A stretch of DNA of 64,000 nt, taken from positions 260,429 through 324,428 of the IMG/VR virus record IMGVR_UViG_3300033997_000478; one strand, written 5' to 3'. The number at the start of each line of letters is the position of its first letter. Position 1 is the first letter of the stretch. This document shows positions 1-64,000 of the stretch, piece after piece. The notes beneath the pieces are model-generated. The model was given only the letters and a program-made list of their open reading frames with translations, made no database searches and was not told the DNA's origin. The translations under genes were made by a program, and so were the position numbers.

Positions 1-2
1 TG

Positions 3-332
3 GAAGTCACCGATGGTCGCGGCGTCAAGGTGGGCTACACCTACAGTACGATCTCCCGCATTGCGCCGTTGGTGATCAGTGGTCTGCCCACGGCCGCGCG
101 TATCGGTCAACCCTACAGCTTCAGCTTCACTGTCAGCGGCGGCGTGCCGCCGTACGACTTCAACATCGCCAGCGGTTCGCTGGGTCCGGGTCTGTCTTTG
201 CCGGATCTTCGCCAACCCACCATCTCCGGTACGCCGCAGGCACCTGCGGGCACACGTACCTTCATCATCGAGGTCAACGACGCACGCAGTGTCTCGGCGA
301 CCACGAACGCATCCCTTACGGTCAACTCATGA
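3..332 (+). CDS. Virion protein with putative Ig-like (He_PIG-type) domain, 5-prime partial
   Basis: Frame is open from the window start (EVTDGRGVKVGYTY...). Contains the He_PIG-like signature YSFSFTVSGGVPPY...SGSLGPGLSL...ISGTP. Stop overlaps the next start (ATGA). Confidence 0.75.
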   Translation, partial: EVTDGRGVKVGYTYSTISRIAPLVISGLPTAARIGQPYSFSFTVSGGVPPYDFNIASGSLGPGLSLPDLRQPTISGTPQAPAGTRTFIIEVNDARSVSATTNASLTVNS

Positions 333-892
333 GTAAGCTCAATCAACTCAGTGCGCTGGGGAAAACCGCACTGGAAGCAGTGGTGGAGATGTTCTTCTCC
401 GTGTTCACTCGTGAACTGGATCGCAACCATGTTCGCTTCGAACTGGATGTGGCCAATTCCGAACTGATCATCACCTCACTGGATCAAACCGCCAGTGGCG
501 CTACGGGCATCTACCGGGGTACGGCGCGAGTGCCGTACCTGAAGGCTGACCTCTCGCAGGTCTGCCCCTACCCCTTGGCTGTGCAAACCACCTATCCGGT
601 TACGTTCCGGGAATTGCGTGCGCAGCTGCGCAGTCGTTACGACATCATCTTGGAACAAGGTGAGATGGCTGCCAAACTCAATGGTACGCCGCTCACTGAC
701 GAGATGACCATCAGCGAACCCCTCATGGCCGAATACGGTCAGTTCAAGCTCTACGCCACCCAGTTCTCTGGGCGCTATCGGGCAGGCACCAGCATGACGC
801 TGATCTTCATCCAGCCCAACAAACGCGTACCGCTGAGCGCCCTACTCGACTTGGAGAATGCCCTGTCGATGAAACCGCTCATGGTCCGTTGA
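329..892 (+). CDS. phiKZ-like virion structural (baseplate/fibre-anchor family) protein
   Basis: 187 aa. Motif YLKADLSQV...FRELRAQLRSRYDIIL resembles the Y-x-(R/K)-x-D-L family of phiKZ-like tail proteins. Lies in the tail operon. Confidence 0.55.
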   Translation: MSKLNQLSALGKTALEAVVEMFFSVFTRELDRNHVRFELDVANSELIITSLDQTASGATGIYRGTARVPYLKADLSQVCPYPLAVQTTYPVTFRELRAQLRSRYDIILEQGEMAAKLNGTPLTDEMTISEPLMAEYGQFKLYATQFSGRYRAGTSMTLIFIQPNKRVPLSALLDLENALSMKPLMVR

Positions 893-901
893 GGAGACTC
901 C

Positions 902-2893
902 ATGGCAGGTAACAAGACCATCTACAACAGCACCTTCCAGGAGGTGCTGCTGGAGACGCTCTACCGTACCACGGCATGGAATGCACGCCAGTTGGCCGAC
1001 AACGTCAACATCGCCTTCCAAGCCTTCCCGAACTACACCCAGTGGACACTCACCCCCACCCCTGCCGGTACGGTAGCAGGTCTGGTGAACTCCACCACGG
1101 GTCGGTTCAACAAGCAGAACCTGAGTAACCGCTTCCCGCAGGACATGTGTTACAGCGCCCTGTATCCAGCCAACTTTGAAACGATTGCCAGTTTCTTCCT
1201 GACCTCCTACGACCTGCTGGTTGAACCTGGCTGCTGGCGTCTGGTCAAGGGCAATCGTTCGATCGTGCTGGATGAGTTGGCGTGGGTCGACTTTGATCTG
1301 TCTGACACCCGTTCGATTCGGATGGAAGTCACCGACAGTCACCCGCTGTTTGCACCGGGCACGGGCTTCCCCCTGCTGGTGACCGGTTCGACCAATTCGA
1401 TCTCCCCGCTGACGGCGCGCCTGAACGGACCCACCCAAGGCGCAGTCGGACAGAACCTGGTCAAGGAGCTGTACATCCTGGGCGGGCGTTCGCCGTACAC
1501 GGTAACCCTCAAGTCAGGCACCCCACCGGTGCCGCTGCGTACCAATCCCTTCCGACTGGAAGGTGTCCCCACTACCGATGGTCTTTACACCTTCGTGTTG
1601 CATGTGGAAGATGCCGACGGACGTTGGGTTGATGTGGAGGGTAGCTGCGACATCGCCCTGAATGCTTTCACAGTCAGTGGCACGCTCCCCAACGGTACGG
1701 TCGGTCAATCCTACACAGGCCAGCTGACTTTCAGTGGCGGTGTGATGCCCTACACTCTAGTCTCCCAGTCCGGTGTTCCACTGGGCTTGGAAGTGGGTGT
1801 GGATGGATTCATCTCTGGTATTCCCGACGCAGGTACTTACGCACCCAAGATCGTGTTCAAGGACGCGATGAATCGTCAAGCCACGTTCAATGGTTCGATG
1901 ACCATCGCCGGTCGCTCTGATCGCGCCGTTGCTCAGCTGACGCTGGACGGTCTGACTGAGTGGGTGGACTTTGAAGGCGGTGTGGTCTCCGGCGTTAAGC
2001 CGGTGTCTTACATCAGCGCATCGCCATGGGCCAACAAGGTTACCAATGGTGCCGACGTGCGTGGCCCTCGAGTGGCTGCGTACAAGATCAACGATGGTTA
2101 CTTCCAGCAGACCGCGCAGGTGCGTAAGGATGGTGCCATCGCCATCGGTCTGTGGTTGGAAGCTGACGACTATCCGGTCGGTTCGTGTATTGCCAGTTGC
2201 CGTGACGGTAACGGCGGTTGGGAGTTGTCGGTGGGCGACTCTGACAGCAAGCAGCTGCGCTTTACCTTGAACATCAATGGTAACTGGCGGGCCATCACGA
2301 TTTCCGATCCCGCGCCTCCGTCCAACGGAGAGTGGTCGTACTACGTGCTGCAGTTTGCAGACAACTACGTGGCGGCTTTCCGCAACGGTCGTCTGCTGAC
2401 CTCGGCCAAAGAAGTGGGTCAGTATTTCGATGCTGATACGGCGTTGCTCACCATCGGGCGGCGCTCCAACAATCTCACCGGTTGGCAATGGGTGGGTAAG
2501 ATCGGCAAACTGACGCTCAGCGATGAACGTCTGTGGGCTGATCAACAAAAGCAGCTGTACAACGCGGGTAAGGGGGTTACGATTCGTGACCTCAAGAACG
2601 CGGCCAATGTCTCGACTCCCGCTCAAGTACGCGTCACCGGTTCCCTTAGCAATGGAGTTGTCGGTGCGTTGTATCGTGAAGAGTTGCAGATCACAGGCGG
2701 AGCAGCACGGCAGACGACGCGACGTTTGCTGGGCACGGTTCCACCTGGACTGTCGGTAGTGACCACCGATCCCGATCGACTGGTAATCACCGGCACGCCC
2801 ACGATGGCGGGGAACTTCTCCTCCTTCTGGGTGATCGTCAGTCAAGAAGACGTCGTTGGTTTTGACCTCAACATCAACGTGGTTTCCGGATAA
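902..2893 (+). CDS. Virion protein: N-terminal anchor, Ig-like (He_PIG) repeats and LamG/concanavalin-like domain
   Basis: 663 aa. Repeated GGxxPY...G-x-P-T-x-x-G motifs. LamG-like segment (IAIGLWL...WELSV...WSYYVLQF...FRNGRL...LTIGRR...GKIGKLTLSD). Confidence 0.75.
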   Translation: MAGNKTIYNSTFQEVLLETLYRTTAWNARQLADNVNIAFQAFPNYTQWTLTPTPAGTVAGLVNSTTGRFNKQNLSNRFPQDMCYSALYPANFETIASFFLTSYDLLVEPGCWRLVKGNRSIVLDELAWVDFDLSDTRSIRMEVTDSHPLFAPGTGFPLLVTGSTNSISPLTARLNGPTQGAVGQNLVKELYILGGRSPYTVTLKSGTPPVPLRTNPFRLEGVPTTDGLYTFVLHVEDADGRWVDVEGSCDIALNAFTVSGTLPNGTVGQSYTGQLTFSGGVMPYTLVSQSGVPLGLEVGVDGFISGIPDAGTYAPKIVFKDAMNRQATFNGSMTIAGRSDRAVAQLTLDGLTEWVDFEGGVVSGVKPVSYISASPWANKVTNGADVRGPRVAAYKINDGYFQQTAQVRKDGAIAIGLWLEADDYPVGSCIASCRDGNGGWELSVGDSDSKQLRFTLNINGNWRAITISDPAPPSNGEWSYYVLQFADNYVAAFRNGRLLTSAKEVGQYFDADTALLTIGRRSNNLTGWQWVGKIGKLTLSDERLWADQQKQLYNAGKGVTIRDLKNAANVSTPAQVRVTGSLSNGVVGALYREELQITGGAARQTTRRLLGTVPPGLSVVTTDPDRLVITGTPTMAGNFSSFWVIVSQEDVVGFDLNINVVSG

Positions 2894-2898
2894 GACGA

Positions 2899-2946
2899 CA
2901 TAACGCCCCCTCCTTCGGGAGGGGGTTTATGCTGCCCTTTTTTCTT
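2899..2946 (+). terminator. Hairpin framed by CATAA/TTTATG, followed by U-tract
   Basis: cataacgCCCCCTCC ttcg GGAGGGGG tttatg ... ctttttttctt. Confidence 0.8.
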
Positions 2947-3011
2947 AGTCCTATCTTGTGTGCGCCGCTGTTGCGGCTAAGAATTTCTTCGCCCTCTTTG
3001 AGGAATGTTGC

Positions 3012-4181
3012 ATGTCCAACCATAATCCGATTGCCGCGCTGATGCATGCCCTGAGCAGCCTGCCTGTGCACCCCAACATCCAGGGTTTGAAGTATGTCAT
3101 CGTCGATACCGTCAACGGTCCGCGTCGGTTGGACTTCAACGAACTGGTCACCCCGCCCAACCTGAACTTCTCGCCTGAGTTGATCGGCAAGAAGGTGCTG
3201 GAACTGGAAGGTCGTATCGATCAGTTGCAGGCCACGCAGGTCGAACTGGAACCGCTCTACGAAGACGTCAAGCCGTTTGAGCCGGAAGAGTCGGTGGCCA
3301 TCGGCGACTGCGCCCTTGCCAATGGCTCCAAGGACCGCCACAACGTCGCTGTAGGCGCTTTCGCTGGCTACGCGCTGGAAGGTAGCGGCAACGTGGTCAT
3401 CGGCCCGTATGCGGCCACTGGTGTGAACTACGAGCTGGATAACAGCGTGGTCATCGGCAGTGCAGCGCTGCCTGACGCAGAGCTGGACCTGACCAACGTC
3501 ATCGTGGTGGGTGCGCATGCGCGTGCCACTGGTTCCAACCAGTTCGTACTTGGCCATAGCGGTACTGACGCATACAACCTCAGCGGCCTGCATCGTCGTG
3601 CCGACGTGCGCGATTTCACCAGCATCGAAGATCTGGACTTGGGTCTGGACTTCATCTTGCAGGTCCCGGTGATCCAGTATCAGGTCGATCCGCGTGAAGC
3701 GTACATCGACTGGTCCACCAAACCCGAAGAGCCGCAGTCGCCAGGCCCGGAACCGGAGCCTGTCACGCTGGCTGACTCCCAAGAAGCGATCATCGCCTAC
3801 AACTGCCGCAAGGCACAGTGGGACCGCGATCAGAAGCAGTACACGCTGGACATGGCCAATTATGTCAGCGAACTGAACGAGTGGTCGCGCGTTAACAACC
3901 TGGCCAACATCGAACGTACTGGCGAGTTCGCCGGTAAGCGTACGCATTACGGCTACAACGGTCGTGCCTTGCTGGACCTGTGTGAGCGCTTCGGCGTCAA
4001 CCCGGCTCTGGTGCAAGATCATGCCGTGGCAGAAGGCGATGCACAGATCACGGTCAACGACGCCCACTTGGTGCCGGTGTTGATCCGCGCTGTGCAGCAA
4101 CTGCACAAAACCATGCACAGCCCCGAGTACATCGACACGCTGATCAGCGCCATCGAAACCAAGAAGAACGCGTCGTCCTAA
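3012..4181 (+). CDS. Fibre-associated protein with YadA-like beta-roll repeats and degenerate S74 chaperone domain
   Basis: ATG at 3012 follows GAGGAA. Repeats SVAIG/NVAVG/NVVIG/SVVIG/VIVVG. C-terminus LGLDFILQVPVIQYQ...HYGY...LVPVLIRAVQQL is S74-like. Confidence 0.7.
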   Translation: MSNHNPIAALMHALSSLPVHPNIQGLKYVIVDTVNGPRRLDFNELVTPPNLNFSPELIGKKVLELEGRIDQLQATQVELEPLYEDVKPFEPEESVAIGDCALANGSKDRHNVAVGAFAGYALEGSGNVVIGPYAATGVNYELDNSVVIGSAALPDAELDLTNVIVVGAHARATGSNQFVLGHSGTDAYNLSGLHRRADVRDFTSIEDLDLGLDFILQVPVIQYQVDPREAYIDWSTKPEEPQSPGPEPEPVTLADSQEAIIAYNCRKAQWDRDQKQYTLDMANYVSELNEWSRVNNLANIERTGEFAGKRTHYGYNGRALLDLCERFGVNPALVQDHAVAEGDAQITVNDAHLVPVLIRAVQQLHKTMHSPEYIDTLISAIETKKNASS

Positions 4182-4244
4182 GGGGCGACCGTTTTTCCCG
4201 GCTCGGATTTGAGTAATTTTCTACACCAAAAAGGTACGTGACAC

Positions 4245-7200
4245 ATGAGCCTGCTTTTGCAAAGCCTGGCTGCTCTGGAAACGGCTGGGTCCGTCCAGAA
4301 CAATCAGCGCTTGACGCTTATCACTGCCGGTGGTCTGGTCAATGTCAATTGGGGAACGCTTTCCAATGCGGTGAGTGCGCCGCTGGATGCACGCCTGACG
4401 GCTTTGGAAGGCGGCGCTGGTGCGGCCAAGCCTTCGATCTGGCCAACGGCACGTACGATCTCTCTGACGGGCATCGTCACCGGTTCGGTGGCACTGGATG
4501 GTAGCGGTGATGTATCGCTGGCCACCTCGATCGCCAATGGCGCACTGACCACGGCCAAGACTGCCGGTCTTCAATCTACGCTGGACAACCTGACCACTGG
4601 TCTGGGTAATCGTTGGGGCACGGGCGTCACCGAAGGTCCCAACCCTAGCATCTACACCGGCGATCTGAATCTGCTGGCGGGTGCGACGTTTGTACGCGCC
4701 ACCAACCCAGCTACCAACTTGCCGACGGTGGGTGGTCCGAACTTCACGGTACTGACCAACGGTCTGATCAACTACGGCAACCAGCTGGCTTTCGGTGCCG
4801 ACACGCTCAGCTTCCGTACGCAGAACGCAGGTACTTGGGGTAGCTGGCGTAATCTCTGGCACTCGGGCAATCTGGACCCGTCCAACCTGCTGCTCAAGAC
4901 CGACACTGCAACGGCCGCTTCCAAGTTGGCTACGGCTCGTTCGTTCTCGTTGACCGGTGCTGTGACTGCTTCGGCAGTGCAGTTTGATGGTTCGCAGAAC
5001 GTCACGCTCAATACGTCGATCACCGATGGCTCGATTGCTATCGCCTCGGTATCGGGGCTGACCTCGGCATTGGCGTTGAAGGCTGAGCAGTACGGGCTGA
5101 TTCCAGCTGGTCGTCCGTTGAACTCCAACGGCAACACTGGCTTCTACGGTCAGACGGTTGCAGCCCAAGCTACGCTGGCTAACAACTACCCGGTGGCCGG
5201 TGCTTTGGGTGTACTCAACGTCACCCAGCAGACCGGTTACATCGAGCAGGAATACATCACCACCTCCAATGCGCATTACCGTCGCTTCTTCAACGGTAGT
5301 TCGTGGTCAGGCTGGGCGCGTCTGTGGAGTTCGGATGATTTCGATCCCACCTCCAAGTACGACAAGACCGGCGGTGTGATCAACGGTAACGTGACTGTCA
5401 CCGGTACGGTGGCGTCCAACAACACGATTACCGGCACGACGTTCATCTCCACGGTCGCACCGACGGTCACGCCTCTGTGGCTGCTCTCCGGCGCCGGCTA
5501 TACCGGTCGCACGCGCGGCATCCAGATGAACGAAGACTACGTGATGCTGGTCAACAACGAGACCAGTGGCACGGCCAACTACAACCTGCGTCTGAGCAAT
5601 GCTGGTCTGCTGGAACTGCGCACACCCACCAACACGCTCAGCGTGTGGCATGCGGGTAACTTCACCCCGGACAGCCCGGTGGACAGCAGCGGTCAGATCC
5701 GTATCGGCCCCTCTGACGCAGACTCGGTTCGTTTCCGTAAGGACGGCTACTTCTCCGTTGCAGGCGGCGCCTGGAAGGCTCTGGGTGCAGGTGACTCCAC
5801 CGCAGATCCGATTTTCAACACGATCTCCTTCGGCACTGCTTCCGGCGCGATGCTGGGTACCAGTGAATCGAACACGGGTATCGGCGTTGCTGTCGGCGCG
5901 CCGGGAGCGCGCAAGTCCTTCTCCTTCGGCTCCAATGGTGACTTCACTGTTGGCAGCGGTCGTTTGATCGTTGGCAGCAACGTTGTCTGGCACGCTGGTA
6001 ACTTTGACCCGTCCACCAAGTTGGGCACCACGGCTACTGCCGCGGCAGCGACCAAGCTCGCCACCGCTCGCACGATCAACGGTGTGGCCTTTGACGGTAC
6101 GGCAAATATCACCGTCCCCAGTAACGTCAATCCGGATGACTTCGTTAAGGTCATTCAGACTGCGGCCACGTACACCAATGCCGATAGCCTGAACGGTAAG
6201 CTGGCGTATGCGGTTTCCGGCGGCACGGCCTTGGGTGTGCCTGAAGCCTACATGACCACGTGGAACTTCGGTGACAACGGTTCGCGTGATGGTCAGTTTG
6301 CTTGGACCTACAGCGCCACCAATCGCCTGTACTTCCGCAGTCGTCTGGACACGGGCAGCTCGTGGAAGCCGTGGTATCAGGTTTGGACCGCAGCTTCGTT
6401 CAATCCCAATACCAAGGCCGACATCCAAGACCCGGTGTTCAAGGGCACCGCCTACTTCGACGTCGACAACGGCTCAACGGCCAAGGGTCGCTTCATCGCT
6501 GGTGCCAGCAACGGTATCAACCTTGATGCGGTCAATGACGATGCCTCACAGTTCGCTCCGCTGAACCTGCGAGGTACAGCGGTAACGATTAACGGCAACA
6601 CGCCGTGGACCAACGCCAACTTCGACCCGAACTCCAAGTTGAATGCCCGCGACGAACTGGGCGCAGTGGCTCGCACGCACAGCGACTGGAACACTGCTAC
6701 GACCAACGGGTGGTGGATGGCTGCCAATGCAACCAACGCCCCGGTGGGTAACTGGCTGCTCGGTATTGTCACTCAACACAACAACGATTGGATTCAGCAG
6801 GAGGTCTACGACTTCACCGGCGGCATCAGTGGTCCGAAGTGGTACCGTTGGAAGCTGGGCGGCACCTGGAGCGCGTGGACGCAGGACTTCAATGTCGGCG
6901 GCGCGCTGTACGCAGGTCGTATCTGGACCGGTTGGGACTCCGGCATCGGTGGTTCGATCTCCTGCTCCAACTGGTTCCGTTCTCAAGGCCAGACTGGCAT
7001 CTACTTCGCCGACTACGGCGGCGGTTGGAACATGACCGACACCACGTATGTGCGCGCCTACAACGGCAAGCAGTGTGCGGCCGGTGACTTTGTCATCTCC
7101 TCCGACGTACGCCTGAAGACTGCGATCAATCCGCTGGAGTTCCGTGGCCGCTTGCGTCCTGTGCATTTCACGATGCGTAAGGACGGTCGTCGCGACATGG

Positions 7201-7427
7201 GCTTCATCGCTGACGAAGTTGAGAAGCTCTATCCCGAAGCGGTTGGTGAAATCGAATGCGTCGAAGACGGTCCGCTCAAGGGCAAGATGATCAAGCAGCT
7301 GTCCCAGCAGAAGCTGGTGGCTGTGGTGTCCCATCAGGTCAACGCCGTTGAAGATGATGTCATTGCACTGCGTGCCGAATTGGCCGCGCTCCGGCAAGAG
7401 ATTGCCGAGTTGAAGAACAACCGGTAA
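4245..7427 (+). CDS. Long tail fibre 1 with C-terminal S74 intramolecular chaperone
   Basis: 1060 aa, Gly/Thr/Asn-rich. KLATARTINGVAFDG fibre repeat, WHAGNFDP knob junctions, S-DVRLK cleavage motif, GFIADEV and terminal coiled coil. Confidence 0.9.
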   Translation: MSLLLQSLAALETAGSVQNNQRLTLITAGGLVNVNWGTLSNAVSAPLDARLTALEGGAGAAKPSIWPTARTISLTGIVTGSVALDGSGDVSLATSIANGALTTAKTAGLQSTLDNLTTGLGNRWGTGVTEGPNPSIYTGDLNLLAGATFVRATNPATNLPTVGGPNFTVLTNGLINYGNQLAFGADTLSFRTQNAGTWGSWRNLWHSGNLDPSNLLLKTDTATAASKLATARSFSLTGAVTASAVQFDGSQNVTLNTSITDGSIAIASVSGLTSALALKAEQYGLIPAGRPLNSNGNTGFYGQTVAAQATLANNYPVAGALGVLNVTQQTGYIEQEYITTSNAHYRRFFNGSSWSGWARLWSSDDFDPTSKYDKTGGVINGNVTVTGTVASNNTITGTTFISTVAPTVTPLWLLSGAGYTGRTRGIQMNEDYVMLVNNETSGTANYNLRLSNAGLLELRTPTNTLSVWHAGNFTPDSPVDSSGQIRIGPSDADSVRFRKDGYFSVAGGAWKALGAGDSTADPIFNTISFGTASGAMLGTSESNTGIGVAVGAPGARKSFSFGSNGDFTVGSGRLIVGSNVVWHAGNFDPSTKLGTTATAAAATKLATARTINGVAFDGTANITVPSNVNPDDFVKVIQTAATYTNADSLNGKLAYAVSGGTALGVPEAYMTTWNFGDNGSRDGQFAWTYSATNRLYFRSRLDTGSSWKPWYQVWTAASFNPNTKADIQDPVFKGTAYFDVDNGSTAKGRFIAGASNGINLDAVNDDASQFAPLNLRGTAVTINGNTPWTNANFDPNSKLNARDELGAVARTHSDWNTATTNGWWMAANATNAPVGNWLLGIVTQHNNDWIQQEVYDFTGGISGPKWYRWKLGGTWSAWTQDFNVGGALYAGRIWTGWDSGIGGSISCSNWFRSQGQTGIYFADYGGGWNMTDTTYVRAYNGKQCAAGDFVISSDVRLKTAINPLEFRGRLRPVHFTMRKDGRRDMGFIADEVEKLYPEAVGEIECVEDGPLKGKMIKQLSQQKLVAVVSHQVNAVEDDVIALRAELAALRQEIAELKNNR
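6048..6119 (+). repeat. Fibre repeat shared with 11614..11685
   Basis: Both encode the identical 24-aa ATKLATARTINGVAFDGTANITVP with synonymous differences. Confidence 0.85.
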
Positions 7428-7436
7428 TCACAACCT

Positions 7437-7458
7437 CCCCCTAGGGCGACCTAGGGGG
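7437..7458 (+). terminator. GC hairpin between fibre 1 and fibre 2
   Basis: CCCCCTAGG gcga CCTAGGGGG, weak U-tract. Confidence 0.55.
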
Positions 7459-7479
7459 CTTGCCTTTCAAGGATCCAAC

Positions 7480-10400
7480 ATGTCTCTCAATACGCTCAGC
7501 TTCAAGGGTTTTGCTTTCACTGAAAACCCGCAAAGCGCGCAGTACGTCTCCGTACGTACCGGGCCAGGGGATGAGGACTTTGCCAACGTACTGCTGAGCG
7601 ATCTGCGTACCTTCATCACCGCAGAGGTGGAGGTTCGTCTTGCTGCTCTGGAGGCCGGCGAGTCTGGGGGCGCCAAGCCCTCCATCTGGCCTGTGGCCCG
7701 CACGATGACGCTGTCCGGTCCGGTGACCGGTTCGGCTTCGTTTGACGGTTCGCAGAACTTCTCACTGAGCACGTCCATTGCCGACGGTGCTCTGACGATT
7801 GCCAAGACCAATGGTCTGCAAGGACAACTGACCACGCTGCAAACCAACATCGACGGCAAGGCGCCGTTGGTGCACAGCCACATCGGCACCCAGCCGAACC
7901 TGAACTCGATTCCCGGCGGCGTCCTGCCGGTCGGCGCCGTTGTAGGTAGTGGCTCCACCGCTCTGGACGGATTCACCAACCCGTTGTACCTGTCCGCCTA
8001 TGATGGACAAACGCGTGCCTCGCAGTTGATCTTCGACAATGCTACCGATGAAGTAGGCTTCCGCCGCTTCACCGCGGGCAACTGGCGATCGGTTCGCAAG
8101 ATCTGGACTGAAGCTAACTTCGATCCGAGTGTCAAGGCCAGCACCGGCGGTAACACCTTCACCGGTCTGAACACCTTCGCCAATGGTCGGGTGGTGATCC
8201 GTGCTGACGTGGCTGCCACGCAGTCGGCGTTGCAGTTCCAGGATGAGTCGGCTGTGCTGCAAGGCATGGTCTACTACAACCGCACCGACAAGGCCATGAC
8301 GATCTATACGGCCGCAGGTGATGGCACCTCCAAGGTGATGTCACTCAAGCCCGACGGTCTGTACTGGGATGCCAAGAAGGTTTGGCATGCGGGGAACTTC
8401 GATCCGGCTACCTACAACTACATGACGGTCACGCCGACGTTGTACAACGCCAGCGCAGGTATCAACTGCGACAATCTGGTTGTCGGCTCCAAGGCCTTCG
8501 TGCACAACGCCAACACCAACACGCCGGGTACGGCCGCCACCTATTGGCACATTGAAACTGTGCAGCTGGGTGATGTGGCTGGTTCGCTGATCCAACGCGC
8601 CTACGCCGCTGACAGCAGCGAAATGTGGACGCGTGTGTATAACGCTGGTTGGAAAGCCTGGCGGCGGGTGTGGACCTCGGAGAACTTCAACCCGGTCAAC
8701 AAGCTTGACGCCAACGCAGCGGCAGCCAGCGCACAGAAGCTCACCATTGCGCGTACGATCGCCCTGACGGGCGTCGTGACCGGTAGCGTGTCCTTTGATG
8801 GTAGCGCCAACGCAAGCATCACCACGGCCTTCTCAGGCGATGTCACCAACAGCGCCGGTGGCTTCATTGTTGCTGGCGGTGGTGCGGTGCAGGTTAACAA
8901 CCCCAACGCCAGTTCGGCTTCGATCAAGATGGACTGGAACGGCGATATGCCGCGCTTGCGCATCGGTGGATCTGGCACCGGCTCGAACGCAACGTTCTTG
9001 ATTGTGGGTCAAAGTGAAAAGACCCGCATGTCGTTGGACCTCAACGGCAACGCCATGTTCGCCGGCAATATCCTGGCCAACGGTGACAAGACGGTCTATC
9101 ACTCTGGCAATCTGGACTTGACTGATTTCACCCGCGTGGGCACCACCAACCTGGGTAAGGTCGGTTCCACTACGGTTGGTCCGGGTACGCTGAATTCACC
9201 TGCGGCATGGTCCAACCTGCCCACTGGCTTCTCCAGCTTCGTGCTTAACACCGTGGGCACGGCCAACGGCGCACCGGGTGACGGCTACGGCTACTTCCAC
9301 AAGATCGCCCAGCGTGATACGCAAGGCGGTTGGGCCGGTATCTGGCTGCCGCATCTGTTCAATGGCGCACAAGTCATCCAGGCGTACCTGGGTGGTGCCA
9401 ACGACAGCACCTCATATGCTCGCTGGGCTAAGATCTGGAATGACACCAACCATGGTGCAGGTTCCGGTCTGGATGCTGACTTGCTCGATGGTAAGGATGG
9501 CGGCTACTACCTGAGTAAGGACACCCTGCTCGGCGGTGCCAACATGGCCCGCAATGGTAGCTTTGAAAGTCAGTACAACAGCGGTCGTCCGTACTTCTGG
9601 AACTTGGGTGGCAATGCCACCGGTCGCAGTGGTTCGTTCGTGGTCAGCGCTGCTGGTCCGGCGGGTGTCGGTTTCCGCATTGATGCTACTTCGGCTACGG
9701 CCGGTCAGTACATCGACATGATGCAACCGCTGCTGGAAGACGGTACAGACCCGCGTCCGACTTGTGTACCCAATCGCCCCTATACGGCCAGCTGCGACTT
9801 CCGCGGCACCGAAGGTGCGATGGTGCGCATGTACATCCAGTTCTACGACAGCAGCGATACGGTGATCGCCACGGCCACCTCGCAGGACTTCACCGCTTCG
9901 GCCACGAACTACCAGCGCGCTTTCGTGACTGGTCGCGCACCGGCCAACGCTGTCAAGCTGCGCATGTACTGTCCGCGACTGCACAACAACGGTCTGGGTG
10001 GCGCCACGGTACCGCTGTTTGTGGAATACGCAGGTGCCTCGCTTCAAGAAGGTGACAGCTACAGCACCTTCCATTATCCGGGCTCCTCGTTCCTGCGCAA
10101 TGACATTGCCAATCTCCAGGACGTGCGCCTGGCAACGGGCAATGGTCGCGGTCTGCGCTTCTTCGACAACGAGCAGTACAAGATCTTCATGTCGGTGGCC
10201 ACCGACGCAACCTACGGCGGCCGAATCGCAGGTGAAACCACCTCCGATTACAACATGTACTTCCGCATGGCCAGCGGCACCAACCGCGGTTTCGTGTTTG
10301 AGAAGGACAACGGCAACAAGCTGCTGTCGATCAATCCCAACGGTGTGCGTTCGGCGGTGGACATCACCGCACCGATCATCACTGCAACCACGCAGTTCCA

Positions 10401-12621
10401 GGTGTCCAACCCGAACAACACCGCAGCTCGCGTGTGGATGGACTGGTTGAATGACAACCCGCGCATTCGTGTGGGTGGCAGTGGTGCCGGTGCAGCCGGT
10501 ACGCTGCAGTTCACCTGGCCCAGTGAGACGGTCAACTTCAGCATCACCAATGCCGGTAACGCCGACCTGCGCGGTCAGCTGTCGGTACTGAAGCTGATCA
10601 CCAAGAACGACCAAACCTCGTTGTTCGGTGACGGTGGTGCATCGATCCGTGGTACGGGCACCGGTAGCGTTGTGCTCTCCTCGGGCACTCAGGCCGGCGG
10701 TTACATCTACCTGCGACCCAACGGTGACACCGTCACCACCGGTCAGGCGGTGCTCTACGCCAACGGTCAGTTCGAGATGACCAGTGCCAAGGTGGGCATG
10801 GGTGTGGGTGCGGGCGGTGTCATGCTGGAGCTGGCAGGCGATCGTGCTTGGCAGTTCCGTCAGTCCGGCACGGGCGCTACTTCGGCGCTGGAGCTGTTTG
10901 ACACCACTGGCGGTAAGCGGGTGGATTTCACCACCACTTCCAGTTCGAACAAGGTCAGTATCGATCCCAATAGTAGCACGGTCTCAGCTTCGACCTTCGC
11001 AGGTACGGCGACCAACGCAGCCAAGTGGACCACTGCTCGCAACCTCTACCTCCAGAACGATCTGGTGGGTAATGTGGCGATCGATGGTAGCGCTGACATC
11101 TCGTTGAACGCCTACTCGCGTGCTTACACCACGGGCAACACGGGCAACACCTATCCCGGTCAATACGTCCGGGTGGCGTCCATCACGCTGGGCGCGCTGT
11201 ACGAGGATTCCTCGGTAGCGCTTCAGTTCATGGGCTACGGCGATAGCGCCGGTACCGGCCGTTACGGTCGTGTGCGTTTCCGCGCCAAGCAACAAGTAGC
11301 TCTGCCGGGTCTGCCGTATGTGGACGTCTCCTTGGAGGCAGCCAACTACCTGAACCCGGATGACTTCGTTGCGGTGATCGGCGATACCTCCGCCTATCCG
11401 GTGAAGGTGGACCTGTTCATCAAGATGTCGGGTACGTACTCGGGTCTGAAGTGCACGGTCATGGGTCGCGGCGGTAGCCGTACGACTCAGGTGCTGGAGA
11501 ACGACGGCTACGCTACGGCGCTGCCGGCGGGCACGCAAGTGGTGGGTGTGGCTGACGCCAGTCGCGTGTACGCAGGCACCTTCAACGGTGCTCTGTCGGG
11601 CAACGCAGCTACGGCGACGAAACTGGCCACGGCTCGCACGATCAACGGTGTGGCTTTCGATGGTACGGCCAACATCACCGTACCGGCGACGTGGAACGGC
11701 GGCACGGTCAACGGCGCCATCAACATCTTCAACGGCACGTTGAACGCTCAGGCCTCGCACATCACCTTGGCGTGGAGCGGCGGCAGCACCCGTTGGGCAC
11801 ACGTGATGGAAAGCTCCGGTGATTACGCCATCTACGGCTACAATGCCAGCGGCGGCGCGCCGTACCAACAGCTGATCCTGCGCAACACCTCGTTGGCAGC
11901 AGCGGCAGACAAGTACCGTGCTTTGGAAGTTCAAGGCGGCATCAAGTCGGGTGGTGCTAATTCTGCGCTGATCGTGGTCGACCGTGGTAACAATGCGGCC
12001 GAATATCACGCTTACGTGCAGGACAATGGTGGTTCGTGGGCCATCTGGCGACAGGGCTACGATGACATCTTCAAGGTTGCGGCGAGTGGCAAGATCGCGC
12101 AAGCAGGTGTCTTCTCCGCCGCACTGAGCACAGCTAACAGCCCGAACGTGTCGGCTGATCAGGCTTCCTTCCGCGCCTACGGCAACTACGGTGGCGGTTA
12201 CGGTCTGATCGATGGCTCCTACCAGATCTGCATGTACTCGATCAGTGGCAACCTGAACTTCGGTTTTGGTTCCTCGGGTAATGCACCGTCGAAGGCCTCG
12301 TTGCGCAATGACGGTACGTTCTTCGCTACTGACTATGCTATCAACTCCGACGCCAGCCTGAAGGAGAACGTGGTCGAGTTGTTCTACAACGGGCGCCTGC
12401 GTCCGGTGGAGTTCGACTGGATCGACGGGAAGAAGCATGACCTGGGCTTCATCGCGCAGGAAGTGCAGAAGCTGTACCCCGATGCCGTTCAGCCCGATGA
12501 GGTTACCGGTAAGCTGCGTCTGTCGCCGATGAAGCTGATTGCGGTGTTGTCCTCGCAGGTCAACTCGCTGGAAGATCGTCTGGCCCAGCTCGAGGCTCTC
12601 GTGGCCTCGAAGATCCAATAG
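7480..12621 (+). CDS. Long tail fibre 2 with carbohydrate-binding-like domain and S74 chaperone
   Basis: 1713 aa. Same N-terminal and ARTI repeats as fibre 1. Central NGSFE...PYTASCDF...YIQFYD CBM/galactose-binding-like domain. S-DASLK and GFIAQEVQKLYP at the C-terminus. Confidence 0.9.
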   Translation: MSLNTLSFKGFAFTENPQSAQYVSVRTGPGDEDFANVLLSDLRTFITAEVEVRLAALEAGESGGAKPSIWPVARTMTLSGPVTGSASFDGSQNFSLSTSIADGALTIAKTNGLQGQLTTLQTNIDGKAPLVHSHIGTQPNLNSIPGGVLPVGAVVGSGSTALDGFTNPLYLSAYDGQTRASQLIFDNATDEVGFRRFTAGNWRSVRKIWTEANFDPSVKASTGGNTFTGLNTFANGRVVIRADVAATQSALQFQDESAVLQGMVYYNRTDKAMTIYTAAGDGTSKVMSLKPDGLYWDAKKVWHAGNFDPATYNYMTVTPTLYNASAGINCDNLVVGSKAFVHNANTNTPGTAATYWHIETVQLGDVAGSLIQRAYAADSSEMWTRVYNAGWKAWRRVWTSENFNPVNKLDANAAAASAQKLTIARTIALTGVVTGSVSFDGSANASITTAFSGDVTNSAGGFIVAGGGAVQVNNPNASSASIKMDWNGDMPRLRIGGSGTGSNATFLIVGQSEKTRMSLDLNGNAMFAGNILANGDKTVYHSGNLDLTDFTRVGTTNLGKVGSTTVGPGTLNSPAAWSNLPTGFSSFVLNTVGTANGAPGDGYGYFHKIAQRDTQGGWAGIWLPHLFNGAQVIQAYLGGANDSTSYARWAKIWNDTNHGAGSGLDADLLDGKDGGYYLSKDTLLGGANMARNGSFESQYNSGRPYFWNLGGNATGRSGSFVVSAAGPAGVGFRIDATSATAGQYIDMMQPLLEDGTDPRPTCVPNRPYTASCDFRGTEGAMVRMYIQFYDSSDTVIATATSQDFTASATNYQRAFVTGRAPANAVKLRMYCPRLHNNGLGGATVPLFVEYAGASLQEGDSYSTFHYPGSSFLRNDIANLQDVRLATGNGRGLRFFDNEQYKIFMSVATDATYGGRIAGETTSDYNMYFRMASGTNRGFVFEKDNGNKLLSINPNGVRSAVDITAPIITATTQFQVSNPNNTAARVWMDWLNDNPRIRVGGSGAGAAGTLQFTWPSETVNFSITNAGNADLRGQLSVLKLITKNDQTSLFGDGGASIRGTGTGSVVLSSGTQAGGYIYLRPNGDTVTTGQAVLYANGQFEMTSAKVGMGVGAGGVMLELAGDRAWQFRQSGTGATSALELFDTTGGKRVDFTTTSSSNKVSIDPNSSTVSASTFAGTATNAAKWTTARNLYLQNDLVGNVAIDGSADISLNAYSRAYTTGNTGNTYPGQYVRVASITLGALYEDSSVALQFMGYGDSAGTGRYGRVRFRAKQQVALPGLPYVDVSLEAANYLNPDDFVAVIGDTSAYPVKVDLFIKMSGTYSGLKCTVMGRGGSRTTQVLENDGYATALPAGTQVVGVADASRVYAGTFNGALSGNAATATKLATARTINGVAFDGTANITVPATWNGGTVNGAINIFNGTLNAQASHITLAWSGGSTRWAHVMESSGDYAIYGYNASGGAPYQQLILRNTSLAAAADKYRALEVQGGIKSGGANSALIVVDRGNNAAEYHAYVQDNGGSWAIWRQGYDDIFKVAASGKIAQAGVFSAALSTANSPNVSADQASFRAYGNYGGGYGLIDGSYQICMYSISGNLNFGFGSSGNAPSKASLRNDGTFFATDYAINSDASLKENVVELFYNGRLRPVEFDWIDGKKHDLGFIAQEVQKLYPDAVQPDEVTGKLRLSPMKLIAVLSSQVNSLEDRLAQLEALVASKIQ

Positions 12622-12625
12622 GCAC

Positions 12626-12660
12626 CATAGAGCCCGGCCTTTCGGCCGGGCTCTTCTTTC
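12626..12660 (+). terminator. Hairpin after fibre 2
   Basis: cata GAGCCCGGCC tttc GGCCGGGCTC ttctttc. Confidence 0.75.
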
Positions 12661-12669
12661 GAGGTTCAC

Positions 12670-13074
12670 ATGAGCAATCCCAACAACGCACGTTTCGTGG
12701 ATATGGGTGGCGGCAACATTGCCGAGTACATCTCCTTCCAGATCCAAATGAACTACAATCCCACCACCCAGCATGTACGCGTGGTTTTTAACGGCGCGCC
12801 GTATATCCTCATGGGTACTGCTTACCAGAAGATCGGTGAAAAGCAGGACATCCTTGAGGCCGACCTGACGGGCTTGGAAGGGATGCGGTTGATTCCGCAG
12901 GGCGTGAAAGATCCGGTCACCGGGATGGACCTATCGGGTCTGTCGATCGGTGGTTTGATCCTGGCCCACAAGATGGCCTATGACTACTTCTTCAACATCC
13001 GCGCCGGCACGTCCGGCTACACGGGGAAGAATACGATCATCGGTCCAGATCCGCAGTTCCCGCCCACGATCTAA
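12670..13074 (+). CDS. Tail-fibre-associated hypothetical protein
   Basis: 134 aa with GAGG RBS, directly after fibre 2. DPVTGMDLS motif. No function can be assigned. Confidence 0.6.
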   Translation: MSNPNNARFVDMGGGNIAEYISFQIQMNYNPTTQHVRVVFNGAPYILMGTAYQKIGEKQDILEADLTGLEGMRLIPQGVKDPVTGMDLSGLSIGGLILAHKMAYDYFFNIRAGTSGYTGKNTIIGPDPQFPPTI

Positions 13075-13086
13075 AGGACTAGAGCC

Positions 13087-13560
13087 ATGCCATTGGGCAC
13101 CAATCCAACACTGCTTCAAATCCAGGCGTTCTTTGGTGGCCCAGGCAATCTCAGGGCCTATTATCGTGGCGGTCCGTATGTACCGGACATTTCCGCCAAT
13201 GCGGCGATCTCAACAGATCCCAACAGCTTGACCTTGCGCCAGTTCTCTGGCGCTGACAAGGTGCAGGACTGGTCTGTGAGTATGACGCCGACTTTCGTGG
13301 CAATTGCCAACAGCACCAACAACACTAGCGTGCAAATGACCATCACCGTCAACAACGCGCCTGGGCCGGCCAGCTATAACACCGTGGCCTTGCCTGGTGA
13401 AGGTATGCTCTGTTCTGTTGACAACGCAAACACCGCCGCCCCGATTGTTCGTGGTAGGCGCAGTACACAACAGCCCTCCTTCGAGGAAGGTTCGGTGCGA
13501 GCTGACGTCACGATCAATGGTGTTACCAAGTCGGCGGTTTCCCGCATGAACTTCGGCTAA
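13087..13560 (+). CDS. Putative fibre-tip adhesin A
   Basis: 157 aa. The N-terminal 58 aa (FGGPGNLRAYYRGGPYVP...ISTDP...QFSG) match the type of docking domain seen on small genes after fibres. C-terminus is beta-rich. Confidence 0.6.
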   Translation: MPLGTNPTLLQIQAFFGGPGNLRAYYRGGPYVPDISANAAISTDPNSLTLRQFSGADKVQDWSVSMTPTFVAIANSTNNTSVQMTITVNNAPGPASYNTVALPGEGMLCSVDNANTAAPIVRGRRSTQQPSFEEGSVRADVTINGVTKSAVSRMNFG

Positions 13561-13567
13561 GGTCGGG

Positions 13568-13617
13568 CATGGCTAAGGAGGTTTCGGCCTCCTTAGTTTA
13601 TGTCCCTTCCTTTTTTC
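13568..13617 (+). terminator. Hairpin between adhesin genes
   Basis: CTAAGGAGG tttcgg CCTCCTTAG tttatg, then ccttcctttttt. Confidence 0.7.
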
Positions 13618-13631
13618 CTAGCAGTAGAAGT

Positions 13632-14204
13632 ATGCCTTTAGGTCTCAACCCCACCCTCATTCAAATTCGCGACTTCTTCGGAGGTCCGGGTAATCTTCGT
13701 GCGTACTACCGCGGTGGTCCGTACGTGCCGGATATTTCGGCGAACGCCAACATCTCCACCGATCCCAATCAATTGCGTTTGACGCAGTTCTCTTACGCTG
13801 ACAAGATCACCTCACCACCTCTACCCAACTTCGGCAATGCCAGCGTTTCGGCTGACATCTTTGTTAGCGGTAACGGTGGCGGCTGTAACAGCTACTTGGA
13901 AATCCGTCCCAACGGTATGGTCTACTCCTATTCGTCCAGTAACGGCGAAGGTAACCTATACCAGTGGTTGCCAGCCGGGCGTTCCCCTGGGGAATACATG
14001 GCCCGTCGTTCTACCAATGGCGGACCGTGGGAGGCATGGCAATCGCTTGCGTCGGTCTTCGGTGCAGCTTCTTCCTCGGCGTATTCCGACGGCTTCTACA
14101 GCGAATCCGATTCGCAGGAGTCGGTCGTACAGATCGGTTACGGCGGCAACGTACAAGCACAGGCCACCTTTAGTGCCTACTCCTCGGCCAACGGCCGCGG
14201 TTAA
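13632..14204 (+). CDS. Putative fibre-tip adhesin B (paralogue of 13087..13560)
   Basis: 190 aa from ATG 13632. 49 of the first 58 aa are identical to adhesin A. The Ser/Gly/Tyr-rich C-terminal domain is unrelated. Confidence 0.6.
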   Translation: MPLGLNPTLIQIRDFFGGPGNLRAYYRGGPYVPDISANANISTDPNQLRLTQFSYADKITSPPLPNFGNASVSADIFVSGNGGGCNSYLEIRPNGMVYSYSSSNGEGNLYQWLPAGRSPGEYMARRSTNGGPWEAWQSLASVFGAASSSAYSDGFYSESDSQESVVQIGYGGNVQAQATFSAYSSANGRG

Positions 14205-14216
14205 CAAGGACCACCT

Positions 14217-14468
14217 ATGGACATTCGCACCCTCGCCAAACAGGCGCGCCTGAAGCGCAACTGTTTACTTGATGCGGCGGTGGGAGTTCTGAACCGACAT
14301 CGCAATCAAGTGGACTTCGGTGTGAATCCGTCCCTTGGTCCTGATGAGGTTATCGAAGTGGCACACTTTGCGCAGTCACTGCGCGATGTGCCGCAGCAGA
14401 TGGACTTCCCGAGCCTGATCATATGGCCAAACGTTCCACGATGCCTGCAAAAGCAAATCGTGGCCTAA
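14217..14468 (+). CDS. Tail fibre assembly chaperone-like protein
   Basis: 83 aa. Pattern RLKRNCLLD...AQSLRDVPQQMDFPSLIIWPNVP is typical of phage tail assembly chaperones. Confidence 0.7.
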   Translation: MDIRTLAKQARLKRNCLLDAAVGVLNRHRNQVDFGVNPSLGPDEVIEVAHFAQSLRDVPQQMDFPSLIIWPNVPRCLQKQIVA

Positions 14469-14486
14469 CAACAACAAGGCAACTTC

Positions 14487-15089
14487 ATGAGCGACTTTCA
14501 TATCGACCGACGTTTCGATAAGCCGGGACATGAATCCCTCGTTGACTTGATCAACGACAGCAACAAGACGTACATCAAGCCGGGGGAGATCGAAGGCGAT
14601 CAGATCACTGCGGTCGAAGGTCTTCCATTGGGCTTGAATACGAGTGTGCGTATTCGCCTGAAAGGAGCAAAGGAAGGCGCCCCCTCATCCACGCTGTTTT
14701 ACCGTCGACTGGACATCGGTAAGTATCTGGCCGATCGCGGTCCGTTCCCTTACGACCTCGAGCGTGAGGACAAGGACCAGCAAGAAATCCTTGATGCCAT
14801 CAAGGCCCAGTACGGCGTGGAGCTGTCCCTCGAAGATGTTGGAATCATCTACAACTGGACCGATACGGCCCAGTACGTCATCTTGGTGATGTACTCGCGA
14901 AACCCGGTGTTCTACGGTGAGGTGCGTTTGCAAGGCAAGCCACCTTCGGACCTCAGTTGGGTGGTCGATGAGATCATGCGTGACCTGACGCTGGCAGATG
15001 TCATGACCGGTACGGAAATCATTCCGGCCATTCAGGACGTCATCCCCAAGCAGATGCGCAAGCTCCGCATTACTGACGTCAAGCTTTAA
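14487..15089 (+). CDS. phiKZ-like virion structural protein
   Basis: 200 aa. LVDLINDSN...NTSVRI...YRRLDI...IKAQYGVELSLEDV signature of the phiKZ-like tail/baseplate family. Confidence 0.65.
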   Translation: MSDFHIDRRFDKPGHESLVDLINDSNKTYIKPGEIEGDQITAVEGLPLGLNTSVRIRLKGAKEGAPSSTLFYRRLDIGKYLADRGPFPYDLEREDKDQQEILDAIKAQYGVELSLEDVGIIYNWTDTAQYVILVMYSRNPVFYGEVRLQGKPPSDLSWVVDEIMRDLTLADVMTGTEIIPAIQDVIPKQMRKLRITDVKL

Positions 15090-15090
15090 A

Positions 15091-15121
15091 CATAGCGGAG
15101 GTCTTCGGACCTCCGTTTATG
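15091..15121 (+). terminator. CATA/TTTATG-framed hairpin
   Basis: catag CGGAGGTC ttcg GACCTCCG tttatg. Confidence 0.7.
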
Positions 15122-15189
15122 TCGCTTATACTGTGACTAGCCTGGCCTGACGGGCTTTGCTTAACCTCTTTATCCACGGAGCACTCTCG

Positions 15190-16065
15190 ATGGCGACCAC
15201 CACGCCGCGCGTTATCACCCGTACCATCAACGGCACGCGCATCCTCACCGCCCTGCAGCGCGGTAAGCCGTACACCCACGTCCCGTACACCACGCTCAAC
15301 GAGCTGCACGGCATCCAAGCCGGCGTGATGCCGGACAACGCCGAGACCCCGCGCGTGCAGTATTTCTGCATTGGCACGAATGGTCATGTGAACCGCACCG
15401 GCGCTGACGGTGGTCACTACACCTCTGCCCGCAAGCATGGGCCGGACGATTTCGGCCTGTACACCCAGATCCCGTTCCTGCTGCGCCGTCCCGGTGAAGA
15501 CCTGACCCAGGACCAGCGTCAGAAGTACGCCCTGCGCAAGATCATCGAGATCAATGGCGAGAACTGGATCGCCTACTATCTGATGAAGATCCCGACTGAC
15601 ACCGAGCCGGTGCGCATGCTGCTCAACACGGTCAAGGACGGCGTCACCACCACCGAGCCGTTCATCCCGAAGGCTTCCAACCTGCAGCCGCAGCCGAAGG
15701 AACCGCCGGCCAATGGCGCCATCAGCACCAACGGCTCGTACTTGTCGGTGACCTCGATGACCGACATCGTGCTCAGCGCCCTGGACGTCACCGAACAGAT
15801 CGAAGTTGCCAAGATCATCCACGGCAACCCCGAGCGCGCTCTGATCTCCGAGATCGGCCTGGTGGCCGCTTCGCCGAAGATCGTCACCTTCACCGATCCG
15901 GGCGGCGGCAACGTCCAGATGGAAGAAGCGGTCATGGCGCAGATCACCACCCACATCACCGGCCTGTGGCCTGTGGCCTTCGCCACCGAAGGTTTCCGTT
16001 TCGGTCTGGATCTGGGCGGCACCGAGCCGCTGATCGGTCTGGACACCACCAACACCACCCCCTAA
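15190..16065 (+). CDS. Conserved phiKZ-like virion structural protein (gp139-like by synteny)
   Basis: 291 aa from ATG 15190 (GGAG RBS). TLNE...YFCIGTNGH...IPFLLR...YALRK...AYYL motifs. Immediately upstream of the resolvase. Confidence 0.6.
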   Translation: MATTTPRVITRTINGTRILTALQRGKPYTHVPYTTLNELHGIQAGVMPDNAETPRVQYFCIGTNGHVNRTGADGGHYTSARKHGPDDFGLYTQIPFLLRRPGEDLTQDQRQKYALRKIIEINGENWIAYYLMKIPTDTEPVRMLLNTVKDGVTTTEPFIPKASNLQPQPKEPPANGAISTNGSYLSVTSMTDIVLSALDVTEQIEVAKIIHGNPERALISEIGLVAASPKIVTFTDPGGGNVQMEEAVMAQITTHITGLWPVAFATEGFRFGLDLGGTEPLIGLDTTNTTP

Positions 16066-16077
16066 GCGAACACCCCC

Positions 16078-16692
16078 ATGAACACACGTCAAGAACAAGA
16101 TGTAACCTTGCGTGTGGCAGGCATCGATCCAGGTACGACGACTCTCGGGTTGTCGTTTCTGGACCTGAACCTTTCCAACGGCCGCTGCGTCATCGCCTAT
16201 TCCAAGACGGCAGACGGCGGCAAGTTGGGTAAGGACTATCGTCTGGAAGCTGAAACACATGGCGACCGTTTCGCACGCTTGACCGCCATTGAGGATTTCC
16301 TGTTCGTCGTCTTTGAGATGATGCAGCCTCATGCGTTCTGCACTGAATCTCCCTTCCTGCGCAAGTTCCCAGCGACCTTCGCAGCACTGACCGAGTGTGT
16401 CAGCCATTGCCGCCGCGCGGTGCATCGTTACGATCGCCACGCACGCATGGATACGGTGGACCCGCCCACAGCCAAGCTCGGTGTGGGCATGACCATCAAG
16501 AAGGGTGCAACGAAAGACGATGTAAAGGCTGCAATCTTGCGCCTTGTGGACTCCAAGCTTCCCAACGGCCTTCCGGCCTTGGAAGTGGCCCCAGATGTGA
16601 ATCTCGCCGAGTTGGACGAACATGAGATCGACTCGATCGCAGTGGCCTACCACCTAGTGCAACAGCTCCGCAAACAAATCCCCGGCCTTTAA
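16078..16692 (+). CDS. ruvC: RuvC-like Holliday junction resolvase
   Basis: RVAGIDPGTTTLGLS, FCTESPF, ATKDDVKAAI and EHEIDSIAVA supply the RuvC acidic residues. Confidence 0.85.
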   Translation: MNTRQEQDVTLRVAGIDPGTTTLGLSFLDLNLSNGRCVIAYSKTADGGKLGKDYRLEAETHGDRFARLTAIEDFLFVVFEMMQPHAFCTESPFLRKFPATFAALTECVSHCRRAVHRYDRHARMDTVDPPTAKLGVGMTIKKGATKDDVKAAILRLVDSKLPNGLPALEVAPDVNLAELDEHEIDSIAVAYHLVQQLRKQIPGL

Positions 16693-16701
16693 GGTAACGT
16701 C

Positions 16702-17202
16702 ATGAACCTCAGTGAGATTCTGAAGATGGCTGGGAGCCAACCGTTCTCCACGTTCAAGTGGGGGCCGGCGGCAGTGTTGATGATCAATGACTATCTAGCT
16801 GCCGGCTCCAAGCTGTCAGTGGATAGCACCGGTCAAGACGCTGAGGTTGCATTGAGCGCGCTGCCCACTGGCATGGGTTTGAACTTGTTGACTCGTGAAG
16901 TACAAGTCATGAACGACAATGTCATGCTCAAGCCGGTGGGGCCTGAGGTAACTGGCGTACCACCCACCGTGGCCCCTGCTCCGCGCAGGACCAATCCGCT
17001 GGTCATGATGATCTTTGTTGTGTTGGCCCTGATCAGTCTGGGTCTGACCTTCAGCATCATGTCCACGGCCAATCGTACTGGGCAGATGCCCGACTCGACC
17101 GCACTGGTTGAGATTACCAAGACGATGGTGGGGTTGATCAAGGACGATAGCAGCCGACCCGACAAGGAACAGCCTGCGGATCCTCCTCCCCAGAATCCGT
17201 AA
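16702..17202 (+). CDS. Single-pass membrane protein
   Basis: 166 aa. Hydrophobic segment PLVMMIFVVLALISLGLTFSIM preceded by basic RR. Confidence 0.65.
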   Translation: MNLSEILKMAGSQPFSTFKWGPAAVLMINDYLAAGSKLSVDSTGQDAEVALSALPTGMGLNLLTREVQVMNDNVMLKPVGPEVTGVPPTVAPAPRRTNPLVMMIFVVLALISLGLTFSIMSTANRTGQMPDSTALVEITKTMVGLIKDDSSRPDKEQPADPPPQNP

Positions 17203-17207
17203 AACCC

Positions 17208-17240
17208 CATAACGCCCCCGCCCGTAGGCGGGGGCTTATG
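17208..17240. terminator. Bidirectional hairpin at convergent junction
   Basis: cataac GCCCCCGCC cgta GGCGGGGGC ttatg. Confidence 0.75.
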
Positions 17241-17243
17241 CCG

Positions 17244-17864
17244 TCAGTTCGCTGCCAGTGCGGCGGCAGCATCAGCACGCTTGCGCTTGTCCAGTGCCAC
17301 GGTGACCTGCCGCAAGATCGCGGTGGGTTCCCGGTAGGTGCCGGCTTGACGCATGTACTCCGTCTCGATCTGACGCTTCTGGATCAGACGAGCCATGTTG
17401 GTCTTGCCGCCAAAGATCGACCAGGCACGCACTGCACCGTACATCAGCGAGCGAGTGAACCAGTTCACGCCTGCAGCTTTCATGGCCTCCAGGAAGATGG
17501 CATCGGCCTCTTTACGAGTGATGGTCACCGGGATTTCATTGTGGAACAGGGTCTTGGTTTCGCACAGGATGTCATGCAGCGTTGCAGCCTGTCCGTAGGC
17601 GCCCCACGGCGGCACCAGCCACCACAGCGGACGCGGTACGGAGGCACCATCGGTGAGGAAGCCGGCGGGCACGTAGCCCCACGTGGAGCGATCCTCAGCA
17701 CTGCGGTAGAAGCGGAAGGACGTGATGACACGGTAGTAGTCCTTACGCAGTACCTTCGATGCGTACTCGTCGTATTCGATGGCCAGCTTGGCATCGAAGT
17801 TGGTAAAGGGAATGGCCTCCGCGATCTGGGTGGCCGTGGGAACATAGGGATTGTTGATGTCCAT
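17244..17864 (-). CDS. DUF1353-family protein
   Basis: VPAGFLTDGASVPR.LW...AATLHDILC...RKEADAIFLEAM...MYGAVR motif set. Confidence 0.8.
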   Translation of the reverse strand: MDINNPYVPTATQIAEAIPFTNFDAKLAIEYDEYASKVLRKDYYRVITSFRFYRSAEDRSTWGYVPAGFLTDGASVPRPLWWLVPPWGAYGQAATLHDILCETKTLFHNEIPVTITRKEADAIFLEAMKAAGVNWFTRSLMYGAVRAWSIFGGKTNMARLIQKRQIETEYMRQAGTYREPTAILRQVTVALDKRKRADAAAALAAN

Positions 17865-17890
17865 TAGTCACCGCAGGGGCTAAATAAGAA

Positions 17891-17912
17891 CCGGGGAGGT
17901 TTCCCTCCCCGG
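17891..17912 (-). terminator. Hairpin after Hint-domain gene
   Basis: CCGGGGAGG tttc CCTCCCCGG; U-rich on the minus strand (ttcttattt). Confidence 0.7.
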
Positions 17913-17919
17913 CACGGTC

Positions 17920-19251
17920 TTACATGATCTGCTTGACTTCAGAGGCGTTGTGCGTAGCGATACGACGATCGCCTTGCTCGCCTGCGAAGTAGGACTGGTC
18001 GTTCACATTGAAGAGCACCACATCCTTAACACCGACGTATTGCACTTCACGCACGCGTTCCCAGCGCAGCTCACCGCGGTCGTTGACGAAGACTTCCTCA
18101 CCATACATCTGCGGGCCGAACATGCTACACGAACCATCGCGCATGGTCATCGGCGTCGAGTTGGAAGCAACGATGCTGATGCCCGATTCGGTGACGATAC
18201 GGAAGCACGGTTGCGGCATGACCTTGTTGGCACGGACCTGACGCAGCGTCATGATGTCCGGATTGTAGGCCGAGCCATCAATCCAGTCGCCGATGGCGAT
18301 CTCATGAGCCTGACGCTCAGTATCCATCCACATGTCAGTGGCCACACAACCACCACCGCCACCACCGCCTCCGCCACCACCCGAACCGCCGCCGGTGTTA
18401 CCACCTTCGGGGACGATGATGTCCAGGTCGTTGAAGCTGTTGGTGAGGTTGTAGTAGAAGCGGAACTGGTTAACGACGTTACCGTTGCGCTTGATCGTGA
18501 CCAAGAACCAGCCGCGATTGAAAACTCGCAGCACCGAGTTGGGATCTCGGTAAGCGTAGTTGTTGGCCTGCGTGGTCATGTCCAACAGCAGCAGCAGCTC
18601 ACGGTTCTGGTTCAACGGCATGTCCACACCTTCACCGGTGATGACAACGGTGGAGTTGTTGAACGCACCGGGCACGCCCGGCTGCCATTGCCACGTGTTG
18701 GGATTGGCCGGCATCGGAATCCACCAACGACCACGGTCCAGACTTTGCAGCTGGTAGGAGATCGTGTAGGTGTCGCCGAAATCAGGGCGCGGACTCTGCG
18801 CCCAGTTGCCATTGCTGATCACACGACCATCCGGATACAAGTAGCCGATCTGACCTTGGCCAGCTCGAACCACCAGTGCTCGGTAGTTGCGCGTCATCTG
18901 CCAGATGTCCCACGTCCCGTCACGACGGAACGTCAGCCTCAGCTGGTTGGTGTTGTGCGCCACGTGCCAGATCACCGAAGGGCAATCGGACATGGGCATG
19001 TCCATGTAGCCGATGTCACCCATCGGATTGGTGTAGCCCACCGAACCACGTGCTGCCCAGTAGTTGGACACGTCCGGACCATCGGGGTGGTAGAACCCGG
19101 CGTCCTGGGCTCGAGAGCCCAGGCTGATCGGTGCATAGCGCAGCGGGTTACCGGCCACGTCGTAGTAACCGGGAATCACTACACCGCCGGAGTCAGGTTC
19201 GAACAGGTCATTGAAGCTGGGACCGTTGGGAGCGAAGAATTGGTCACCCAT
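17920..19251 (-). CDS. Fibre-associated adhesin-like protein with poly-Gly linker and C-terminal Hint domain
   Basis: 443 aa from ATG 19251 (GAGGAG RBS). N-terminal FNDLFEP...LRYA...GS...G.DVSN.WAA docking-type motif. Gly x11 then C (codon 18346-18348) starts a 134-aa Hint fold ending ATHN (17947). Confidence 0.8.
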   Translation of the reverse strand: MGDQFFAPNGPSFNDLFEPDSGGVVIPGYYDVAGNPLRYAPISLGSRAQDAGFYHPDGPDVSNYWAARGSVGYTNPMGDIGYMDMPMSDCPSVIWHVAHNTNQLRLTFRRDGTWDIWQMTRNYRALVVRAGQGQIGYLYPDGRVISNGNWAQSPRPDFGDTYTISYQLQSLDRGRWWIPMPANPNTWQWQPGVPGAFNNSTVVITGEGVDMPLNQNRELLLLLDMTTQANNYAYRDPNSVLRVFNRGWFLVTIKRNGNVVNQFRFYYNLTNSFNDLDIIVPEGGNTGGGSGGGGGGGGGGGCVATDMWMDTERQAHEIAIGDWIDGSAYNPDIMTLRQVRANKVMPQPCFRIVTESGISIVASNSTPMTMRDGSCSMFGPQMYGEEVFVNDRGELRWERVREVQYVGVKDVVLFNVNDQSYFAGEQGDRRIATHNASEVKQIM

Positions 19252-19261
19252 GGTGTTCTCC

Positions 19262-21361
19262 TCACTTACCCAGGCGGGCCAGAACCTGCGCGAGCTGCGA
19301 CTCCAGATTGGCGATACGCAGTTCCTGCGACTGCACGACAGTGCGCAGCAGGGCGACCTCTTCCAGTGCTTGGTCAGCCGCTTCACCGGCAGCGAATGCC
19401 GATTCCATGGCCAGACCAGCGGTGTTGATCGCCAGACGCTTGGTCTTCTTGCCCGGCTCGGTGAACTCGCTGACGTAATCGGCAGCCACCTCGTTGAGCT
19501 CCTGCGCAATCACGCCGCGCTGATGCTCATCGTTGCGCTTGAGGTTCCACTGCTTCCACTTCAGCAGGCGCCACAGGGCACGCGCTTGAGCCGACTTGAT
19601 GTTCTTCTTCAGTCGACGATCGGATGGCTGGAAACCACCGCCGGCGTAGATACGACCGTTGGAGGCAGTGAAGTTACCGTCGTTGCCGAAGGTGAACCAC
19701 TTGTAGTTGTTGGACGGACCGGTACGCAGGCCCAGACCATTGCCACCGTCGTACAGGTAGTAAGCCCAGCCGCCGAGGGTGATCGAGTTCACGCGCGCAT
19801 CGGAGTTGATCACGATGCGGTTGTTGATCTGGTTCTGCAGCGGGTTGATGGCAATCACCTGCACCAGCTGCCGACCGCGCATCGGAGTCAGATAACGGTC
19901 GTTGGCGTTACCACCTTCCGCTTCACCTTGAGTGGCGATCGGATAGTTCTCCACCGAACCCAGACCGACCTGTGCTTTGGTCGTAGCGTGCGGGTTGCTG
20001 CTGTTGTTCATGTGGTTGGTCAGTGCCGCACCAATGCCGTTGGTGATCTGCTGCGCAGTGCGCAGCGGCGTCATGAACGTGGCGTTGTCAGTCGCACCCT
20101 GCGCCTGAGCCTGGGTGGCGGTCGGGTAATTGTCAACATTACCCAAGCCGACCTGAGCCTTGGTCACCTGGTGGGGGTTGCTGATGTTGGCGATGTGGGC
20201 CTGCAGAGCATTGCCCGCCACTGCATCAATCAGGGACCGACCACCTTGCGGAGTCAGGAACAGGTTGTTGGCCGTACCGGCCGTGGCTTCAGGAACCGTA
20301 GCGGTCTTGAAGTTGTCCACGTTACCCAAACCGACTTGCGCCTTGGTGGTGGCGTGCGGGTTGTTGGTATTGCCGATGTGCGCGTTGAGCGGATTGACCG
20401 CTTGGGCGGTGATTGCCGCTGCGGTCAGCACGGCCGACATGTAACCATCGCCCGTGCCCTGCTGGGCTTGGGTGGTGGTGGCCATCGGGTTGTTCACCAC
20501 GCTACCCAGACCCACCTGTGCCTTGGTGACACCGTGGGGGTTGTTGGTGTTGTTGATGTGCGCAGTCAGGGCGTTGCCCACCAATACCTGGATCTGCTGA
20601 CGACCGCGCAGCGGGGTCATGTACAGGTTGTTGGCGTTGCCGTCTTCGGCTTCGGCCTGCGTGGCAATGCGGTAGTTCTCGACCAGACCCAAACCGACCT
20701 GGGCCTTGGTGACCGCATGCGGGTTGTTCTTGTCGTTGATGTGCTCTTGGAAGTTGGCCTGCAGCTGATTGATCAGCGCACGCAGCACGGCATCTTGAAG
20801 ATCCACGTACTGACGCATCTCATCAAACGCTGCCTGGTCACCCAGCAGAATCGCACGACGCACCTGCTCGACAGCGGCCACGAGGTATTCGAAACCGAAC
20901 ACGTCGCCGATGTCGTGCAAGTGGGCGGCCGGCGGGAAGTACTCCGGCACATCGATCAGGTCACCCCAGTGAACCTTGCGGTTGTCCAGGTCCAGACCGT
21001 CCAGCAGCTGCTGGATGACGGTAGCCGACAGGCTGTAGACGTCACCCACCGCGTGGTAGGAGAACTTCAGGTCCAGACCACCACGGTAGGTATCGGGAAT
21101 GAAGATGACCGAGCAGACTTCCTGGCCAGATTGCAGCGAGGGCTTGGGCACCATGTGCACCGGCTTGTAGTCCACGTCCGGAACCAGTTCACGGCCAGAC
21201 GTAGCATCCACCAGTACCATGTTGCGGGTGTAGAAGGCACCGCGCGAGGGGACGAACGCGCGGTTGCCGGCGGCTGCGATACGTACCGGTTCGTCCCCGA
21301 CGAAATTCGTCGGGGCTTCACCAGTCAGATCGAGCGGGAGTTGAAGAACGGGGGGATTCAT
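19262..21361 (-). CDS. Tail fibre (phiKZ gp145-like) with five ~61-aa repeats and S74 chaperone
   Basis: 699 aa. N-terminal LDLTGEAPTNFVGDE. Five NPHxxTKAQVGLGxVxN repeats. S-DRRLK and GVIAQEL at the C-terminus. Confidence 0.8.
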   Translation of the reverse strand: MNPPVLQLPLDLTGEAPTNFVGDEPVRIAAAGNRAFVPSRGAFYTRNMVLVDATSGRELVPDVDYKPVHMVPKPSLQSGQEVCSVIFIPDTYRGGLDLKFSYHAVGDVYSLSATVIQQLLDGLDLDNRKVHWGDLIDVPEYFPPAAHLHDIGDVFGFEYLVAAVEQVRRAILLGDQAAFDEMRQYVDLQDAVLRALINQLQANFQEHINDKNNPHAVTKAQVGLGLVENYRIATQAEAEDGNANNLYMTPLRGRQQIQVLVGNALTAHINNTNNPHGVTKAQVGLGSVVNNPMATTTQAQQGTGDGYMSAVLTAAAITAQAVNPLNAHIGNTNNPHATTKAQVGLGNVDNFKTATVPEATAGTANNLFLTPQGGRSLIDAVAGNALQAHIANISNPHQVTKAQVGLGNVDNYPTATQAQAQGATDNATFMTPLRTAQQITNGIGAALTNHMNNSSNPHATTKAQVGLGSVENYPIATQGEAEGGNANDRYLTPMRGRQLVQVIAINPLQNQINNRIVINSDARVNSITLGGWAYYLYDGGNGLGLRTGPSNNYKWFTFGNDGNFTASNGRIYAGGGFQPSDRRLKKNIKSAQARALWRLLKWKQWNLKRNDEHQRGVIAQELNEVAADYVSEFTEPGKKTKRLAINTAGLAMESAFAAGEAADQALEEVALLRTVVQSQELRIANLESQLAQVLARLGK

Positions 21362-21394
21362 GGCCCGTAGTGCTCCTGTTGCTGTCTGAATTGA

Positions 21395-24300
21395 TTACGG
21401 AGTCATGAACGTCGTATTGCTGCGAGTGTAGGCTTCCACCAACACCGGACGCAGACGCGCGTTGCGCTGCGACTGATAGAGGATGCCGTTGTAATCGCTG
21501 AAATACAGCCGTCCCGGACGTGCCGCGGGATGGTTGATACCCAGATAGGCGTATTCCCACGCCGTGCCGTTGTAGGTGTAGTAGCGCTGCTTGTCCTTGT
21601 CGCCGGTGGCGCCGATACGGATGTAATCCTTGTACTGGCGCGGACGGGAGACGACCTTGAACGAGACGTTGGGCTGACGCAGGGAGATCAGACCCCACTG
21701 CGACGGCGCGTCCACGAACATCGACAGCGTCGGCGTGTCGGCCAGATCGATCACGATCTGTTCGGAAGCCACGTAGGCGGTGGCGCCGTACTGACTGGTA
21801 TCGATCGTCAGGATGTTGCCTGCGCGCTTGACGCGGATTCGGGTTGCGCCATTGGTGGACCAACCCTTACCGGCCTCGATGAAGTCAGCCGGCGGACGGG
21901 TGTCTTGCACCTGACCGTCGCCCCACTTGAGCAGGCCGTTCTTACCAGCGATCTTACGACCGTCGTTCTGCAGCGGGTTGAGAACCACCGAGAGCAGGGT
22001 GTAGACTTCGCCACCGGGCTGATCGCTGATCTTGTTCATGCCGCCGGGCGTGCGGATCACCGCCAGCGTGTACTGACGACCACCGGAGACGACCGAGGCT
22101 GCAATGACACCTGCGCCCTTGGCCGCATCGAAGTTGGAGGAAACATCCACTTCGAAGGTGTAGTTCAGCGAAGCTTCCGGGGACAGCAGTGCGCCAGTGT
22201 TGGGCACCGTGGTGGTCTCCAACTGAATGGCACCTGCGGTGTCGTCCCACACCCAGTCATCGAGGATCTGCTGATCGGCGTAGTAGTTCTGGTTACCCGC
22301 GGCCGAAGACGGCAGCCACTGCGGGTAATCGTCCTTGACCGAATTGGACAGACCACGAATGGTGAGTTCGTCAGCATCGGTGGTTGCCACCGGCACCTGC
22401 TCTACGAGCGAACCGACGATCTGGTTGCGGTTGGCCGAACCGGGGAAGTCACCGAAGTTGACATCGCCGAAGGTTGCACGCGGATTGGCGTACGGCGGCA
22501 GCACACGCGACAGGTAGACAATACCAGCCGGCTCAGCGTTGGTGACCGAATTGGTGTTGACGTAGAACTGATTGGACGCGTTCTGCGACAGGACCGTAGC
22601 GGTTGCCGCTTGGCGCGGGCCGTTGGTGCGCATGTACAGCGTCAGTTCCTTGCCATTGGTCACGTCGGTGTAGACGTAACCGAACACCACGTTGGCGTTG
22701 GACTCTTCCTCCATCAGCGTCACCGAGGAGCGGCCCATGGCGCGCGGACTCAGACGAATCAGGTAGGTGCTCGAAGCCAGGCGGGCGTAATCGTCGCCGC
22801 CGGTCACGTAAGCCACGATGTCCGGAACCGGATTGGCCAGCAGGTTGGACGGAATGACCGTCGAGCCCAACTTGGTCCAGCTGTTGCCAACCGAACTGGT
22901 GTTGGCCGGGTAGGTCACCATCGGAGCGAGGGCTTCCATCACCTGGGCGTAGGTCTGACCTGCGAACTTGGTCGAGTCAGCCGCCACACCGGTCTTGTCC
23001 AACTTCGCGTTCAGCTTGTTGTCGGTGGTGGCCTTGTCGTAGGCACCCACCTGCTCAGCGGTCACTTGGTGCGGGTTGTTGCGCGCGCCGGTGTGCTGGG
23101 TCAGGGAGACGCCGATCGTTGCATCGATCAGGGCCTTGCCGGTCAGCGGAGTCAGCCACACGTTGTTGAGCGTTCCGCCCTGCGCCTCGATCGAGGTGGC
23201 CGTCTTGAAGTTGTCGACGTTACCCAGACCCACCTGTTCCTTGTTGACCTGGTGGGGATTGTTCAGATCGGCCAAGTGAGCAGCCAGCTCCGGTCCGGAG
23301 CTGCCACCACCGTTGTTGGCGACATACAGCGCCACACCACGCGGGGTCATCAGCAGGTTGTTGGCCGTACCGGCCAGAGCCTGCATGTCATCGGCCGCCG
23401 CAAAGTTCGGGACGTTAGCCAGACCTACTTGGGCCTTGGTCGTACCATGCGGGTTGGACGAATCGTTGATGTGGTTGGTGATCGTCGGCTGGAACAGGGC
23501 AGCCACCATCTGGCGACCACGCAGCACAGTCAGCAGCTTGTTGTTGACGTTGCCTTCCTCGGCTTCAGCCTGCGTGGCCGGACCGAAGTTGGGCACCTGA
23601 TCCAAACCCACCTGGGCCTTGGTGGTGTTGTGCGGGTTGTTGGTGTCGTTGACGTGACTGGTGATCGGCGCCAAGGCGATCGCATCGATTGCGGCCTTGG
23701 TGGTCAGCGGGGTCATCACTACGTCGTCGGCAACACCCAACTGAGCAGCCACCGTATCGGCCTTGCCGAAGTTCTGCACATTGCCCAGGCCCACTTGGGC
23801 CTTGGTCACGGCATGGGGGTTGTTCTTGTTGTTGATGTGGGTGTTCAGCGGCGCCACAGCGAAGATGTCAACCAACTGCTTACCACGCAACACCGTCAGG
23901 AAACGGTTGGTGGCCGTGCCGGCTTCAGCTTCGGCCTGCGTCGCGGTGGGGTTGTTCTCAACGTTGCTCAGCCCCACCTGCGCCTTGGTGGTGTTGTGGG
24001 GATTGTTGCTATCGTTGATGTGCTGATCCATCCGATTGCCGTACAGCGCCTGCATCATCTGAGCGCCACGCAGGACGGTCAGGTAATGGGAGTTGCTGAC
24101 GCCGGCTTGCGCGGTGGCAATATCGGCGACCGGGTAGTTCTGCACGTTGCCCAAGCCGACCTGGCTCTTGGTGACTTGGTGCGGGTTGTTCTTGTCGTTG
24201 ATGTGATTGGTCAGGCCTTCCGAGCCCGAAGCCAAGATCGCATCACGAATGCCGTTCAGCGCCGCTTCCAGTTCCTTGGCACCGACCATGTCATCCAGAT

Positions 24301-24754
24301 GCCACTCGTGGTCGATGACCGGGAAGGCGATCGGCAGATTGACGATCTGTTCCCAGTTGACGCGACGCGGGTTGAGCAGCTTGTTGGACAGGATCTCCAG
24401 GATCTTCTCGGCACTGATCGTCCACACACCGCCCAGGGTCTGGTAGTTGTACTCGATCGCACCTTGCAGGGTCTGATCGTAGAACACGAACGAACCGTAG
24501 ATGCGATCTGCACACGCCAGCGAGGCGTCGTGGAAGTAGTGGCCCGGCGCCCAGTCCTGACCTTGGATCAGTTCTCGACGGGAGGGCAGCAGGTACATCT
24601 TCACCGAGTCAGCGAAGTACGGGGCCGCCGCCGGAAGAACGAAGTGGTACTGACCCAACTCAGGCGGTGCGATCGGCTGACGCTCGGCCGTGATCTTGTT
24701 GGTAGCGGCCTTACCCGTCGGGTCAAACGGGTAGGCAACTTGAGGGTTGCTCAT
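21395..24754 (-). CDS. Tail fibre/baseplate-associated protein (phiKZ gp146-like) with ~61-aa repeats
   Basis: 1119 aa. N-terminal YPFDPTG...N.I..E. Six full and one partial NPH...QVGL repeats. C-terminal beta-sandwich/lectin-like region. Confidence 0.8.
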   Translation of the reverse strand: MSNPQVAYPFDPTGKAATNKITAERQPIAPPELGQYHFVLPAAAPYFADSVKMYLLPSRRELIQGQDWAPGHYFHDASLACADRIYGSFVFYDQTLQGAIEYNYQTLGGVWTISAEKILEILSNKLLNPRRVNWEQIVNLPIAFPVIDHEWHLDDMVGAKELEAALNGIRDAILASGSEGLTNHINDKNNPHQVTKSQVGLGNVQNYPVADIATAQAGVSNSHYLTVLRGAQMMQALYGNRMDQHINDSNNPHNTTKAQVGLSNVENNPTATQAEAEAGTATNRFLTVLRGKQLVDIFAVAPLNTHINNKNNPHAVTKAQVGLGNVQNFGKADTVAAQLGVADDVVMTPLTTKAAIDAIALAPITSHVNDTNNPHNTTKAQVGLDQVPNFGPATQAEAEEGNVNNKLLTVLRGRQMVAALFQPTITNHINDSSNPHGTTKAQVGLANVPNFAAADDMQALAGTANNLLMTPRGVALYVANNGGGSSGPELAAHLADLNNPHQVNKEQVGLGNVDNFKTATSIEAQGGTLNNVWLTPLTGKALIDATIGVSLTQHTGARNNPHQVTAEQVGAYDKATTDNKLNAKLDKTGVAADSTKFAGQTYAQVMEALAPMVTYPANTSSVGNSWTKLGSTVIPSNLLANPVPDIVAYVTGGDDYARLASSTYLIRLSPRAMGRSSVTLMEEESNANVVFGYVYTDVTNGKELTLYMRTNGPRQAATATVLSQNASNQFYVNTNSVTNAEPAGIVYLSRVLPPYANPRATFGDVNFGDFPGSANRNQIVGSLVEQVPVATTDADELTIRGLSNSVKDDYPQWLPSSAAGNQNYYADQQILDDWVWDDTAGAIQLETTTVPNTGALLSPEASLNYTFEVDVSSNFDAAKGAGVIAASVVSGGRQYTLAVIRTPGGMNKISDQPGGEVYTLLSVVLNPLQNDGRKIAGKNGLLKWGDGQVQDTRPPADFIEAGKGWSTNGATRIRVKRAGNILTIDTSQYGATAYVASEQIVIDLADTPTLSMFVDAPSQWGLISLRQPNVSFKVVSRPRQYKDYIRIGATGDKDKQRYYTYNGTAWEYAYLGINHPAARPGRLYFSDYNGILYQSQRNARLRPVLVEAYTRSNTTFMTP

Positions 24755-24780
24755 TGTTGAAATTCTCCAGCGAGGACGCC

Positions 24781-24825
24781 ATCGTATGGCACGATGTTAA
24801 AATATACGTGTACCATAACATAGCT
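24781..24825. promoter_or_regulatory. Divergent AT-rich region with candidate TATG late-promoter motifs
   Basis: TATG on + at 24785. CATA (TATG on -) at 24814 and 24819. TATG is the reported phiKZ late-promoter consensus. Confidence 0.4.
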
Positions 24826-24882
24826 ATTTGGCCCCCACTGGTACGCGTTTAAAGACCCACATTTCTCAGGAGTTTCCATCCC

Positions 24883-26127
24883 ATGTCTTACACGCTTGTA
24901 GCGGCCAAAGCCCGCTCTCGTGGGCTCGATGCTGAGTGGGCCGAGGTCGACATTTCCGCAGTGACGATCAAGGTTCTGTTTGAGCGCTACGCCCGCATCT
25001 GGGTCACGCTCACGCACCCGACGCTGGTCAAGCCCGAGTACCTCGAGCTGAGCACCATGCGCGATGAGCTCTCCAGTCAGCACTACATGAACACCGTCCA
25101 GCAGTGGCTGGACACGCTGGGCAACCGAGCACTGCCCACCGAACCGGTGCTGCCCGAACTGAAGCTGCGACGCGTCCATTATCAGGATGCATGGCGCAGT
25201 GGCTACGACATCAAGCCGATCGATCGTTTCCGTGCTTCTGATGCCGAGCTTCCGGAAGGGGCCAAGAACGATCTACTGCTGTCCAAGGAAGGCATCGACT
25301 TCCGCAGTCAGTGGCGCTACTGCATGGTCACCGTCAACGGCTTCTTCCATCGCGTCGGTGGTCAGATCGAAGGTCTGGAAGTGATCGACGGTGCACGCTC
25401 GGGCCGCATCGCCAATGACAACGCCGTGGGTATCCATTCCTTCAAGGAAGTCGGCGCGTTGGAGTACATCCCGATCACCCCGCAGATGATCTACCGACTG
25501 GACAGTCGTCAGAAGTACGCTGACGCCATGCACATCCAACTGCCGGCCGGTTCGGAAGGCAAGACGGTTCTGCTGGTGATGGGCGGCTACCTGCATGTGC
25601 TCGATGACATGTACTCCCGTCCGAGTCCGAACAGCATCCGCATCAACACCAAGCTGCTGGCACTGCCCGAGCGCATCTTCGAGAGTCGCAAGTTCATCGA
25701 TCTGTCCAGCCTGCCGATGCAGTTGCTGGAAGGTGACAAGAACGTGTTGGGCGTGCAGGATCTGTACTCCGACGAAAACCTGGTGGCGTACATGTGCTTG
25801 CCGCAGTCCTATCTGGTCATGCTCAAGACCGAGGACTTCTTCTTGCGTCGTCATCCGGTGACCTCCTGCGGTCTGCCGGGTCGCTTCCTGGTGCCGGGTG
25901 AGAACAAGCGCTTCCCGCTGTTCGGCGGACTGGGTCGTTGCTACGATCACCGCGTGTTCAACGACTGGGGCACGCAGGTTCTGGCGACCAACGACAACTG
26001 GCGCTTCAACTACCTGTTCCGCACCACGCACTGGCGCGAGAACCAAACCATCGACGATTCGCTGGAAGGTAACAACCACAAACAGTTTGTGGACGCCTTC
26101 TATCTGGAAATGGGTCGTTTCCAATAA
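24883..26127 (+). CDS. Conserved phiKZ-like virion structural protein
   Basis: 414 aa with phage codon bias. CMVTVNGFFH and LLVMGGYLH motifs are recalled from phiKZ-like virion proteins. Confidence 0.55.
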   Translation: MSYTLVAAKARSRGLDAEWAEVDISAVTIKVLFERYARIWVTLTHPTLVKPEYLELSTMRDELSSQHYMNTVQQWLDTLGNRALPTEPVLPELKLRRVHYQDAWRSGYDIKPIDRFRASDAELPEGAKNDLLLSKEGIDFRSQWRYCMVTVNGFFHRVGGQIEGLEVIDGARSGRIANDNAVGIHSFKEVGALEYIPITPQMIYRLDSRQKYADAMHIQLPAGSEGKTVLLVMGGYLHVLDDMYSRPSPNSIRINTKLLALPERIFESRKFIDLSSLPMQLLEGDKNVLGVQDLYSDENLVAYMCLPQSYLVMLKTEDFFLRRHPVTSCGLPGRFLVPGENKRFPLFGGLGRCYDHRVFNDWGTQVLATNDNWRFNYLFRTTHWRENQTIDDSLEGNNHKQFVDAFYLEMGRFQ

Positions 26128-26131
26128 GCGG

Positions 26132-26168
26132 CATAAAGCAGGGGCCCTTCGGGGCCCCTGCACTTATG
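26132..26168. terminator. Bidirectional hairpin at convergent junction
   Basis: cataaa GCAGGGGCCC ttcg GGGCCCCTGC ac ttatg (stem slightly offset by the loop); the GNAT stop codon lies within the TTATG. Confidence 0.75.
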
Positions 26169-26646
26169 CCGGCATGACGGCGAACGGTACGCGACTCATG
26201 AACAGACGGGTGGTGAGCTCGCCCACCACCTTGAACCCCAGCGACGTGTAGAGCTTGATGGCAGCGGCGTTGCCCGGCATGACGTAAAGCGTCTGCAAAT
26301 TGTGGTGCTGGATGTATTGCGTTGCCAGACCCAGGCCGCGGTAAGTCGGGGCGATGAAGATCTGCCCCAAATGCAGTCGGTTGGCATCATAGCGAGCATA
26401 CCCCACCAACTCGTCGAACAGATAGATGCCCTCTACCTTCAGGTTGTACACCATGGAGCGATGCAGACGCAGTACATCCTTGTCGACATCGGTGTTGTCA
26501 ACCAGATTCCGGCAAAGGAACGGACTCAGATCCTCCCAACTGATCGGTCGATACTCGGGAGCCTTCTGAAGCTGTAGCTTGCGAGTGAGGTACTTAGCAT
26601 CCGGCTTCGGTGGGTCGATTTTACCAAAACGATAGTAGTGGTCCAT
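26164..26646 (-). CDS. GNAT-family acetyltransferase
   Basis: LGQIFIAPTYRGLGLAT (acetyl-CoA motif A) and N.AAIKLYTSLGF (motif B). Confidence 0.85.
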   Translation of the reverse strand: MDHYYRFGKIDPPKPDAKYLTRKLQLQKAPEYRPISWEDLSPFLCRNLVDNTDVDKDVLRLHRSMVYNLKVEGIYLFDELVGYARYDANRLHLGQIFIAPTYRGLGLATQYIQHHNLQTLYVMPGNAAAIKLYTSLGFKVVGELTTRLFMSRVPFAVMPA

Positions 26647-27695
26647 TAAATTGATCCGGTAGGGCCCTTGATCGTGGCCGACGACTCGATGCCGTTGGCA
26701 GTGATCTTCTGTTGGAAAGTGACCGGACCAGCCCAGGTGGCTTGGTTGCCGGAGGTGTTGGACATGTTGCCGTTCAGACCGAAGTTGCCCTTCAGGTTGA
26801 AGTTGCCTTCCCAGTTGGTCGTGCCGACCTTGACGTTGGCCACAGCTGCTTCCAGATTCAACGTGGCCAGCTGCATCGTCAGTGTTTCAGTGGCCAGATT
26901 GATGGTGTCATCAGCAGCCAGATCGATCTTCTGTGCCTTCAGGTAAAGCTGAAGGGTTTCAAAGGTCATGGTCTTGCCCGCTTCCATCGAGATGGTTTCC
27001 GGGGCATAGACGTAGAAGCTCTTCTGTGCTGCTTGGAACAGCGTGCCGTCGCCGTTCTGCATCGAGATGGCCTTCAGAACCGACTCGAGCTGGATGAAGT
27101 TGCCGTGGCTGTCCTTGATCAGGAACACGCCGTCCTTGGTGTTGAGCTGGAAGCGATACCGGGACAGTTCCTTGTTGGCATCGGTGGTGTTGATCTCGAT
27201 CATACCCAAGTGGGTGCTGACGTAGATCGTGTACCAGTTGTTGGGGTCGTCCATGTCCGCATTCTCATCAACCGTAGCCGAGAAGCGGAAGCGCACGGTT
27301 TCACCCCGGCGCAGGTGGTCATCCCAGCCCAGCTCCTTCCAGTAGAACTGGTCGGTGTCGGCGTAGCGGAAGATCAGCACGCGCTCACCACGACGTACGT
27401 CCGGGGCAGTATCGCGATTGCTACCGTAGGGTAGCCACATGCAATTCAGGGCGGTGTCGAGCACGACCTTGGTGCTGTACTCGGTGCCATTGGCACGCAC
27501 ACCCGTGACCGTGGAGTCAAACGGCAGGGAGATCACCTCACCGTCGAGCAGGTTCAGTACCTCAGTGGGTACCACCTGAAGCTCCATGGACTCCAGTTCC
27601 TTGTTGGATGCAGCTACGCCCATGGAGTACAGGCGCAGCTTGGAAATCTCCGGATCGTCCGGAATCTCCAGCGGGGCAGATTGATGATCAGACAT
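26646..27695 (-). CDS. Putative baseplate central spike (gp5/VgrG-like; phiKZ gp164-like by synteny)
   Basis: 349 aa. N-terminal OB-like part (APDVRRGERVLIFRYADTDQFYW) and a C-terminal beta-helix-like periodic region. Divergent from the SbcC gene. Confidence 0.6.
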   Translation of the reverse strand: MSDHQSAPLEIPDDPEISKLRLYSMGVAASNKELESMELQVVPTEVLNLLDGEVISLPFDSTVTGVRANGTEYSTKVVLDTALNCMWLPYGSNRDTAPDVRRGERVLIFRYADTDQFYWKELGWDDHLRRGETVRFRFSATVDENADMDDPNNWYTIYVSTHLGMIEINTTDANKELSRYRFQLNTKDGVFLIKDSHGNFIQLESVLKAISMQNGDGTLFQAAQKSFYVYAPETISMEAGKTMTFETLQLYLKAQKIDLAADDTINLATETLTMQLATLNLEAAVANVKVGTTNWEGNFNLKGNFGLNGNMSNTSGNQATWAGPVTFQQKITANGIESSATIKGPTGSI

Positions 27696-27716
27696 ATTTC
27701 AGGCCGTTGATAAGCT

Positions 27717-27764
27717 CATAACAAGTAACCCGTTATTTCTTTACGCCCACCCTCGAAAGGTATG
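27717..27764. promoter_or_regulatory. Divergent candidate TATG promoters (spike / sbcC)
   Basis: CATA at 27717 and TATG at 27761, each about 22-27 nt before a start codon. Confidence 0.4.
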
Positions 27765-27787
27765 TACGCTCCCGATAAGTTCAGGCC

Positions 27788-30250
27788 ATGCGAATTGAGA
27801 AATTGGAACTGTTTGGGTTCACGCGACTGACGTTGAAGAACATCCGTCATTTCGTCTACACCCCGCAGTCCCCCTACCAGTTGATCCTGGGTACCAACGG
27901 CTCGGGTAAGAGCTCTGTACTGAGCGAGCTCTCCCCGCTGCCGGCCCACAAGGACAACTTCGAGAAAGACGGTTACAAGCGCATCACCATTTCCCATCGG
28001 GGCAAGACCTACCAGCTGAACTCTGACTTCAAGACCGGCAAGCACAGCTTTGACGTGGACGGTCAGGTTCTCAACCCCGGTGGTACGGCTGAGGTCCAGA
28101 AGACCTTGGTCCAGCAGCACTTCAGCTACACCAAGGAAATCCATGAGTTGGCCACCGGTGAGATTCGCTTCACCGAGATGTCGCCCAACGAGCGTCGGCA
28201 TTGGATCATGATGTTCTCCAAGACCGACTATACCTTTGCCATGAACGCCTTCAAGCGACTGGCGTCTATGCTGCGCGATCAGACCGGTGCAGCCAAGCAC
28301 CTGCGGGCACGCCTGCTCAGTGAAACCAACACGCTGGCTTCCTTGCAAGAGGAGCATGGGTTGGAAGAGCGCGCTGCCAAGTTGCGAGAGGAAATGAATC
28401 AGCTGATGCTCGAGCGCATTCCCAACATGCCCTCGCTGACACAGCAACAGCAGCGCCTGTCGCAGCTGTACGATCAGGTCCAGCAGTGGTGCAAGGACTA
28501 CTGGCGCAACCTGACCTACGTGCCTAGCGATAAGAAGTACAGCTCGCTCGATGACGTGCGTATGGACATCCAACGCATTGAAACGGGCATCCAGACCTCA
28601 CAGGCCGTTTTGGATCGCATGGGTTCGGAGTACAATGAGGTCGAGGCACTGATCAACTCGGTGCAGGTTGATGCCGGTGAATCGTTGGAAGAACTACCCA
28701 ACCTGATCGCCGATGCACAACGGGCCATTGGTGAGTTGCAAGATCGCCAGTTCACCTTCCCGCATCTGCTGGACCCCGAGCAAGTCCAGCGCGATTGGCT
28801 GACCATTCGCACCGAAGTCATCCCGGTCTTCCGTAGTCTACCGGACAACACCGATCGCAAGTTCACGCGCGAGACGATGCAGCAGGCGCGAGACAAGATC
28901 GCCCATTACCAAGGACATGTGGATGTTGGCACCAACAAGATCGAGGCGATGCGTCGTCGCCAAGAGATCATGTCAGAGGCCAAGGAAACCAAATGTCCCA
29001 GCTGTAACTACATCTGGCGTGAAGGGTATTCCGAACTGGAGTACGGTGATCTGAGTCGATGGATCACAGAACACGCTGAGAAGGTCTCTGAGGCCCGCGA
29101 ACAGATCAAGCAGGCTCAGCTCTTCTTGGAGGAGTGTGAGGTTCACAACGCCAATTATCAGCGTTTCCGTGGCTTTGTCGGGGGCTACCCTCGCTTGCAG
29201 CCGTTGTGGGACTTTATCCTGTCCAATTCACTGCTGTTCAACAACCCGGCCCAGCAGCTGGGTGTGTTTGTGACCTGGGAAAACGATCTGGACACCCACG
29301 TCAAGCTGGAAGCGGCCCGTCGCCGCCTCAGCCGCTACGAGGAGGTCCAGCAGCGCCATAACGCCATGGGCGATGCCGCCCGCTTTGCCAAGCGCATGCG
29401 TACCTTGCAAGACGAAATCCAGTTGATGACGGCCCACGTGCTCCGACAGCGTGACGAGCATCGCCGCATCACTCGCTTCATGTCCCGCATGACTCAGATC
29501 CATGGGATCGTGGCGGATCTGGAACGGACGCAGCTGGAGATCGGACGGATCGAAGGTCAGCTGGTTGATGCACTGCGCAACCAAGTGATCGATGAGACGG
29601 TCGATACCCATCAGTCTGAGATGGTGGCCATCAATCGCAAGATCTCCGAGAAGGAAGGTCAGGCGGGTCTGGTGCGTGACATTCAGAACGACTTGAAGAA
29701 CGTCGAACTGGAAACCTCTGCTCTGCAACTGGTGGTACAGACCTTCTCGCCGAAGGAGGGCTTGATTGCCGAACAGCTGGCTGGTGACATTGGCTGTCTG
29801 GTTGCTCAGTTGAACTCGATCATCGCCAGCGTCTGGACCTACGAAATGAAGGTGCTGTCCTGCGGCATCGAGCAGGCCGAACTGGATTACCGCTTCCCGG
29901 TGGAATTCAGCCTTGCAGCTGGTTGGCGCTCCAAGGATGTCTCCAAGACCTCCAAGGGCCAGAAGCAGATGTTTGACATCGCCTTCCACCTGACGGTGAT
30001 GATGTATCTGGGGTTGGAGAACTACCCGCTGTTCTTGGATGAACCGGGTGAGGGCTTTGACGAACAGCACCGCATCAACCTGATGTCCTTTGTCAAGCAG
30101 CTGATGGACATGAACCAGTTTAGCCAACTGTTCATGGTCTCGCACTACGCTTCCAGCCATGGGTCGTTCACCAACGCTGAAGTGCTGGTGCTGGATGAAA
30201 CCAACATCGCTGTCCCCGGCAACTACAACCAACACGTCGTGCTCAATTGA
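27788..30250 (+). CDS. sbcC: SbcC/Rad50-like SMC ATPase
   Basis: Walker A GTNGSGKS, long coiled coil with CPSC zinc hook, signature SKGQK, Walker B LFLDEP and H-loop VSH. Confidence 0.93.
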   Translation: MRIEKLELFGFTRLTLKNIRHFVYTPQSPYQLILGTNGSGKSSVLSELSPLPAHKDNFEKDGYKRITISHRGKTYQLNSDFKTGKHSFDVDGQVLNPGGTAEVQKTLVQQHFSYTKEIHELATGEIRFTEMSPNERRHWIMMFSKTDYTFAMNAFKRLASMLRDQTGAAKHLRARLLSETNTLASLQEEHGLEERAAKLREEMNQLMLERIPNMPSLTQQQQRLSQLYDQVQQWCKDYWRNLTYVPSDKKYSSLDDVRMDIQRIETGIQTSQAVLDRMGSEYNEVEALINSVQVDAGESLEELPNLIADAQRAIGELQDRQFTFPHLLDPEQVQRDWLTIRTEVIPVFRSLPDNTDRKFTRETMQQARDKIAHYQGHVDVGTNKIEAMRRRQEIMSEAKETKCPSCNYIWREGYSELEYGDLSRWITEHAEKVSEAREQIKQAQLFLEECEVHNANYQRFRGFVGGYPRLQPLWDFILSNSLLFNNPAQQLGVFVTWENDLDTHVKLEAARRRLSRYEEVQQRHNAMGDAARFAKRMRTLQDEIQLMTAHVLRQRDEHRRITRFMSRMTQIHGIVADLERTQLEIGRIEGQLVDALRNQVIDETVDTHQSEMVAINRKISEKEGQAGLVRDIQNDLKNVELETSALQLVVQTFSPKEGLIAEQLAGDIGCLVAQLNSIIASVWTYEMKVLSCGIEQAELDYRFPVEFSLAAGWRSKDVSKTSKGQKQMFDIAFHLTVMMYLGLENYPLFLDEPGEGFDEQHRINLMSFVKQLMDMNQFSQLFMVSHYASSHGSFTNAEVLVLDETNIAVPGNYNQHVVLN

Positions 30251-30319
30251 GCACGACTTTCAAGTGCTGCTTTCCCGGCAGTCTTACATGAAGTACCAAC
30301 CCACAGAAGAAAACGCCCA

Positions 30320-31369
30320 ATGAAGCCCTTCACCAACCCTCTCTCCGCCAATCAGCAAGTACTCTCGGGCAGCGTGGCCATCGTGGCCCATTCCCAGCGT
30401 GCGCTGCTGCAACTGCTGACCGAAACCACCCCGCTGCTCAAACCGCAACTGGAGCAACTGCGACAGCAGCTCGAAGCCGGCCTGAGTCAGGTCGAAGCCA
30501 GCGCCCAGCGCGCCGTTCTGGAAGGTCGCGGCGTCAAGGGCAACCTGCGCACGATCTTCTCGATCACCTACGACAAGGTCAGCTCGGCCGAAAGCGTCCT
30601 GCCGGCCGTCTCCGCCAACCCGGCCACCGCCGAGGGCGTGCTGAAGGCCTTCTACCGTGCGATCGGCATGTACACCGAACAGGGTACGATTGCCTGGGCG
30701 GCGCCGTTCAAGGAAAGCTTCCCGCGCGGCGTCACCAAGGCGGTCAGCCTCGAAGAAGCTGACAAGTTCGATCCGGTCGCGTACTCCTCGGGCATCTACC
30801 CGGTACAGGACGGCGAGGACATCCGCGGCTTCATCGTCGTGGTGCGTGTGGACGACAACTCCTTCGTGGTGATGTCCAGCCAGAGCGCACCGCAGCTGTA
30901 CACCTTCGTCGAGATCGAAGGCGAGTGGCTGTCGCACGGTGAGTGGGACTACCTGGACATGGAAGCCTTCCAGGCCGCCCTGGCCAAGCTGACCGCCGGC
31001 AACCTGGGTTCGTTCACCTTCGATGAGAAGAAGTGGGCTGCACTGTTCAAGGCACTGCCGGCCAAGGCATACGAAAGCGTTGGCGCCACCTCGCGCGGCG
31101 GCACGGGTGCCGAGATCAAGATCGACGAAAACCTCATCCTGAACTTCGATGGCGAGAAGGCCTTCCTGACCGTGGACAAGGCGCCGTACGGCGAAGTCGG
31201 TCCGGAAGAAGAACGCTACATCCCGTTCGTGGCTGGCGAGCAGTTCGACTACTCTTTCCCGTTCCTGAACAACAAGTTCAAGTCGCTGGAAGAGCGCTTC
31301 AACGACCACATCACCGGCAAGCCGGCCGAGAAGGTCACCAAGGCCGCCACCAAGAAGGCCCGCCGCTAA
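30320..31369 (+). CDS. Hypothetical protein
   Basis: 349 aa with strong C-ending codon bias and a basic C-terminal tail. Followed by a hairpin. Confidence 0.7.
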   Translation: MKPFTNPLSANQQVLSGSVAIVAHSQRALLQLLTETTPLLKPQLEQLRQQLEAGLSQVEASAQRAVLEGRGVKGNLRTIFSITYDKVSSAESVLPAVSANPATAEGVLKAFYRAIGMYTEQGTIAWAAPFKESFPRGVTKAVSLEEADKFDPVAYSSGIYPVQDGEDIRGFIVVVRVDDNSFVVMSSQSAPQLYTFVEIEGEWLSHGEWDYLDMEAFQAALAKLTAGNLGSFTFDEKKWAALFKALPAKAYESVGATSRGGTGAEIKIDENLILNFDGEKAFLTVDKAPYGEVGPEEERYIPFVAGEQFDYSFPFLNNKFKSLEERFNDHITGKPAEKVTKAATKKARR

Positions 31370-31374
31370 GGCGA

Positions 31375-31409
31375 CATAAGCCCCCTCCCGGACGGGAGGG
31401 GGCGTTATG
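31375..31409. terminator. Bidirectional hairpin at convergent junction
   Basis: cataa GCCCCCTCCCG ga CGGGAGGGGGC g ttatg. Confidence 0.75.
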
Positions 31410-31413
31410 CTGC

Positions 31414-32034
31414 TTACGGGGTGGGCGTACCACCGTGGTCGATGATCCACTGCGTCAGCGCATTGTTCTTGGCAGTGAGTGCATCCACCAACGCGTTCAG
31501 TCGAATGACCTCAGCGTAGGGCGTGGTGCGATTGGTGATCTCCGCCTGACGACGGGTCTCCATGATCTCATGCTGCTCCTGACTGATCAGGCCGCTGAAC
31601 GGAGCGATGTGTTCTTGCACCGCCGACTCCACACCGATCGTGTCACTCACCACTTCGGCCACGTTGGCCTTCAGGTCAGTCAGATCGGTGGTATCCGGCA
31701 ACGGTCCAAGCAGTACCGAGAGCACCACCCGCTTGTAGGCCACACCGGTGACATCAGGGAAGGCCTCGATGTAGGTATCCGGCACGTGGATGACCGGCAG
31801 GGTCTCCGACTCCAGGGTGATGATGTTTGCACCCAGTGCCAGATCGGCCTCGTACTTGTCCCTGGTTTCGTCCTTGGGCAAGTAGAAACGCTTGAAGACG
31901 TCGTCGCCGCGTTCGATGAAGTCACGGAAGCTACGAATAGCGATGACTTCAAAGACGTGATCAGCCGGCGCATTCCACGGCGTCTTGAGCTTGAAGACAC
32001 CCCTGGCGTGCAGGGGTGGGGTCATGATGGCCAT
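31414..32034 (-). CDS. Conserved phiKZ-like hypothetical/virion protein
   Basis: 206 aa. TPP...G.F.L..PW...F.V.AIR...IHVPDTYIEAFP motifs and a C-terminal coiled coil. Confidence 0.6.
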   Translation of the reverse strand: MAIMTPPLHARGVFKLKTPWNAPADHVFEVIAIRSFRDFIERGDDVFKRFYLPKDETRDKYEADLALGANIITLESETLPVIHVPDTYIEAFPDVTGVAYKRVVLSVLLGPLPDTTDLTDLKANVAEVVSDTIGVESAVQEHIAPFSGLISQEQHEIMETRRQAEITNRTTPYAEVIRLNALVDALTAKNNALTQWIIDHGGTPTP

Positions 32035-32044
32035 GGGCTACCTC

Positions 32045-33787
32045 TTACGGAGCCTGCGAGGTGAAGATGTGCATGGTGAACACCTTACTCGCGCGGGTGG
32101 TGGAGTCGTCGGTGACAGCCACCTCGACCTGGATGTCGCCAGCGATCAGCGGGGTGCCGGTGAACTCGCCCGAGTTCGGATCGATCATGGCATTGGCGAA
32201 CTTGCTGGTATCGGACACGCTGACCAGTTCGTACTCGAACGGCGCCTTACCACCGACCGCTTCGAAGGTCGTGCGGTAGTTGCCCAGACGGATGTCGGCA
32301 TGCGGCATTGCCACCACGCCCACGGCGCCTTCGCTAGTGATCTGCAGTGCGTCGACGTTGGTCGGCGGGAAGTATTGCTGCACGGTGCGGCGGCTGGCCA
32401 CCAGGTACTGCACGTTGAGGTGATTGGCCACCACGTACTGGAACACTTCGCCGGCATCGTTGGTGCGCTTGACGCGGGTCATGTCTTGCGGCAGGTCCGA
32501 GAAGTCGGTCAGCTCTTCGGCCACCACCAACATGCGGTTGATCAGCACGATCCAGTCACGGGTCGGCTTGGACATGCGCGAGAAGTCGGTGGAGCTGGTC
32601 GGTACGTTCAGGTAGTCGGGGAACTGCTCTTCAAAGCGGTTCACGCCTTCGCGGTTTTCCGGACCACCCACGATCAACAGGCTCATCGACTTGTACGGGA
32701 TGCCCGTGATGGCCAGGACCTTGTCGATATGGGCTTGGGTGTAAGCCGTGCCGATACTGGTGCGACGGGCCATCTGCATACCGGCCACTGCGTTGACCAC
32801 CGGCGAATGCATGCCGGCCAGCTGGGTCTTGTTGGGGATGGCGAAGAAGGACCAGCCAGGGGTGATCACGAACTCGGTGCTGGTGAAGATGTCCGGGAAG
32901 ATCACCGCCCATTCTTGACGGGTGTGGGTGGAGTTGGCCAGGATCCATTCGGCCAGACCGGCCTTGAGGGAGTCGACGTTGTCGCCAGCTGCACCCCAGA
33001 TGATGAAGTTCCAGTTGGTGTCCAGCCGGTACGTACGATCGTTGGGATCGTGGTACTGGAAGGTCATCGCGGTGATCTTGGTCTCCGGATTCCCTTCCTT
33101 GGCCAGATGGATCTCGGTCTGCATCTGCGGGATGGTGCGCTCAGCGACCATGTCTGCCACCAACTCAGCGCGCTGGAAGAAGTCATCCAGACGACTGGTT
33201 GCCACCGGCGCCACGAACTCCAGCTCAAACTCGTCGTACTGGGTGCGGAAGGCCGAGTCGGCAAACCACAGCTTGATGCGCGAACGCTCCAGGTCTGCCA
33301 GCTCTTCCGGCGTCCATGCACTGCCCAGGGCCGCAGGCAGCAGGTAGAAGGACACGTTGGAGGGCAACCACAGACCGTTGTGGGTAACCATCTCGGCCAC
33401 TTGTGCGTCGAGCACATAACCGTCGAATTCGGCCATGAAGCGCTGGCGGAAGGATTCGGTGGTGGGACCGAAAGCGCCGGCCGAAGCCTGCTCTTGGCTC
33501 CAGCGGATCACGCGCAGCAGGAAGTCGGAGTATTCGGTCGGAACGTCGTAGTAACGCTCACTGACGGTCTTGCTGGAAAACACCGACAGAGCCATCGGCA
33601 CCGGGCTGCCGGAACTGCCGGCCGTGGTCGCATAGACCGCACGGTCAGTGGCGTAGGTGGCGCTCAGCAGGGACAGCTCACCCAGGGGAGCAGTCTGGTG
33701 GCGCCCGTTGTCAGCGAACGAGCCGATAATTACAAAGCCCTTCAGGCTGTAAGTATCGGTTTGGGAATCATTGATGGGGTCACTCAC
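32045..33787 (-). CDS. phiKZ-like virion structural protein with appended C-terminal Ig-like domain
   Basis: 580 aa. YSLKGF...N....APLGELS N-terminus. C-terminal EAVGGKAPFEY...GEFTGTP...VEVAVTD is He_PIG-like. Confidence 0.65.
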   Translation of the reverse strand: MSDPINDSQTDTYSLKGFVIIGSFADNGRHQTAPLGELSLLSATYATDRAVYATTAGSSGSPVPMALSVFSSKTVSERYYDVPTEYSDFLLRVIRWSQEQASAGAFGPTTESFRQRFMAEFDGYVLDAQVAEMVTHNGLWLPSNVSFYLLPAALGSAWTPEELADLERSRIKLWFADSAFRTQYDEFELEFVAPVATSRLDDFFQRAELVADMVAERTIPQMQTEIHLAKEGNPETKITAMTFQYHDPNDRTYRLDTNWNFIIWGAAGDNVDSLKAGLAEWILANSTHTRQEWAVIFPDIFTSTEFVITPGWSFFAIPNKTQLAGMHSPVVNAVAGMQMARRTSIGTAYTQAHIDKVLAITGIPYKSMSLLIVGGPENREGVNRFEEQFPDYLNVPTSSTDFSRMSKPTRDWIVLINRMLVVAEELTDFSDLPQDMTRVKRTNDAGEVFQYVVANHLNVQYLVASRRTVQQYFPPTNVDALQITSEGAVGVVAMPHADIRLGNYRTTFEAVGGKAPFEYELVSVSDTSKFANAMIDPNSGEFTGTPLIAGDIQVEVAVTDDSTTRASKVFTMHIFTSQAP

Positions 33788-33821
33788 GTGGGTCGCTCCA
33801 ATGGTTGGGATCGAGTTAATC

Positions 33822-33843
33822 TATGACGGAACTCTATACCATA
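33822..33843. promoter_or_regulatory. Divergent candidate TATG promoters (virion gene / spanins)
   Basis: TATG at 33822 and CATA at 33840. Confidence 0.35.
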
Positions 33844-33860
33844 AACCCACGGGCACACCA

Positions 33861-34448
33861 ATGACTTTCCTTAGTGTACTTATCGCCCTGTTCCGGGAGG
33901 TGATGCCTTTCATCAAGGAGGCCCTGCTTGAGGGGCAAACTTTCGGGGCGTGGCTTCGCAACAATTGGATGACCTTCACCGCCTTGGTGGTGGTGACGGT
34001 CTTGACCTTCAATACGGCCTATCTGGTGGATTCCTTTCACCGCGAGCGCAAGGAGCGCCAGGTCACTGAAACGGTGGTGCGTGAACTCAAAGCACCGCTG
34101 AGTTTTGTCCAGGTGCGTCTGCAACGCCTGATGGACCAGAATGCGTATTTGCGTGGTGAGAACAAGCGACTGTCTGAACAGATCGTAACCCTCACCGCCA
34201 ACAGCAGTGAACAAGCGACCAAGCTTCAGCAGTACGAAAAGTGGATGAAAGCTTGCGGTGTGGATCCCAATCGCGGCGGGCAGTGTCGGGCGCAAGTCTC
34301 GGCAACGCCCAAGCGTCGGGCACCGACCCCCAAGCCCAAGCCTGACTTGAATGTCATCCCGCCTCCCGATCCTCCGCCCAAAGAGGGAAAGCGTGGTTTC
34401 TGGAAGAGCCTGCGCGATGCCTTGAGCGGAAAGAAGAACGACGAATGA
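33861..34448 (+). CDS. Putative inner-membrane spanin (Rz-like)
   Basis: N-terminal TM (WMTFTALVVVTVLTFNTAYLV), periplasmic coiled coil, two Cys and a Pro-rich tail. Overlaps the lipoprotein gene (ATGA). Confidence 0.6.
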   Translation: MTFLSVLIALFREVMPFIKEALLEGQTFGAWLRNNWMTFTALVVVTVLTFNTAYLVDSFHRERKERQVTETVVRELKAPLSFVQVRLQRLMDQNAYLRGENKRLSEQIVTLTANSSEQATKLQQYEKWMKACGVDPNRGGQCRAQVSATPKRRAPTPKPKPDLNVIPPPDPPPKEGKRGFWKSLRDALSGKKNDE

Positions 34449-34750
34449 AAACCTCGCTGCTGATTCTGCCGCTGTTGCTCACGGGTTGTGTGACCATCAC
34501 CATGCCGCCCGTGCAGCAACAAGCAGTCCAAAACGACAAACCGGTCAGCACCTGTCCGGTCTATCAACGTCCCAGTCGCGAAGCCCTACCCACCAGCCCA
34601 GATCTGGATCCGTCAGAGATGGCGGATCTGGAAGCTGTGGGTTTGAAACTGGCCAAGCACATCCGCAGGCTCTACGACTACATCGACGCTGGCGAACGGG
34701 AAGAGGCCAAGTCCTACAGTCGCTATCTGGAAAACTGCAAGACGGAGTAA
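34445..34750 (+). CDS. Lipoprotein, putative outer-membrane spanin (Rz1-like)
   Basis: Signal peptide with lipobox LLTG-C, Pro-rich linker, two further Cys and a helical C-terminus. Confidence 0.7.
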   Translation: MKTSLLILPLLLTGCVTITMPPVQQQAVQNDKPVSTCPVYQRPSREALPTSPDLDPSEMADLEAVGLKLAKHIRRLYDYIDAGEREEAKSYSRYLENCKTE

Positions 34751-34802
34751 ATCTGAACTCAGGGCCGCAATCCTACGATAGTTTGACCGCAACGGATCTT
34801 TC

Positions 34803-36302
34803 ATGAGCAACGAATCAATCAAGCCGACCCATGGCGTGTTCTACGGTGACGGCGGGTGCGACAACCCCACCATCGCAGGCTACGGCATCCATGCCTACCT
34901 GTTCACCAATGAGCCGGCCAAGCAGGGTACCGGTAACCCGAAAGCGTTGCCCACCTCTAAGTGTTACGAGATGGGGGGTTCGGGTAAGCCGGAGATCACC
35001 CTGACCCACTACATCGATGGGTTCTCTTCGATTACCCAGAATGCCACCAACAACGTGGCAGAGCTGGGCGCCGGCATCAAGGTGCTGGAGATGACCAAGG
35101 AATGGGGCTTGAAGCACACCACCATGGTCTTTGACAGCAAGTACGTGCTCGACGGCTTTGACAAGTGGATGCATGACTGGAGCAAGAACAATTGGGTCAA
35201 GCCCGACGGTTCGCCGCGCTCCAATGCTGACCTGTGGAAGCGCATGCTCGAACTGAAGCAGGAACTGAAGGACGCTGGTGTGGAAGTCAAGACCCATTGG
35301 GTCAAGGGCCACAGCGGTGAACTCGGCAACGAGCGTGCTGACTCCCTGGCTGGTTGGGGTAAGATGGCTGCACGCAATGGTGCGCCCACCACCCGCTTCA
35401 ACGTCAAAGAAGCCAAGGGCTACTGGTCGCCCAAGAGTGAGCGCAACCGCATGCTCTCACTGCCCAACTGGTATTTCGCTGCCTTCACCGATAAGGATGT
35501 AGAGAAGTCCAAGTGTGGGCGCCACGTCTACAGCTGCGGCACGATCCGCGAAAAGTCCGAACTGATCGGCAAGGCGATCTCCGATGCCTCCTTCTCTGTG
35601 TCCTACCTGCGCGAACGCGATGAGGTGTTGGACATCGTGATGGCTGGTGCTGAGGATCTCTACGTCGGTCGCCCGCAGGGTGTGTTCATCGCTTACCTCG
35701 ATCTGATCTTCAAGCCTGCGATGTACGAACAGCTGGCCGACTACGGTCGCATCCTGCTGATCCAAGACCGTCGTGGTCGTCACCTGTCCACCAAGGTGAA
35801 GGTCAACCGCAACAACGAGGTCAAGGAAGAAGTACTGCCGGTGTTGGAAGAGGTGGACCCACCGGGTCTGTCCTTCCGTTTGATCGATCACCTCGGTCAG
35901 CTGCGCGATCGTCTGGACTCCTACTTGGAGCCGAAGGAAGGTGGTGAGATGCGAATCAATGACATCACACACCTAATCTATGAGATTGGCGAGTCCAAGG
36001 GTAAAACCACCGTCAAGCTCAATCCGAAAACGATCACCACAGCAACGCGGTCGATCGAGGTCGATGGCTCCTATGCCAAGGATGCAGGTGAAGACGGGAT
36101 GATGAAGTTCCTGTTGACGCTCGCTCAAGACCTCCCCGATCGCAACACTCTCAATGCGCTTGGCGTGGAGGGGGTGAAGGTGTCCCTGCTGACCTGGCCG
36201 GAATCAGGTATGGCGGTGCGCTTTGCTACCGTGATCGAGGCCAACGGCGACGTGGGCATCTGGGCCGGTCCGTACTCCAACCTCCAGATTGTCCCGATCT
36301 AA
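34803..36302 (+). CDS. rnh: RNase H (phiKZ gp155-like) with C-terminal extension
   Basis: YGDGG, TNNVAEL, VFDSKYV, NADLW, WVKGHSG and NERADSLA give the full RNase HI catalytic set. Confidence 0.93.
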   Translation: MSNESIKPTHGVFYGDGGCDNPTIAGYGIHAYLFTNEPAKQGTGNPKALPTSKCYEMGGSGKPEITLTHYIDGFSSITQNATNNVAELGAGIKVLEMTKEWGLKHTTMVFDSKYVLDGFDKWMHDWSKNNWVKPDGSPRSNADLWKRMLELKQELKDAGVEVKTHWVKGHSGELGNERADSLAGWGKMAARNGAPTTRFNVKEAKGYWSPKSERNRMLSLPNWYFAAFTDKDVEKSKCGRHVYSCGTIREKSELIGKAISDASFSVSYLRERDEVLDIVMAGAEDLYVGRPQGVFIAYLDLIFKPAMYEQLADYGRILLIQDRRGRHLSTKVKVNRNNEVKEEVLPVLEEVDPPGLSFRLIDHLGQLRDRLDSYLEPKEGGEMRINDITHLIYEIGESKGKTTVKLNPKTITTATRSIEVDGSYAKDAGEDGMMKFLLTLAQDLPDRNTLNALGVEGVKVSLLTWPESGMAVRFATVIEANGDVGIWAGPYSNLQIVPI

Positions 36303-36324
36303 ACTTCGATCTCAGGGGTCAACG

Positions 36325-36786
36325 ATGAACAGTACAACGAGTCTACACCGAGGAAACACCCACTCGGTTGGGACAGTGCTGAAGTACATGCTGTCCAAGC
36401 TCGTTTCACAACACGTCAAGCGCATCGTCGCCATGAGCTCCTTGGCTGCCAAGTGCAACCGCCTGGGGCGACTGGAACGCGAAGGTATCGATCGCCTCAA
36501 CGCCCTGCTGGTGCTGACCATCCAAGGGCGGCAGGATGCGCTCGTGGCTCCTTCGAAGTTGAAAGACTTCGTCTGGGGCAAGACCAAGCTTGATGAAGTT
36601 CTTACTCCTGAAGTGCTCAGCCGGCCGATGTCTGAAGAGCAGGCTCGTGAGATCTCTCTGCGTATCGTGGATCTCACTCCGATGTGGTTGCGCTACGGCA
36701 AACCGCTCATGCTCGAAGACATCTACAAGCTGGTGCGCGAAATCTGTCAGGAGAACTCCCGCAATCACGTGGCGTGCGCCGCCTGA
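36325..36786 (+). CDS. Hypothetical protein
   Basis: About 153 aa from ATG 36325 (AGGGG RBS-like). The start is uncertain. Confidence 0.55.
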   Translation: MNSTTSLHRGNTHSVGTVLKYMLSKLVSQHVKRIVAMSSLAAKCNRLGRLEREGIDRLNALLVLTIQGRQDALVAPSKLKDFVWGKTKLDEVLTPEVLSRPMSEEQAREISLRIVDLTPMWLRYGKPLMLEDIYKLVREICQENSRNHVACAA

Positions 36787-36799
36787 TATGGGAAAGCAG

Positions 36800-36835
36800 C
36801 ATAAGCCCCCGCCCGTGATGGGCGGGGGCGCTATG
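36800..36835. terminator. Bidirectional hairpin at convergent junction
   Basis: cataa GCCCCCGCCC gtgat GGGCGGGGGC gc tatg. Confidence 0.75.
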
Positions 36836-36846
36836 CCGTCGATTAC

Positions 36847-38490
36847 TTAGTGGACGATCGAGTCGTTCATCCACAGCACCAGCGTATCTTCGATACGACG
36901 CAGGTAGCTGTACAGTTCACCGAGGTACTCTTCCGGACGACCGGCGTCGGCGCCGCGGTAGGTCAGCTCTTCGAACTGCCATGCCACGAACTGGCCCGGT
37001 TCTTCATCGCGCTCTTGCAGACGGGCGAGGACACGACTGGCGTCGTCATCGTCCATGTCCGGAGCTTCCATGTAGGGCTCCTCCAGACTCACCCCATCGG
37101 CGAGCTCGTCCAGCTCCGAGCGCAGCTTGAGGATAACCTCCAGCTCTTCAGCATTGGCGATCGCCGGGAACTTGCCGCCCAAGCGGGCCGGATGGATCAC
37201 GCGGTACCAGGGCTTCTCTTGCCCATCCTTGAGGCAGAACACTGCATCACCGACCAGACCCAGCGGACCGTCCTTGAAGTAGACGTTGGGGGTGTTGATC
37301 GCCTTGAACAGCGGCAGCAGCTTCTGGTCGCACGCCTTGTAGAAGGCTTGCTCATCCTGGATGCGATCCACTTCTTGGATGGCACGCTTCAACTTGGCCA
37401 CGTGCTGCTTGCCGGCCAGGGTCAGGCTGTTCTTCAGCTTGTTGACCTTGGCGACGGTATCGGCCATCACCTTCTCACGCGTGGCCGGATTCTCCAAGCC
37501 AACCAGATACGCAGTGCCTTCCGGCGCCAGCTGGATCGGGCCGCTCTTGAACTTCAGATTGGCTCGCGACTCCTTGCTCATCTTCAGGATGGAGACCGTC
37601 TTGGTGGTCTGGTTGCTCGACGGCTTGGAACGGAAGATGTCGAACAGACCTTCCATCGATACGCGCTGACCCTTCAGGTAGTGACTCATCACCATCTGGT
37701 TGTCGGAGATCGAACGCAGGTATTGGTCCACGCGGCTGCGCAGCACGCCGTAGAACTCGATCTGTTCGGCCACGCCGATGACGACCTTGCTCAGCTGTTC
37801 GGTGGTGACCGAGGACAGCTTGTACTCTTCCGGCGCTTCACCGATGCGCTTGGCCAGCAGGCGCAGCGAATAGGTCAGTTCAGCCTGCTTCTTGCAGACC
37901 TTCTCGTAGTTGCCGTTGGCGTAGACGGTGTTGATCTTGCGCACGGTATCGGCAATGCCCTTCCAGTCGGACTGGCGAGCGATCACTTCGCCGTAGATCG
38001 GCACGCGGGTGTCGGCCTTGTCCGGGAAGAAACGATCCAGGCGCTTGTTGAGCGCATCGATCGGCATGTCGTGCAGACCCGGCACCTTCAGGGTGTTGGT
38101 CAGGGACTTCAGCGAGTTGGGGTCACCCAGGCGGCCGTTGACCCAGCTGTCCAGCGGGACCAGCACCTTGTCGTGCAGGGCGTCCATGTCTTCGGACGCA
38201 GCCAGCAGTGCGGTGCCGTAGTCGAGCAGGTTGCCCTTGAAGTTCTCCGGAGCGGAGATCTTGATGGCGCGCATTTCGCTGTAGTTCTTGCGCTGCAACT
38301 CGTTGGCGACCCAGTTCAGGTCCTTGGTTGCAAACGCATTGGAGAGGGGCTGGAACACATTGCGGTTGAGATATTCGGCGGCCGACTCCAGGAAAGTCGG
38401 GATGCGCTCAGCTGCCTTGTCGGCAGCCTCGAGTCCAGACGCCGCCTCCATGGAGATGGACATCGCATTTTCGCGCAGGTCGTGAAGCAT
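36847..38490 (-). CDS. Putative internal head protein with S-x-E protease sites
   Basis: 547 aa from ATG 38490 (GGAG RBS). ISME, VSME and VSLE motifs are typical of phiKZ-like head proteins processed by the prohead protease. Confidence 0.6.
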   Translation of the reverse strand: MLHDLRENAMSISMEAASGLEAADKAAERIPTFLESAAEYLNRNVFQPLSNAFATKDLNWVANELQRKNYSEMRAIKISAPENFKGNLLDYGTALLAASEDMDALHDKVLVPLDSWVNGRLGDPNSLKSLTNTLKVPGLHDMPIDALNKRLDRFFPDKADTRVPIYGEVIARQSDWKGIADTVRKINTVYANGNYEKVCKKQAELTYSLRLLAKRIGEAPEEYKLSSVTTEQLSKVVIGVAEQIEFYGVLRSRVDQYLRSISDNQMVMSHYLKGQRVSMEGLFDIFRSKPSSNQTTKTVSILKMSKESRANLKFKSGPIQLAPEGTAYLVGLENPATREKVMADTVAKVNKLKNSLTLAGKQHVAKLKRAIQEVDRIQDEQAFYKACDQKLLPLFKAINTPNVYFKDGPLGLVGDAVFCLKDGQEKPWYRVIHPARLGGKFPAIANAEELEVILKLRSELDELADGVSLEEPYMEAPDMDDDDASRVLARLQERDEEPGQFVAWQFEELTYRGADAGRPEEYLGELYSYLRRIEDTLVLWMNDSIVH

Positions 38491-38530
38491 AAAAGACTCC
38501 AAAGAAAGAATGGGGCGCTGACACTTTAGT

Positions 38531-38555
38531 CATAGACTAAGGTACAGCCTCTATG
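38531..38555. promoter_or_regulatory. Divergent candidate TATG promoters
   Basis: CATA at 38531 and TATG at 38552 in an AT-rich spacer. Confidence 0.35.
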
Positions 38556-38667
38556 TGTTTTTTACGTAAGGGTGGGATTGTTTGACTGAATGCCGCTAAG
38601 CGTTTAAATACATCTACCCGGCTGATAGTTTGACCCCAACCACCCGTCTTACAGGGACTACAAGAAA

Positions 38668-39627
38668 ATGTTCGAACCCACCAGTTTTGCCGACCGCCGC
38701 GCCAACCTCAACGAGACCATGATGCACCGCATGCTGGCCGTCCAGCTGCGTCTGGGCCAGAAGCTGCAGAACCCGGTGCTGCGCCGCGACGCACAGGGCA
38801 ACCCGCAGACCGAACTGCAGTGCCATCAGGAAGCCAACAGCCAGCTCCAGTACCACTTCCAGGACTACAGCCGCCGCATGCAGCAGCTGCGCGACCAGTA
38901 CGCCGCAGAAGTGCTCGGCCCGGTCGTCGAAGCCGAAGGCCAGACCCTGGTCAACGTGCCGATCATGCTGGACCTGATCAAGAACAACCTGGGCAAGGCG
39001 TGGTTCCTCGGCACCGAGAACGCCTCGCAGGCCGCTGACGGCACCGTCGGCACCGCCGGCTTCGGCATCAAGTACAAGGACTGGGTCGAGAGCCTGCCGG
39101 ACCTGGACGACTCGCTGACCGATGACATCCAGAGCGGCTTCTACAAGGACGGCCTGAGCGGCATTGGCATCCCGGTGGCATCGCTGGTCATCCGCCACGG
39201 CGATGAAGTGCTGTCCATCGTGTTCACCGGCCAGTTCGGCGCCTCCGTGGTCAACCTGGCCCACACCAAGCTGCGCCAGGGTGCACTGCGCAGTGAGCAG
39301 TACAGCTACCGCCAGAACGTCCCGCTGGACGTGTTCGTCGCTGAATTCGACAAGGCCCTGCGCGCTGCCGGCGTGGCCGATACCTACCGCTTCGTCACCG
39401 CCGAGCCGGCCGTGGAAGAAGCTCCGGCCGTGACCAACGGTTTCGTGGCTACCGAAGAAGCGCTGGCCGCTGCCGCTGAAGCCGCGCCGGCCACCGTGAC
39501 CACCACTGCCGGCGATGAACAGCCGGTCTACGTGGCCACCGAAGGCGGCCGTAGCGGCGATGCGCCGATCGTCCAGGTCGATGAAGCCGGTCACACCGTG
39601 GCTGCTGAAGAGCAGTCGCAGCAGTAA
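38668..39627 (+). CDS. Hypothetical protein with acidic Ala/Glu-rich C-terminus
   Basis: 319 aa with very strong codon bias. Preceded by an AT-rich intergenic region. Confidence 0.7.
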   Translation: MFEPTSFADRRANLNETMMHRMLAVQLRLGQKLQNPVLRRDAQGNPQTELQCHQEANSQLQYHFQDYSRRMQQLRDQYAAEVLGPVVEAEGQTLVNVPIMLDLIKNNLGKAWFLGTENASQAADGTVGTAGFGIKYKDWVESLPDLDDSLTDDIQSGFYKDGLSGIGIPVASLVIRHGDEVLSIVFTGQFGASVVNLAHTKLRQGALRSEQYSYRQNVPLDVFVAEFDKALRAAGVADTYRFVTAEPAVEEAPAVTNGFVATEEALAAAAEAAPATVTTTAGDEQPVYVATEGGRSGDAPIVQVDEAGHTVAAEEQSQQ

Positions 39628-39636
39628 TCACTCGTT

Positions 39637-39656
39637 CCCCCGCCTTCGGGCGGGGG
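39637..39656 (+). terminator. UUCG hairpin upstream of uvsX
   Basis: CCCCCGCC ttcg GGCGGGGG tctt. Confidence 0.55.
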
Positions 39657-39682
39657 TCTTCCCCAACTTCTTCGAGTGAGTC

Positions 39683-41170
39683 ATGAGTCTTAAGAACTTC
39701 TTCAAGAAGGCCCCCTCGCTGCGCCCGCAGTTGAACGTGGGCAGCCTGATCGATCAGCCCAACGGTCGCTACTACATCGGCGAACGTGGTGAATCGATCC
39801 TCAACGGTGGTCTGGCCTTCTTCACCGGCGTGGCCGGTAAGGGCAACACCTTCAAATCCACCATGATGCATTACTTCATGCTGGTCGTTCTCAACCGCTA
39901 TTCCAGCGCGGTTGCCAACGTGTACGACACCGAGATGTCGCTGACCAACGAGCGCCTGTACCAGCTGGCCCAGCACATGGACTACATCAACGGCGTCGAT
40001 CTGGAGAAGGAAGATCGTCTGCTGATCACCGACTCCACCGCCATGATGGGCGATGACTGGTTCGAGGCGCTCAAGGCCTTCGCTGACGAACGTCAGAAGA
40101 AGGAGAACGTCAAGCAGTTCGTGCGCACCACGCCATTCATCAACCGCGAGAATGGCAAGTTGTTCACGATGCTCTCGCCGGTGCTGGGTGAAATCGACTC
40201 GCTGTCGATGTTCGTCACCAAGACCACGGCCGATGTGTTCGACAAGGTCGAGATCGGCAACAGCGCCACCAACATGAGCGCCATGTCCGACGCCCGTGTC
40301 AAGTCGCAGATGCTCCAGCAGCTGCCGACCTTCACTGCGGCCAACAGCTTCTTCGTGATGGCTTCGGCCCACGTGGGCAAGCAGCACGTACTGGACAAAT
40401 ACGCCCCGCCGAACAAGCAGCTTCAGGGCCTGAAGGGCGACAACGCCTTCAAGAACGTGCCGGAGAAGTTCTCCTTCCTGACCAACAACCTGTTCTTCGT
40501 TCATTCGGCCGAAATCCTGATGACCGCCGACAAGTCCGGTTGTGAGTTCCCGAAGGACAAGGACGACAAGCTCAAGGGCGATACCGACCTTCAGCTGCTG
40601 ACCGTCCAGAACCTGCGTGCGAAGAACGGCCCCACCGGCATGCCCTTCCAGCTGATCGTCTCGCAGAGCGAAGGCGTGCTGATGAGCCTGTCTGAGTTCC
40701 ACCTGATCAAGTCGCTGGACCGCTACGGCCTGCAAGGCAACTTGCAGAACTATGCGCTGGTCCTGCTGCCCGACGTGGCCCTCTCGCGCACCACCGTGCG
40801 CGGTAAGCTCGACGCCAACCCGAAGCTGCGCCGTGCCATGGAGATCACCGCCGAGCTGGCGATGATGTACCACATCGGCTACCGCGACGAGAACACCGTC
40901 GAGAAGGCCTCGGACATGGACGAAGAGCTTGACCGCGATCTGGCCTGCACCGCCGAAGAACTGTACGCAGATCTGAAGGCGAAAGGTTATGACTGGGACG
41001 AACTCCTTGCCACGCGCGGTTACTGGGTGTTCAAGGAAGACGAGAAGGACCTTCCGCCCTTCCTGTCCACCATGGACCTGCTGCGCATGCGCGCCGGTCT
41101 GTACCATCCGTACTGGATGGAAAAGCCCAAGAAGGCGAAGGCTACCGAGAAGGTTGCTGAGGCCGCTTAA
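39683..41170 (+). CDS. uvsX: UvsX/RecA-like recombinase (phiKZ gp152-like)
   Basis: Walker A TGVAGKGNTFKST, YDTE, EIDSLS and NLRAKNGPTG. Confidence 0.88.
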   Translation: MSLKNFFKKAPSLRPQLNVGSLIDQPNGRYYIGERGESILNGGLAFFTGVAGKGNTFKSTMMHYFMLVVLNRYSSAVANVYDTEMSLTNERLYQLAQHMDYINGVDLEKEDRLLITDSTAMMGDDWFEALKAFADERQKKENVKQFVRTTPFINRENGKLFTMLSPVLGEIDSLSMFVTKTTADVFDKVEIGNSATNMSAMSDARVKSQMLQQLPTFTAANSFFVMASAHVGKQHVLDKYAPPNKQLQGLKGDNAFKNVPEKFSFLTNNLFFVHSAEILMTADKSGCEFPKDKDDKLKGDTDLQLLTVQNLRAKNGPTGMPFQLIVSQSEGVLMSLSEFHLIKSLDRYGLQGNLQNYALVLLPDVALSRTTVRGKLDANPKLRRAMEITAELAMMYHIGYRDENTVEKASDMDEELDRDLACTAEELYADLKAKGYDWDELLATRGYWVFKEDEKDLPPFLSTMDLLRMRAGLYHPYWMEKPKKAKATEKVAEAA

Positions 41171-41208
41171 TTAGGGTCATCGGGGTTTCCTGATGGCCGT
41201 CTGAATGC

Positions 41209-41228
41209 GCCCCACCTTCGGGTGGGGC
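41209..41228 (+). terminator. UUCG hairpin downstream of uvsX
   Basis: GCCCCACC ttcg GGTGGGGC; no U-tract. Confidence 0.5.
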
Positions 41229-41244
41229 AACGAGAGAACCCATC

Positions 41245-41637
41245 ATGAAATCCCTTAGCAAGAGCACCAACCCGGTGACTCTGGGCATCTACACTGCACT
41301 GGTAGGGCGCGATCTCAATTGCGCCAACCGGTTCATCAGTCTGTACGAAGAGCCCAAGAGTTCGGACATCCACGATCACATTGCCGCAGCCAATCGGTTC
41401 TGGCGTGATCAACTGGGTAGCTGCCCGTTCGATACGATGAAAGAGCGCCTGTGTCTGGTCGACAAGATCGAACTGCGCACTTGGCTGAACTACTTCGCCG
41501 TCGACGTGGTGCCCACCATCATCTCCGCCAGTCTGCCTTCCTCCGGTCACGAGCCGCGCACCTTCTTTGAGAAGGCTGCCAGCCCGCGCTGGGGTGTGGA
41601 AGTGTTCACTGGCGAAGACCGCGAGCATTCCCTGTAA
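41245..41637 (+). CDS. Hypothetical protein
   Basis: 130 aa with GAGAG RBS-like sequence, between two hairpins. Confidence 0.6.
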   Translation: MKSLSKSTNPVTLGIYTALVGRDLNCANRFISLYEEPKSSDIHDHIAAANRFWRDQLGSCPFDTMKERLCLVDKIELRTWLNYFAVDVVPTIISASLPSSGHEPRTFFEKAASPRWGVEVFTGEDREHSL

Positions 41638-41704
41638 GCACTCGGTCCTCCTCCTGACTCCGGTTGGGAGGAGGATCTTGTGTATCGCATTTTGGACAAA
41701 CGCC

Positions 41705-42382
41705 ATGAATGACCGCAAAGCAGCTACTGAAGAAATTCTAAAGTGGCTCAACGAAATGATTCCCGGCGGCAAGATCGTTGAAGATCAGCGCCGCCTGTTG
41801 GAAGCTCTTGATGATGAATCCTTCGAACAGATGATCGAAGGGTTTGAGAACGGAGAAGAAACCGTTCGCATCGCTGTGCCGAATCTGGGCGAAGACAAGC
41901 TGGAGATTCCCCGACTGCTGGCCGCCTGCGAAAAGATCGGTCTGGAACCGTTCCAGCATCTGTGGTTGACCGATGCCAAAAGTGGCGTGGTCTCCCGCAC
42001 CAACGAGAAGTACTTGGTCGTCCACTTGCCCCTGCGTCGTCAGCAGCAGGCGCTGGTGAAGAAGATCAGTATCCCTGACTCCAGCCGTCACATCGACGAA
42101 ATGACCGGCCAGGTGACTGGCGACTCCAAGGGCGCCTCGCTGTCGGCGCCGGAAATCCAGATTCTGCGTTCGCAGGAATTGGATGCCATGATCTTGGAGT
42201 TCATCAAGGTCCGCGGTGGTGACGAAAAGGCCCTGCGCGCTGCCAAGCGCCAGATCATCGAAACCGGTACGGCCAACTTGGCCAACCTGCTCGGCGCAGG
42301 CACCAACGTGAAGTCAACCACCACGTTGTCCATCCTGCTCACCGGCATGCACCTGCAGAACAATCTGCGTAACGGAACCTGA
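41705..42382 (+). CDS. rpoB: Virion RNA polymerase beta subunit, C-terminal fragment (phiKZ gp149-like)
   Basis: 225 aa from ATG 41705. RRQQQALVKKIS...IDEMTGQVTGDSKGASLSAPE...EFIKVRGGD aligns by eye with the beta C-terminal switch region (L.H...K...TQQP..GK...GEME...L..KSDD). Confidence 0.78.
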   Translation: MNDRKAATEEILKWLNEMIPGGKIVEDQRRLLEALDDESFEQMIEGFENGEETVRIAVPNLGEDKLEIPRLLAACEKIGLEPFQHLWLTDAKSGVVSRTNEKYLVVHLPLRRQQQALVKKISIPDSSRHIDEMTGQVTGDSKGASLSAPEIQILRSQELDAMILEFIKVRGGDEKALRAAKRQIIETGTANLANLLGAGTNVKSTTTLSILLTGMHLQNNLRNGT

Positions 42383-42383
42383 T

Positions 42384-42914
42384 ATGTCCGAAACCACCGT
42401 GTACAATCCGCTGGACGAACACCTGCAACAGGTCGACACGCTCTCTGAAGAGTTCGAAGTCCAGGCCATGCTGGCCAGCGCCGATCCCGATCAATTCAAG
42501 GCGTTCGTGCAGTTCTTCTACCACGACCTGCCGGCTTACCGGTTCAGCATGCTCAACGAGGACTTTGTCATCGATCGCATGTGGGACGCCATGCGCGGCC
42601 GACAAGTCGCCTTTGACGTCGTCCTGGATCTGACTTCCTTGCTGGCTGCAACGGCCGCGGTGCAGCGCGGTGGTTGGGAAGCAGTGGCGCGGTTTGTCGC
42701 CAAGGGCATGAGCATCCACGGCGATCAGCGCATGGTCAAGTTCATGGACGCTGAAGAACTGTCCGAGTTCTGCAGCGATTCGCAGGCACAGCAGATCGTC
42801 CAAGACAACCCCTGGCTCTGCACGCTGTTCTTGCTGCGCCTGACCCCAGCCTATCGTGCCGGCCTGCGCGCTCTGCTGGACCCGCCGAAGCCGAGCACCG
42901 GCCATGCCCAGTGA
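42384..42914 (+). CDS. Hypothetical protein
   Basis: 176 aa, 1 nt after the beta-fragment stop. Normal codon bias. Confidence 0.65.
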   Translation: MSETTVYNPLDEHLQQVDTLSEEFEVQAMLASADPDQFKAFVQFFYHDLPAYRFSMLNEDFVIDRMWDAMRGRQVAFDVVLDLTSLLAATAAVQRGGWEAVARFVAKGMSIHGDQRMVKFMDAEELSEFCSDSQAQQIVQDNPWLCTLFLLRLTPAYRAGLRALLDPPKPSTGHAQ

Positions 42915-43716
42915 GATCGTATCGATCGTCTATGTGGAGCTTGATGCTCTACTGGACACCCGGTTGCCCACCTTGGGTAAGATCTCACCGCTGGCTGCGG
43001 TACAGTGTTCACAGGACGCTCGCTACTACGGTCGGGTCTGTGATGATTTCGAAGAGATCTGCGGTGTCACCCACGAGGCGTTTAAGAGCGCCTATGCCAA
43101 GCGGGATGCCGAAACGCTGGAAGCTTCGATCATCACCGAGATCCCGTTCATCTTGAATGAACTGGTGAGCAAGCTTGAGCGCGACACCATCGATCAGCCT
43201 TTTGCCGACCGGGTGGAAGTGGAGGTCAACATCTGGCCTTACCGGCTGGAGGTGGAAACCTGCGAAGCCTTGGAACTGGCAGTGATGGCCCGTGCCGGAT
43301 ATATGTCCAAGGTGACTTGCGTCAATATCCCCTATCCGAAGTTGACTCCGCAAGTAGTGCATCATCGCTACTCGGGGATGATCATGTACAACTTCCGCGA
43401 TTGGATGGCTTTGCACATGGAAGCCTTCCGTCACTTTCGCATGCCCAAGGTTACGATCTTGGCCCCGGCGCTGTTCCATGACCCCAAGTTGATCCCCGGT
43501 GAGAATGCCTTCGTTGAAGACGGCATGCATGCTGAGGTCAGCCCGTTCCAGCTTTCGGAACTGGCCATGGTTGAGTGGTTCTCGCTGAGCCTGTTGCCGG
43601 CAGTGAACTTCTCAATGGCTGTTCTGCCAGAAGATCACGATACCTCCGATCCTCAGGCCACACCGTCCAACGTCCAGGTACCCGTGTTTGACGACATGGA
43701 ACCAAAAGAAATCTGA
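42904..43716 (+). CDS. Conserved phiKZ-like protein, possibly HAD-like fold
   Basis: 270 aa from ATG 42904. N-terminal YVELDALLDTRL loosely resembles HAD motif I. Confidence 0.55.
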   Translation: MPSEIVSIVYVELDALLDTRLPTLGKISPLAAVQCSQDARYYGRVCDDFEEICGVTHEAFKSAYAKRDAETLEASIITEIPFILNELVSKLERDTIDQPFADRVEVEVNIWPYRLEVETCEALELAVMARAGYMSKVTCVNIPYPKLTPQVVHHRYSGMIMYNFRDWMALHMEAFRHFRMPKVTILAPALFHDPKLIPGENAFVEDGMHAEVSPFQLSELAMVEWFSLSLLPAVNFSMAVLPEDHDTSDPQATPSNVQVPVFDDMEPKEI

Positions 43717-43719
43717 CGG

Positions 43720-43754
43720 CATAACGCCCCCTCCCGGATGGGAGGGGGCTTATG
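43720..43754. terminator. Bidirectional hairpin at convergent junction
   Basis: cataac GCCCCCTCCC ggat GGGAGGGGGC ttatg. Confidence 0.75.
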
Positions 43755-43755
43755 G

Positions 43756-44256
43756 TCATTCTTCAGCAGCGTCTTCTTCCAGACGCCCGGAGAGCACATC
43801 ATCGATGTTGATGTTGCTGATCTCCACGGCATCTTCGCCAGGCACCTTTTCCAGCTTAGGTAGGCCTGCCACGTCCTTGACATTCGGACGCGAACGCGTC
43901 TCGCCTTCGGAGACATCACCCGGTTCGCGACGGCGCTGATTCTTACCGCCCAGTTGGAGGGCGCGCAGAACAGCGGCAGCAGCCAGGGCTTCAGCGGCGT
44001 TGCTCGATTGCTTGGCGCCGATCTGCTGGCGCTTGAGGATCTGGCTTTCCAGGTCCTTCATGTTGGCAAGAACGATGCGCGCCTCTTCCGGGTCCGGGGG
44101 GAGAGCGCCGCCGTTCTTCTCGAAGTCGTACAGCACCTGCCGCATACGGATCTTTTGCATCTGATCCAGCAGCTCGTCCTTGTCCAGCAGGGCGATAGCT
44201 TCCAGCGGCGGCGTGCGCGGTACGTCGATGTTGCAAGGATCGTCTTTGACGGACAT
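43756..44256 (-). CDS. Hypothetical protein
   Basis: 166 aa from ATG 44256 (MSVKDD...), helical and charged. The longer ORF-track start overlaps the HNH gene. Confidence 0.6.
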   Translation of the reverse strand: MSVKDDPCNIDVPRTPPLEAIALLDKDELLDQMQKIRMRQVLYDFEKNGGALPPDPEEARIVLANMKDLESQILKRQQIGAKQSSNAAEALAAAAVLRALQLGGKNQRRREPGDVSEGETRSRPNVKDVAGLPKLEKVPGEDAVEISNINIDDVLSGRLEEDAAEE

Positions 44257-44296
44257 AACACACCATGTAAAAAATTCTTGATCACATAATATCAGA

Positions 44297-44905
44297 ATGA
44301 CAGCCTGTACAAAGCTTTTAACAATGAACAAGACCGCATCCCCCAATTACAGCCGTTGGGCAGAAATGCACCGACGCTGCACCAATCCAGCTCATCCCGC
44401 CTACGCACAATATGGTGGGCGTGGCATTCGCGTTTGTGCTCGCTGGGATGAGCTGGCCAACTTCGACGCCGACATGGGCTATCCTCCAACTCCCAATCAC
44501 AGCATCGAACGCATCGACGTCAACGGGCATTACGAGCCCGGTAACTGTACGTGGGCCACGCCAAGGGAGCAGGCACGAAACCGCACCAATAACGTCCTCC
44601 ATCAGTTCGAAGGTAAGCATTACTTTCTTCAAGATCTTGCGGAGGAAAAGGGCGTATCTTTCCGCACACTAGACGATCGAATTCGTCGACAAGGAATGAC
44701 GCTGGAGGAAGCTCTCAGCAAGCCGACCACACGCCAAGGTAGTTCGTTTGTGGAAGTGGACGGCGTGAAGATGTCCAAGGCGCAGGCGGCTCGCAAGTTC
44801 GGCATTAGTCCCACCCTTCTCAGTCAGCGACTGAATAAGGGCATGTCGGTCAAAGAGGCTCTCACCAAACCACGTGTGATCACTGGACGGCCGCGAAACA
44901 CTTGA
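44297..44905 (+). mobile_element. Free-standing HNH-type homing endonuclease
   Basis: MHRRC.NP...YGGRGIRVCARW...SIERIDVNGHYEPGNCTWATPREQARN, then two tandem HTH-like repeats (...GMTLEEALSKP / ...GMSVKEALTKP). More AT-rich than flanking genes. Confidence 0.85.
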
Positions 44906-44979
44906 TTATTTTTTACTGAGTCGCCCTACTTAGTGTGGTTCAAAAGTCATTACTTACATACGCCACAAGGAACAGAAGT

Positions 44980-45546
44980 ATGCGTCAAGGAATCAAAACA
45001 GCCGTGACGGGCTGGGTCCAAAGAATAGGGCAGCTTTTCAGGGGAGAACGCACCCCTTGGCAAGTTGCACGTGGACTGGTGACCCGGCAGCACGGCTCTG
45101 TGTACTCGCTACAGGGGCTCGAGATGGCATGTGAGTACCTTACTCGCAACAACCGTCCGCAGGCCCTTACAGCGCTTCCCATGAGCATTCGTAGGGAGCT
45201 GGTGGTGATCAGCTGCTTTGCGAATATCGACCTACACATCCAGTCGTTGGTGGCCGTTGTCAGGCACATCCAAGGGCGCGATGATATGCCTCCTGAATTA
45301 CCCACCGTCGCACCGAATATCCCAGTTACCTTGGATGGGTATCTGACCGACATTCACGACCATCGGGTTCAGTTGGCAACCGTTGTGGAGTACCTGACTC
45401 GCTGGTCCACAGCGTTGCGAGAAGAGATGCAGAAGTTCGAGGCCAACGAGCCTGAGCGCTTTGCGTATCTGGATCGCAAACTCCATCATCTCTACAGTGC
45501 CACCTTCAACGTGATGGAAGCGTTGATCGTTGCCTCGGAGCGATAA
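44980..45546 (+). CDS. Hypothetical protein
   Basis: 188 aa from ATG 44980 (AAGG RBS). Confidence 0.6.
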   Translation: MRQGIKTAVTGWVQRIGQLFRGERTPWQVARGLVTRQHGSVYSLQGLEMACEYLTRNNRPQALTALPMSIRRELVVISCFANIDLHIQSLVAVVRHIQGRDDMPPELPTVAPNIPVTLDGYLTDIHDHRVQLATVVEYLTRWSTALREEMQKFEANEPERFAYLDRKLHHLYSATFNVMEALIVASER

Positions 45547-45594
45547 TCACAACGCTGGGTTCCGCCACCTAGCGAACTATCGAAGAGGAAACCG

Positions 45595-46032
45595 ATGTCA
45601 TACAACAACAATGACGAAGACATTCTGTCAGATACCGACAAAGGCGTCAAAGAAGCGCGCGGTGTTTTGGCAGTGATCTTCCGTCAGTTCTTGAAGATCC
45701 GCGGCATTACCGGCTATGTGTGGGAGCGGTTGATGACCACTTGGCTGGATGATCCGGGTAACGGGGTGGAAGACAACTCCCGTGCTCGCTCAACGGCTCG
45801 TGGTAATCTCAACAGCGCCCTGCGTCGGCCGGACATGACGTGGCGTGTGTTCATGCGTGCACTGGAGTTTCTGCGTGCAGCGCGTGTGGACTTCATCGTC
45901 AAGGTGACGTGGTTTGACGGAAGTACTGATACCGTCACCGCGCGTCTGAAGGACCTCAGCGGACCGATGCGCCGAGAGTCTGACGATGATGAAGACAACC
46001 CTCCGGCCAACCGCAACCGGCCGATCAAGTAA
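45595..46032 (+). CDS. Conserved phiKZ-like hypothetical protein
   Basis: 145 aa with GAGG RBS. RGNL...DMTWRVF.RAL.FL motif. Confidence 0.65.
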   Translation: MSYNNNDEDILSDTDKGVKEARGVLAVIFRQFLKIRGITGYVWERLMTTWLDDPGNGVEDNSRARSTARGNLNSALRRPDMTWRVFMRALEFLRAARVDFIVKVTWFDGSTDTVTARLKDLSGPMRRESDDDEDNPPANRNRPIK

Positions 46033-46041
46033 ACCATTTTG

Positions 46042-46070
46042 ACGAGGGGTTACGGCCCCTCGTTTTTATG
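46042..46070 (+). terminator. Hairpin followed by TTTTATG
   Basis: ACGAGGGG ttacgg CCCCTCGT ttttatg. Confidence 0.6.
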
Positions 46071-46083
46071 CCAACCTACAGGA

Positions 46084-47217
46084 ATGGAAAAGATGAAACA
46101 ACTGCTTCCCGAATACGACCGCCAGAGCGACGGCGTTGACTACATCGCCATCAACGTACGCGCTGCCACTCCGCTGGGTCGTGCTCTGAGCCTGGGCACT
46201 GCATGGCGTGTGGAAACCAACTACCACGGCAACTTCTCCTCGCTCGGTGGTGTGGTGCGTTACTTCGCCCGTCCCAATGATCCGTTCTGCCGTGAAGCCA
46301 CTGGCGCTGAACAGGACATGGAGATCTCCACCACGTTCGATGACGTCTACAGTGATGTCTACACCCAGCTGATGTGGGAAACACTCTCCAAGATCGACTG
46401 GGTGATGGCGGCGATGGTGGCGAACAGGCTGCCGTTCGTCTACTACGTCAACTACGGTGACGGCGATGGCCTTCAGCCCGTACGTATGCCGCAGTGGTTT
46501 GCCGAAGCAGTTGAGAAGTGCGTCAGCAACGCACGTGCTGGCAAGTTCGTCAAGCAGGCTGAAAAGTCGGCCGTACCCGGCCCGCTGCAACCGTGGAGCT
46601 TCCCTTCAACGCCTGTCCGGGGTGAAGAGTCGTCGCCGCTGGAGCAGTGCGTGGAGAAGGAAGTCAAGCCACGTCGTGCGCGCAAGACTGTGGTGACCAC
46701 CACTGATCCGACGATCGATCTCAAGCCCGCCGCGGCGGAAGTCGGATCGGATTTGCCACCGTGGGCGCTGGGAGGGGACAAACCGCAAGCGGCAGGTCCG
46801 GTGAATGATGAACCAACCAAACAGCCTTTCGAAAACACCAAGTTCGAGAAGAAGGCTGCCAAGAAGCGTGTGGTCAAGAAGGTGCCGGAGTTCAAGGATT
46901 CGATTTCCTTCCTCGACAAAGGCAAAGCCGAGATCCAGTTGTGGTTCAAGCGTCTGCAGGCTCTGAGTGTCGAGCAGAAGGCGCTGGTGGATCAGATCAT
47001 CGAACCGTTCGACGACCTCGTCGGCAAGCCGGTACCGGACGAAGAGATCCGTGACACGCACCTGCCGTTGATGCTCAAGATGTTGGAGAACATCAAGGAC
47101 AAGCAGGTTGCTGACTCCATTGCCCGTGGCGTCTGGACCTACGTCTTCGATGCGCCCTACGGTACGCCCGATGTGATCGCCAAGTTGCAAAGTTACTACG
47201 TGCCGGAAGAGGAATGA
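46084..47217 (+). CDS. Protein with degenerate NADAR-like N-terminal domain
   Basis: N-terminus DGVDYIAINVRAATPLGRALS parallels DGIDHINVYSKGATQLGQDLS of the next gene. Pro/Lys-rich linker and helical C-terminus. Confidence 0.6.
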   Translation: MEKMKQLLPEYDRQSDGVDYIAINVRAATPLGRALSLGTAWRVETNYHGNFSSLGGVVRYFARPNDPFCREATGAEQDMEISTTFDDVYSDVYTQLMWETLSKIDWVMAAMVANRLPFVYYVNYGDGDGLQPVRMPQWFAEAVEKCVSNARAGKFVKQAEKSAVPGPLQPWSFPSTPVRGEESSPLEQCVEKEVKPRRARKTVVTTTDPTIDLKPAAAEVGSDLPPWALGGDKPQAAGPVNDEPTKQPFENTKFEKKAAKKRVVKKVPEFKDSISFLDKGKAEIQLWFKRLQALSVEQKALVDQIIEPFDDLVGKPVPDEEIRDTHLPLMLKMLENIKDKQVADSIARGVWTYVFDAPYGTPDVIAKLQSYYVPEEE

Positions 47218-47309
47218 TGTGAGCCGTAAAGGCTAACGATCAACCCGACGGCGATCCCTAAAAAGAAGCGCCCTCTCCAACATGGCGCTCCCGCCAATCG
47301 TGATTTCCT

Positions 47310-47918
47310 ATGTCCAACGAAACCTCCAACCCGGAAGCTCTCGAAGTCCTGCCGGCGGATGCATTGCCCGATCCCAAGCGTGACGGGATTGACCATATCA
47401 ACGTCTACTCCAAAGGAGCGACGCAGCTGGGTCAAGACCTGAGCAACTTCGCCCATGTCCCCTTCGAGCATCCCGACCACGGGTTCTTCGCTTCGATGGA
47501 GGCCTACTGGTACTGGCTCAGCACCGGCAAGCAGCATGACAACCTGCGTCGTCTGTACAAGGCCACAGCCAAGGCTGCCGGTATCCGCCTGCCGAAGGTG
47601 GAGATGGATCCGGAGTTGTTCCGCAGCCTGATCTGCGATGGCCTGAAGCTGAAGATCATGCAGAACCGCAAACTGCGTGATGAGCTGAAGAAGTCGCACC
47701 TGCCGTTCCGTCACTACTTCTTCTACGGTAGTGCGCCGAACTGGGTGATCAAGGAAAAGGCCGACCATCGCTACCAGATGGAATGTCTGGAATCGATCCG
47801 CAAGGCGCTGCAGCAGAATCAGCCGGTCCTGCTCAGTGACGGGCGCTCGGCCCTGGGCATGGAAATCCAGGCCGTGGTCGAAGATCCGATCCCCTTCGAG
47901 CTGCGACTGGATCCGTAA
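47310..47918 (+). CDS. NADAR/YbiA-like protein (tentative)
   Basis: LSNFAHVPFEHPDHGFFASMEAYWYW resembles the NADAR LSNF...F...F.S.E.Y motif. LKLKIMQN..LRDEL resembles the NADAR C-terminal helix. Confidence 0.5.
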   Translation: MSNETSNPEALEVLPADALPDPKRDGIDHINVYSKGATQLGQDLSNFAHVPFEHPDHGFFASMEAYWYWLSTGKQHDNLRRLYKATAKAAGIRLPKVEMDPELFRSLICDGLKLKIMQNRKLRDELKKSHLPFRHYFFYGSAPNWVIKEKADHRYQMECLESIRKALQQNQPVLLSDGRSALGMEIQAVVEDPIPFELRLDP

Positions 47919-47924
47919 CTGAAT

Positions 47925-47968
47925 GCCGGGAGCCTTCGGGCTCCCGGCTATGCCGTCCTTTCTTTTTT
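47925..47968 (+). terminator. Hairpin plus TATG plus U-tract
   Basis: GCCGGGAGCC ttcg GGCTCCCGGC tatg ccgtcctttctttttt. Confidence 0.75.
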
Positions 47969-48016
47969 GTCTGTCCCCTCCGGCTAAGGGTATGATAAGA
48001 CCTTAGAGACAATTCC

Positions 48017-49612
48017 ATGTCCAATCCGAATTACAAGCCGATGACGGCTGCCAATGCTCCGAAGATCAATACCCCCGGTGGTGGGTATAAGACCGAGAGC
48101 TTGCTGACCAACATCATCAAAACCCAAGGTGCCGCTTTCGTCCAGAAGAAGGGCGCGGAGCTGGCCAGCAAGCAGTTGTCCAAGCAGACTGACAAGCTGA
48201 TGGGTAAGCTTGGCGGTAAGCTGGGTGGCAAGCTCGGTAGTAAGTTCTCCTCCTCTGGCGGCCTGATGGGTTCGGCGGAGAATCTGGCGGCCAATGCTGC
48301 GCGTTCGGTCACTGACAAGCTGCAATCGGCCATTGGTGGTAAGGCCACCGCTCTGCTGGGTAACAAGTTCGGTGGTGTGGCGGGTCAGCTCGGTGGTAAG
48401 GTGGCTGGCGCCATCGCTAACGCGGCTACCAAGACGGTCACCAATCTGGCTACCGGTGCGATCAACAAAGTCTCCTCGGCTGTCTCTGATGCTACTGCTG
48501 GCGTCAAGGGTAAAGCGCAGAGCATGCTCACCTCAGCGCTGGGCGCGGCTGGTGGCGGTATGTTGGGTAACGTACTAGGTAAGGTCGGTGACACCGCTGC
48601 CAAGAATCTGGCAGGTGCCTCGTTTGCACCGGGCTTCTTGGAAACCGGCCCGCGTGCTGAGACCAAGGCAATCGACCCCTACGGCGTGTCGGACAACAAC
48701 ATCGTCTCCACGATTACCGATACCGTCAAGGATGCCGCAGCTACCGCTCTGGAAGACGTGCGCGCCACGGGCACCGGGTTGATGGGCGATCTGATGCCGC
48801 TCAAGCTGAAGGACCTGAAGAACTTCAAGCAGACCAAGGAGCGTCTGGCTGCACGTGTCACGGACATGTTCGGTGGTCGCGAGTCTGCGGTCAAGTCGAT
48901 GCCCGGTAGCATGCAGTCCACGATCGGCAACGGTCTGGGTCTTCCCGATGACGCCTACGACAAGCTCGTGGTGACCATTGGTGATGCGGTCAAGACCTAC
49001 GATGCCGAAGACGTGGAAAATGCCCGTCAGGTTTACAAGGTCATCGAACAGGTCTCCTCCTCGCCGGCAGGTGTTCAGTTCGTTGACGTGGCGGCTAAGT
49101 CCTCGCTGCTGGCTGGCTGCATGCGTGAAGCAATCATGCTGGGCGATTTCAGTGCAGTGGAAGTGCTGCTGGAGAACCAGGATGACGAGTCCAGCTACAA
49201 CGCCTTGTACGCCAACGTGCTGGTCGCTCTGGAATACTCCGAGCTGGACACCGTGCTGCTGATGATCAACCGACTGGGTACTGAGCGTATCCTTTCGCTG
49301 GTTCCCAACGCAGCACAGACCCTGATGGCCAATTACAAGCTGCCCAAGGATGTGACCTCCGAAGGCTACAGCGCCGAACTGATTGCGCTGGTGGCTGCCC
49401 TGGATCTGCTCAAGCCGAACTGGGACAAGATCGTGCGCAACGGCGTGTGGACCAGTGACCTGCGTGTCTTTGCAGAACTGAGTGAGGATGCGAAGTCGCT
49501 GTTCCTGCGCAATGACAATTACGTGGTACAGACACTGATCGCACCTGACTTCATTGACGCTCCGGACATGGCCGAAGAGTTCAAGAAGATCTACGACCTG
49601 ACACCCATCTGA
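48017..49612 (+). CDS. Putative virion protein with Gly/Ala/Lys low-complexity N-terminus
   Basis: 531 aa. About 200 aa of GKLG/GGxAG-rich amphipathic repeats, then a globular helical domain. Confidence 0.65.
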   Translation: MSNPNYKPMTAANAPKINTPGGGYKTESLLTNIIKTQGAAFVQKKGAELASKQLSKQTDKLMGKLGGKLGGKLGSKFSSSGGLMGSAENLAANAARSVTDKLQSAIGGKATALLGNKFGGVAGQLGGKVAGAIANAATKTVTNLATGAINKVSSAVSDATAGVKGKAQSMLTSALGAAGGGMLGNVLGKVGDTAAKNLAGASFAPGFLETGPRAETKAIDPYGVSDNNIVSTITDTVKDAAATALEDVRATGTGLMGDLMPLKLKDLKNFKQTKERLAARVTDMFGGRESAVKSMPGSMQSTIGNGLGLPDDAYDKLVVTIGDAVKTYDAEDVENARQVYKVIEQVSSSPAGVQFVDVAAKSSLLAGCMREAIMLGDFSAVEVLLENQDDESSYNALYANVLVALEYSELDTVLLMINRLGTERILSLVPNAAQTLMANYKLPKDVTSEGYSAELIALVAALDLLKPNWDKIVRNGVWTSDLRVFAELSEDAKSLFLRNDNYVVQTLIAPDFIDAPDMAEEFKKIYDLTPI

Positions 49613-49615
49613 CAG

Positions 49616-49656
49616 CATAGACCCCCTCTCCTCCTTGCGGGGGAGAGGGGGCTATG
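49616..49656. terminator. Bidirectional hairpin at convergent junction
   Basis: catag a CCCCCTCTCC tccttgcgg GGAGAGGGGG c tatg (approximate stem). Confidence 0.7.
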
Positions 49657-49785
49657 TCGGAGGTGTTTTTTATCTTCCCCAGGGGTGTGACTTAGCCGAC
49701 CTAGCGCGGTCGTTTCAGTTAGGTGGGAAGAAAGGAGAGCCAACGGCTGGTTTCCAAAGGATTAGACCGTGCGTAATTTCTTACG

Positions 49786-52044
49786 TCAGTCGGGTCGATC
49801 GGTTTCCAGCGACACCGCGTTGATCAGTCGACCCAACGTGGTTTGACCTGCCCACATCGAAACTCGGGCCGGTGACTTCCAGGTGTTCCAGTTTTGCATC
49901 TGACGATAGCGGGCCAGTCGCCAGCGACGGTTGGCGTAGACCATGTCCTGCCAGCTCAGACTACCCAGTACCGCAAGGTAGTCGGTGAAGCTGTTGTCAT
50001 CGTCGTACGTACCGCGCTGGATGTAGGTTGCCGCTTCCTGCAGGCCCGCACCGCCGAGCAAGTCCGCCGTACCTTGAGCGAGTCGATCGCCCATGGAGAA
50101 GTTGGCTTGGATCGGCATGTGCATGATCGTGGACATGTCCACAATCGAGAAGGTCACATCGATGCCCAGGGCTTCGCCGTCTTGGTTCCAACCCATGTTA
50201 CCCACACCGCGGGTGATCGACATCGAATCGATCATACCCAGTCGGATGGCATGGCGACCGCGACAGAACGCCTCACAGATGAACGGTGAGGTGAACGAGC
50301 GCTTACCCGTAGACAGCGGCAGGGCCGCAGCCAACAACATCGACAGCGGGATGTACAGGTTCATCAGACGCGACATACGCGACCCGTAGGGGCTGCGCAG
50401 CTTGATCGTGTAATCTGCCCGCGGCAGGTTGGCCGTAGAGCCTGACCAGGTCTTGGGGATGTCCACGAAGGCGTTACCGGCCAGTGCGACCAGACCACCC
50501 ATCTGAATACCTTCCAGCGCACCCGACAAGAAAGCCTTACCGGCACTGATCACGCCACCAATCATCGAACCGAGCGGACCATCACTGATGTTACCATCAG
50601 CAAAGTCGAAACGGGCCGAACGTGCTTGGGAGGAGGTCGAGTTGAACTTGCTGGAGATGCCCGGCTCTTCCACCGAGTTACTGAAGGACTCACCCGTCGA
50701 GCCGGTATAGTTCACACGGAAGGTGACAAACTGCGAACCGTCGCGACGTTCAGCCTCGAACATCTCGCCCAGCTTGCTGAAGTAACCACCCGAGGACTTC
50801 TGTCCGCCGTCGGTGTAATTGCCCAAGTTGTACTGGCTACGATCGCCGACGAACTCAGAGTCCATCGAGATCTTGGCGCCCGAACCGGTAGAGCTGTCAT
50901 TACCGTTGGTGCCTTGGTCGGCATTACCGGTGATGATGTTGCCATCGATACCCATGCGGGTTTCGCCACCAGCTTGGTTGCGTTCGCTGCCCAGGTAGAT
51001 CTTGCGATACGTATCGATACCGCTTGACGGAACCGGTTGCAGGCCACCGTTGAGGAACATGTCCTGACGGAACTGCTTCATCGTCTTGGCAAGATCAGCG
51101 CTGTTGTTGATCGAGTCCAGACGCACCTGCAGTTCGGTGTTGAACTTGTTGGCGATACGCTGCGCGCGCGTGGCGATGGCATAGACGTCCAGACCCACCG
51201 GACCCTTGTCAGCCGTACCGGTGGCGCCCTTGGGACGGTCACCAACGGCGAAGATGTCCGGCAGGTACTTGGCGTACTCATCGAGCATCTGCTTCTGGTC
51301 ACCGCCAAAGCGGCCGTCGTTGATACCCATGACCGACTGCTGCGCCTCAGTCAGGGTATTGGGCATGATGCCCATGTTCACCGCAATACCATTGGCGATC
51401 GTGTTGACCGCCTGCCAGTACGGGTACATGGCCGGCTTGAGGTAGTAGTACTTACTGGCCGGAACGTTGGCCAAGAAGCGGATGATCTGACCGCCCAGGA
51501 TCAACGGCTGCAAGGGCAGAGCGAGCAAGAAGCCCACTGCCTTGCCGGCAGTTGAGAAGAAGTCAGAGGTACGGCCGGTACGGGCCATCAGGCCTGCGTC
51601 CACCGAGTAGAAGTTACTGAAGAACTGAATCAGCGAGTTGTACTCAGGTACGCCAAAGCGCATGATCAGGTCTTGACCGTAGTCATCCAATCCTTCGCTG
51701 TAGAAGCGACCAATACCTGCACTGGGGGTGGTGAAGCCAGGTTTGCCCGGATCACCTTCAGCCAAGTATTTACCTGAAGACATCATGTAGCGCACGCCAC
51801 CATTGTCGCGCTGTGCATTGGTTGCACCGCGACCGTAGCGTGAGTTACCACCCTGACGAATGTCAGCGTAGCGAGTGAAAGATGGCGGAGCATTGATGGC
51901 GAAATTGCCACCCAAGGTCGTGTCGACGAACTTGAAGCCCGCCGAGGACAACACTCGACGACGCTTGTCCAGCTCGTCCAGCGCCTGGTCAGGCAGCATG
52001 AACGATTGCTGCAACCAGACTTTGTCTTTAATTCGGAAAGCCAT
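49786..52044 (-). CDS. Baseplate/tail-hub protein (phiKZ gp182-like by synteny)
   Basis: 752 aa from ATG 52044, directly downstream of the tape-measure gene. GGNFAINAPP.FTRYADI, RFGVPEYNSL and LGMIDSMSITRG motifs. Confidence 0.65.
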   Translation of the reverse strand: MAFRIKDKVWLQQSFMLPDQALDELDKRRRVLSSAGFKFVDTTLGGNFAINAPPSFTRYADIRQGGNSRYGRGATNAQRDNGGVRYMMSSGKYLAEGDPGKPGFTTPSAGIGRFYSEGLDDYGQDLIMRFGVPEYNSLIQFFSNFYSVDAGLMARTGRTSDFFSTAGKAVGFLLALPLQPLILGGQIIRFLANVPASKYYYLKPAMYPYWQAVNTIANGIAVNMGIMPNTLTEAQQSVMGINDGRFGGDQKQMLDEYAKYLPDIFAVGDRPKGATGTADKGPVGLDVYAIATRAQRIANKFNTELQVRLDSINNSADLAKTMKQFRQDMFLNGGLQPVPSSGIDTYRKIYLGSERNQAGGETRMGIDGNIITGNADQGTNGNDSSTGSGAKISMDSEFVGDRSQYNLGNYTDGGQKSSGGYFSKLGEMFEAERRDGSQFVTFRVNYTGSTGESFSNSVEEPGISSKFNSTSSQARSARFDFADGNISDGPLGSMIGGVISAGKAFLSGALEGIQMGGLVALAGNAFVDIPKTWSGSTANLPRADYTIKLRSPYGSRMSRLMNLYIPLSMLLAAALPLSTGKRSFTSPFICEAFCRGRHAIRLGMIDSMSITRGVGNMGWNQDGEALGIDVTFSIVDMSTIMHMPIQANFSMGDRLAQGTADLLGGAGLQEAATYIQRGTYDDDNSFTDYLAVLGSLSWQDMVYANRRWRLARYRQMQNWNTWKSPARVSMWAGQTTLGRLINAVSLETDRPD

Positions 52045-52065
52045 GAATAACCTCGAGAGAAGAAG

Positions 52066-52101
52066 GCGGGGGAGGATCACCTCCCCCGCGCTTCACTTAT
52101 G
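52066..52101 (-). terminator. Hairpin between tape measure and baseplate genes
   Basis: GCGGGGGAGG atca CCTCCCCCGC ... ttatg; the minus strand reads CATAA-hairpin-CTTCTTCT. Confidence 0.65.
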
Positions 52102-52106
52102 CCGCC

Positions 52107-55100
52107 TTACTGGTGACGCACATCGATCGGCACACCACCGTTGAAGGTGTTGGTCGGTCGCGTGCTCTCCAGCCTTGCCGAAGACGGCGGAGTCGGAGGC
52201 CGTTGTTCGGCAACGGTTTGTTGCTGGGGTTGTTCTGCTTGCTTCTGGGTCTGACTGGAGCCCTGTTGTTGCATCAGGGGTTTACCTCCATTCATCTGCA
52301 TCCGCAGCAGCGTGACGATGTCGCCGGTATTGATGCGAGTCTGGCGTGCCTCTTCCACCAGGTTGGCCAAGAGCTGGGTGCTCTGGTTTTGCTGGGTAGC
52401 GGACACCTGACTTTCGTAGCGGTTCTGGATCTCAGTCTGACGAAGCGTTTCAGCGCGCTGGGCGCGTTCACGTTCTTGGGCCTGGAACTTAGCCGCCTCA
52501 TCGCTGCTTTGAGCAGCCGAGGTTGCACTCAATGCCGAGGTGCTGGAAATGTCCGGAGCCGGCATAGCCGACGAACCGGAAGGACCATTACCTGCACCCT
52601 GCGCCAGAATACCACCACCGGTCTTCTGCATGTCCGTCGCTTCGGCCGGAGCCTGACGCGGAACATCGGAGATTTCCGTTTCCGGCTTGGGCGGATTGAC
52701 ACCGCCGCCAGCGTTGGCTGTCGTGGTCGTGGTCGTGGGCGGGTAAGCCGAGTCGTTACCGACATTGGGCTTATTCCCCGTGGTATCCACGCTGGCCGTT
52801 ACGCCAGAGAAGTCTGCCTTACCTGCAGCGGCCGGAGCCGTGCCGGTGGGCTGCATGACCTGACCACCCAAACCTGCATCGCCGCCGTAGCCCTTGTAGG
52901 CATTGAGCATCTTGCGTTGCAGATCTGCGTACACCGCACCGATGGTACGGGGACGACTGTAGTCCGGCACCATCCTCTTACCTTCGCGCTTGGATTCGTA
53001 GAACACCCAAGCGTTGGCAGCGGCTGCACGCGGGAACGCCTTGACGGCATTCTCGTTGGGATCCTTGTTCAGGAACTGCGCAGCGCCTTCCGGACCGAGG
53101 AAGTGAGCCATGTACATGTCAGTAGCCGTCAGCGGCTTCTTGACCTTCTTGGACACGTAACTGTAGTTGGACTTCAGGTACAGCGCACCCATGATGGCAT
53201 TGGCACGCGAGTCCAGCGGACCGGTACCCGGAGCGATGCCGTACTTGCTGGCATGCTGGGCCATCGACTGACGCCACGTACCTGGGATGAACTGATACAG
53301 ACCCTGAGCTGCGGACGTACCGGGGCTGCCCAGCGGGTTGAAGCTGGACTCCACCATGCACATCGCATACAGCATGTTCGGATCGGTGCCGGTCATCTTG
53401 GCTACGGCATCGAGCATCGGCTTGAGCGCCGCAAAACGCTGCTTCACCGGCATCGCCGCCAGTTCCTGGTTACTGGGGATCTGGGGCAACGAATTGATGT
53501 CGCCGCCCGTACCACCGCCAGGATGCTGAATAGCCGTGCCGCCGGTCAATGCACCGTAGACCGCCTGACCCGGCGCCAACGCAGCCGAAGCTGCCGAAGT
53601 AGCTGCACCGGACCAATCACCAGCCTTGGCTTGGTTGTAGGCCTGCGAACCCAGGTCGGTCACCGTGGTGGCCACGTCCTTGACACGGTCGATTTGACGA
53701 CCCAGCCAGTTACGCTCACCACTCTTACCGCCGAGGAAGTCATCCACCTTGGCCTGACCGCGACCCATGGCATCGAGCATGTTGGCAATCATGCCCTTCT
53801 TGTTGGCTGCCTGAGCGTCCAGGCCATCGACCTTGGTTTCGCTCATCACCTTCTTGCTGACAATGCTTCGCAGAGCCAGCAGTGAACCCGTCGTTGCCGC
53901 TTGATCGGTCAGCAGCTTTTCCTGGGCACTCCACGGGGAAATCGTGACGTACCAGACCGAACGACCATCATCGTCCTTGGCTGCCATGATGTCTTGAGCC
54001 ATCTGAACCAACTGCTCACCCTTGAGGGTTTTCTCAGGTGCCGTCAGGTCGACGTTCTTGGCAATCTTGTCAGCCGAGCGAATGTAGGCAATCGCAGTGG
54101 GCAGGAAGCGCTTGTTGAACCAGATGCCCCAGCGCTCACGATCATCCGGCGTATTCGGCGTCAGGCCGAAGAATGCGCACGCCGTGGAGTAGGTAGCGTC
54201 CGTGTCCATGTTGTAGTATGCGCTACCGTCACTTGCCAGCTGGGTGTTCTTAGCCACGAACATTTCCAGAGCAATCAACGCACGGACACGATCGATCTCC
54301 AGTTCTGCCAGACCGTAAGTCCGCAGACGGATCGCTTGCAGCGGGGTGATCTTGTCGGCACGACCCAGCAGCGGCGGGAGTAGACCCGTCAGCGGCTTGG
54401 TCAGGAGAATCTTGCCCTTCAACGATTCAGTACCGCCAGCCTTGTTAGCCAGCTCCTGATTCTGAAGTGCCAGACCTTCCTTCTTGACCAACTTGTTGTT
54501 GTACCACTCAGCCGCCCATTGGGCTTGCATGCGGAACTGAGTCGGGGCCATGTCAGCCAGCTTGTTCAGCTTGTCGCCAAAGCGCTTGGACAGCGGACCG
54601 CCCTTGCCATCGACGTTGCACGACTTGACCGCCAGCAGGTAGGCCTGTTCGATCTTGTTCGGGTCATCGATGATGTCAGCCGGATCACCGGTCGGAGAAG
54701 CCAGTACAGCGTAGACGCTGCGGCTCACTCCGTTCCAGACACTGTTGACCAGCTTCAACCGCGACTCGGGCGGCAGCTTGTCAGTGTCATTCATCATGTC
54801 CAGCGAACTGGTCATCATGGAGGCCTTGAAGTTCTCCCCCGACACCTTCTTGGACGGATCGATCTTGTTCAGCTCGATGATCCATTGGGTGTAGACCGGC
54901 AAGAAGCGATTGGCGTACCAAGTCTGGAACGAACCGCGATCCAGCGAGGAGCCGCCGAACCACATCATGCCATCGTGGATACCAAACAGCTCGTAGGCGT
55001 CATTCATGGTGAAGTCGTCACCGCCACCCAGACTGGTCGACACGTTACCGGTCGCCTGGTCGATGTGCGGGGCCAGCTTTTCTTCCAGCTTGACAACCTT

Positions 55101-58100
55101 TTCCACCAACGAACGATTGTTGGACTCGATACCGTACTGAGCGAAGCGGAAGGCACGGATGGGGTTGAACTTACCGTAGCGAGCACCGCGGTAGGACTGC
55201 CAGGTTTGCAGCGAGGCTTGGCCGATCACAGCTGCAGCGATTGCTGCCGGGATAGCCCATGCCGGCGCCGTACCCACTGCGACAGTACCGCCCGCTGCTG
55301 CGGCCGTACCGCCAGCGGCCGTAGCCGCTGCACCACCGGCGGCTGCCGTAGCGCCACCAGCTGCGGCTGCGCCGCCACCTGCTGCTGCAGCACCGCCGGC
55401 CGTGCTGGCAGTGCCGGCCAGACCCACTGCACGAGCACCCCACATGCCGCCTTGGGCGACCATGCGAGCAGTCATTGCAGTATCGGCCACCTCAGCGCCC
55501 TTATCCAGAGCACCGCGAGCTGCGCTGTCCTTACCCACGCCGAACTTGTCCATCAACCAACCGCCACCACCGGCGAGCACGCTGGTGATCATCAAGCCCT
55601 TCGCGCTGAACAGGCCCTTGCCCTTACTCAGCAGGCCCTTACCGCCACGGAACAGACGAGCCAGAGCGCCCGCCTTCCCCTTCGGGATCGGCGGCGGGTT
55701 ACCCTTGGGAATCGGCGGCGGACCGCCCCGACCAGCACGTCGACGACCCTTTCCGCCACGACGGTTGTTCTTTCCCTTTTCCTGGGTCTTGCCCTTCTCG
55801 TTCTTATTCTCGCCCTTCTTACCCTTCTTGTCCTTTTCATCGCCGCCGTCACCACCCATGTAGTAGGTGTTGCCGCCGCCGTCACCGGAATCCTCGTCGC
55901 CTTCGTCCTCATCAGACGAACCGCCGAACAGACCCTTGGACTTATTTGCGATCCAGGACATCAGGGCAGCTACCGGGCCCTTCTTTTCTTCAGCCTTCTT
56001 CTCTTCGGCTTCCTTCTTCTTTTCGTCCTCAGCTTCCTTCTTGGCGAACTGCTCTTGCCACGAACCCTTACGGGGCGCAGCGCCGGGCATCCGCTTATCC
56101 AGCAGCTTGTAGATCTTCTCCAGCAGGTCCACTTGCTTAGCCCCGTGCTTTTCGAACGGGTTGAGCAGTGCACCGAGGAACTTGAAGGGGGCACCGAGCA
56201 TTCCACCGCCCAGACCCATCAGACCGCCGAACAGCTTACCATAGCCCTTCATAGCGCCGCCGAACAGAGCGGCAGCACCCTTGACCACACTACCAGCCGC
56301 GCCAGCCAGAGCGGTGAGGACCTTCATCGCCGGAGTCTTCAACGGCATCCCCCAACGACCAACCAGACCCGGATCATGGATCTCGCTGTCGTACAGGACC
56401 GTCTTGTCCGTCGCCGACGCCTTAGCGCCTTGCTTGGGCAGCTCCTTAATCTCACCGTGGATGTCGTCGTAGTCACGCACGACCTTACCCGGCTTCTTGT
56501 CATTGGCGTTGTAGTACAAGCCGGACTTCATCTTGCTCGCCTTCAGGCGCGGCTCACGCTCGCCCTTGACGTAGACGTCCACCTGCTTGTTCACAGTCCA
56601 CTTGGCCAAATCACCGACCGCGCGGCCAGCGGCACCCAGAATCTTGAACGGGGCGCCAAAGATACCGGCGTAACCACCCAGAACCGTACGGGTCAGCTTA
56701 CCTGCGCCCGTGAGGGCCAGCCGCACCAGACCATTGGGGCCCTTGGCGAAGATACCCTTGTCGAAGTCTTCCTGACTCAGCGCCGTGGAACCATCGACCA
56801 AGTCGGTGACCGGGCCGGTGACATCACGCCACGAGCGGATCTTCTTACCAGAGTTCTCATCGCGGTATTGGCCGAGCTTGATCTTCTGCGCCGTCAGTGC
56901 CGGCTTGCGCACGCCTTGGACGTAGATGTCCTTGGTGCCACGTAGTACGTCCATGGTCTTGTCCATGATCGCACCAGTGATCGAGGTGCCCACCTTGGTG
57001 ATACCGCGGGCGCCACTGAACAGGCCGCTGTAGATTCCCTTGGTGTAGGCCCACATCCCCTTGCCCAGACCCTTCGCACCGGCCCATGCACCGCCCACGC
57101 CCTTGACGAAGATCGTATCCAGAATGCCCTTACGGAACATCCCGGCCTTTTCTCCGTCCTGACCCTGGGTGGCCAGCAAACCGGCGATCGCCTTCAAGAC
57201 TTCCAGCTGTTCGCTGTTGAGGCGAATCAGTTCTGGACCTTCAGCAAAAGTGGCCTGCATCATCGTGCCGTCAGCAGCTGCCGCATTGCTGGGCGTATAG
57301 GCTGCTTGATGGATTGCACGACGACGGCCGAGGATGGACTGTGCGCGCGCCTTGGCACGCTCAACCACGCCACGCAGGAACTCACCACCGCGACGTGCCA
57401 GCTTGGCCAGATCACCGGTGGTGACCACGGTCTCGCCAGTTTCGTCAACGACCGGACCTGCGATCTTGTCGACCGAGTCAATCGTCTCGTTGGTGATGGC
57501 GTCCTTGTAATCGCCGTTGCGCATCTTGGTGCCGGACAACAGGACATCGCCGGTAGCGCCGTTGACCACGTCAAACGCACCATCCTCCGGAATCGGCGGC
57601 GGTTCGGATCGACGGAAGACGTCACGGATACCGGAGGCAACCTTGTTGATCGCTCCGCTGACGTTGAAGGTGTAGACCTTACCGTCCAGATCCACCAGAC
57701 CATGGGAGAGCACGCTCGGGTCGATGACGACCTCGTTGGTGGTCAGGTCGCGCACAGCGCCCTTGACGTCCTCCCACTTCTCCAGGATCTTGCCAGTGGC
57801 AGCATCGGCGTATTGACCCGCACGCAGCTTACCTGCTTGCAGAACCGCCTTGGAACCACCGGCCACGTACAAGTCCTTCAGCTCCCGGCCCTTGGTGCCG
57901 AAGAAGTCCTTGGCCTTATCGGTGGCCATGTCTTTCAGACGATCGGTAGCCGAACGCTTCTCCATCTTGATGTCATCGAAGGAGGCGCTGCCGACCATGT
58001 CCAAGAACTTGGAAACCTTCAACTTCGGACGAAAGCCTTCGAACTCCAGCAGACCCGCTTCTTCCAGCAGTTCCTGCATACCAGCCGAGACGTAAACGCC

Positions 58101-59876
58101 TGCTGCCGAAGAAGGAATGGCCGAACCGAAGTTGAGGTTGTTGAACTGCTCATCCATCTGGTCCATCCACACATGGTCGGTGGAACCGTCTTGACGACGG
58201 CCGGACTTGGAGAAGATCTGTGACAGTTCCGCCTTCGCGGTCGGGGAGAGCTCGGGGGTGTTGATGCCGGGGTTGATGTAACGGTTGATGTCAAACTCGA
58301 CACCTTCGGCCGAGTCCATCTGGATCTGGCGGCTGAACTCACGCATGGTGTTGGAGGAGATCGGACGACCACCTGCCAGCGCCTTGATGAAGTCCTCCAC
58401 GTCGCGACGGGAGGCAGCCAGCTTTTCCGGTTCAGCGATGCGGCGGGTTATGTCCTTGGCCGCTTCGCTCATCGTGGTGAACTTGCCACGCTCGATGTTG
58501 TACACCTGACGCTTGGCGTTGGGGTCCAGCACCCGCGCGGTGTTGTGTTCGATGCGACTCAGCAGGCCGGGGATGATTTCCACCAGTGTCTTGCGGGACA
58601 GCTTGTCCCACGATGCCGGCTTGTCCATCGCATCCAGACCGTGGCGACCAATACTGGTGTCCAGTCGGTGCGTGCGGATCTGGTCCTTGATGATTTCCTC
58701 GATCAGGCCGCCCAGACCCTCGCGGCTGGTAGCCGTACGGGCCCACTTGTTGGCCTTCTGCGGGATGTTGCGGATAAAGCGGTTTGCGCGCGCACCCTTC
58801 TGCGCCAGCTGCGGATACTTCTTCTCCAGCCACTGACGGACCGGACCGGAAAGCATACGCACTGCGCCTTCAGCTGCCATACCGCCGCCAGCCTGCATCA
58901 GTACTTCCAGCAGCGGCATGTCATCGGCCATCTCCGAGCCCATGATGCCGTCACGACCCATACCGGCCAGGTCCTTGACGTTATCACGCAGTCGCTTGAA
59001 GGTGTCGCCCATGAAGCGCTTGGCGTAAGCGCCAGCCGAGTCTTGCAGGTTACCCAGCAGACGTTGGCGGAAGCTGTTGGTTGCCGAGTGCATGATGTTC
59101 TGCTTGGCGATGTCCGGCATGGCCGTATTCTTCACCAAGTCCACCAAGCTCATGTGGGTGCGACGAGCGGTCTCCACTTGCAGACGGAACTGGTCACGCT
59201 GTAGGTAGAAGGATCGGGTCTGCAACTCCAGCATACGTCGCTGGACGCGGTTGTTGACCTGATCGTTGTAGGCATTGAGCTGAGCCACGCCGGCTTGGAT
59301 CGCAGCCAGATGTTGAACCTGCTTGCGCGAGGTGCGCAGGTTCTGGCCGTGTAGGACCATGCGTTCAACGCGATCTTCAGCGCGATAGCGCGCGTCGATC
59401 TCGTCTTTGACTTCGAACACGCTGGCGAGCGAATCCTTCAGATCCTGCTCGTTCTGCTCGGCCGCCGTCATCGACTTGTACTGCTCACGCGGCTTGCCAA
59501 ATTCTTCCCACGCATCGTGAGTGAACTTGGGCGTGTACGTCTTCAGCTTCGGCAGATTGCGCTGGACAATACGACGCAGGGCCGGCATTGCCGGCTCCAT
59601 CTCCCTGCTGGCCGTATTGTATAGTTCTTCCGCCTCCCGATACCGTTCTTCAGCAAAATTGTAGACCGAACCGTAACCTCGCGGCAACGCATTCGAAACA
59701 ATCGTGCCAATCATCGCCGGAGACTTGAACGCATCGCGCGCACCAGCTGCAAAGCTGGAGGTGGCGCGGGCGATCACGCCTCGGTTGGTTCTCTGATTGA
59801 CAGGCGCGAACGGATCGGGGAAATCGTAATCAAGATCGCGACCCCAGTCGGAGTCGTCGAGTTGTTTCTGCGCCAT
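52107..59876 (-). CDS. Tape measure / tail-associated lytic transglycosylase (phiKZ gp181-like)
   Basis: 2589 aa. SLT domain at about 53050-53400 (AMCMVESSFNP...AQGLYQFIPGTW...MYMAHFLG). Long helical N-terminus and a Gly/Ala hydrophobic stretch. Confidence 0.88.
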   Translation of the reverse strand: MAQKQLDDSDWGRDLDYDFPDPFAPVNQRTNRGVIARATSSFAAGARDAFKSPAMIGTIVSNALPRGYGSVYNFAEERYREAEELYNTASREMEPAMPALRRIVQRNLPKLKTYTPKFTHDAWEEFGKPREQYKSMTAAEQNEQDLKDSLASVFEVKDEIDARYRAEDRVERMVLHGQNLRTSRKQVQHLAAIQAGVAQLNAYNDQVNNRVQRRMLELQTRSFYLQRDQFRLQVETARRTHMSLVDLVKNTAMPDIAKQNIMHSATNSFRQRLLGNLQDSAGAYAKRFMGDTFKRLRDNVKDLAGMGRDGIMGSEMADDMPLLEVLMQAGGGMAAEGAVRMLSGPVRQWLEKKYPQLAQKGARANRFIRNIPQKANKWARTATSREGLGGLIEEIIKDQIRTHRLDTSIGRHGLDAMDKPASWDKLSRKTLVEIIPGLLSRIEHNTARVLDPNAKRQVYNIERGKFTTMSEAAKDITRRIAEPEKLAASRRDVEDFIKALAGGRPISSNTMREFSRQIQMDSAEGVEFDINRYINPGINTPELSPTAKAELSQIFSKSGRRQDGSTDHVWMDQMDEQFNNLNFGSAIPSSAAGVYVSAGMQELLEEAGLLEFEGFRPKLKVSKFLDMVGSASFDDIKMEKRSATDRLKDMATDKAKDFFGTKGRELKDLYVAGGSKAVLQAGKLRAGQYADAATGKILEKWEDVKGAVRDLTTNEVVIDPSVLSHGLVDLDGKVYTFNVSGAINKVASGIRDVFRRSEPPPIPEDGAFDVVNGATGDVLLSGTKMRNGDYKDAITNETIDSVDKIAGPVVDETGETVVTTGDLAKLARRGGEFLRGVVERAKARAQSILGRRRAIHQAAYTPSNAAAADGTMMQATFAEGPELIRLNSEQLEVLKAIAGLLATQGQDGEKAGMFRKGILDTIFVKGVGGAWAGAKGLGKGMWAYTKGIYSGLFSGARGITKVGTSITGAIMDKTMDVLRGTKDIYVQGVRKPALTAQKIKLGQYRDENSGKKIRSWRDVTGPVTDLVDGSTALSQEDFDKGIFAKGPNGLVRLALTGAGKLTRTVLGGYAGIFGAPFKILGAAGRAVGDLAKWTVNKQVDVYVKGEREPRLKASKMKSGLYYNANDKKPGKVVRDYDDIHGEIKELPKQGAKASATDKTVLYDSEIHDPGLVGRWGMPLKTPAMKVLTALAGAAGSVVKGAAALFGGAMKGYGKLFGGLMGLGGGMLGAPFKFLGALLNPFEKHGAKQVDLLEKIYKLLDKRMPGAAPRKGSWQEQFAKKEAEDEKKKEAEEKKAEEKKGPVAALMSWIANKSKGLFGGSSDEDEGDEDSGDGGGNTYYMGGDGGDEKDKKGKKGENKNEKGKTQEKGKNNRRGGKGRRRAGRGGPPPIPKGNPPPIPKGKAGALARLFRGGKGLLSKGKGLFSAKGLMITSVLAGGGGWLMDKFGVGKDSAARGALDKGAEVADTAMTARMVAQGGMWGARAVGLAGTASTAGGAAAAGGGAAAAGGATAAAGGAAATAAGGTAAAAGGTVAVGTAPAWAIPAAIAAAVIGQASLQTWQSYRGARYGKFNPIRAFRFAQYGIESNNRSLVEKVVKLEEKLAPHIDQATGNVSTSLGGGDDFTMNDAYELFGIHDGMMWFGGSSLDRGSFQTWYANRFLPVYTQWIIELNKIDPSKKVSGENFKASMMTSSLDMMNDTDKLPPESRLKLVNSVWNGVSRSVYAVLASPTGDPADIIDDPNKIEQAYLLAVKSCNVDGKGGPLSKRFGDKLNKLADMAPTQFRMQAQWAAEWYNNKLVKKEGLALQNQELANKAGGTESLKGKILLTKPLTGLLPPLLGRADKITPLQAIRLRTYGLAELEIDRVRALIALEMFVAKNTQLASDGSAYYNMDTDATYSTACAFFGLTPNTPDDRERWGIWFNKRFLPTAIAYIRSADKIAKNVDLTAPEKTLKGEQLVQMAQDIMAAKDDDGRSVWYVTISPWSAQEKLLTDQAATTGSLLALRSIVSKKVMSETKVDGLDAQAANKKGMIANMLDAMGRGQAKVDDFLGGKSGERNWLGRQIDRVKDVATTVTDLGSQAYNQAKAGDWSGAATSAASAALAPGQAVYGALTGGTAIQHPGGGTGGDINSLPQIPSNQELAAMPVKQRFAALKPMLDAVAKMTGTDPNMLYAMCMVESSFNPLGSPGTSAAQGLYQFIPGTWRQSMAQHASKYGIAPGTGPLDSRANAIMGALYLKSNYSYVSKKVKKPLTATDMYMAHFLGPEGAAQFLNKDPNENAVKAFPRAAAANAWVFYESKREGKRMVPDYSRPRTIGAVYADLQRKMLNAYKGYGGDAGLGGQVMQPTGTAPAAAGKADFSGVTASVDTTGNKPNVGNDSAYPPTTTTTTANAGGGVNPPKPETEISDVPRQAPAEATDMQKTGGGILAQGAGNGPSGSSAMPAPDISSTSALSATSAAQSSDEAAKFQAQERERAQRAETLRQTEIQNRYESQVSATQQNQSTQLLANLVEEARQTRINTGDIVTLLRMQMNGGKPLMQQQGSSQTQKQAEQPQQQTVAEQRPPTPPSSARLESTRPTNTFNGGVPIDVRHQ

Positions 59877-59941
59877 TGTTTTCTCCTGGCCTTATTAAAA
59901 GGCCTCAGGCCCTCAATTCATAGTTTAAGGAATCCAGACTG

Positions 59942-61498
59942 ATGGTCCCCCGTATGGGTTTCGAAGCCGAAGGCGATGACTGGGACGTCCCAGTTCCACC
60001 CAGTCGCCCAACGATGAGCGCGCAGGCCCCGATGGGTCAGCCGTTCAATTTGAACATCCTTCAGATTACCCCGCAGATGCAGGCGCTGATGAAGCCTGTC
60101 ACCAGCGTGGACTACTACGAAAACGTCAAGCGAGATCTGGATGAGAACGGTCTGTTCTCGATCAGTATCTTCGGTCGTATGGGCGATGAAGCCCGCGACA
60201 TGCGTTTCTCTTACATCGACATCAAGACCGAAATCTTCCACCCGGTGATCTACGATCGTCTGGTGAAGCTCAAGAAGCTTTATGGTGGCATCATCGAGGG
60301 TAAGCGGTACGCCCTGTGGGATGACAAGCAGAAGGACTTTGTCCCCGCCAATGAATTGGACGGTCAAACCGGTTATGCCTTCTTCTGCTCGCACTGGAAG
60401 GACATCGTCTTTACCCGCAACAGCTCGGACAAGCGCGACATGCGTGCCCAGCTGGTGGAAAAGTTCCGCGACGTTGCCCTGACCTCCAAGATCATCGTGA
60501 TCCCGGCTGGTCTGCGAGACATCGAGGTCGACGATGAAGGGCGTGACACCGTCGGTGACATCAATGCCCTGTACCGCAAGCTGATCTCGGTCTCAGCACG
60601 CATCCCCAATCACGACAACGTCAAGAACGACCCGTCGCACGATCTGGCGCGCATGCTGTTGCAGACGGCGTTCAACGAACTGTACAACATGCTGGAGACG
60701 ATGATCTCCGGCAAGCGTGGTATGTTCCAGGCCAAGTGGGCTTCGCGTAACGTGGTGGACTCCACCCGTAACGTGATCACCGCCATGGACACCTCGGTGG
60801 AGCACATGACTGCGGTCAATGCCCCGCGACCGACCGATACCTACGTCGGCATGTGGCAGCTCTCCCGTGCGCTGGCCCCGCTGACCATCCATCAGCTGAT
60901 GACCACCTATCTGAGTCAGATCTTCTCCTACGGTGAACGCACAGCCCGACTGGTTGATCCGGTCACCCTGCGCGCTGAAATGGTGGACATCTCCTCCGAC
61001 GCCCACGACATGTGGAATACGGTGGAAGGTCTGGAGAAGGTCATTACCTCCTACCGCGAACTGTCGCTGCGCGACAAGCCGGTGATGGTGGACGATCGCT
61101 ACCTCGCCTTGATCTACGTCCCTGAAGAAGAGCGCAATGGCTACAAGTCGTTCCGCATTTTCTCCGACATCGAGGAGCTGCCCTCTTGGGCCAGTCGAAA
61201 GGACGTGCGACCGATCAACCTGATGGAGTTGCTCTACCTGTCCGGATACAAGATCTGGAACGATCAGGTGGGTAGCGTCACCCGTTACCCGATTTCCGGT
61301 ATCGGCAGTATCTATCCAACCACCGTCTATGCCAAGACGACCGTGGTGGGTGAGGTGCGTCGTGAACTGGGAATGGACTGGGAACCGCTGACTGACGATA
61401 ACACTTCGTTGGCACCGGAGTTCCCCACCTACGAGCCGCTGGCCTATCAGGACAGCCTCGTGATCCACAGTACCCGCCTTGCGGGTCTGGGCGCCGAT
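59942..61498 (+). CDS. rpoC: Virion RNA polymerase beta-prime subunit (phiKZ gp180-like), exon 1
   Basis: GLFSISIFG, IIVIPAGLRD, SGKRG...SRNV and RYP motifs of beta-prime. Ends GLGAD; spliced to exon 2 this restores GADFDGD. Confidence 0.92.
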
Positions 61499-61895
61499 AA
61501 CCCGTGGTTTCGCCACGGGGATGTCCGCCGCAACTGCGAAGTTGCGTGCGAGTTCCCTTAATTGCTGGAAACTCCTGTTAAACCAGTTGGCTACAACGTG
61601 GGGCGGAAGCCCGAGCGTGAATGCTTGAAAACAACTGGGTAGGGACAATCAGCAGCTGATCCCCTCTATGTACCTGCTTTTAAGCGTGGAGTGTGGGGAG
61701 AGTTCAACGACTATCCCGTGGCTGGGAGTACATCGCAATGGGCGATGGAAATAGGGAAGCTCTCGTTGAGTGTCGGGCAATACGCTCCGAGAGTAAGATA
61801 TAGTCTGGCCTGCATGGAAACATGCAGCAGTGTGAGCTGAGTTGCGGCAGCGTAGCACGCGCTGAAGGGGAAACGACCTTCGGCGGAACATAGCG
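61499..61895 (+). mobile_element. Group I self-splicing intron (IA2-like), ORF-less, 397 nt
   Basis: 5-prime exon ends in U and intron ends in G. P3 GAGTTCCC(61550)/GGGAAGCTC(61754); P4 TGCTG(61563)/CAGCA(61650); P7 GACTA(61709)/TAGTC(61801). R GTTCAACGACTA and S AAGATATAGTC. P2 and P9 carry GNRA loops. Two extra hairpins between P7 and P3. Confidence 0.95.
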
Positions 61896-62075
61896 TTCGA
61901 TGGTGACACCGCAAGTTTCATCGCATGTGTGACCGATGCCAAAGATACGGTCAAGCAGTACTTGAACTCGCGCAAGGCCTACGTCGATCCGATCGGCGGC
62001 CTGCGTACCTCAGCGGGTGTGCATACGACGGAACTGTTCCTGCGTAGCTTCACCGGCGATCCGATCGAGGAGTAA
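61896..62075 (+). CDS. rpoC: Virion RNA polymerase beta-prime subunit, exon 2
   Basis: TTC GAT GGT GAC ACC... = FDGDTASFIACVTDAKDTVKQYLNSRKAYVDPIGGLRTSAGVHTTELFLRSFTGDPIEE*, 59 aa. Absent from the ORF track. Confidence 0.92.
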   Translation, partial: FDGDTASFIACVTDAKDTVKQYLNSRKAYVDPIGGLRTSAGVHTTELFLRSFTGDPIEE

Positions 62076-62077
62076 CA

Positions 62078-63376
62078 ATGAAGACCAAGCAAGACCTCGA
62101 CTCGCTGATCGTGTCGATGGAGCAGCTGGAACAGCTGCAGAACTCGATGGAGATCACCTCCCAGATCAGTCTGGAGAGCATGGATCAGTCGAGCATGTAC
62201 ATCTACGGTAACAAGCTCAACGAGATCCGGCAGGGCGTCGGTTTGGAGGCGCTGGAGTTCCAGGACGTCAAGGACATGTTCGCGGCCATGGGTAAGACGG
62301 CTGTGGCCATGGGACAGGGTTTCATGAAGTTCTTGGACAAGGTCCACGAAACCGTGGATAGCACCTACCTGGTCAAGACCAAGCGTATCCGCAAGCAGTT
62401 CGAGGCGTTGGGCGAGGCCAACCCTAAGAGCGAGCAAATGGAGCGCCCGGCCATTGCCAAGAACCTGTCCATCGGCGGCCAGTTCCCGGACAACTTTGCA
62501 CAGGTCACCAAAGACCTGATCGAGTTCTCCAAGCACACCACCGCCACGGCCATCCCGGAGTTGGCATCGATGACCCGTCGCTGCGCGCAGCGCTTGGAAG
62601 CCAAACGCTTCATGGGTAACGATGCGTTCCAAGCTGAGGTCATGGAACTGGCGGCGATCATCGCCTCGTCCAAGACGCCGATGCAGCTGTACAGCTTGGA
62701 ACAGACTCAAGAGCTGTATCCGGGTAACCGCACGATCTTCAGCACGATCAAGCCCAAGCGTCCGTCGCGTCCGCCGAACATCTCCAACGCCGCTGCGCGT
62801 AAGGTGGTCGATGCGGTCAGCCACATGACCATCGGTATCGTCTCCAACCCCAAGTCGGCCAACGGCAAGGGACCGACGGTGATTCCGGTGCTCTACCCGG
62901 CCGAAGCCCTGCGGATGCTCAACTACACCGATGCCCTGTTGCACGAGGTCATCCGGGTGAACCAAGCGGCCAAGCCGTTCCGCAATGACAAGCATCCTTC
63001 GACCATGTCGCTGATGCTGTCTGGGTTCTACCACGGGGTGGCCAAAACCTTCGATGACTTCTGGACTTCCTCGGAAGACGGCTTTGGTGAATTCGAAGGT
63101 GCGCAAGGTGGAGAGATGCGCCGCATCCAACCCGGTAAGAAGGGAATGATGGGCGTGTTGAATGATGGTATGCAGAGGACTGTTTCCAACCTCAGCATGG
63201 AATCCAAGGTGGACGAGGACGAGCGTCGTGTTCTCGCTGTCTGGGTGGCCCGTTATCTCAAGCTCTCCGCGGTGGATCACATCCGCACCGCCCAAGCTCT
63301 CCAGATCCTCCTGCTGGCTGTTGCCCGCGGCTACATCGAGTATCTCGAAGAGAGTCTGAAGTACTACGAGCAATGA
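62078..63376 (+). CDS. Putative internal head protein with multiple S-x-E sites
   Basis: 432 aa. VSME, NSME and ISLE near the N-terminus and LSME near the C-terminus. Confidence 0.6.
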   Translation: MKTKQDLDSLIVSMEQLEQLQNSMEITSQISLESMDQSSMYIYGNKLNEIRQGVGLEALEFQDVKDMFAAMGKTAVAMGQGFMKFLDKVHETVDSTYLVKTKRIRKQFEALGEANPKSEQMERPAIAKNLSIGGQFPDNFAQVTKDLIEFSKHTTATAIPELASMTRRCAQRLEAKRFMGNDAFQAEVMELAAIIASSKTPMQLYSLEQTQELYPGNRTIFSTIKPKRPSRPPNISNAAARKVVDAVSHMTIGIVSNPKSANGKGPTVIPVLYPAEALRMLNYTDALLHEVIRVNQAAKPFRNDKHPSTMSLMLSGFYHGVAKTFDDFWTSSEDGFGEFEGAQGGEMRRIQPGKKGMMGVLNDGMQRTVSNLSMESKVDEDERRVLAVWVARYLKLSAVDHIRTAQALQILLLAVARGYIEYLEESLKYYEQ

Positions 63377-63386
63377 GCCCATCACA

Positions 63387-63415
63387 CTGGACGGAGGGGC
63401 TTTCCCTCCGTCCAG
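63387..63415 (+). terminator. Hairpin before the putative RNAP beta gene
   Basis: CTGGACGGAGGG gcttt CCCTCCGTCCAG ttatc. Confidence 0.65.
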
Positions 63416-63438
63416 TTATCCTGTCAAAAGGTGTCCCT

Positions 63439-64000
63439 ATGTCCGAACCGTTGCTCGAGCCGTCGATGGCTCTGAGCCTTGAGGAGTTCGTCGCGCTCAG
63501 CAACCCGGCTGAAGAAGATTTGCAGGTCAGCCTGGAGGCTCTCCAGTATGCCCCGTACTTCCGTCAGTTTGGTGCCATTCGTGCTGTGCAGCTGGCTGCC
63601 CCCAAGCTCAACAAGCTGGCCGACTTGCAACTGAGCAAGCTGGCCCTGATCCACTACCTGCCGCAAGAGCGTACCGATCTGGGCATGATGCCCGACGATC
63701 CGCTGCTGAACAACTACATGCGGTTGATGATGACCGAGCACATCACCGAGCTGGGTGATTCGCTGGGCAATCCTCGTCCGCTGCCGATGCCGGTGTCACA
63801 GCTCAAGCGTGACTACCGTCGTCTGAACCCGCGTGCTCGTGAGATCACCAATCTCGAATCGACGATGCGTGATGAGATCACCATCGTGGTGGAGAACTAC
63901 GCACTGCTCAACCACCTCTACCGCTACCCGATCAACTACTTCCGCCAGTACTACATGTGGTGGAACGTGCAGGCAGCACTGTGGAAGAACGTTGGCCGCA
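63439..64000 (+). CDS. Large virion protein, probably virion RNAP beta N-terminal part (phiKZ gp178-like), 3-prime partial
   Basis: Open frame from ATG 63439 to the window end (MSEPLLEPSMALSLEE...YFRQFG...GNPR...DYRR...NYALLNHLYRY...W). Assignment rests on synteny with beta-prime and recalled motifs. SLE propeptide sites present. Confidence 0.65.
   Translation, partial: MSEPLLEPSMALSLEEFVALSNPAEEDLQVSLEALQYAPYFRQFGAIRAVQLAAPKLNKLADLQLSKLALIHYLPQERTDLGMMPDDPLLNNYMRLMMTEHITELGDSLGNPRPLPMPVSQLKRDYRRLNPRAREITNLESTMRDEITIVVENYALLNHLYRYPINYFRQYYMWWNVQAALWKNVGR

What the first reader, a model, noticed from the sequence alone, without database searches (positions are those of the whole stretch)
61499..61895. 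ORF-less group I intron splits the catalytic DFDGD motif of the virion RNA polymerase beta-prime gene
Seen: the beta-prime ORF reads ...GLGAD and runs into a stop at 61559-61561, which appears to lose the active site. Removing 61499-61895 joins GAT to TTC GAT GGT GAC and gives GLGAD|FDGD plus a 59-aa exon 2 (578 aa in total). The intervening 397 nt have the U/G splice-site rule, P3, P4 and P7 pairings, R/S core sequences, GNRA-capped P2 and P9, and two hairpins between P7 and P3 (IA2-like). Established: the NADFDGD-type aspartates chelate the catalytic Mg2+, phiKZ-like phages package this RNAP for early transcription, and group I introns are known in RNAP genes of this phage group. Inference: infectivity of progeny depends on self-splicing at the most conserved codons of the enzyme. 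The intron has no homing endonuclease, so it is either a stranded relic or mobilised in trans, and it could act as a post-transcriptional gate on vRNAP supply. Automated annotation would call a truncated RNAP and miss exon 2.
Basis: partly seen in the sequence, partly recalled or inferred. Interest (0 to 1): 0.85.

Follow-up and report, generated by a model that had tools for sequence, protein, structure and literature searches.

The report
Self-splicing intron splits phage polymerase gene
A 397-base self-splicing RNA with no mobility gene of its own interrupts the catalytic-site codons of a giant phage's packaged RNA polymerase; it is real, but it is one more example of an intron already known at this exact spot in the model phage phiKZ.

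Summary
Window 61499-61895 (+) is a 397-nt group I intron (Rfam RF00028, 62.6 bits, E 1.7e-13). It follows U61498 and ends in G61895. Removing it joins GAD to FDGD and gives a 578-aa virion-RNAP beta-prime N-terminal subunit (phiKZ gp180 type). Intron-less homologues and a PHROG profile both run straight across the junction. Four diverged copies (window, Xanthomonas phages RTH11 and LucasX, one IMG/VR contig) keep 99% of 93 modelled base pairs, and 28 pairs show compensatory changes. The core has P7.1/P7.2 (IA type), GNRA-capped P2 and P9, and no conserved ORF.

It is not a new kind of element. In phiKZ itself gp180 is split at the same codon boundary by a related intron carrying the HNH endonuclease gp179, which the literature already treats as intron-encoded. 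OMKO1 has that intron with the endonuclease deleted. Other contigs show intact, decayed and absent endonucleases, and most phages have an empty site. The window copy is best read as an endonuclease-less descendant that must still splice. GenBank records, phiKZ's included, annotate a truncated gene. The "regulatory gate" idea has no support. Splicing itself is inferred, not shown.

The parts
59942..61498 (+). Exon 1 of the vRNAP beta-prime N-terminal subunit gene (gp180 type), 519 codons ending ...GLGAD
   Evidence: PHROG 2986 'RNA polymerase beta subunit', E 4.5e-179, profile positions 6-484. 68% aa identity to RTH11/LucasX and 41-53% to other chimallivirus gp180 homologues. A profile of homologues hits AR9 and cellular beta-prime subunits in PDB.
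61499..61895 (+). Group I intron, 397 nt, IA type, no ORF
   Evidence: Rfam RF00028, 62.6 bits, E 1.7e-13. 93 modelled pairs are 99.2% canonical in 4 copies, with 28 compensatory pairs against 1-3 in slid controls. The same insertion point is found in RTH11, LucasX and L009.
61496..61525 (+). P1: exon GAU (61496-61498) paired with guide sequence GUC (61523-61525), with U61498-G61523 as the splice-site wobble pair. The P1 loop holds a distal hairpin, 61501-61507 / 61513-61519.
   Evidence: The guide GUCC lies directly 5' of P2 in all same-site introns. In L043 the exon reads GACU and the guide GGUC, a matched change. The distal hairpin has 4 compensatory pairs. Rfam's own alignment mis-assigns the distal hairpin as P1.
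61528..61547 (+). P2 hairpin with GNRA loop GCGA
   Evidence: 6 of 8 pairs show compensatory changes among 4 copies; coordinates.
61553..61758 (+). P3 (61553-61558 / 61753-61758) enclosing P4-P6 and the 5' strand of P7
   Evidence: Invariant within the clade. 5 of 6 pairs are compensatory and 100% canonical across 12 family members.
61559..61561 (+). In-frame UAA that ends read-through from exon 1. It is the UAA of the conserved J3/4 (UAAUUGCUGG).
61562..61655 (+). P4 (61562-61568 / 61649-61655), P5 (61573-61576 / 61642-61645) and an extended P5a-c arm with a GGAA-capped tip and an A-rich bulge
   Evidence: P4 is invariant. P5, P5a and P5c have 2, 5 and 1 compensatory pairs.
61661..61698 (+). 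P6 / P6a / P6b
61709..61805 (+). P7 (GACUA 61709-61713 / UAGUC 61801-61805, pseudoknotted with P3), enclosing P7.1 (61714-61727), P7.2 (61731-61747), the 3' strand of P3, and P8 (61759-61794)
   Evidence: P7 is invariant in 12 introns. P7.1 and P7.2 have 1 and 3 compensatory pairs. The P8 outer stem differs yet stays paired in each copy.
61810..61885 (+). P9 (GAAA loop, 61810-61827), P9.1 (61830-61858), P9.2 (61860-61885)
   Evidence: P9.2 has 4 compensatory pairs, and P9.1 stems covary per sequence.
61895..61895 (+). Terminal G (omega-G) at the 3' splice site
   Evidence: The tail GAACAUA(G/A)CG is shared with the phiKZ, OMKO1 and PA7 introns.
61896..62075 (+). Exon 2: FDGDTASF... 59 codons plus TAA
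   Evidence: PHROG 2986 profile positions 485-538, directly continuing exon 1. It aligns to the C-termini of intron-less homologues. Codon-position identity of 68/79/40% indicates purifying selection. No conserved start codon is present.
52107..59876 (-). Context: 2589-aa gp181-like virion protein with an SLT lytic transglycosylase domain
   Evidence: Pfam SLT, E 2.1e-08. The same divergent arrangement is found in phiKZ, KTN4, RAY and others.
62078..63376 (+). Context: 432-aa ORF of unknown function between the beta-prime and beta genes, restricted to the window clade
   Evidence: tblastn hits only RTH11, LucasX, L009 and the window's own contigs. No Pfam family. The AF2 model is unusable, pLDDT 38.
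63541..64000 (+). Context: start of the gp178-like vRNAP beta gene, which runs off the window
   Evidence: tblastn with the KTN4 gp178 homologue, E 7e-09.

Best explanation
Window 61499-61895 is a functional self-splicing group I intron (IA type). It lies inside the gene for the N-terminal beta-prime-like subunit of the virion-packaged RNA polymerase of an uncultivated chimallivirus-like jumbo phage, related to Xanthomonas phages RTH11 and LucasX.

Proposed mechanism:
1. The primary transcript folds so that the last exon bases GAU pair with the internal guide GUC (P1, U-G wobble at the splice site).
2. A free guanosine bound in P7 attacks after U61498.
3. The freed exon then attacks after G61895 and the exons are ligated.
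4. The ligated mRNA encodes a 578-aa protein in which the three catalytic aspartates (GADFDGD) are contiguous.

Unspliced RNA can only give a 539-aa product that has one of the three aspartates. Active polymerase for packaging therefore depends on splicing.

The intron belongs to a family that homes into this exact site by means of an HNH endonuclease encoded in the P1 loop (phiKZ gp179). The window's lineage has lost that gene, so the intron is now inherited vertically. Only an exact deletion could remove it without killing the enzyme.

Shown here: the sequence, the boundaries, structure conservation, homology and the site's occupancy states. Inferred: splicing in vivo, packaging of the product, and loss rather than original absence of the endonuclease.
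For: Identity as a group I intron: the Rfam match is E 1.7e-13, with matches also in RTH11 (68.9 bits), L009 (63.1) and LucasX (56.8) at the same place.

Boundaries: four intron-less homologues read GAD|FDGDT or GGD|YDGDT uninterrupted. The PHROG profile is contiguous across the junction, 484|485.

Structure under selection: 99.2% of pairs are canonical, with 28 compensatory pairs against 1-3 in slid controls. RNAalifold finds 27 compensatory pairs. P3 and P6 covary across 12 family members. P1 is supported by the matched exon/guide change in L043.

Exon 2 is under purifying selection and has no start codon of its own.

Gene identity: there are PDB beta-prime hits, and GADFDGD aligns to AR9's SGDYDGD. 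Synteny is gp181-like / beta-prime / gp178-like.

Same-site relatives, in each occupancy state:
- phiKZ and Wadjak1: intron plus HNH gp179.
- L051: a 597-aa HNH_3 + NUMOD ORF. L052: the same ORF truncated to 208 aa.
- OMKO1 and fMGyn-Pae01: endonuclease deleted, 481 nt left.
- L043 and L079: ORF-less.
- KTN4, PA7, Xoo-sp14 and most others: empty site.

Long residence: intron GC tracks each host genome (0.55 vs 0.58 here, 0.37 vs 0.37 in OMKO1). Intron divergence follows the same order as exon divergence.

Literature: gp179 is treated as an intron-encoded endonuclease, orf179 deletions are viable, and insertions are polar on orf180 (PMC12676376). Introns in gp55 and gp180 are cited (PMC11512511).
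Against: No RNA or protein data exist for this phage, so splicing is inferred.

Long-read transcriptomics of phiKZ found no spliced reads for the gp56, gp72 or gp179 loci under the conditions used (PMC10914365). Even the type example therefore lacks direct RNA evidence in the papers I could read.

The exon part of P1 is only 3 bp. A P10 pairing (3' exon UU with AA 5' of the guide) is possible in the relatives but not in the window copy.

No endonuclease remnant is detectable in the window intron, so 'lost' as opposed to 'never had' rests on comparison with other lineages.

The window-type ribozyme scores higher against the nvRNAP beta-prime intron of PA7 (92 bits) than against the same-site phiKZ intron (74 bits). 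Its descent from a gp179-type same-site intron is therefore not proven.
Confidence: 0.88

Rival explanations
1. The ORF-less intron is still mobile. An endonuclease encoded elsewhere in the genome, either free-standing or inside another intron such as one in the paralogous nvRNAP beta-prime gene, cuts intron-less alleles and drives homing in trans ('collaborative homing').
For: The paralogous nvRNAP beta-prime gene of PA7 is split in the same motif, 6 nt upstream (N|ADFDGD), by a related intron. Its HNH is homologous to gp179 (30% identity, E 1e-16), so the two target sequences are similar. RTH11 and L009 share 93% intron identity against 79% exon identity, which could reflect later exchange. 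A clade-specific 432-aa ORF of unknown function sits directly downstream.
Against: No HNH, GIY-YIG or LAGLIDADG domain was found in 29 mid-sized ORFs of the window. There is no tblastn similarity to gp179-type endonucleases. RTH11 and LucasX each show only one place similar to this intron. The 432-aa ORF has no nuclease signature, is predicted all-helical at low confidence, and is absent from other intron-bearing lineages. There is no clear co-conversion signal in the flanking exons. Only 64 kb of a ~324-kb genome was visible.
Confidence: 0.1
2. The intron is kept because it benefits the phage. It could act as a shield that destroys the recognition site of gp179-type endonucleases brought in by co-infecting phages, or as a splicing-dependent control on the supply of virion polymerase. 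This reading is compatible with the best explanation and concerns why the intron persists.
For: An intron endonuclease at another vRNAP site acts as a weapon between PhiPA3 and phiKZ (PMC11620839). Endonuclease-plus, decayed and ORF-less alleles coexist among relatives. The ribozyme structure has been maintained across lineages whose exons are only ~70% identical.
Against: Structure is also conserved if splicing is merely obligatory, because any ribozyme defect would be lethal. Most chimalliviruses have an empty site: about 95% of 253 GenBank records and 76 of 80 IMG/VR loci. Nothing in the sequence indicates regulated splicing.
Confidence: 0.2
3. The gene is dead or is expressed as two pieces. 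Either the intron no longer splices and the beta-prime subunit is a pseudogene, or exon 2 is translated separately and associates with the truncated protein.
For: GenBank annotators called two separate ORFs in RTH11 and LucasX. Jumbo-phage RNAP subunits are naturally split at other positions (PMC7598289).
Against: The annotated small ORFs start at different, non-homologous places: inside the intron in RTH11, and after FDGDTASF in LucasX. A split between the first and second catalytic aspartates has no precedent. Both exons are under purifying selection, and the ribozyme shows 28 compensatory pairs, which is not expected of a dead element.
Confidence: 0.02

Closest known systems
phiKZ gp180 / gp179 intron (also in Wadjak1; inferred from blastn for T2P, U1B, U5, PhiPizzaParty, phi9_PA9, 'LC' and Wadjak2)
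   Same: Same gene (vRNAP beta-prime N-terminal subunit) and the identical insertion point, GAT|TTY = GAD|FDGD. Same guide sequence GUCC directly 5' of P2, same 3' tail GAACAUA(A/G)CG, identical P7, R and S elements, and P7.1/P7.2 present.
   Different: phiKZ's intron is 1443 nt and carries a 357-aa HNH_3 endonuclease in the P1 loop. It is AT-rich and lacks the P9.2 arm. The peripheral helices differ, and nhmmer similarity to the window type is moderate at 71-74 bits. The window intron has no ORF and has a short hairpin in the P1 loop.
OMKO1 / fMGyn-Pae01 ORF-less intron in the gp180 homologue
   Same: Same site and also ORF-less. Also annotated as a truncated gene.
   Different: It is demonstrably a recent deletion derivative of the phiKZ intron: 91% identical over the ribozyme, and it keeps the first and last ~50 nt of the endonuclease ORF. 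The window intron shows no such remnant.
nvRNAP beta-prime (gp55-type) intron with HNH, seen in PA7 and PA32
   Same: Same intron family and the best non-clade nhmmer match (92 bits, co-linear through the P9 tail, identical P9 stem). It splits the same catalytic motif.
   Different: It sits in the paralogous, non-virion polymerase gene. The insertion point is 6 nt upstream (N|ADFDGD). It carries an HNH gene.
PhiPA3 gp210 intron in vRNAP beta (gp209/211); 201phi2-1 gp273/274 intron
   Same: These are group I introns in virion RNAP genes of chimalliviruses, inserted next to conserved aspartates. The first has a characterised nicking HNH endonuclease (PMC11620839, PMC11512511).
   Different: They are in a different subunit (beta, gp178 homologue) and at a different site. 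I did not compare their ribozymes here.
T4 td / nrdB / sunY and Twort introns (subgroup IA2). This comparison comes from general knowledge and was not tested here.
   Same: Phage protein-coding hosts, insertion at conserved catalytic codons, P7.1/P7.2 between P7 and P3', and the existence of ORF-less forms alongside endonuclease-bearing forms.
   Different: Unrelated host genes. No sequence-level comparison or formal subgroup assignment was done.

Membership tests
Group I intron (Rfam RF00028) | Covariance-model score at or above the curated gathering threshold | tested here: met
   62.6 bits against a gathering score of 50, E 1.7e-13. Homologous copies score 56.8-68.9 bits.
Group I intron (Rfam RF00028) | Conserved core helices P3-P8, with P3 and P7 forming a pseudoknot, supported by covariation | tested here: met
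   93 pairs are 99.2% canonical with 28 compensatory. P3 has 5 of 6 compensatory pairs and P6 has 3 of 4 across 12 members. P7 is invariant.
Group I intron (Rfam RF00028) | 5' splice site after a U that forms a U-G wobble with the internal guide sequence in P1 | tested here: met
   U61498 pairs with G61523 within GAU/GUC. A matched exon/guide change is seen in L043 (GACU/GGUC). The exon part of P1 is short, at 3 bp.
Group I intron (Rfam RF00028) | Terminal G at the 3' splice site | tested here: met
   G61895, with the frame restored only at this boundary.
Group I intron (Rfam RF00028) | Guanosine-dependent self-splicing activity | not testable with these tools
   This needs in-vitro transcription with GTP/Mg2+, or cDNA from infected cells.
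Subgroup IA (IA2-like) | Two extra hairpins, P7.1 and P7.2, between P7 and the 3' strand of P3 | tested here: met
   P7.1 at 61714-61727 and P7.2 at 61731-61747, with 1 and 3 compensatory pairs.
Subgroup IA (IA2-like) | Formal assignment against subgroup-specific models or alignments | not tested
   No subgroup models were available. Rfam has a single group I family.
Mobile (homing) group I intron | Intron-encoded homing endonuclease ORF | tested here: not met
   The longest stop-free stretch is 81 codons and is not conserved among copies. There is no similarity to gp179, the PA7 HNH or ICP1 ORF80.
Mobile (homing) group I intron | Patchy distribution, with empty and occupied alleles of the same site among relatives | tested here: met
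   Occupied in about 14 of 253 GenBank records and 4 of 80 IMG/VR loci, in several separate lineages. Sister lineages such as Xoo-sp14 and KTN4 are empty.
Jumbo-phage virion RNAP beta-prime N-terminal subunit (phiKZ gp180 family) | Sequence homology to gp180 homologues and to beta-prime subunits | tested here: met
   PHROG 2986, E 4.5e-179. 314 phage records by tblastn, including RAY gp163 'vRNAP beta' subunit 1' and KTN4_220 'virion-associated'. The family profile hits AR9 beta-prime at E 2e-11 and cellular beta-prime subunits.
Jumbo-phage virion RNAP beta-prime N-terminal subunit (phiKZ gp180 family) | Catalytic (N)ADFDGD-type aspartate triad | tested here: met
   GADFDGD is present only after removal of the intron. 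D487, D489, G490 and D491 are invariant in homologues. The motif aligns to AR9's SGDYDGD.
Jumbo-phage virion RNAP beta-prime N-terminal subunit (phiKZ gp180 family) | Synteny with the gp181-like lysin and the gp178-like beta subunit | tested here: met
   SLT-domain giant ORF upstream on the minus strand, and the start of the gp178-like gene at 63541.
Jumbo-phage virion RNAP beta-prime N-terminal subunit (phiKZ gp180 family) | Presence of the protein in virions | not testable with these tools
   This needs virion mass spectrometry.

The most novel reading that the evidence does not exclude
One intron family has repeatedly colonised the catalytic aspartate motif of both beta-prime paralogues of chimalliviruses: GAD|FDGD in the virion enzyme and N|ADFDGD in the non-virion enzyme. 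ORF-less survivors such as this one may persist because an occupied site is immune to the HNH 'weapons' of co-infecting relatives. On this reading the window intron is a disarmed shield rather than junk.
Probability: 0.25. Interest if true: 0.55.

Novelty: new member of a known kind. Interest (0 to 1): 0.3.

Why it matters
There are three practical consequences.

1. The gp180-type gene is mis-annotated as truncated, and its catalytic exon is missed, in at least five GenBank genomes including the type phage phiKZ. Comparative and proteomic work on jumbo-phage polymerases should use the spliced product.
2. The site displays every stage of the homing cycle (empty, endonuclease-bearing, decayed, ORF-less) across cultured and uncultured phages. 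That makes it a convenient natural system for studying intron persistence and phage-phage competition, alongside the PhiPA3 gp210 case.
3. RTH11 and LucasX are cultured carriers in which splicing at the catalytic codons can be tested directly.

None of this changes the current understanding of group I introns or of these polymerases.

Tried and rejected
- Megablast of the gene against phages found nothing. Protein and 'distant' modes were needed instead.
- Pfam gave no significant family for either exon or for five full-length homologues.
- phmmer of exon 1 against PDB found nothing. Only the family profile reached beta-prime structures.
- Rfam's own alignment places P1 on the distal hairpin. 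I rejected that because it does not include the splice site, and replaced it with the GAU/GUC pairing.
- RNAalifold's pairing of GUCC with the GGGC of the P8 loop competes with P1 and has no covariation. I did not adopt it, though a tertiary contact cannot be excluded.
- The test for exon co-conversion next to the intron was inconclusive.
- A viral-contig scan with an invariant S/P9 20-mer returned only unrelated introns apart from the known copies.
Rerun with permitted rows, it gave pLDDT 38, so I made no fold search.
- I did not build a covariance model of the family. The alignment exceeds 400 columns, and calibration of a ~300-position model would exceed the time limit.
- Lavysh 2016 and Ceyssens 2014 are not held in the library, so their statements are cited only through papers that quote them.
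- I made no phylogeny of the ribozymes. Which relative is closest (the same-site phiKZ type or the nvRNAP type) remains open.

Full report
**Observation.** The region reads as the first stage described. The ORF 59942-61561 (+) ends ...STRLAGLGAD, followed by 20 read-through codons and TAA at 61559-61561. The last exon base is U61498, the intron starts at A61499 and ends at G61895, and the next bases are TTC GAT GGT GAC. Joining 59942-61498 to 61896-62075 gives 578 codons reading GLGAD|FDGDTASF. Rfam's group I intron model matches 61497-61827 at 62.6 bits (gathering score 50, E 1.7e-13). It is the only Rfam match in the window, even at a permissive threshold. The segment folds better than all 100 shuffles (z = -5.06).

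**Is the junction right?** Two independent lines say yes.
- PHROG family 2986 ('RNA polymerase beta subunit') matches exon 1 over profile positions 6-484 (E 4.5e-179) and exon 2 over positions 485-538. The two pieces abut exactly.
- Uninterrupted homologues from Xanthomonas phage Xoo-sp14, Burkholderia phage FLC9, Ralstonia phage RP31 and Erwinia phage RAY (gp163, annotated 'vRNAP beta' subunit 1') read GAD|FDGDT or GGD|YDGDT straight through, and they align with exon 2 to their C-termini.

Exon 2 shows the codon-position pattern of a translated sequence (identity 68/79/40% at positions 1/2/3) but has no conserved start codon.

**Gene identity.**
- The gene is flanked upstream, on the other strand, by a 2589-aa ORF with an SLT domain.
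- Downstream, after one extra ORF, lies the start of a gp178-like beta gene.
- This is the phiKZ gp181 / gp180 / gp178 arrangement seen in KTN4, OMKO1, RAY and phiKZ.
- A profile of five full-length homologues hits the beta-prime N-terminal subunit of phage AR9's RNAP (7S00/7S01, E 2e-11) and cellular beta-prime subunits. GADFDGD aligns to AR9's SGDYDGD.
- The closest cultured relatives are Xanthomonas phages RTH11 and LucasX (68% aa). LucasX is placed among chimalliviruses in a published core-gene tree.

**Structure.** Identical copies of the window's locus lie on two IMG/VR contigs, one of 324 kb. A further diverged copy is on a third contig (L009), and RTH11 and LucasX carry the intron at the same codon boundary. 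On an alignment of the four distinct copies I laid out the canonical architecture and counted pairs.
- Of 93 pairs, 99.2% of cells are canonical.
- 28 pairs show changes on both sides, against 1-3 when the 3' partners are slid by 1-3 columns. RNAalifold independently finds 27.
- P3, P4 and P7 are invariant within the clade. P1's distal hairpin, P2, P5/P5a, P7.1, P7.2, P8, P9.1 and P9.2 covary.
- Adding eight more distant family members brings compensatory support to P3 (5 of 6 pairs) and P6.
- The two hairpins between P7 and P3' (P7.1, P7.2) mark the IA type, and P2 and P9 carry GNRA loops.
- Rfam's alignment puts P1 on the distal hairpin. The true P1 is exon GAU (61496-61498) with guide GUC (61523-61525). 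GUCC lies directly 5' of P2 in every same-site intron. In contig L043 the splice point is one base later (GACU|) and the guide reads GGUC, a matched change.
- The in-frame stop at 61559 is the UAA of the conserved J3/4.

**No ORF.** No stop-free stretch exceeds 81 codons, and none is conserved in frame or strand among the copies. There is no similarity to the endonucleases of related introns.

**Relatives at the same site.** I ran a tblastn with the junction region of Xoo-sp14 and a blastn with the OMKO1 intron. They show that phiKZ itself is interrupted at the same boundary.
- In phiKZ, PHIKZ180 ends GGG GCG GAT|TAATTG. A 1443-nt intron follows, holding PHIKZ179 (357 aa, Pfam HNH_3) in the P1 loop and a ribozyme scoring 92 bits. 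The sequence resumes ...CATAACG|TTC GAC GGG GAC. Exon 2 is not annotated in the phiKZ record.
- Wadjak1 has the same layout. Eight further records match by blastn, and together these account for the ten two-place records. For those eight the shared layout is an inference.
- OMKO1 and fMGyn-Pae01 have the same intron reduced to 481 nt by an internal deletion of the endonuclease gene.
- KTN4, of the phiKZ species, is uninterrupted.
- Among 80 diverse IMG/VR loci fetched with the family profile, four are occupied. L051 has a 2294-nt intron with a 597-aa HNH_3 + I-HmuI-NUMOD ORF. L052 has the same intron with the ORF cut to 208 aa. L079 (384 nt) and L043 (398 nt) are ORF-less. One of the two seed patterns needs an intact motif, so occupied alleles are under-sampled.
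- The site therefore shows every stage of the homing cycle.

**Literature.** The literature already treats gp179 as an intron-encoded endonuclease and gp180 as intron-containing (PMC11512511, PMC10914365). It also reports that orf179 can be deleted, while transposon insertions in it are polar on orf180 (PMC12676376). I found no description of the Xanthomonas-type copy, and the LucasX genome paper mentions no intron.

**History of the window copy.**
- Its GC content (0.55) matches its exons (0.58), just as the OMKO1 copy (0.37) matches its own (0.37).
- Intron divergence among the four copies follows the order of exon divergence but is smaller: 75-80% against 69-72% identity for the window versus the others.
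- The nearest outgroup with an intron, L043 (57-60% aa), has a related ribozyme (81 bits). Xoo-sp14 (53%) has none.
- This fits long vertical residence in the clade after loss of the endonuclease.
- RTH11 and L009 are 93% identical in the intron against 79% in exon 1, which leaves room for later exchange. A look for co-converted exon flanks was inconclusive.
- By nhmmer the window type is nearer to the intron in the paralogous nvRNAP beta-prime gene of PA7 (92 bits) than to the same-site phiKZ type (74 bits). That PA7 intron splits the same motif two codons earlier, N|ADFDGD, and its HNH is homologous to gp179. Whether the family hopped between the two paralogous motifs is unresolved.

**Trans mobilisation and regulation.** No endonuclease domain was found among 29 mid-sized ORFs of the window. 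The 432-aa ORF between the beta-prime and beta genes is confined to the window clade, has no family match and gave an unusable model. No promoter-like or terminator-like signal stands out around the intron. Nothing bears on regulated splicing.

**Verdict.** This is a genuine, structurally conserved, ORF-less group I intron that must be removed to reconstitute the catalytic aspartate triad of the virion RNAP beta-prime subunit. It is a new member, in a Xanthomonas-phage-like lineage, of an intron family already known at this very site in phiKZ. Splicing, packaging and any benefit to the phage remain to be shown experimentally.

Noticed in passing
L016 (phiKZ AF399011) 468-3568; also L001, L002, L013, L014: GenBank records of phiKZ, RTH11, LucasX, OMKO1 and fMGyn-Pae01 annotate the gp180-type gene as ending at GAD. 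Exon 2 (FDGD...) is either missing or called as a small 'hypothetical protein' with an arbitrary start.
   Followed up: yes
L043 4957-5354: An ORF-less intron in the nearest outgroup of the window clade has its splice point shifted by one base (GAC T|...G|TC GAC), and its guide sequence has changed to match (GGUC instead of GUC). This is either a case of intron sliding or an independent insertion.
   Followed up: partly
L010 (PA7) about 2462-3841; L011 (PA32): The paralogous nvRNAP beta-prime gene (gp55 type) is split in the same catalytic motif, two codons earlier (N|ADFDGD), by a related intron carrying an HNH homologous to gp179. PA32 shows two group I hits in tandem there (3288-3533 and 3803-4124).
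   Followed up: partly
L052 about 7895-8299: A second, ORF-less group I intron (Rfam 55 bits) interrupts the vRNAP beta gene between residues equivalent to 594|595 of the KTN4 gp178 homologue. This is a different site from the PhiPA3 gp210 intron.
   Followed up: partly
L045 3519-5896: The beta-prime gene is intact at 4304-5896, but its first 22 codons are duplicated about 785 nt upstream. This looks like an insertion with a duplicated gene start. There is no Rfam match.
   Followed up: no
window 62078-63376 (+): A 432-aa ORF is inserted between the beta-prime and beta genes. It is found only in the window clade (42-46% identity among members), has no Pfam family, and is predicted helical at very low confidence. 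In other chimalliviruses the beta gene follows beta-prime directly.
   Followed up: partly
window 44297-44905 (+): A 202-aa ORF has a C-terminal HTH_psq domain (E 4e-05) and a non-significant resemblance to the PA7 intron HNH protein (tblastn E 0.76). It could be a DNA-binding remnant of a homing endonuclease or an unrelated regulator.
   Followed up: no
window 61559-61561: The stop that truncates read-through from exon 1 is the UAA of the conserved J3/4 segment. Read-through length varies from 0 to 21 codons among same-site introns.
   Followed up: yes
window 52107-59876 (-): The gp181-like giant ORF (2589 aa) contains long Gly/Ala/Lys-rich low-complexity stretches in addition to its SLT domain.
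   Followed up: no
window 14487-16065, 26167-26646, 31417-32034: Other recognisable genes are DUF7941, DUF7208 and DUF7194 proteins and a GNAT acetyltransferase. The 64 kb contains no tRNA genes and no other Rfam families.
   Followed up: no
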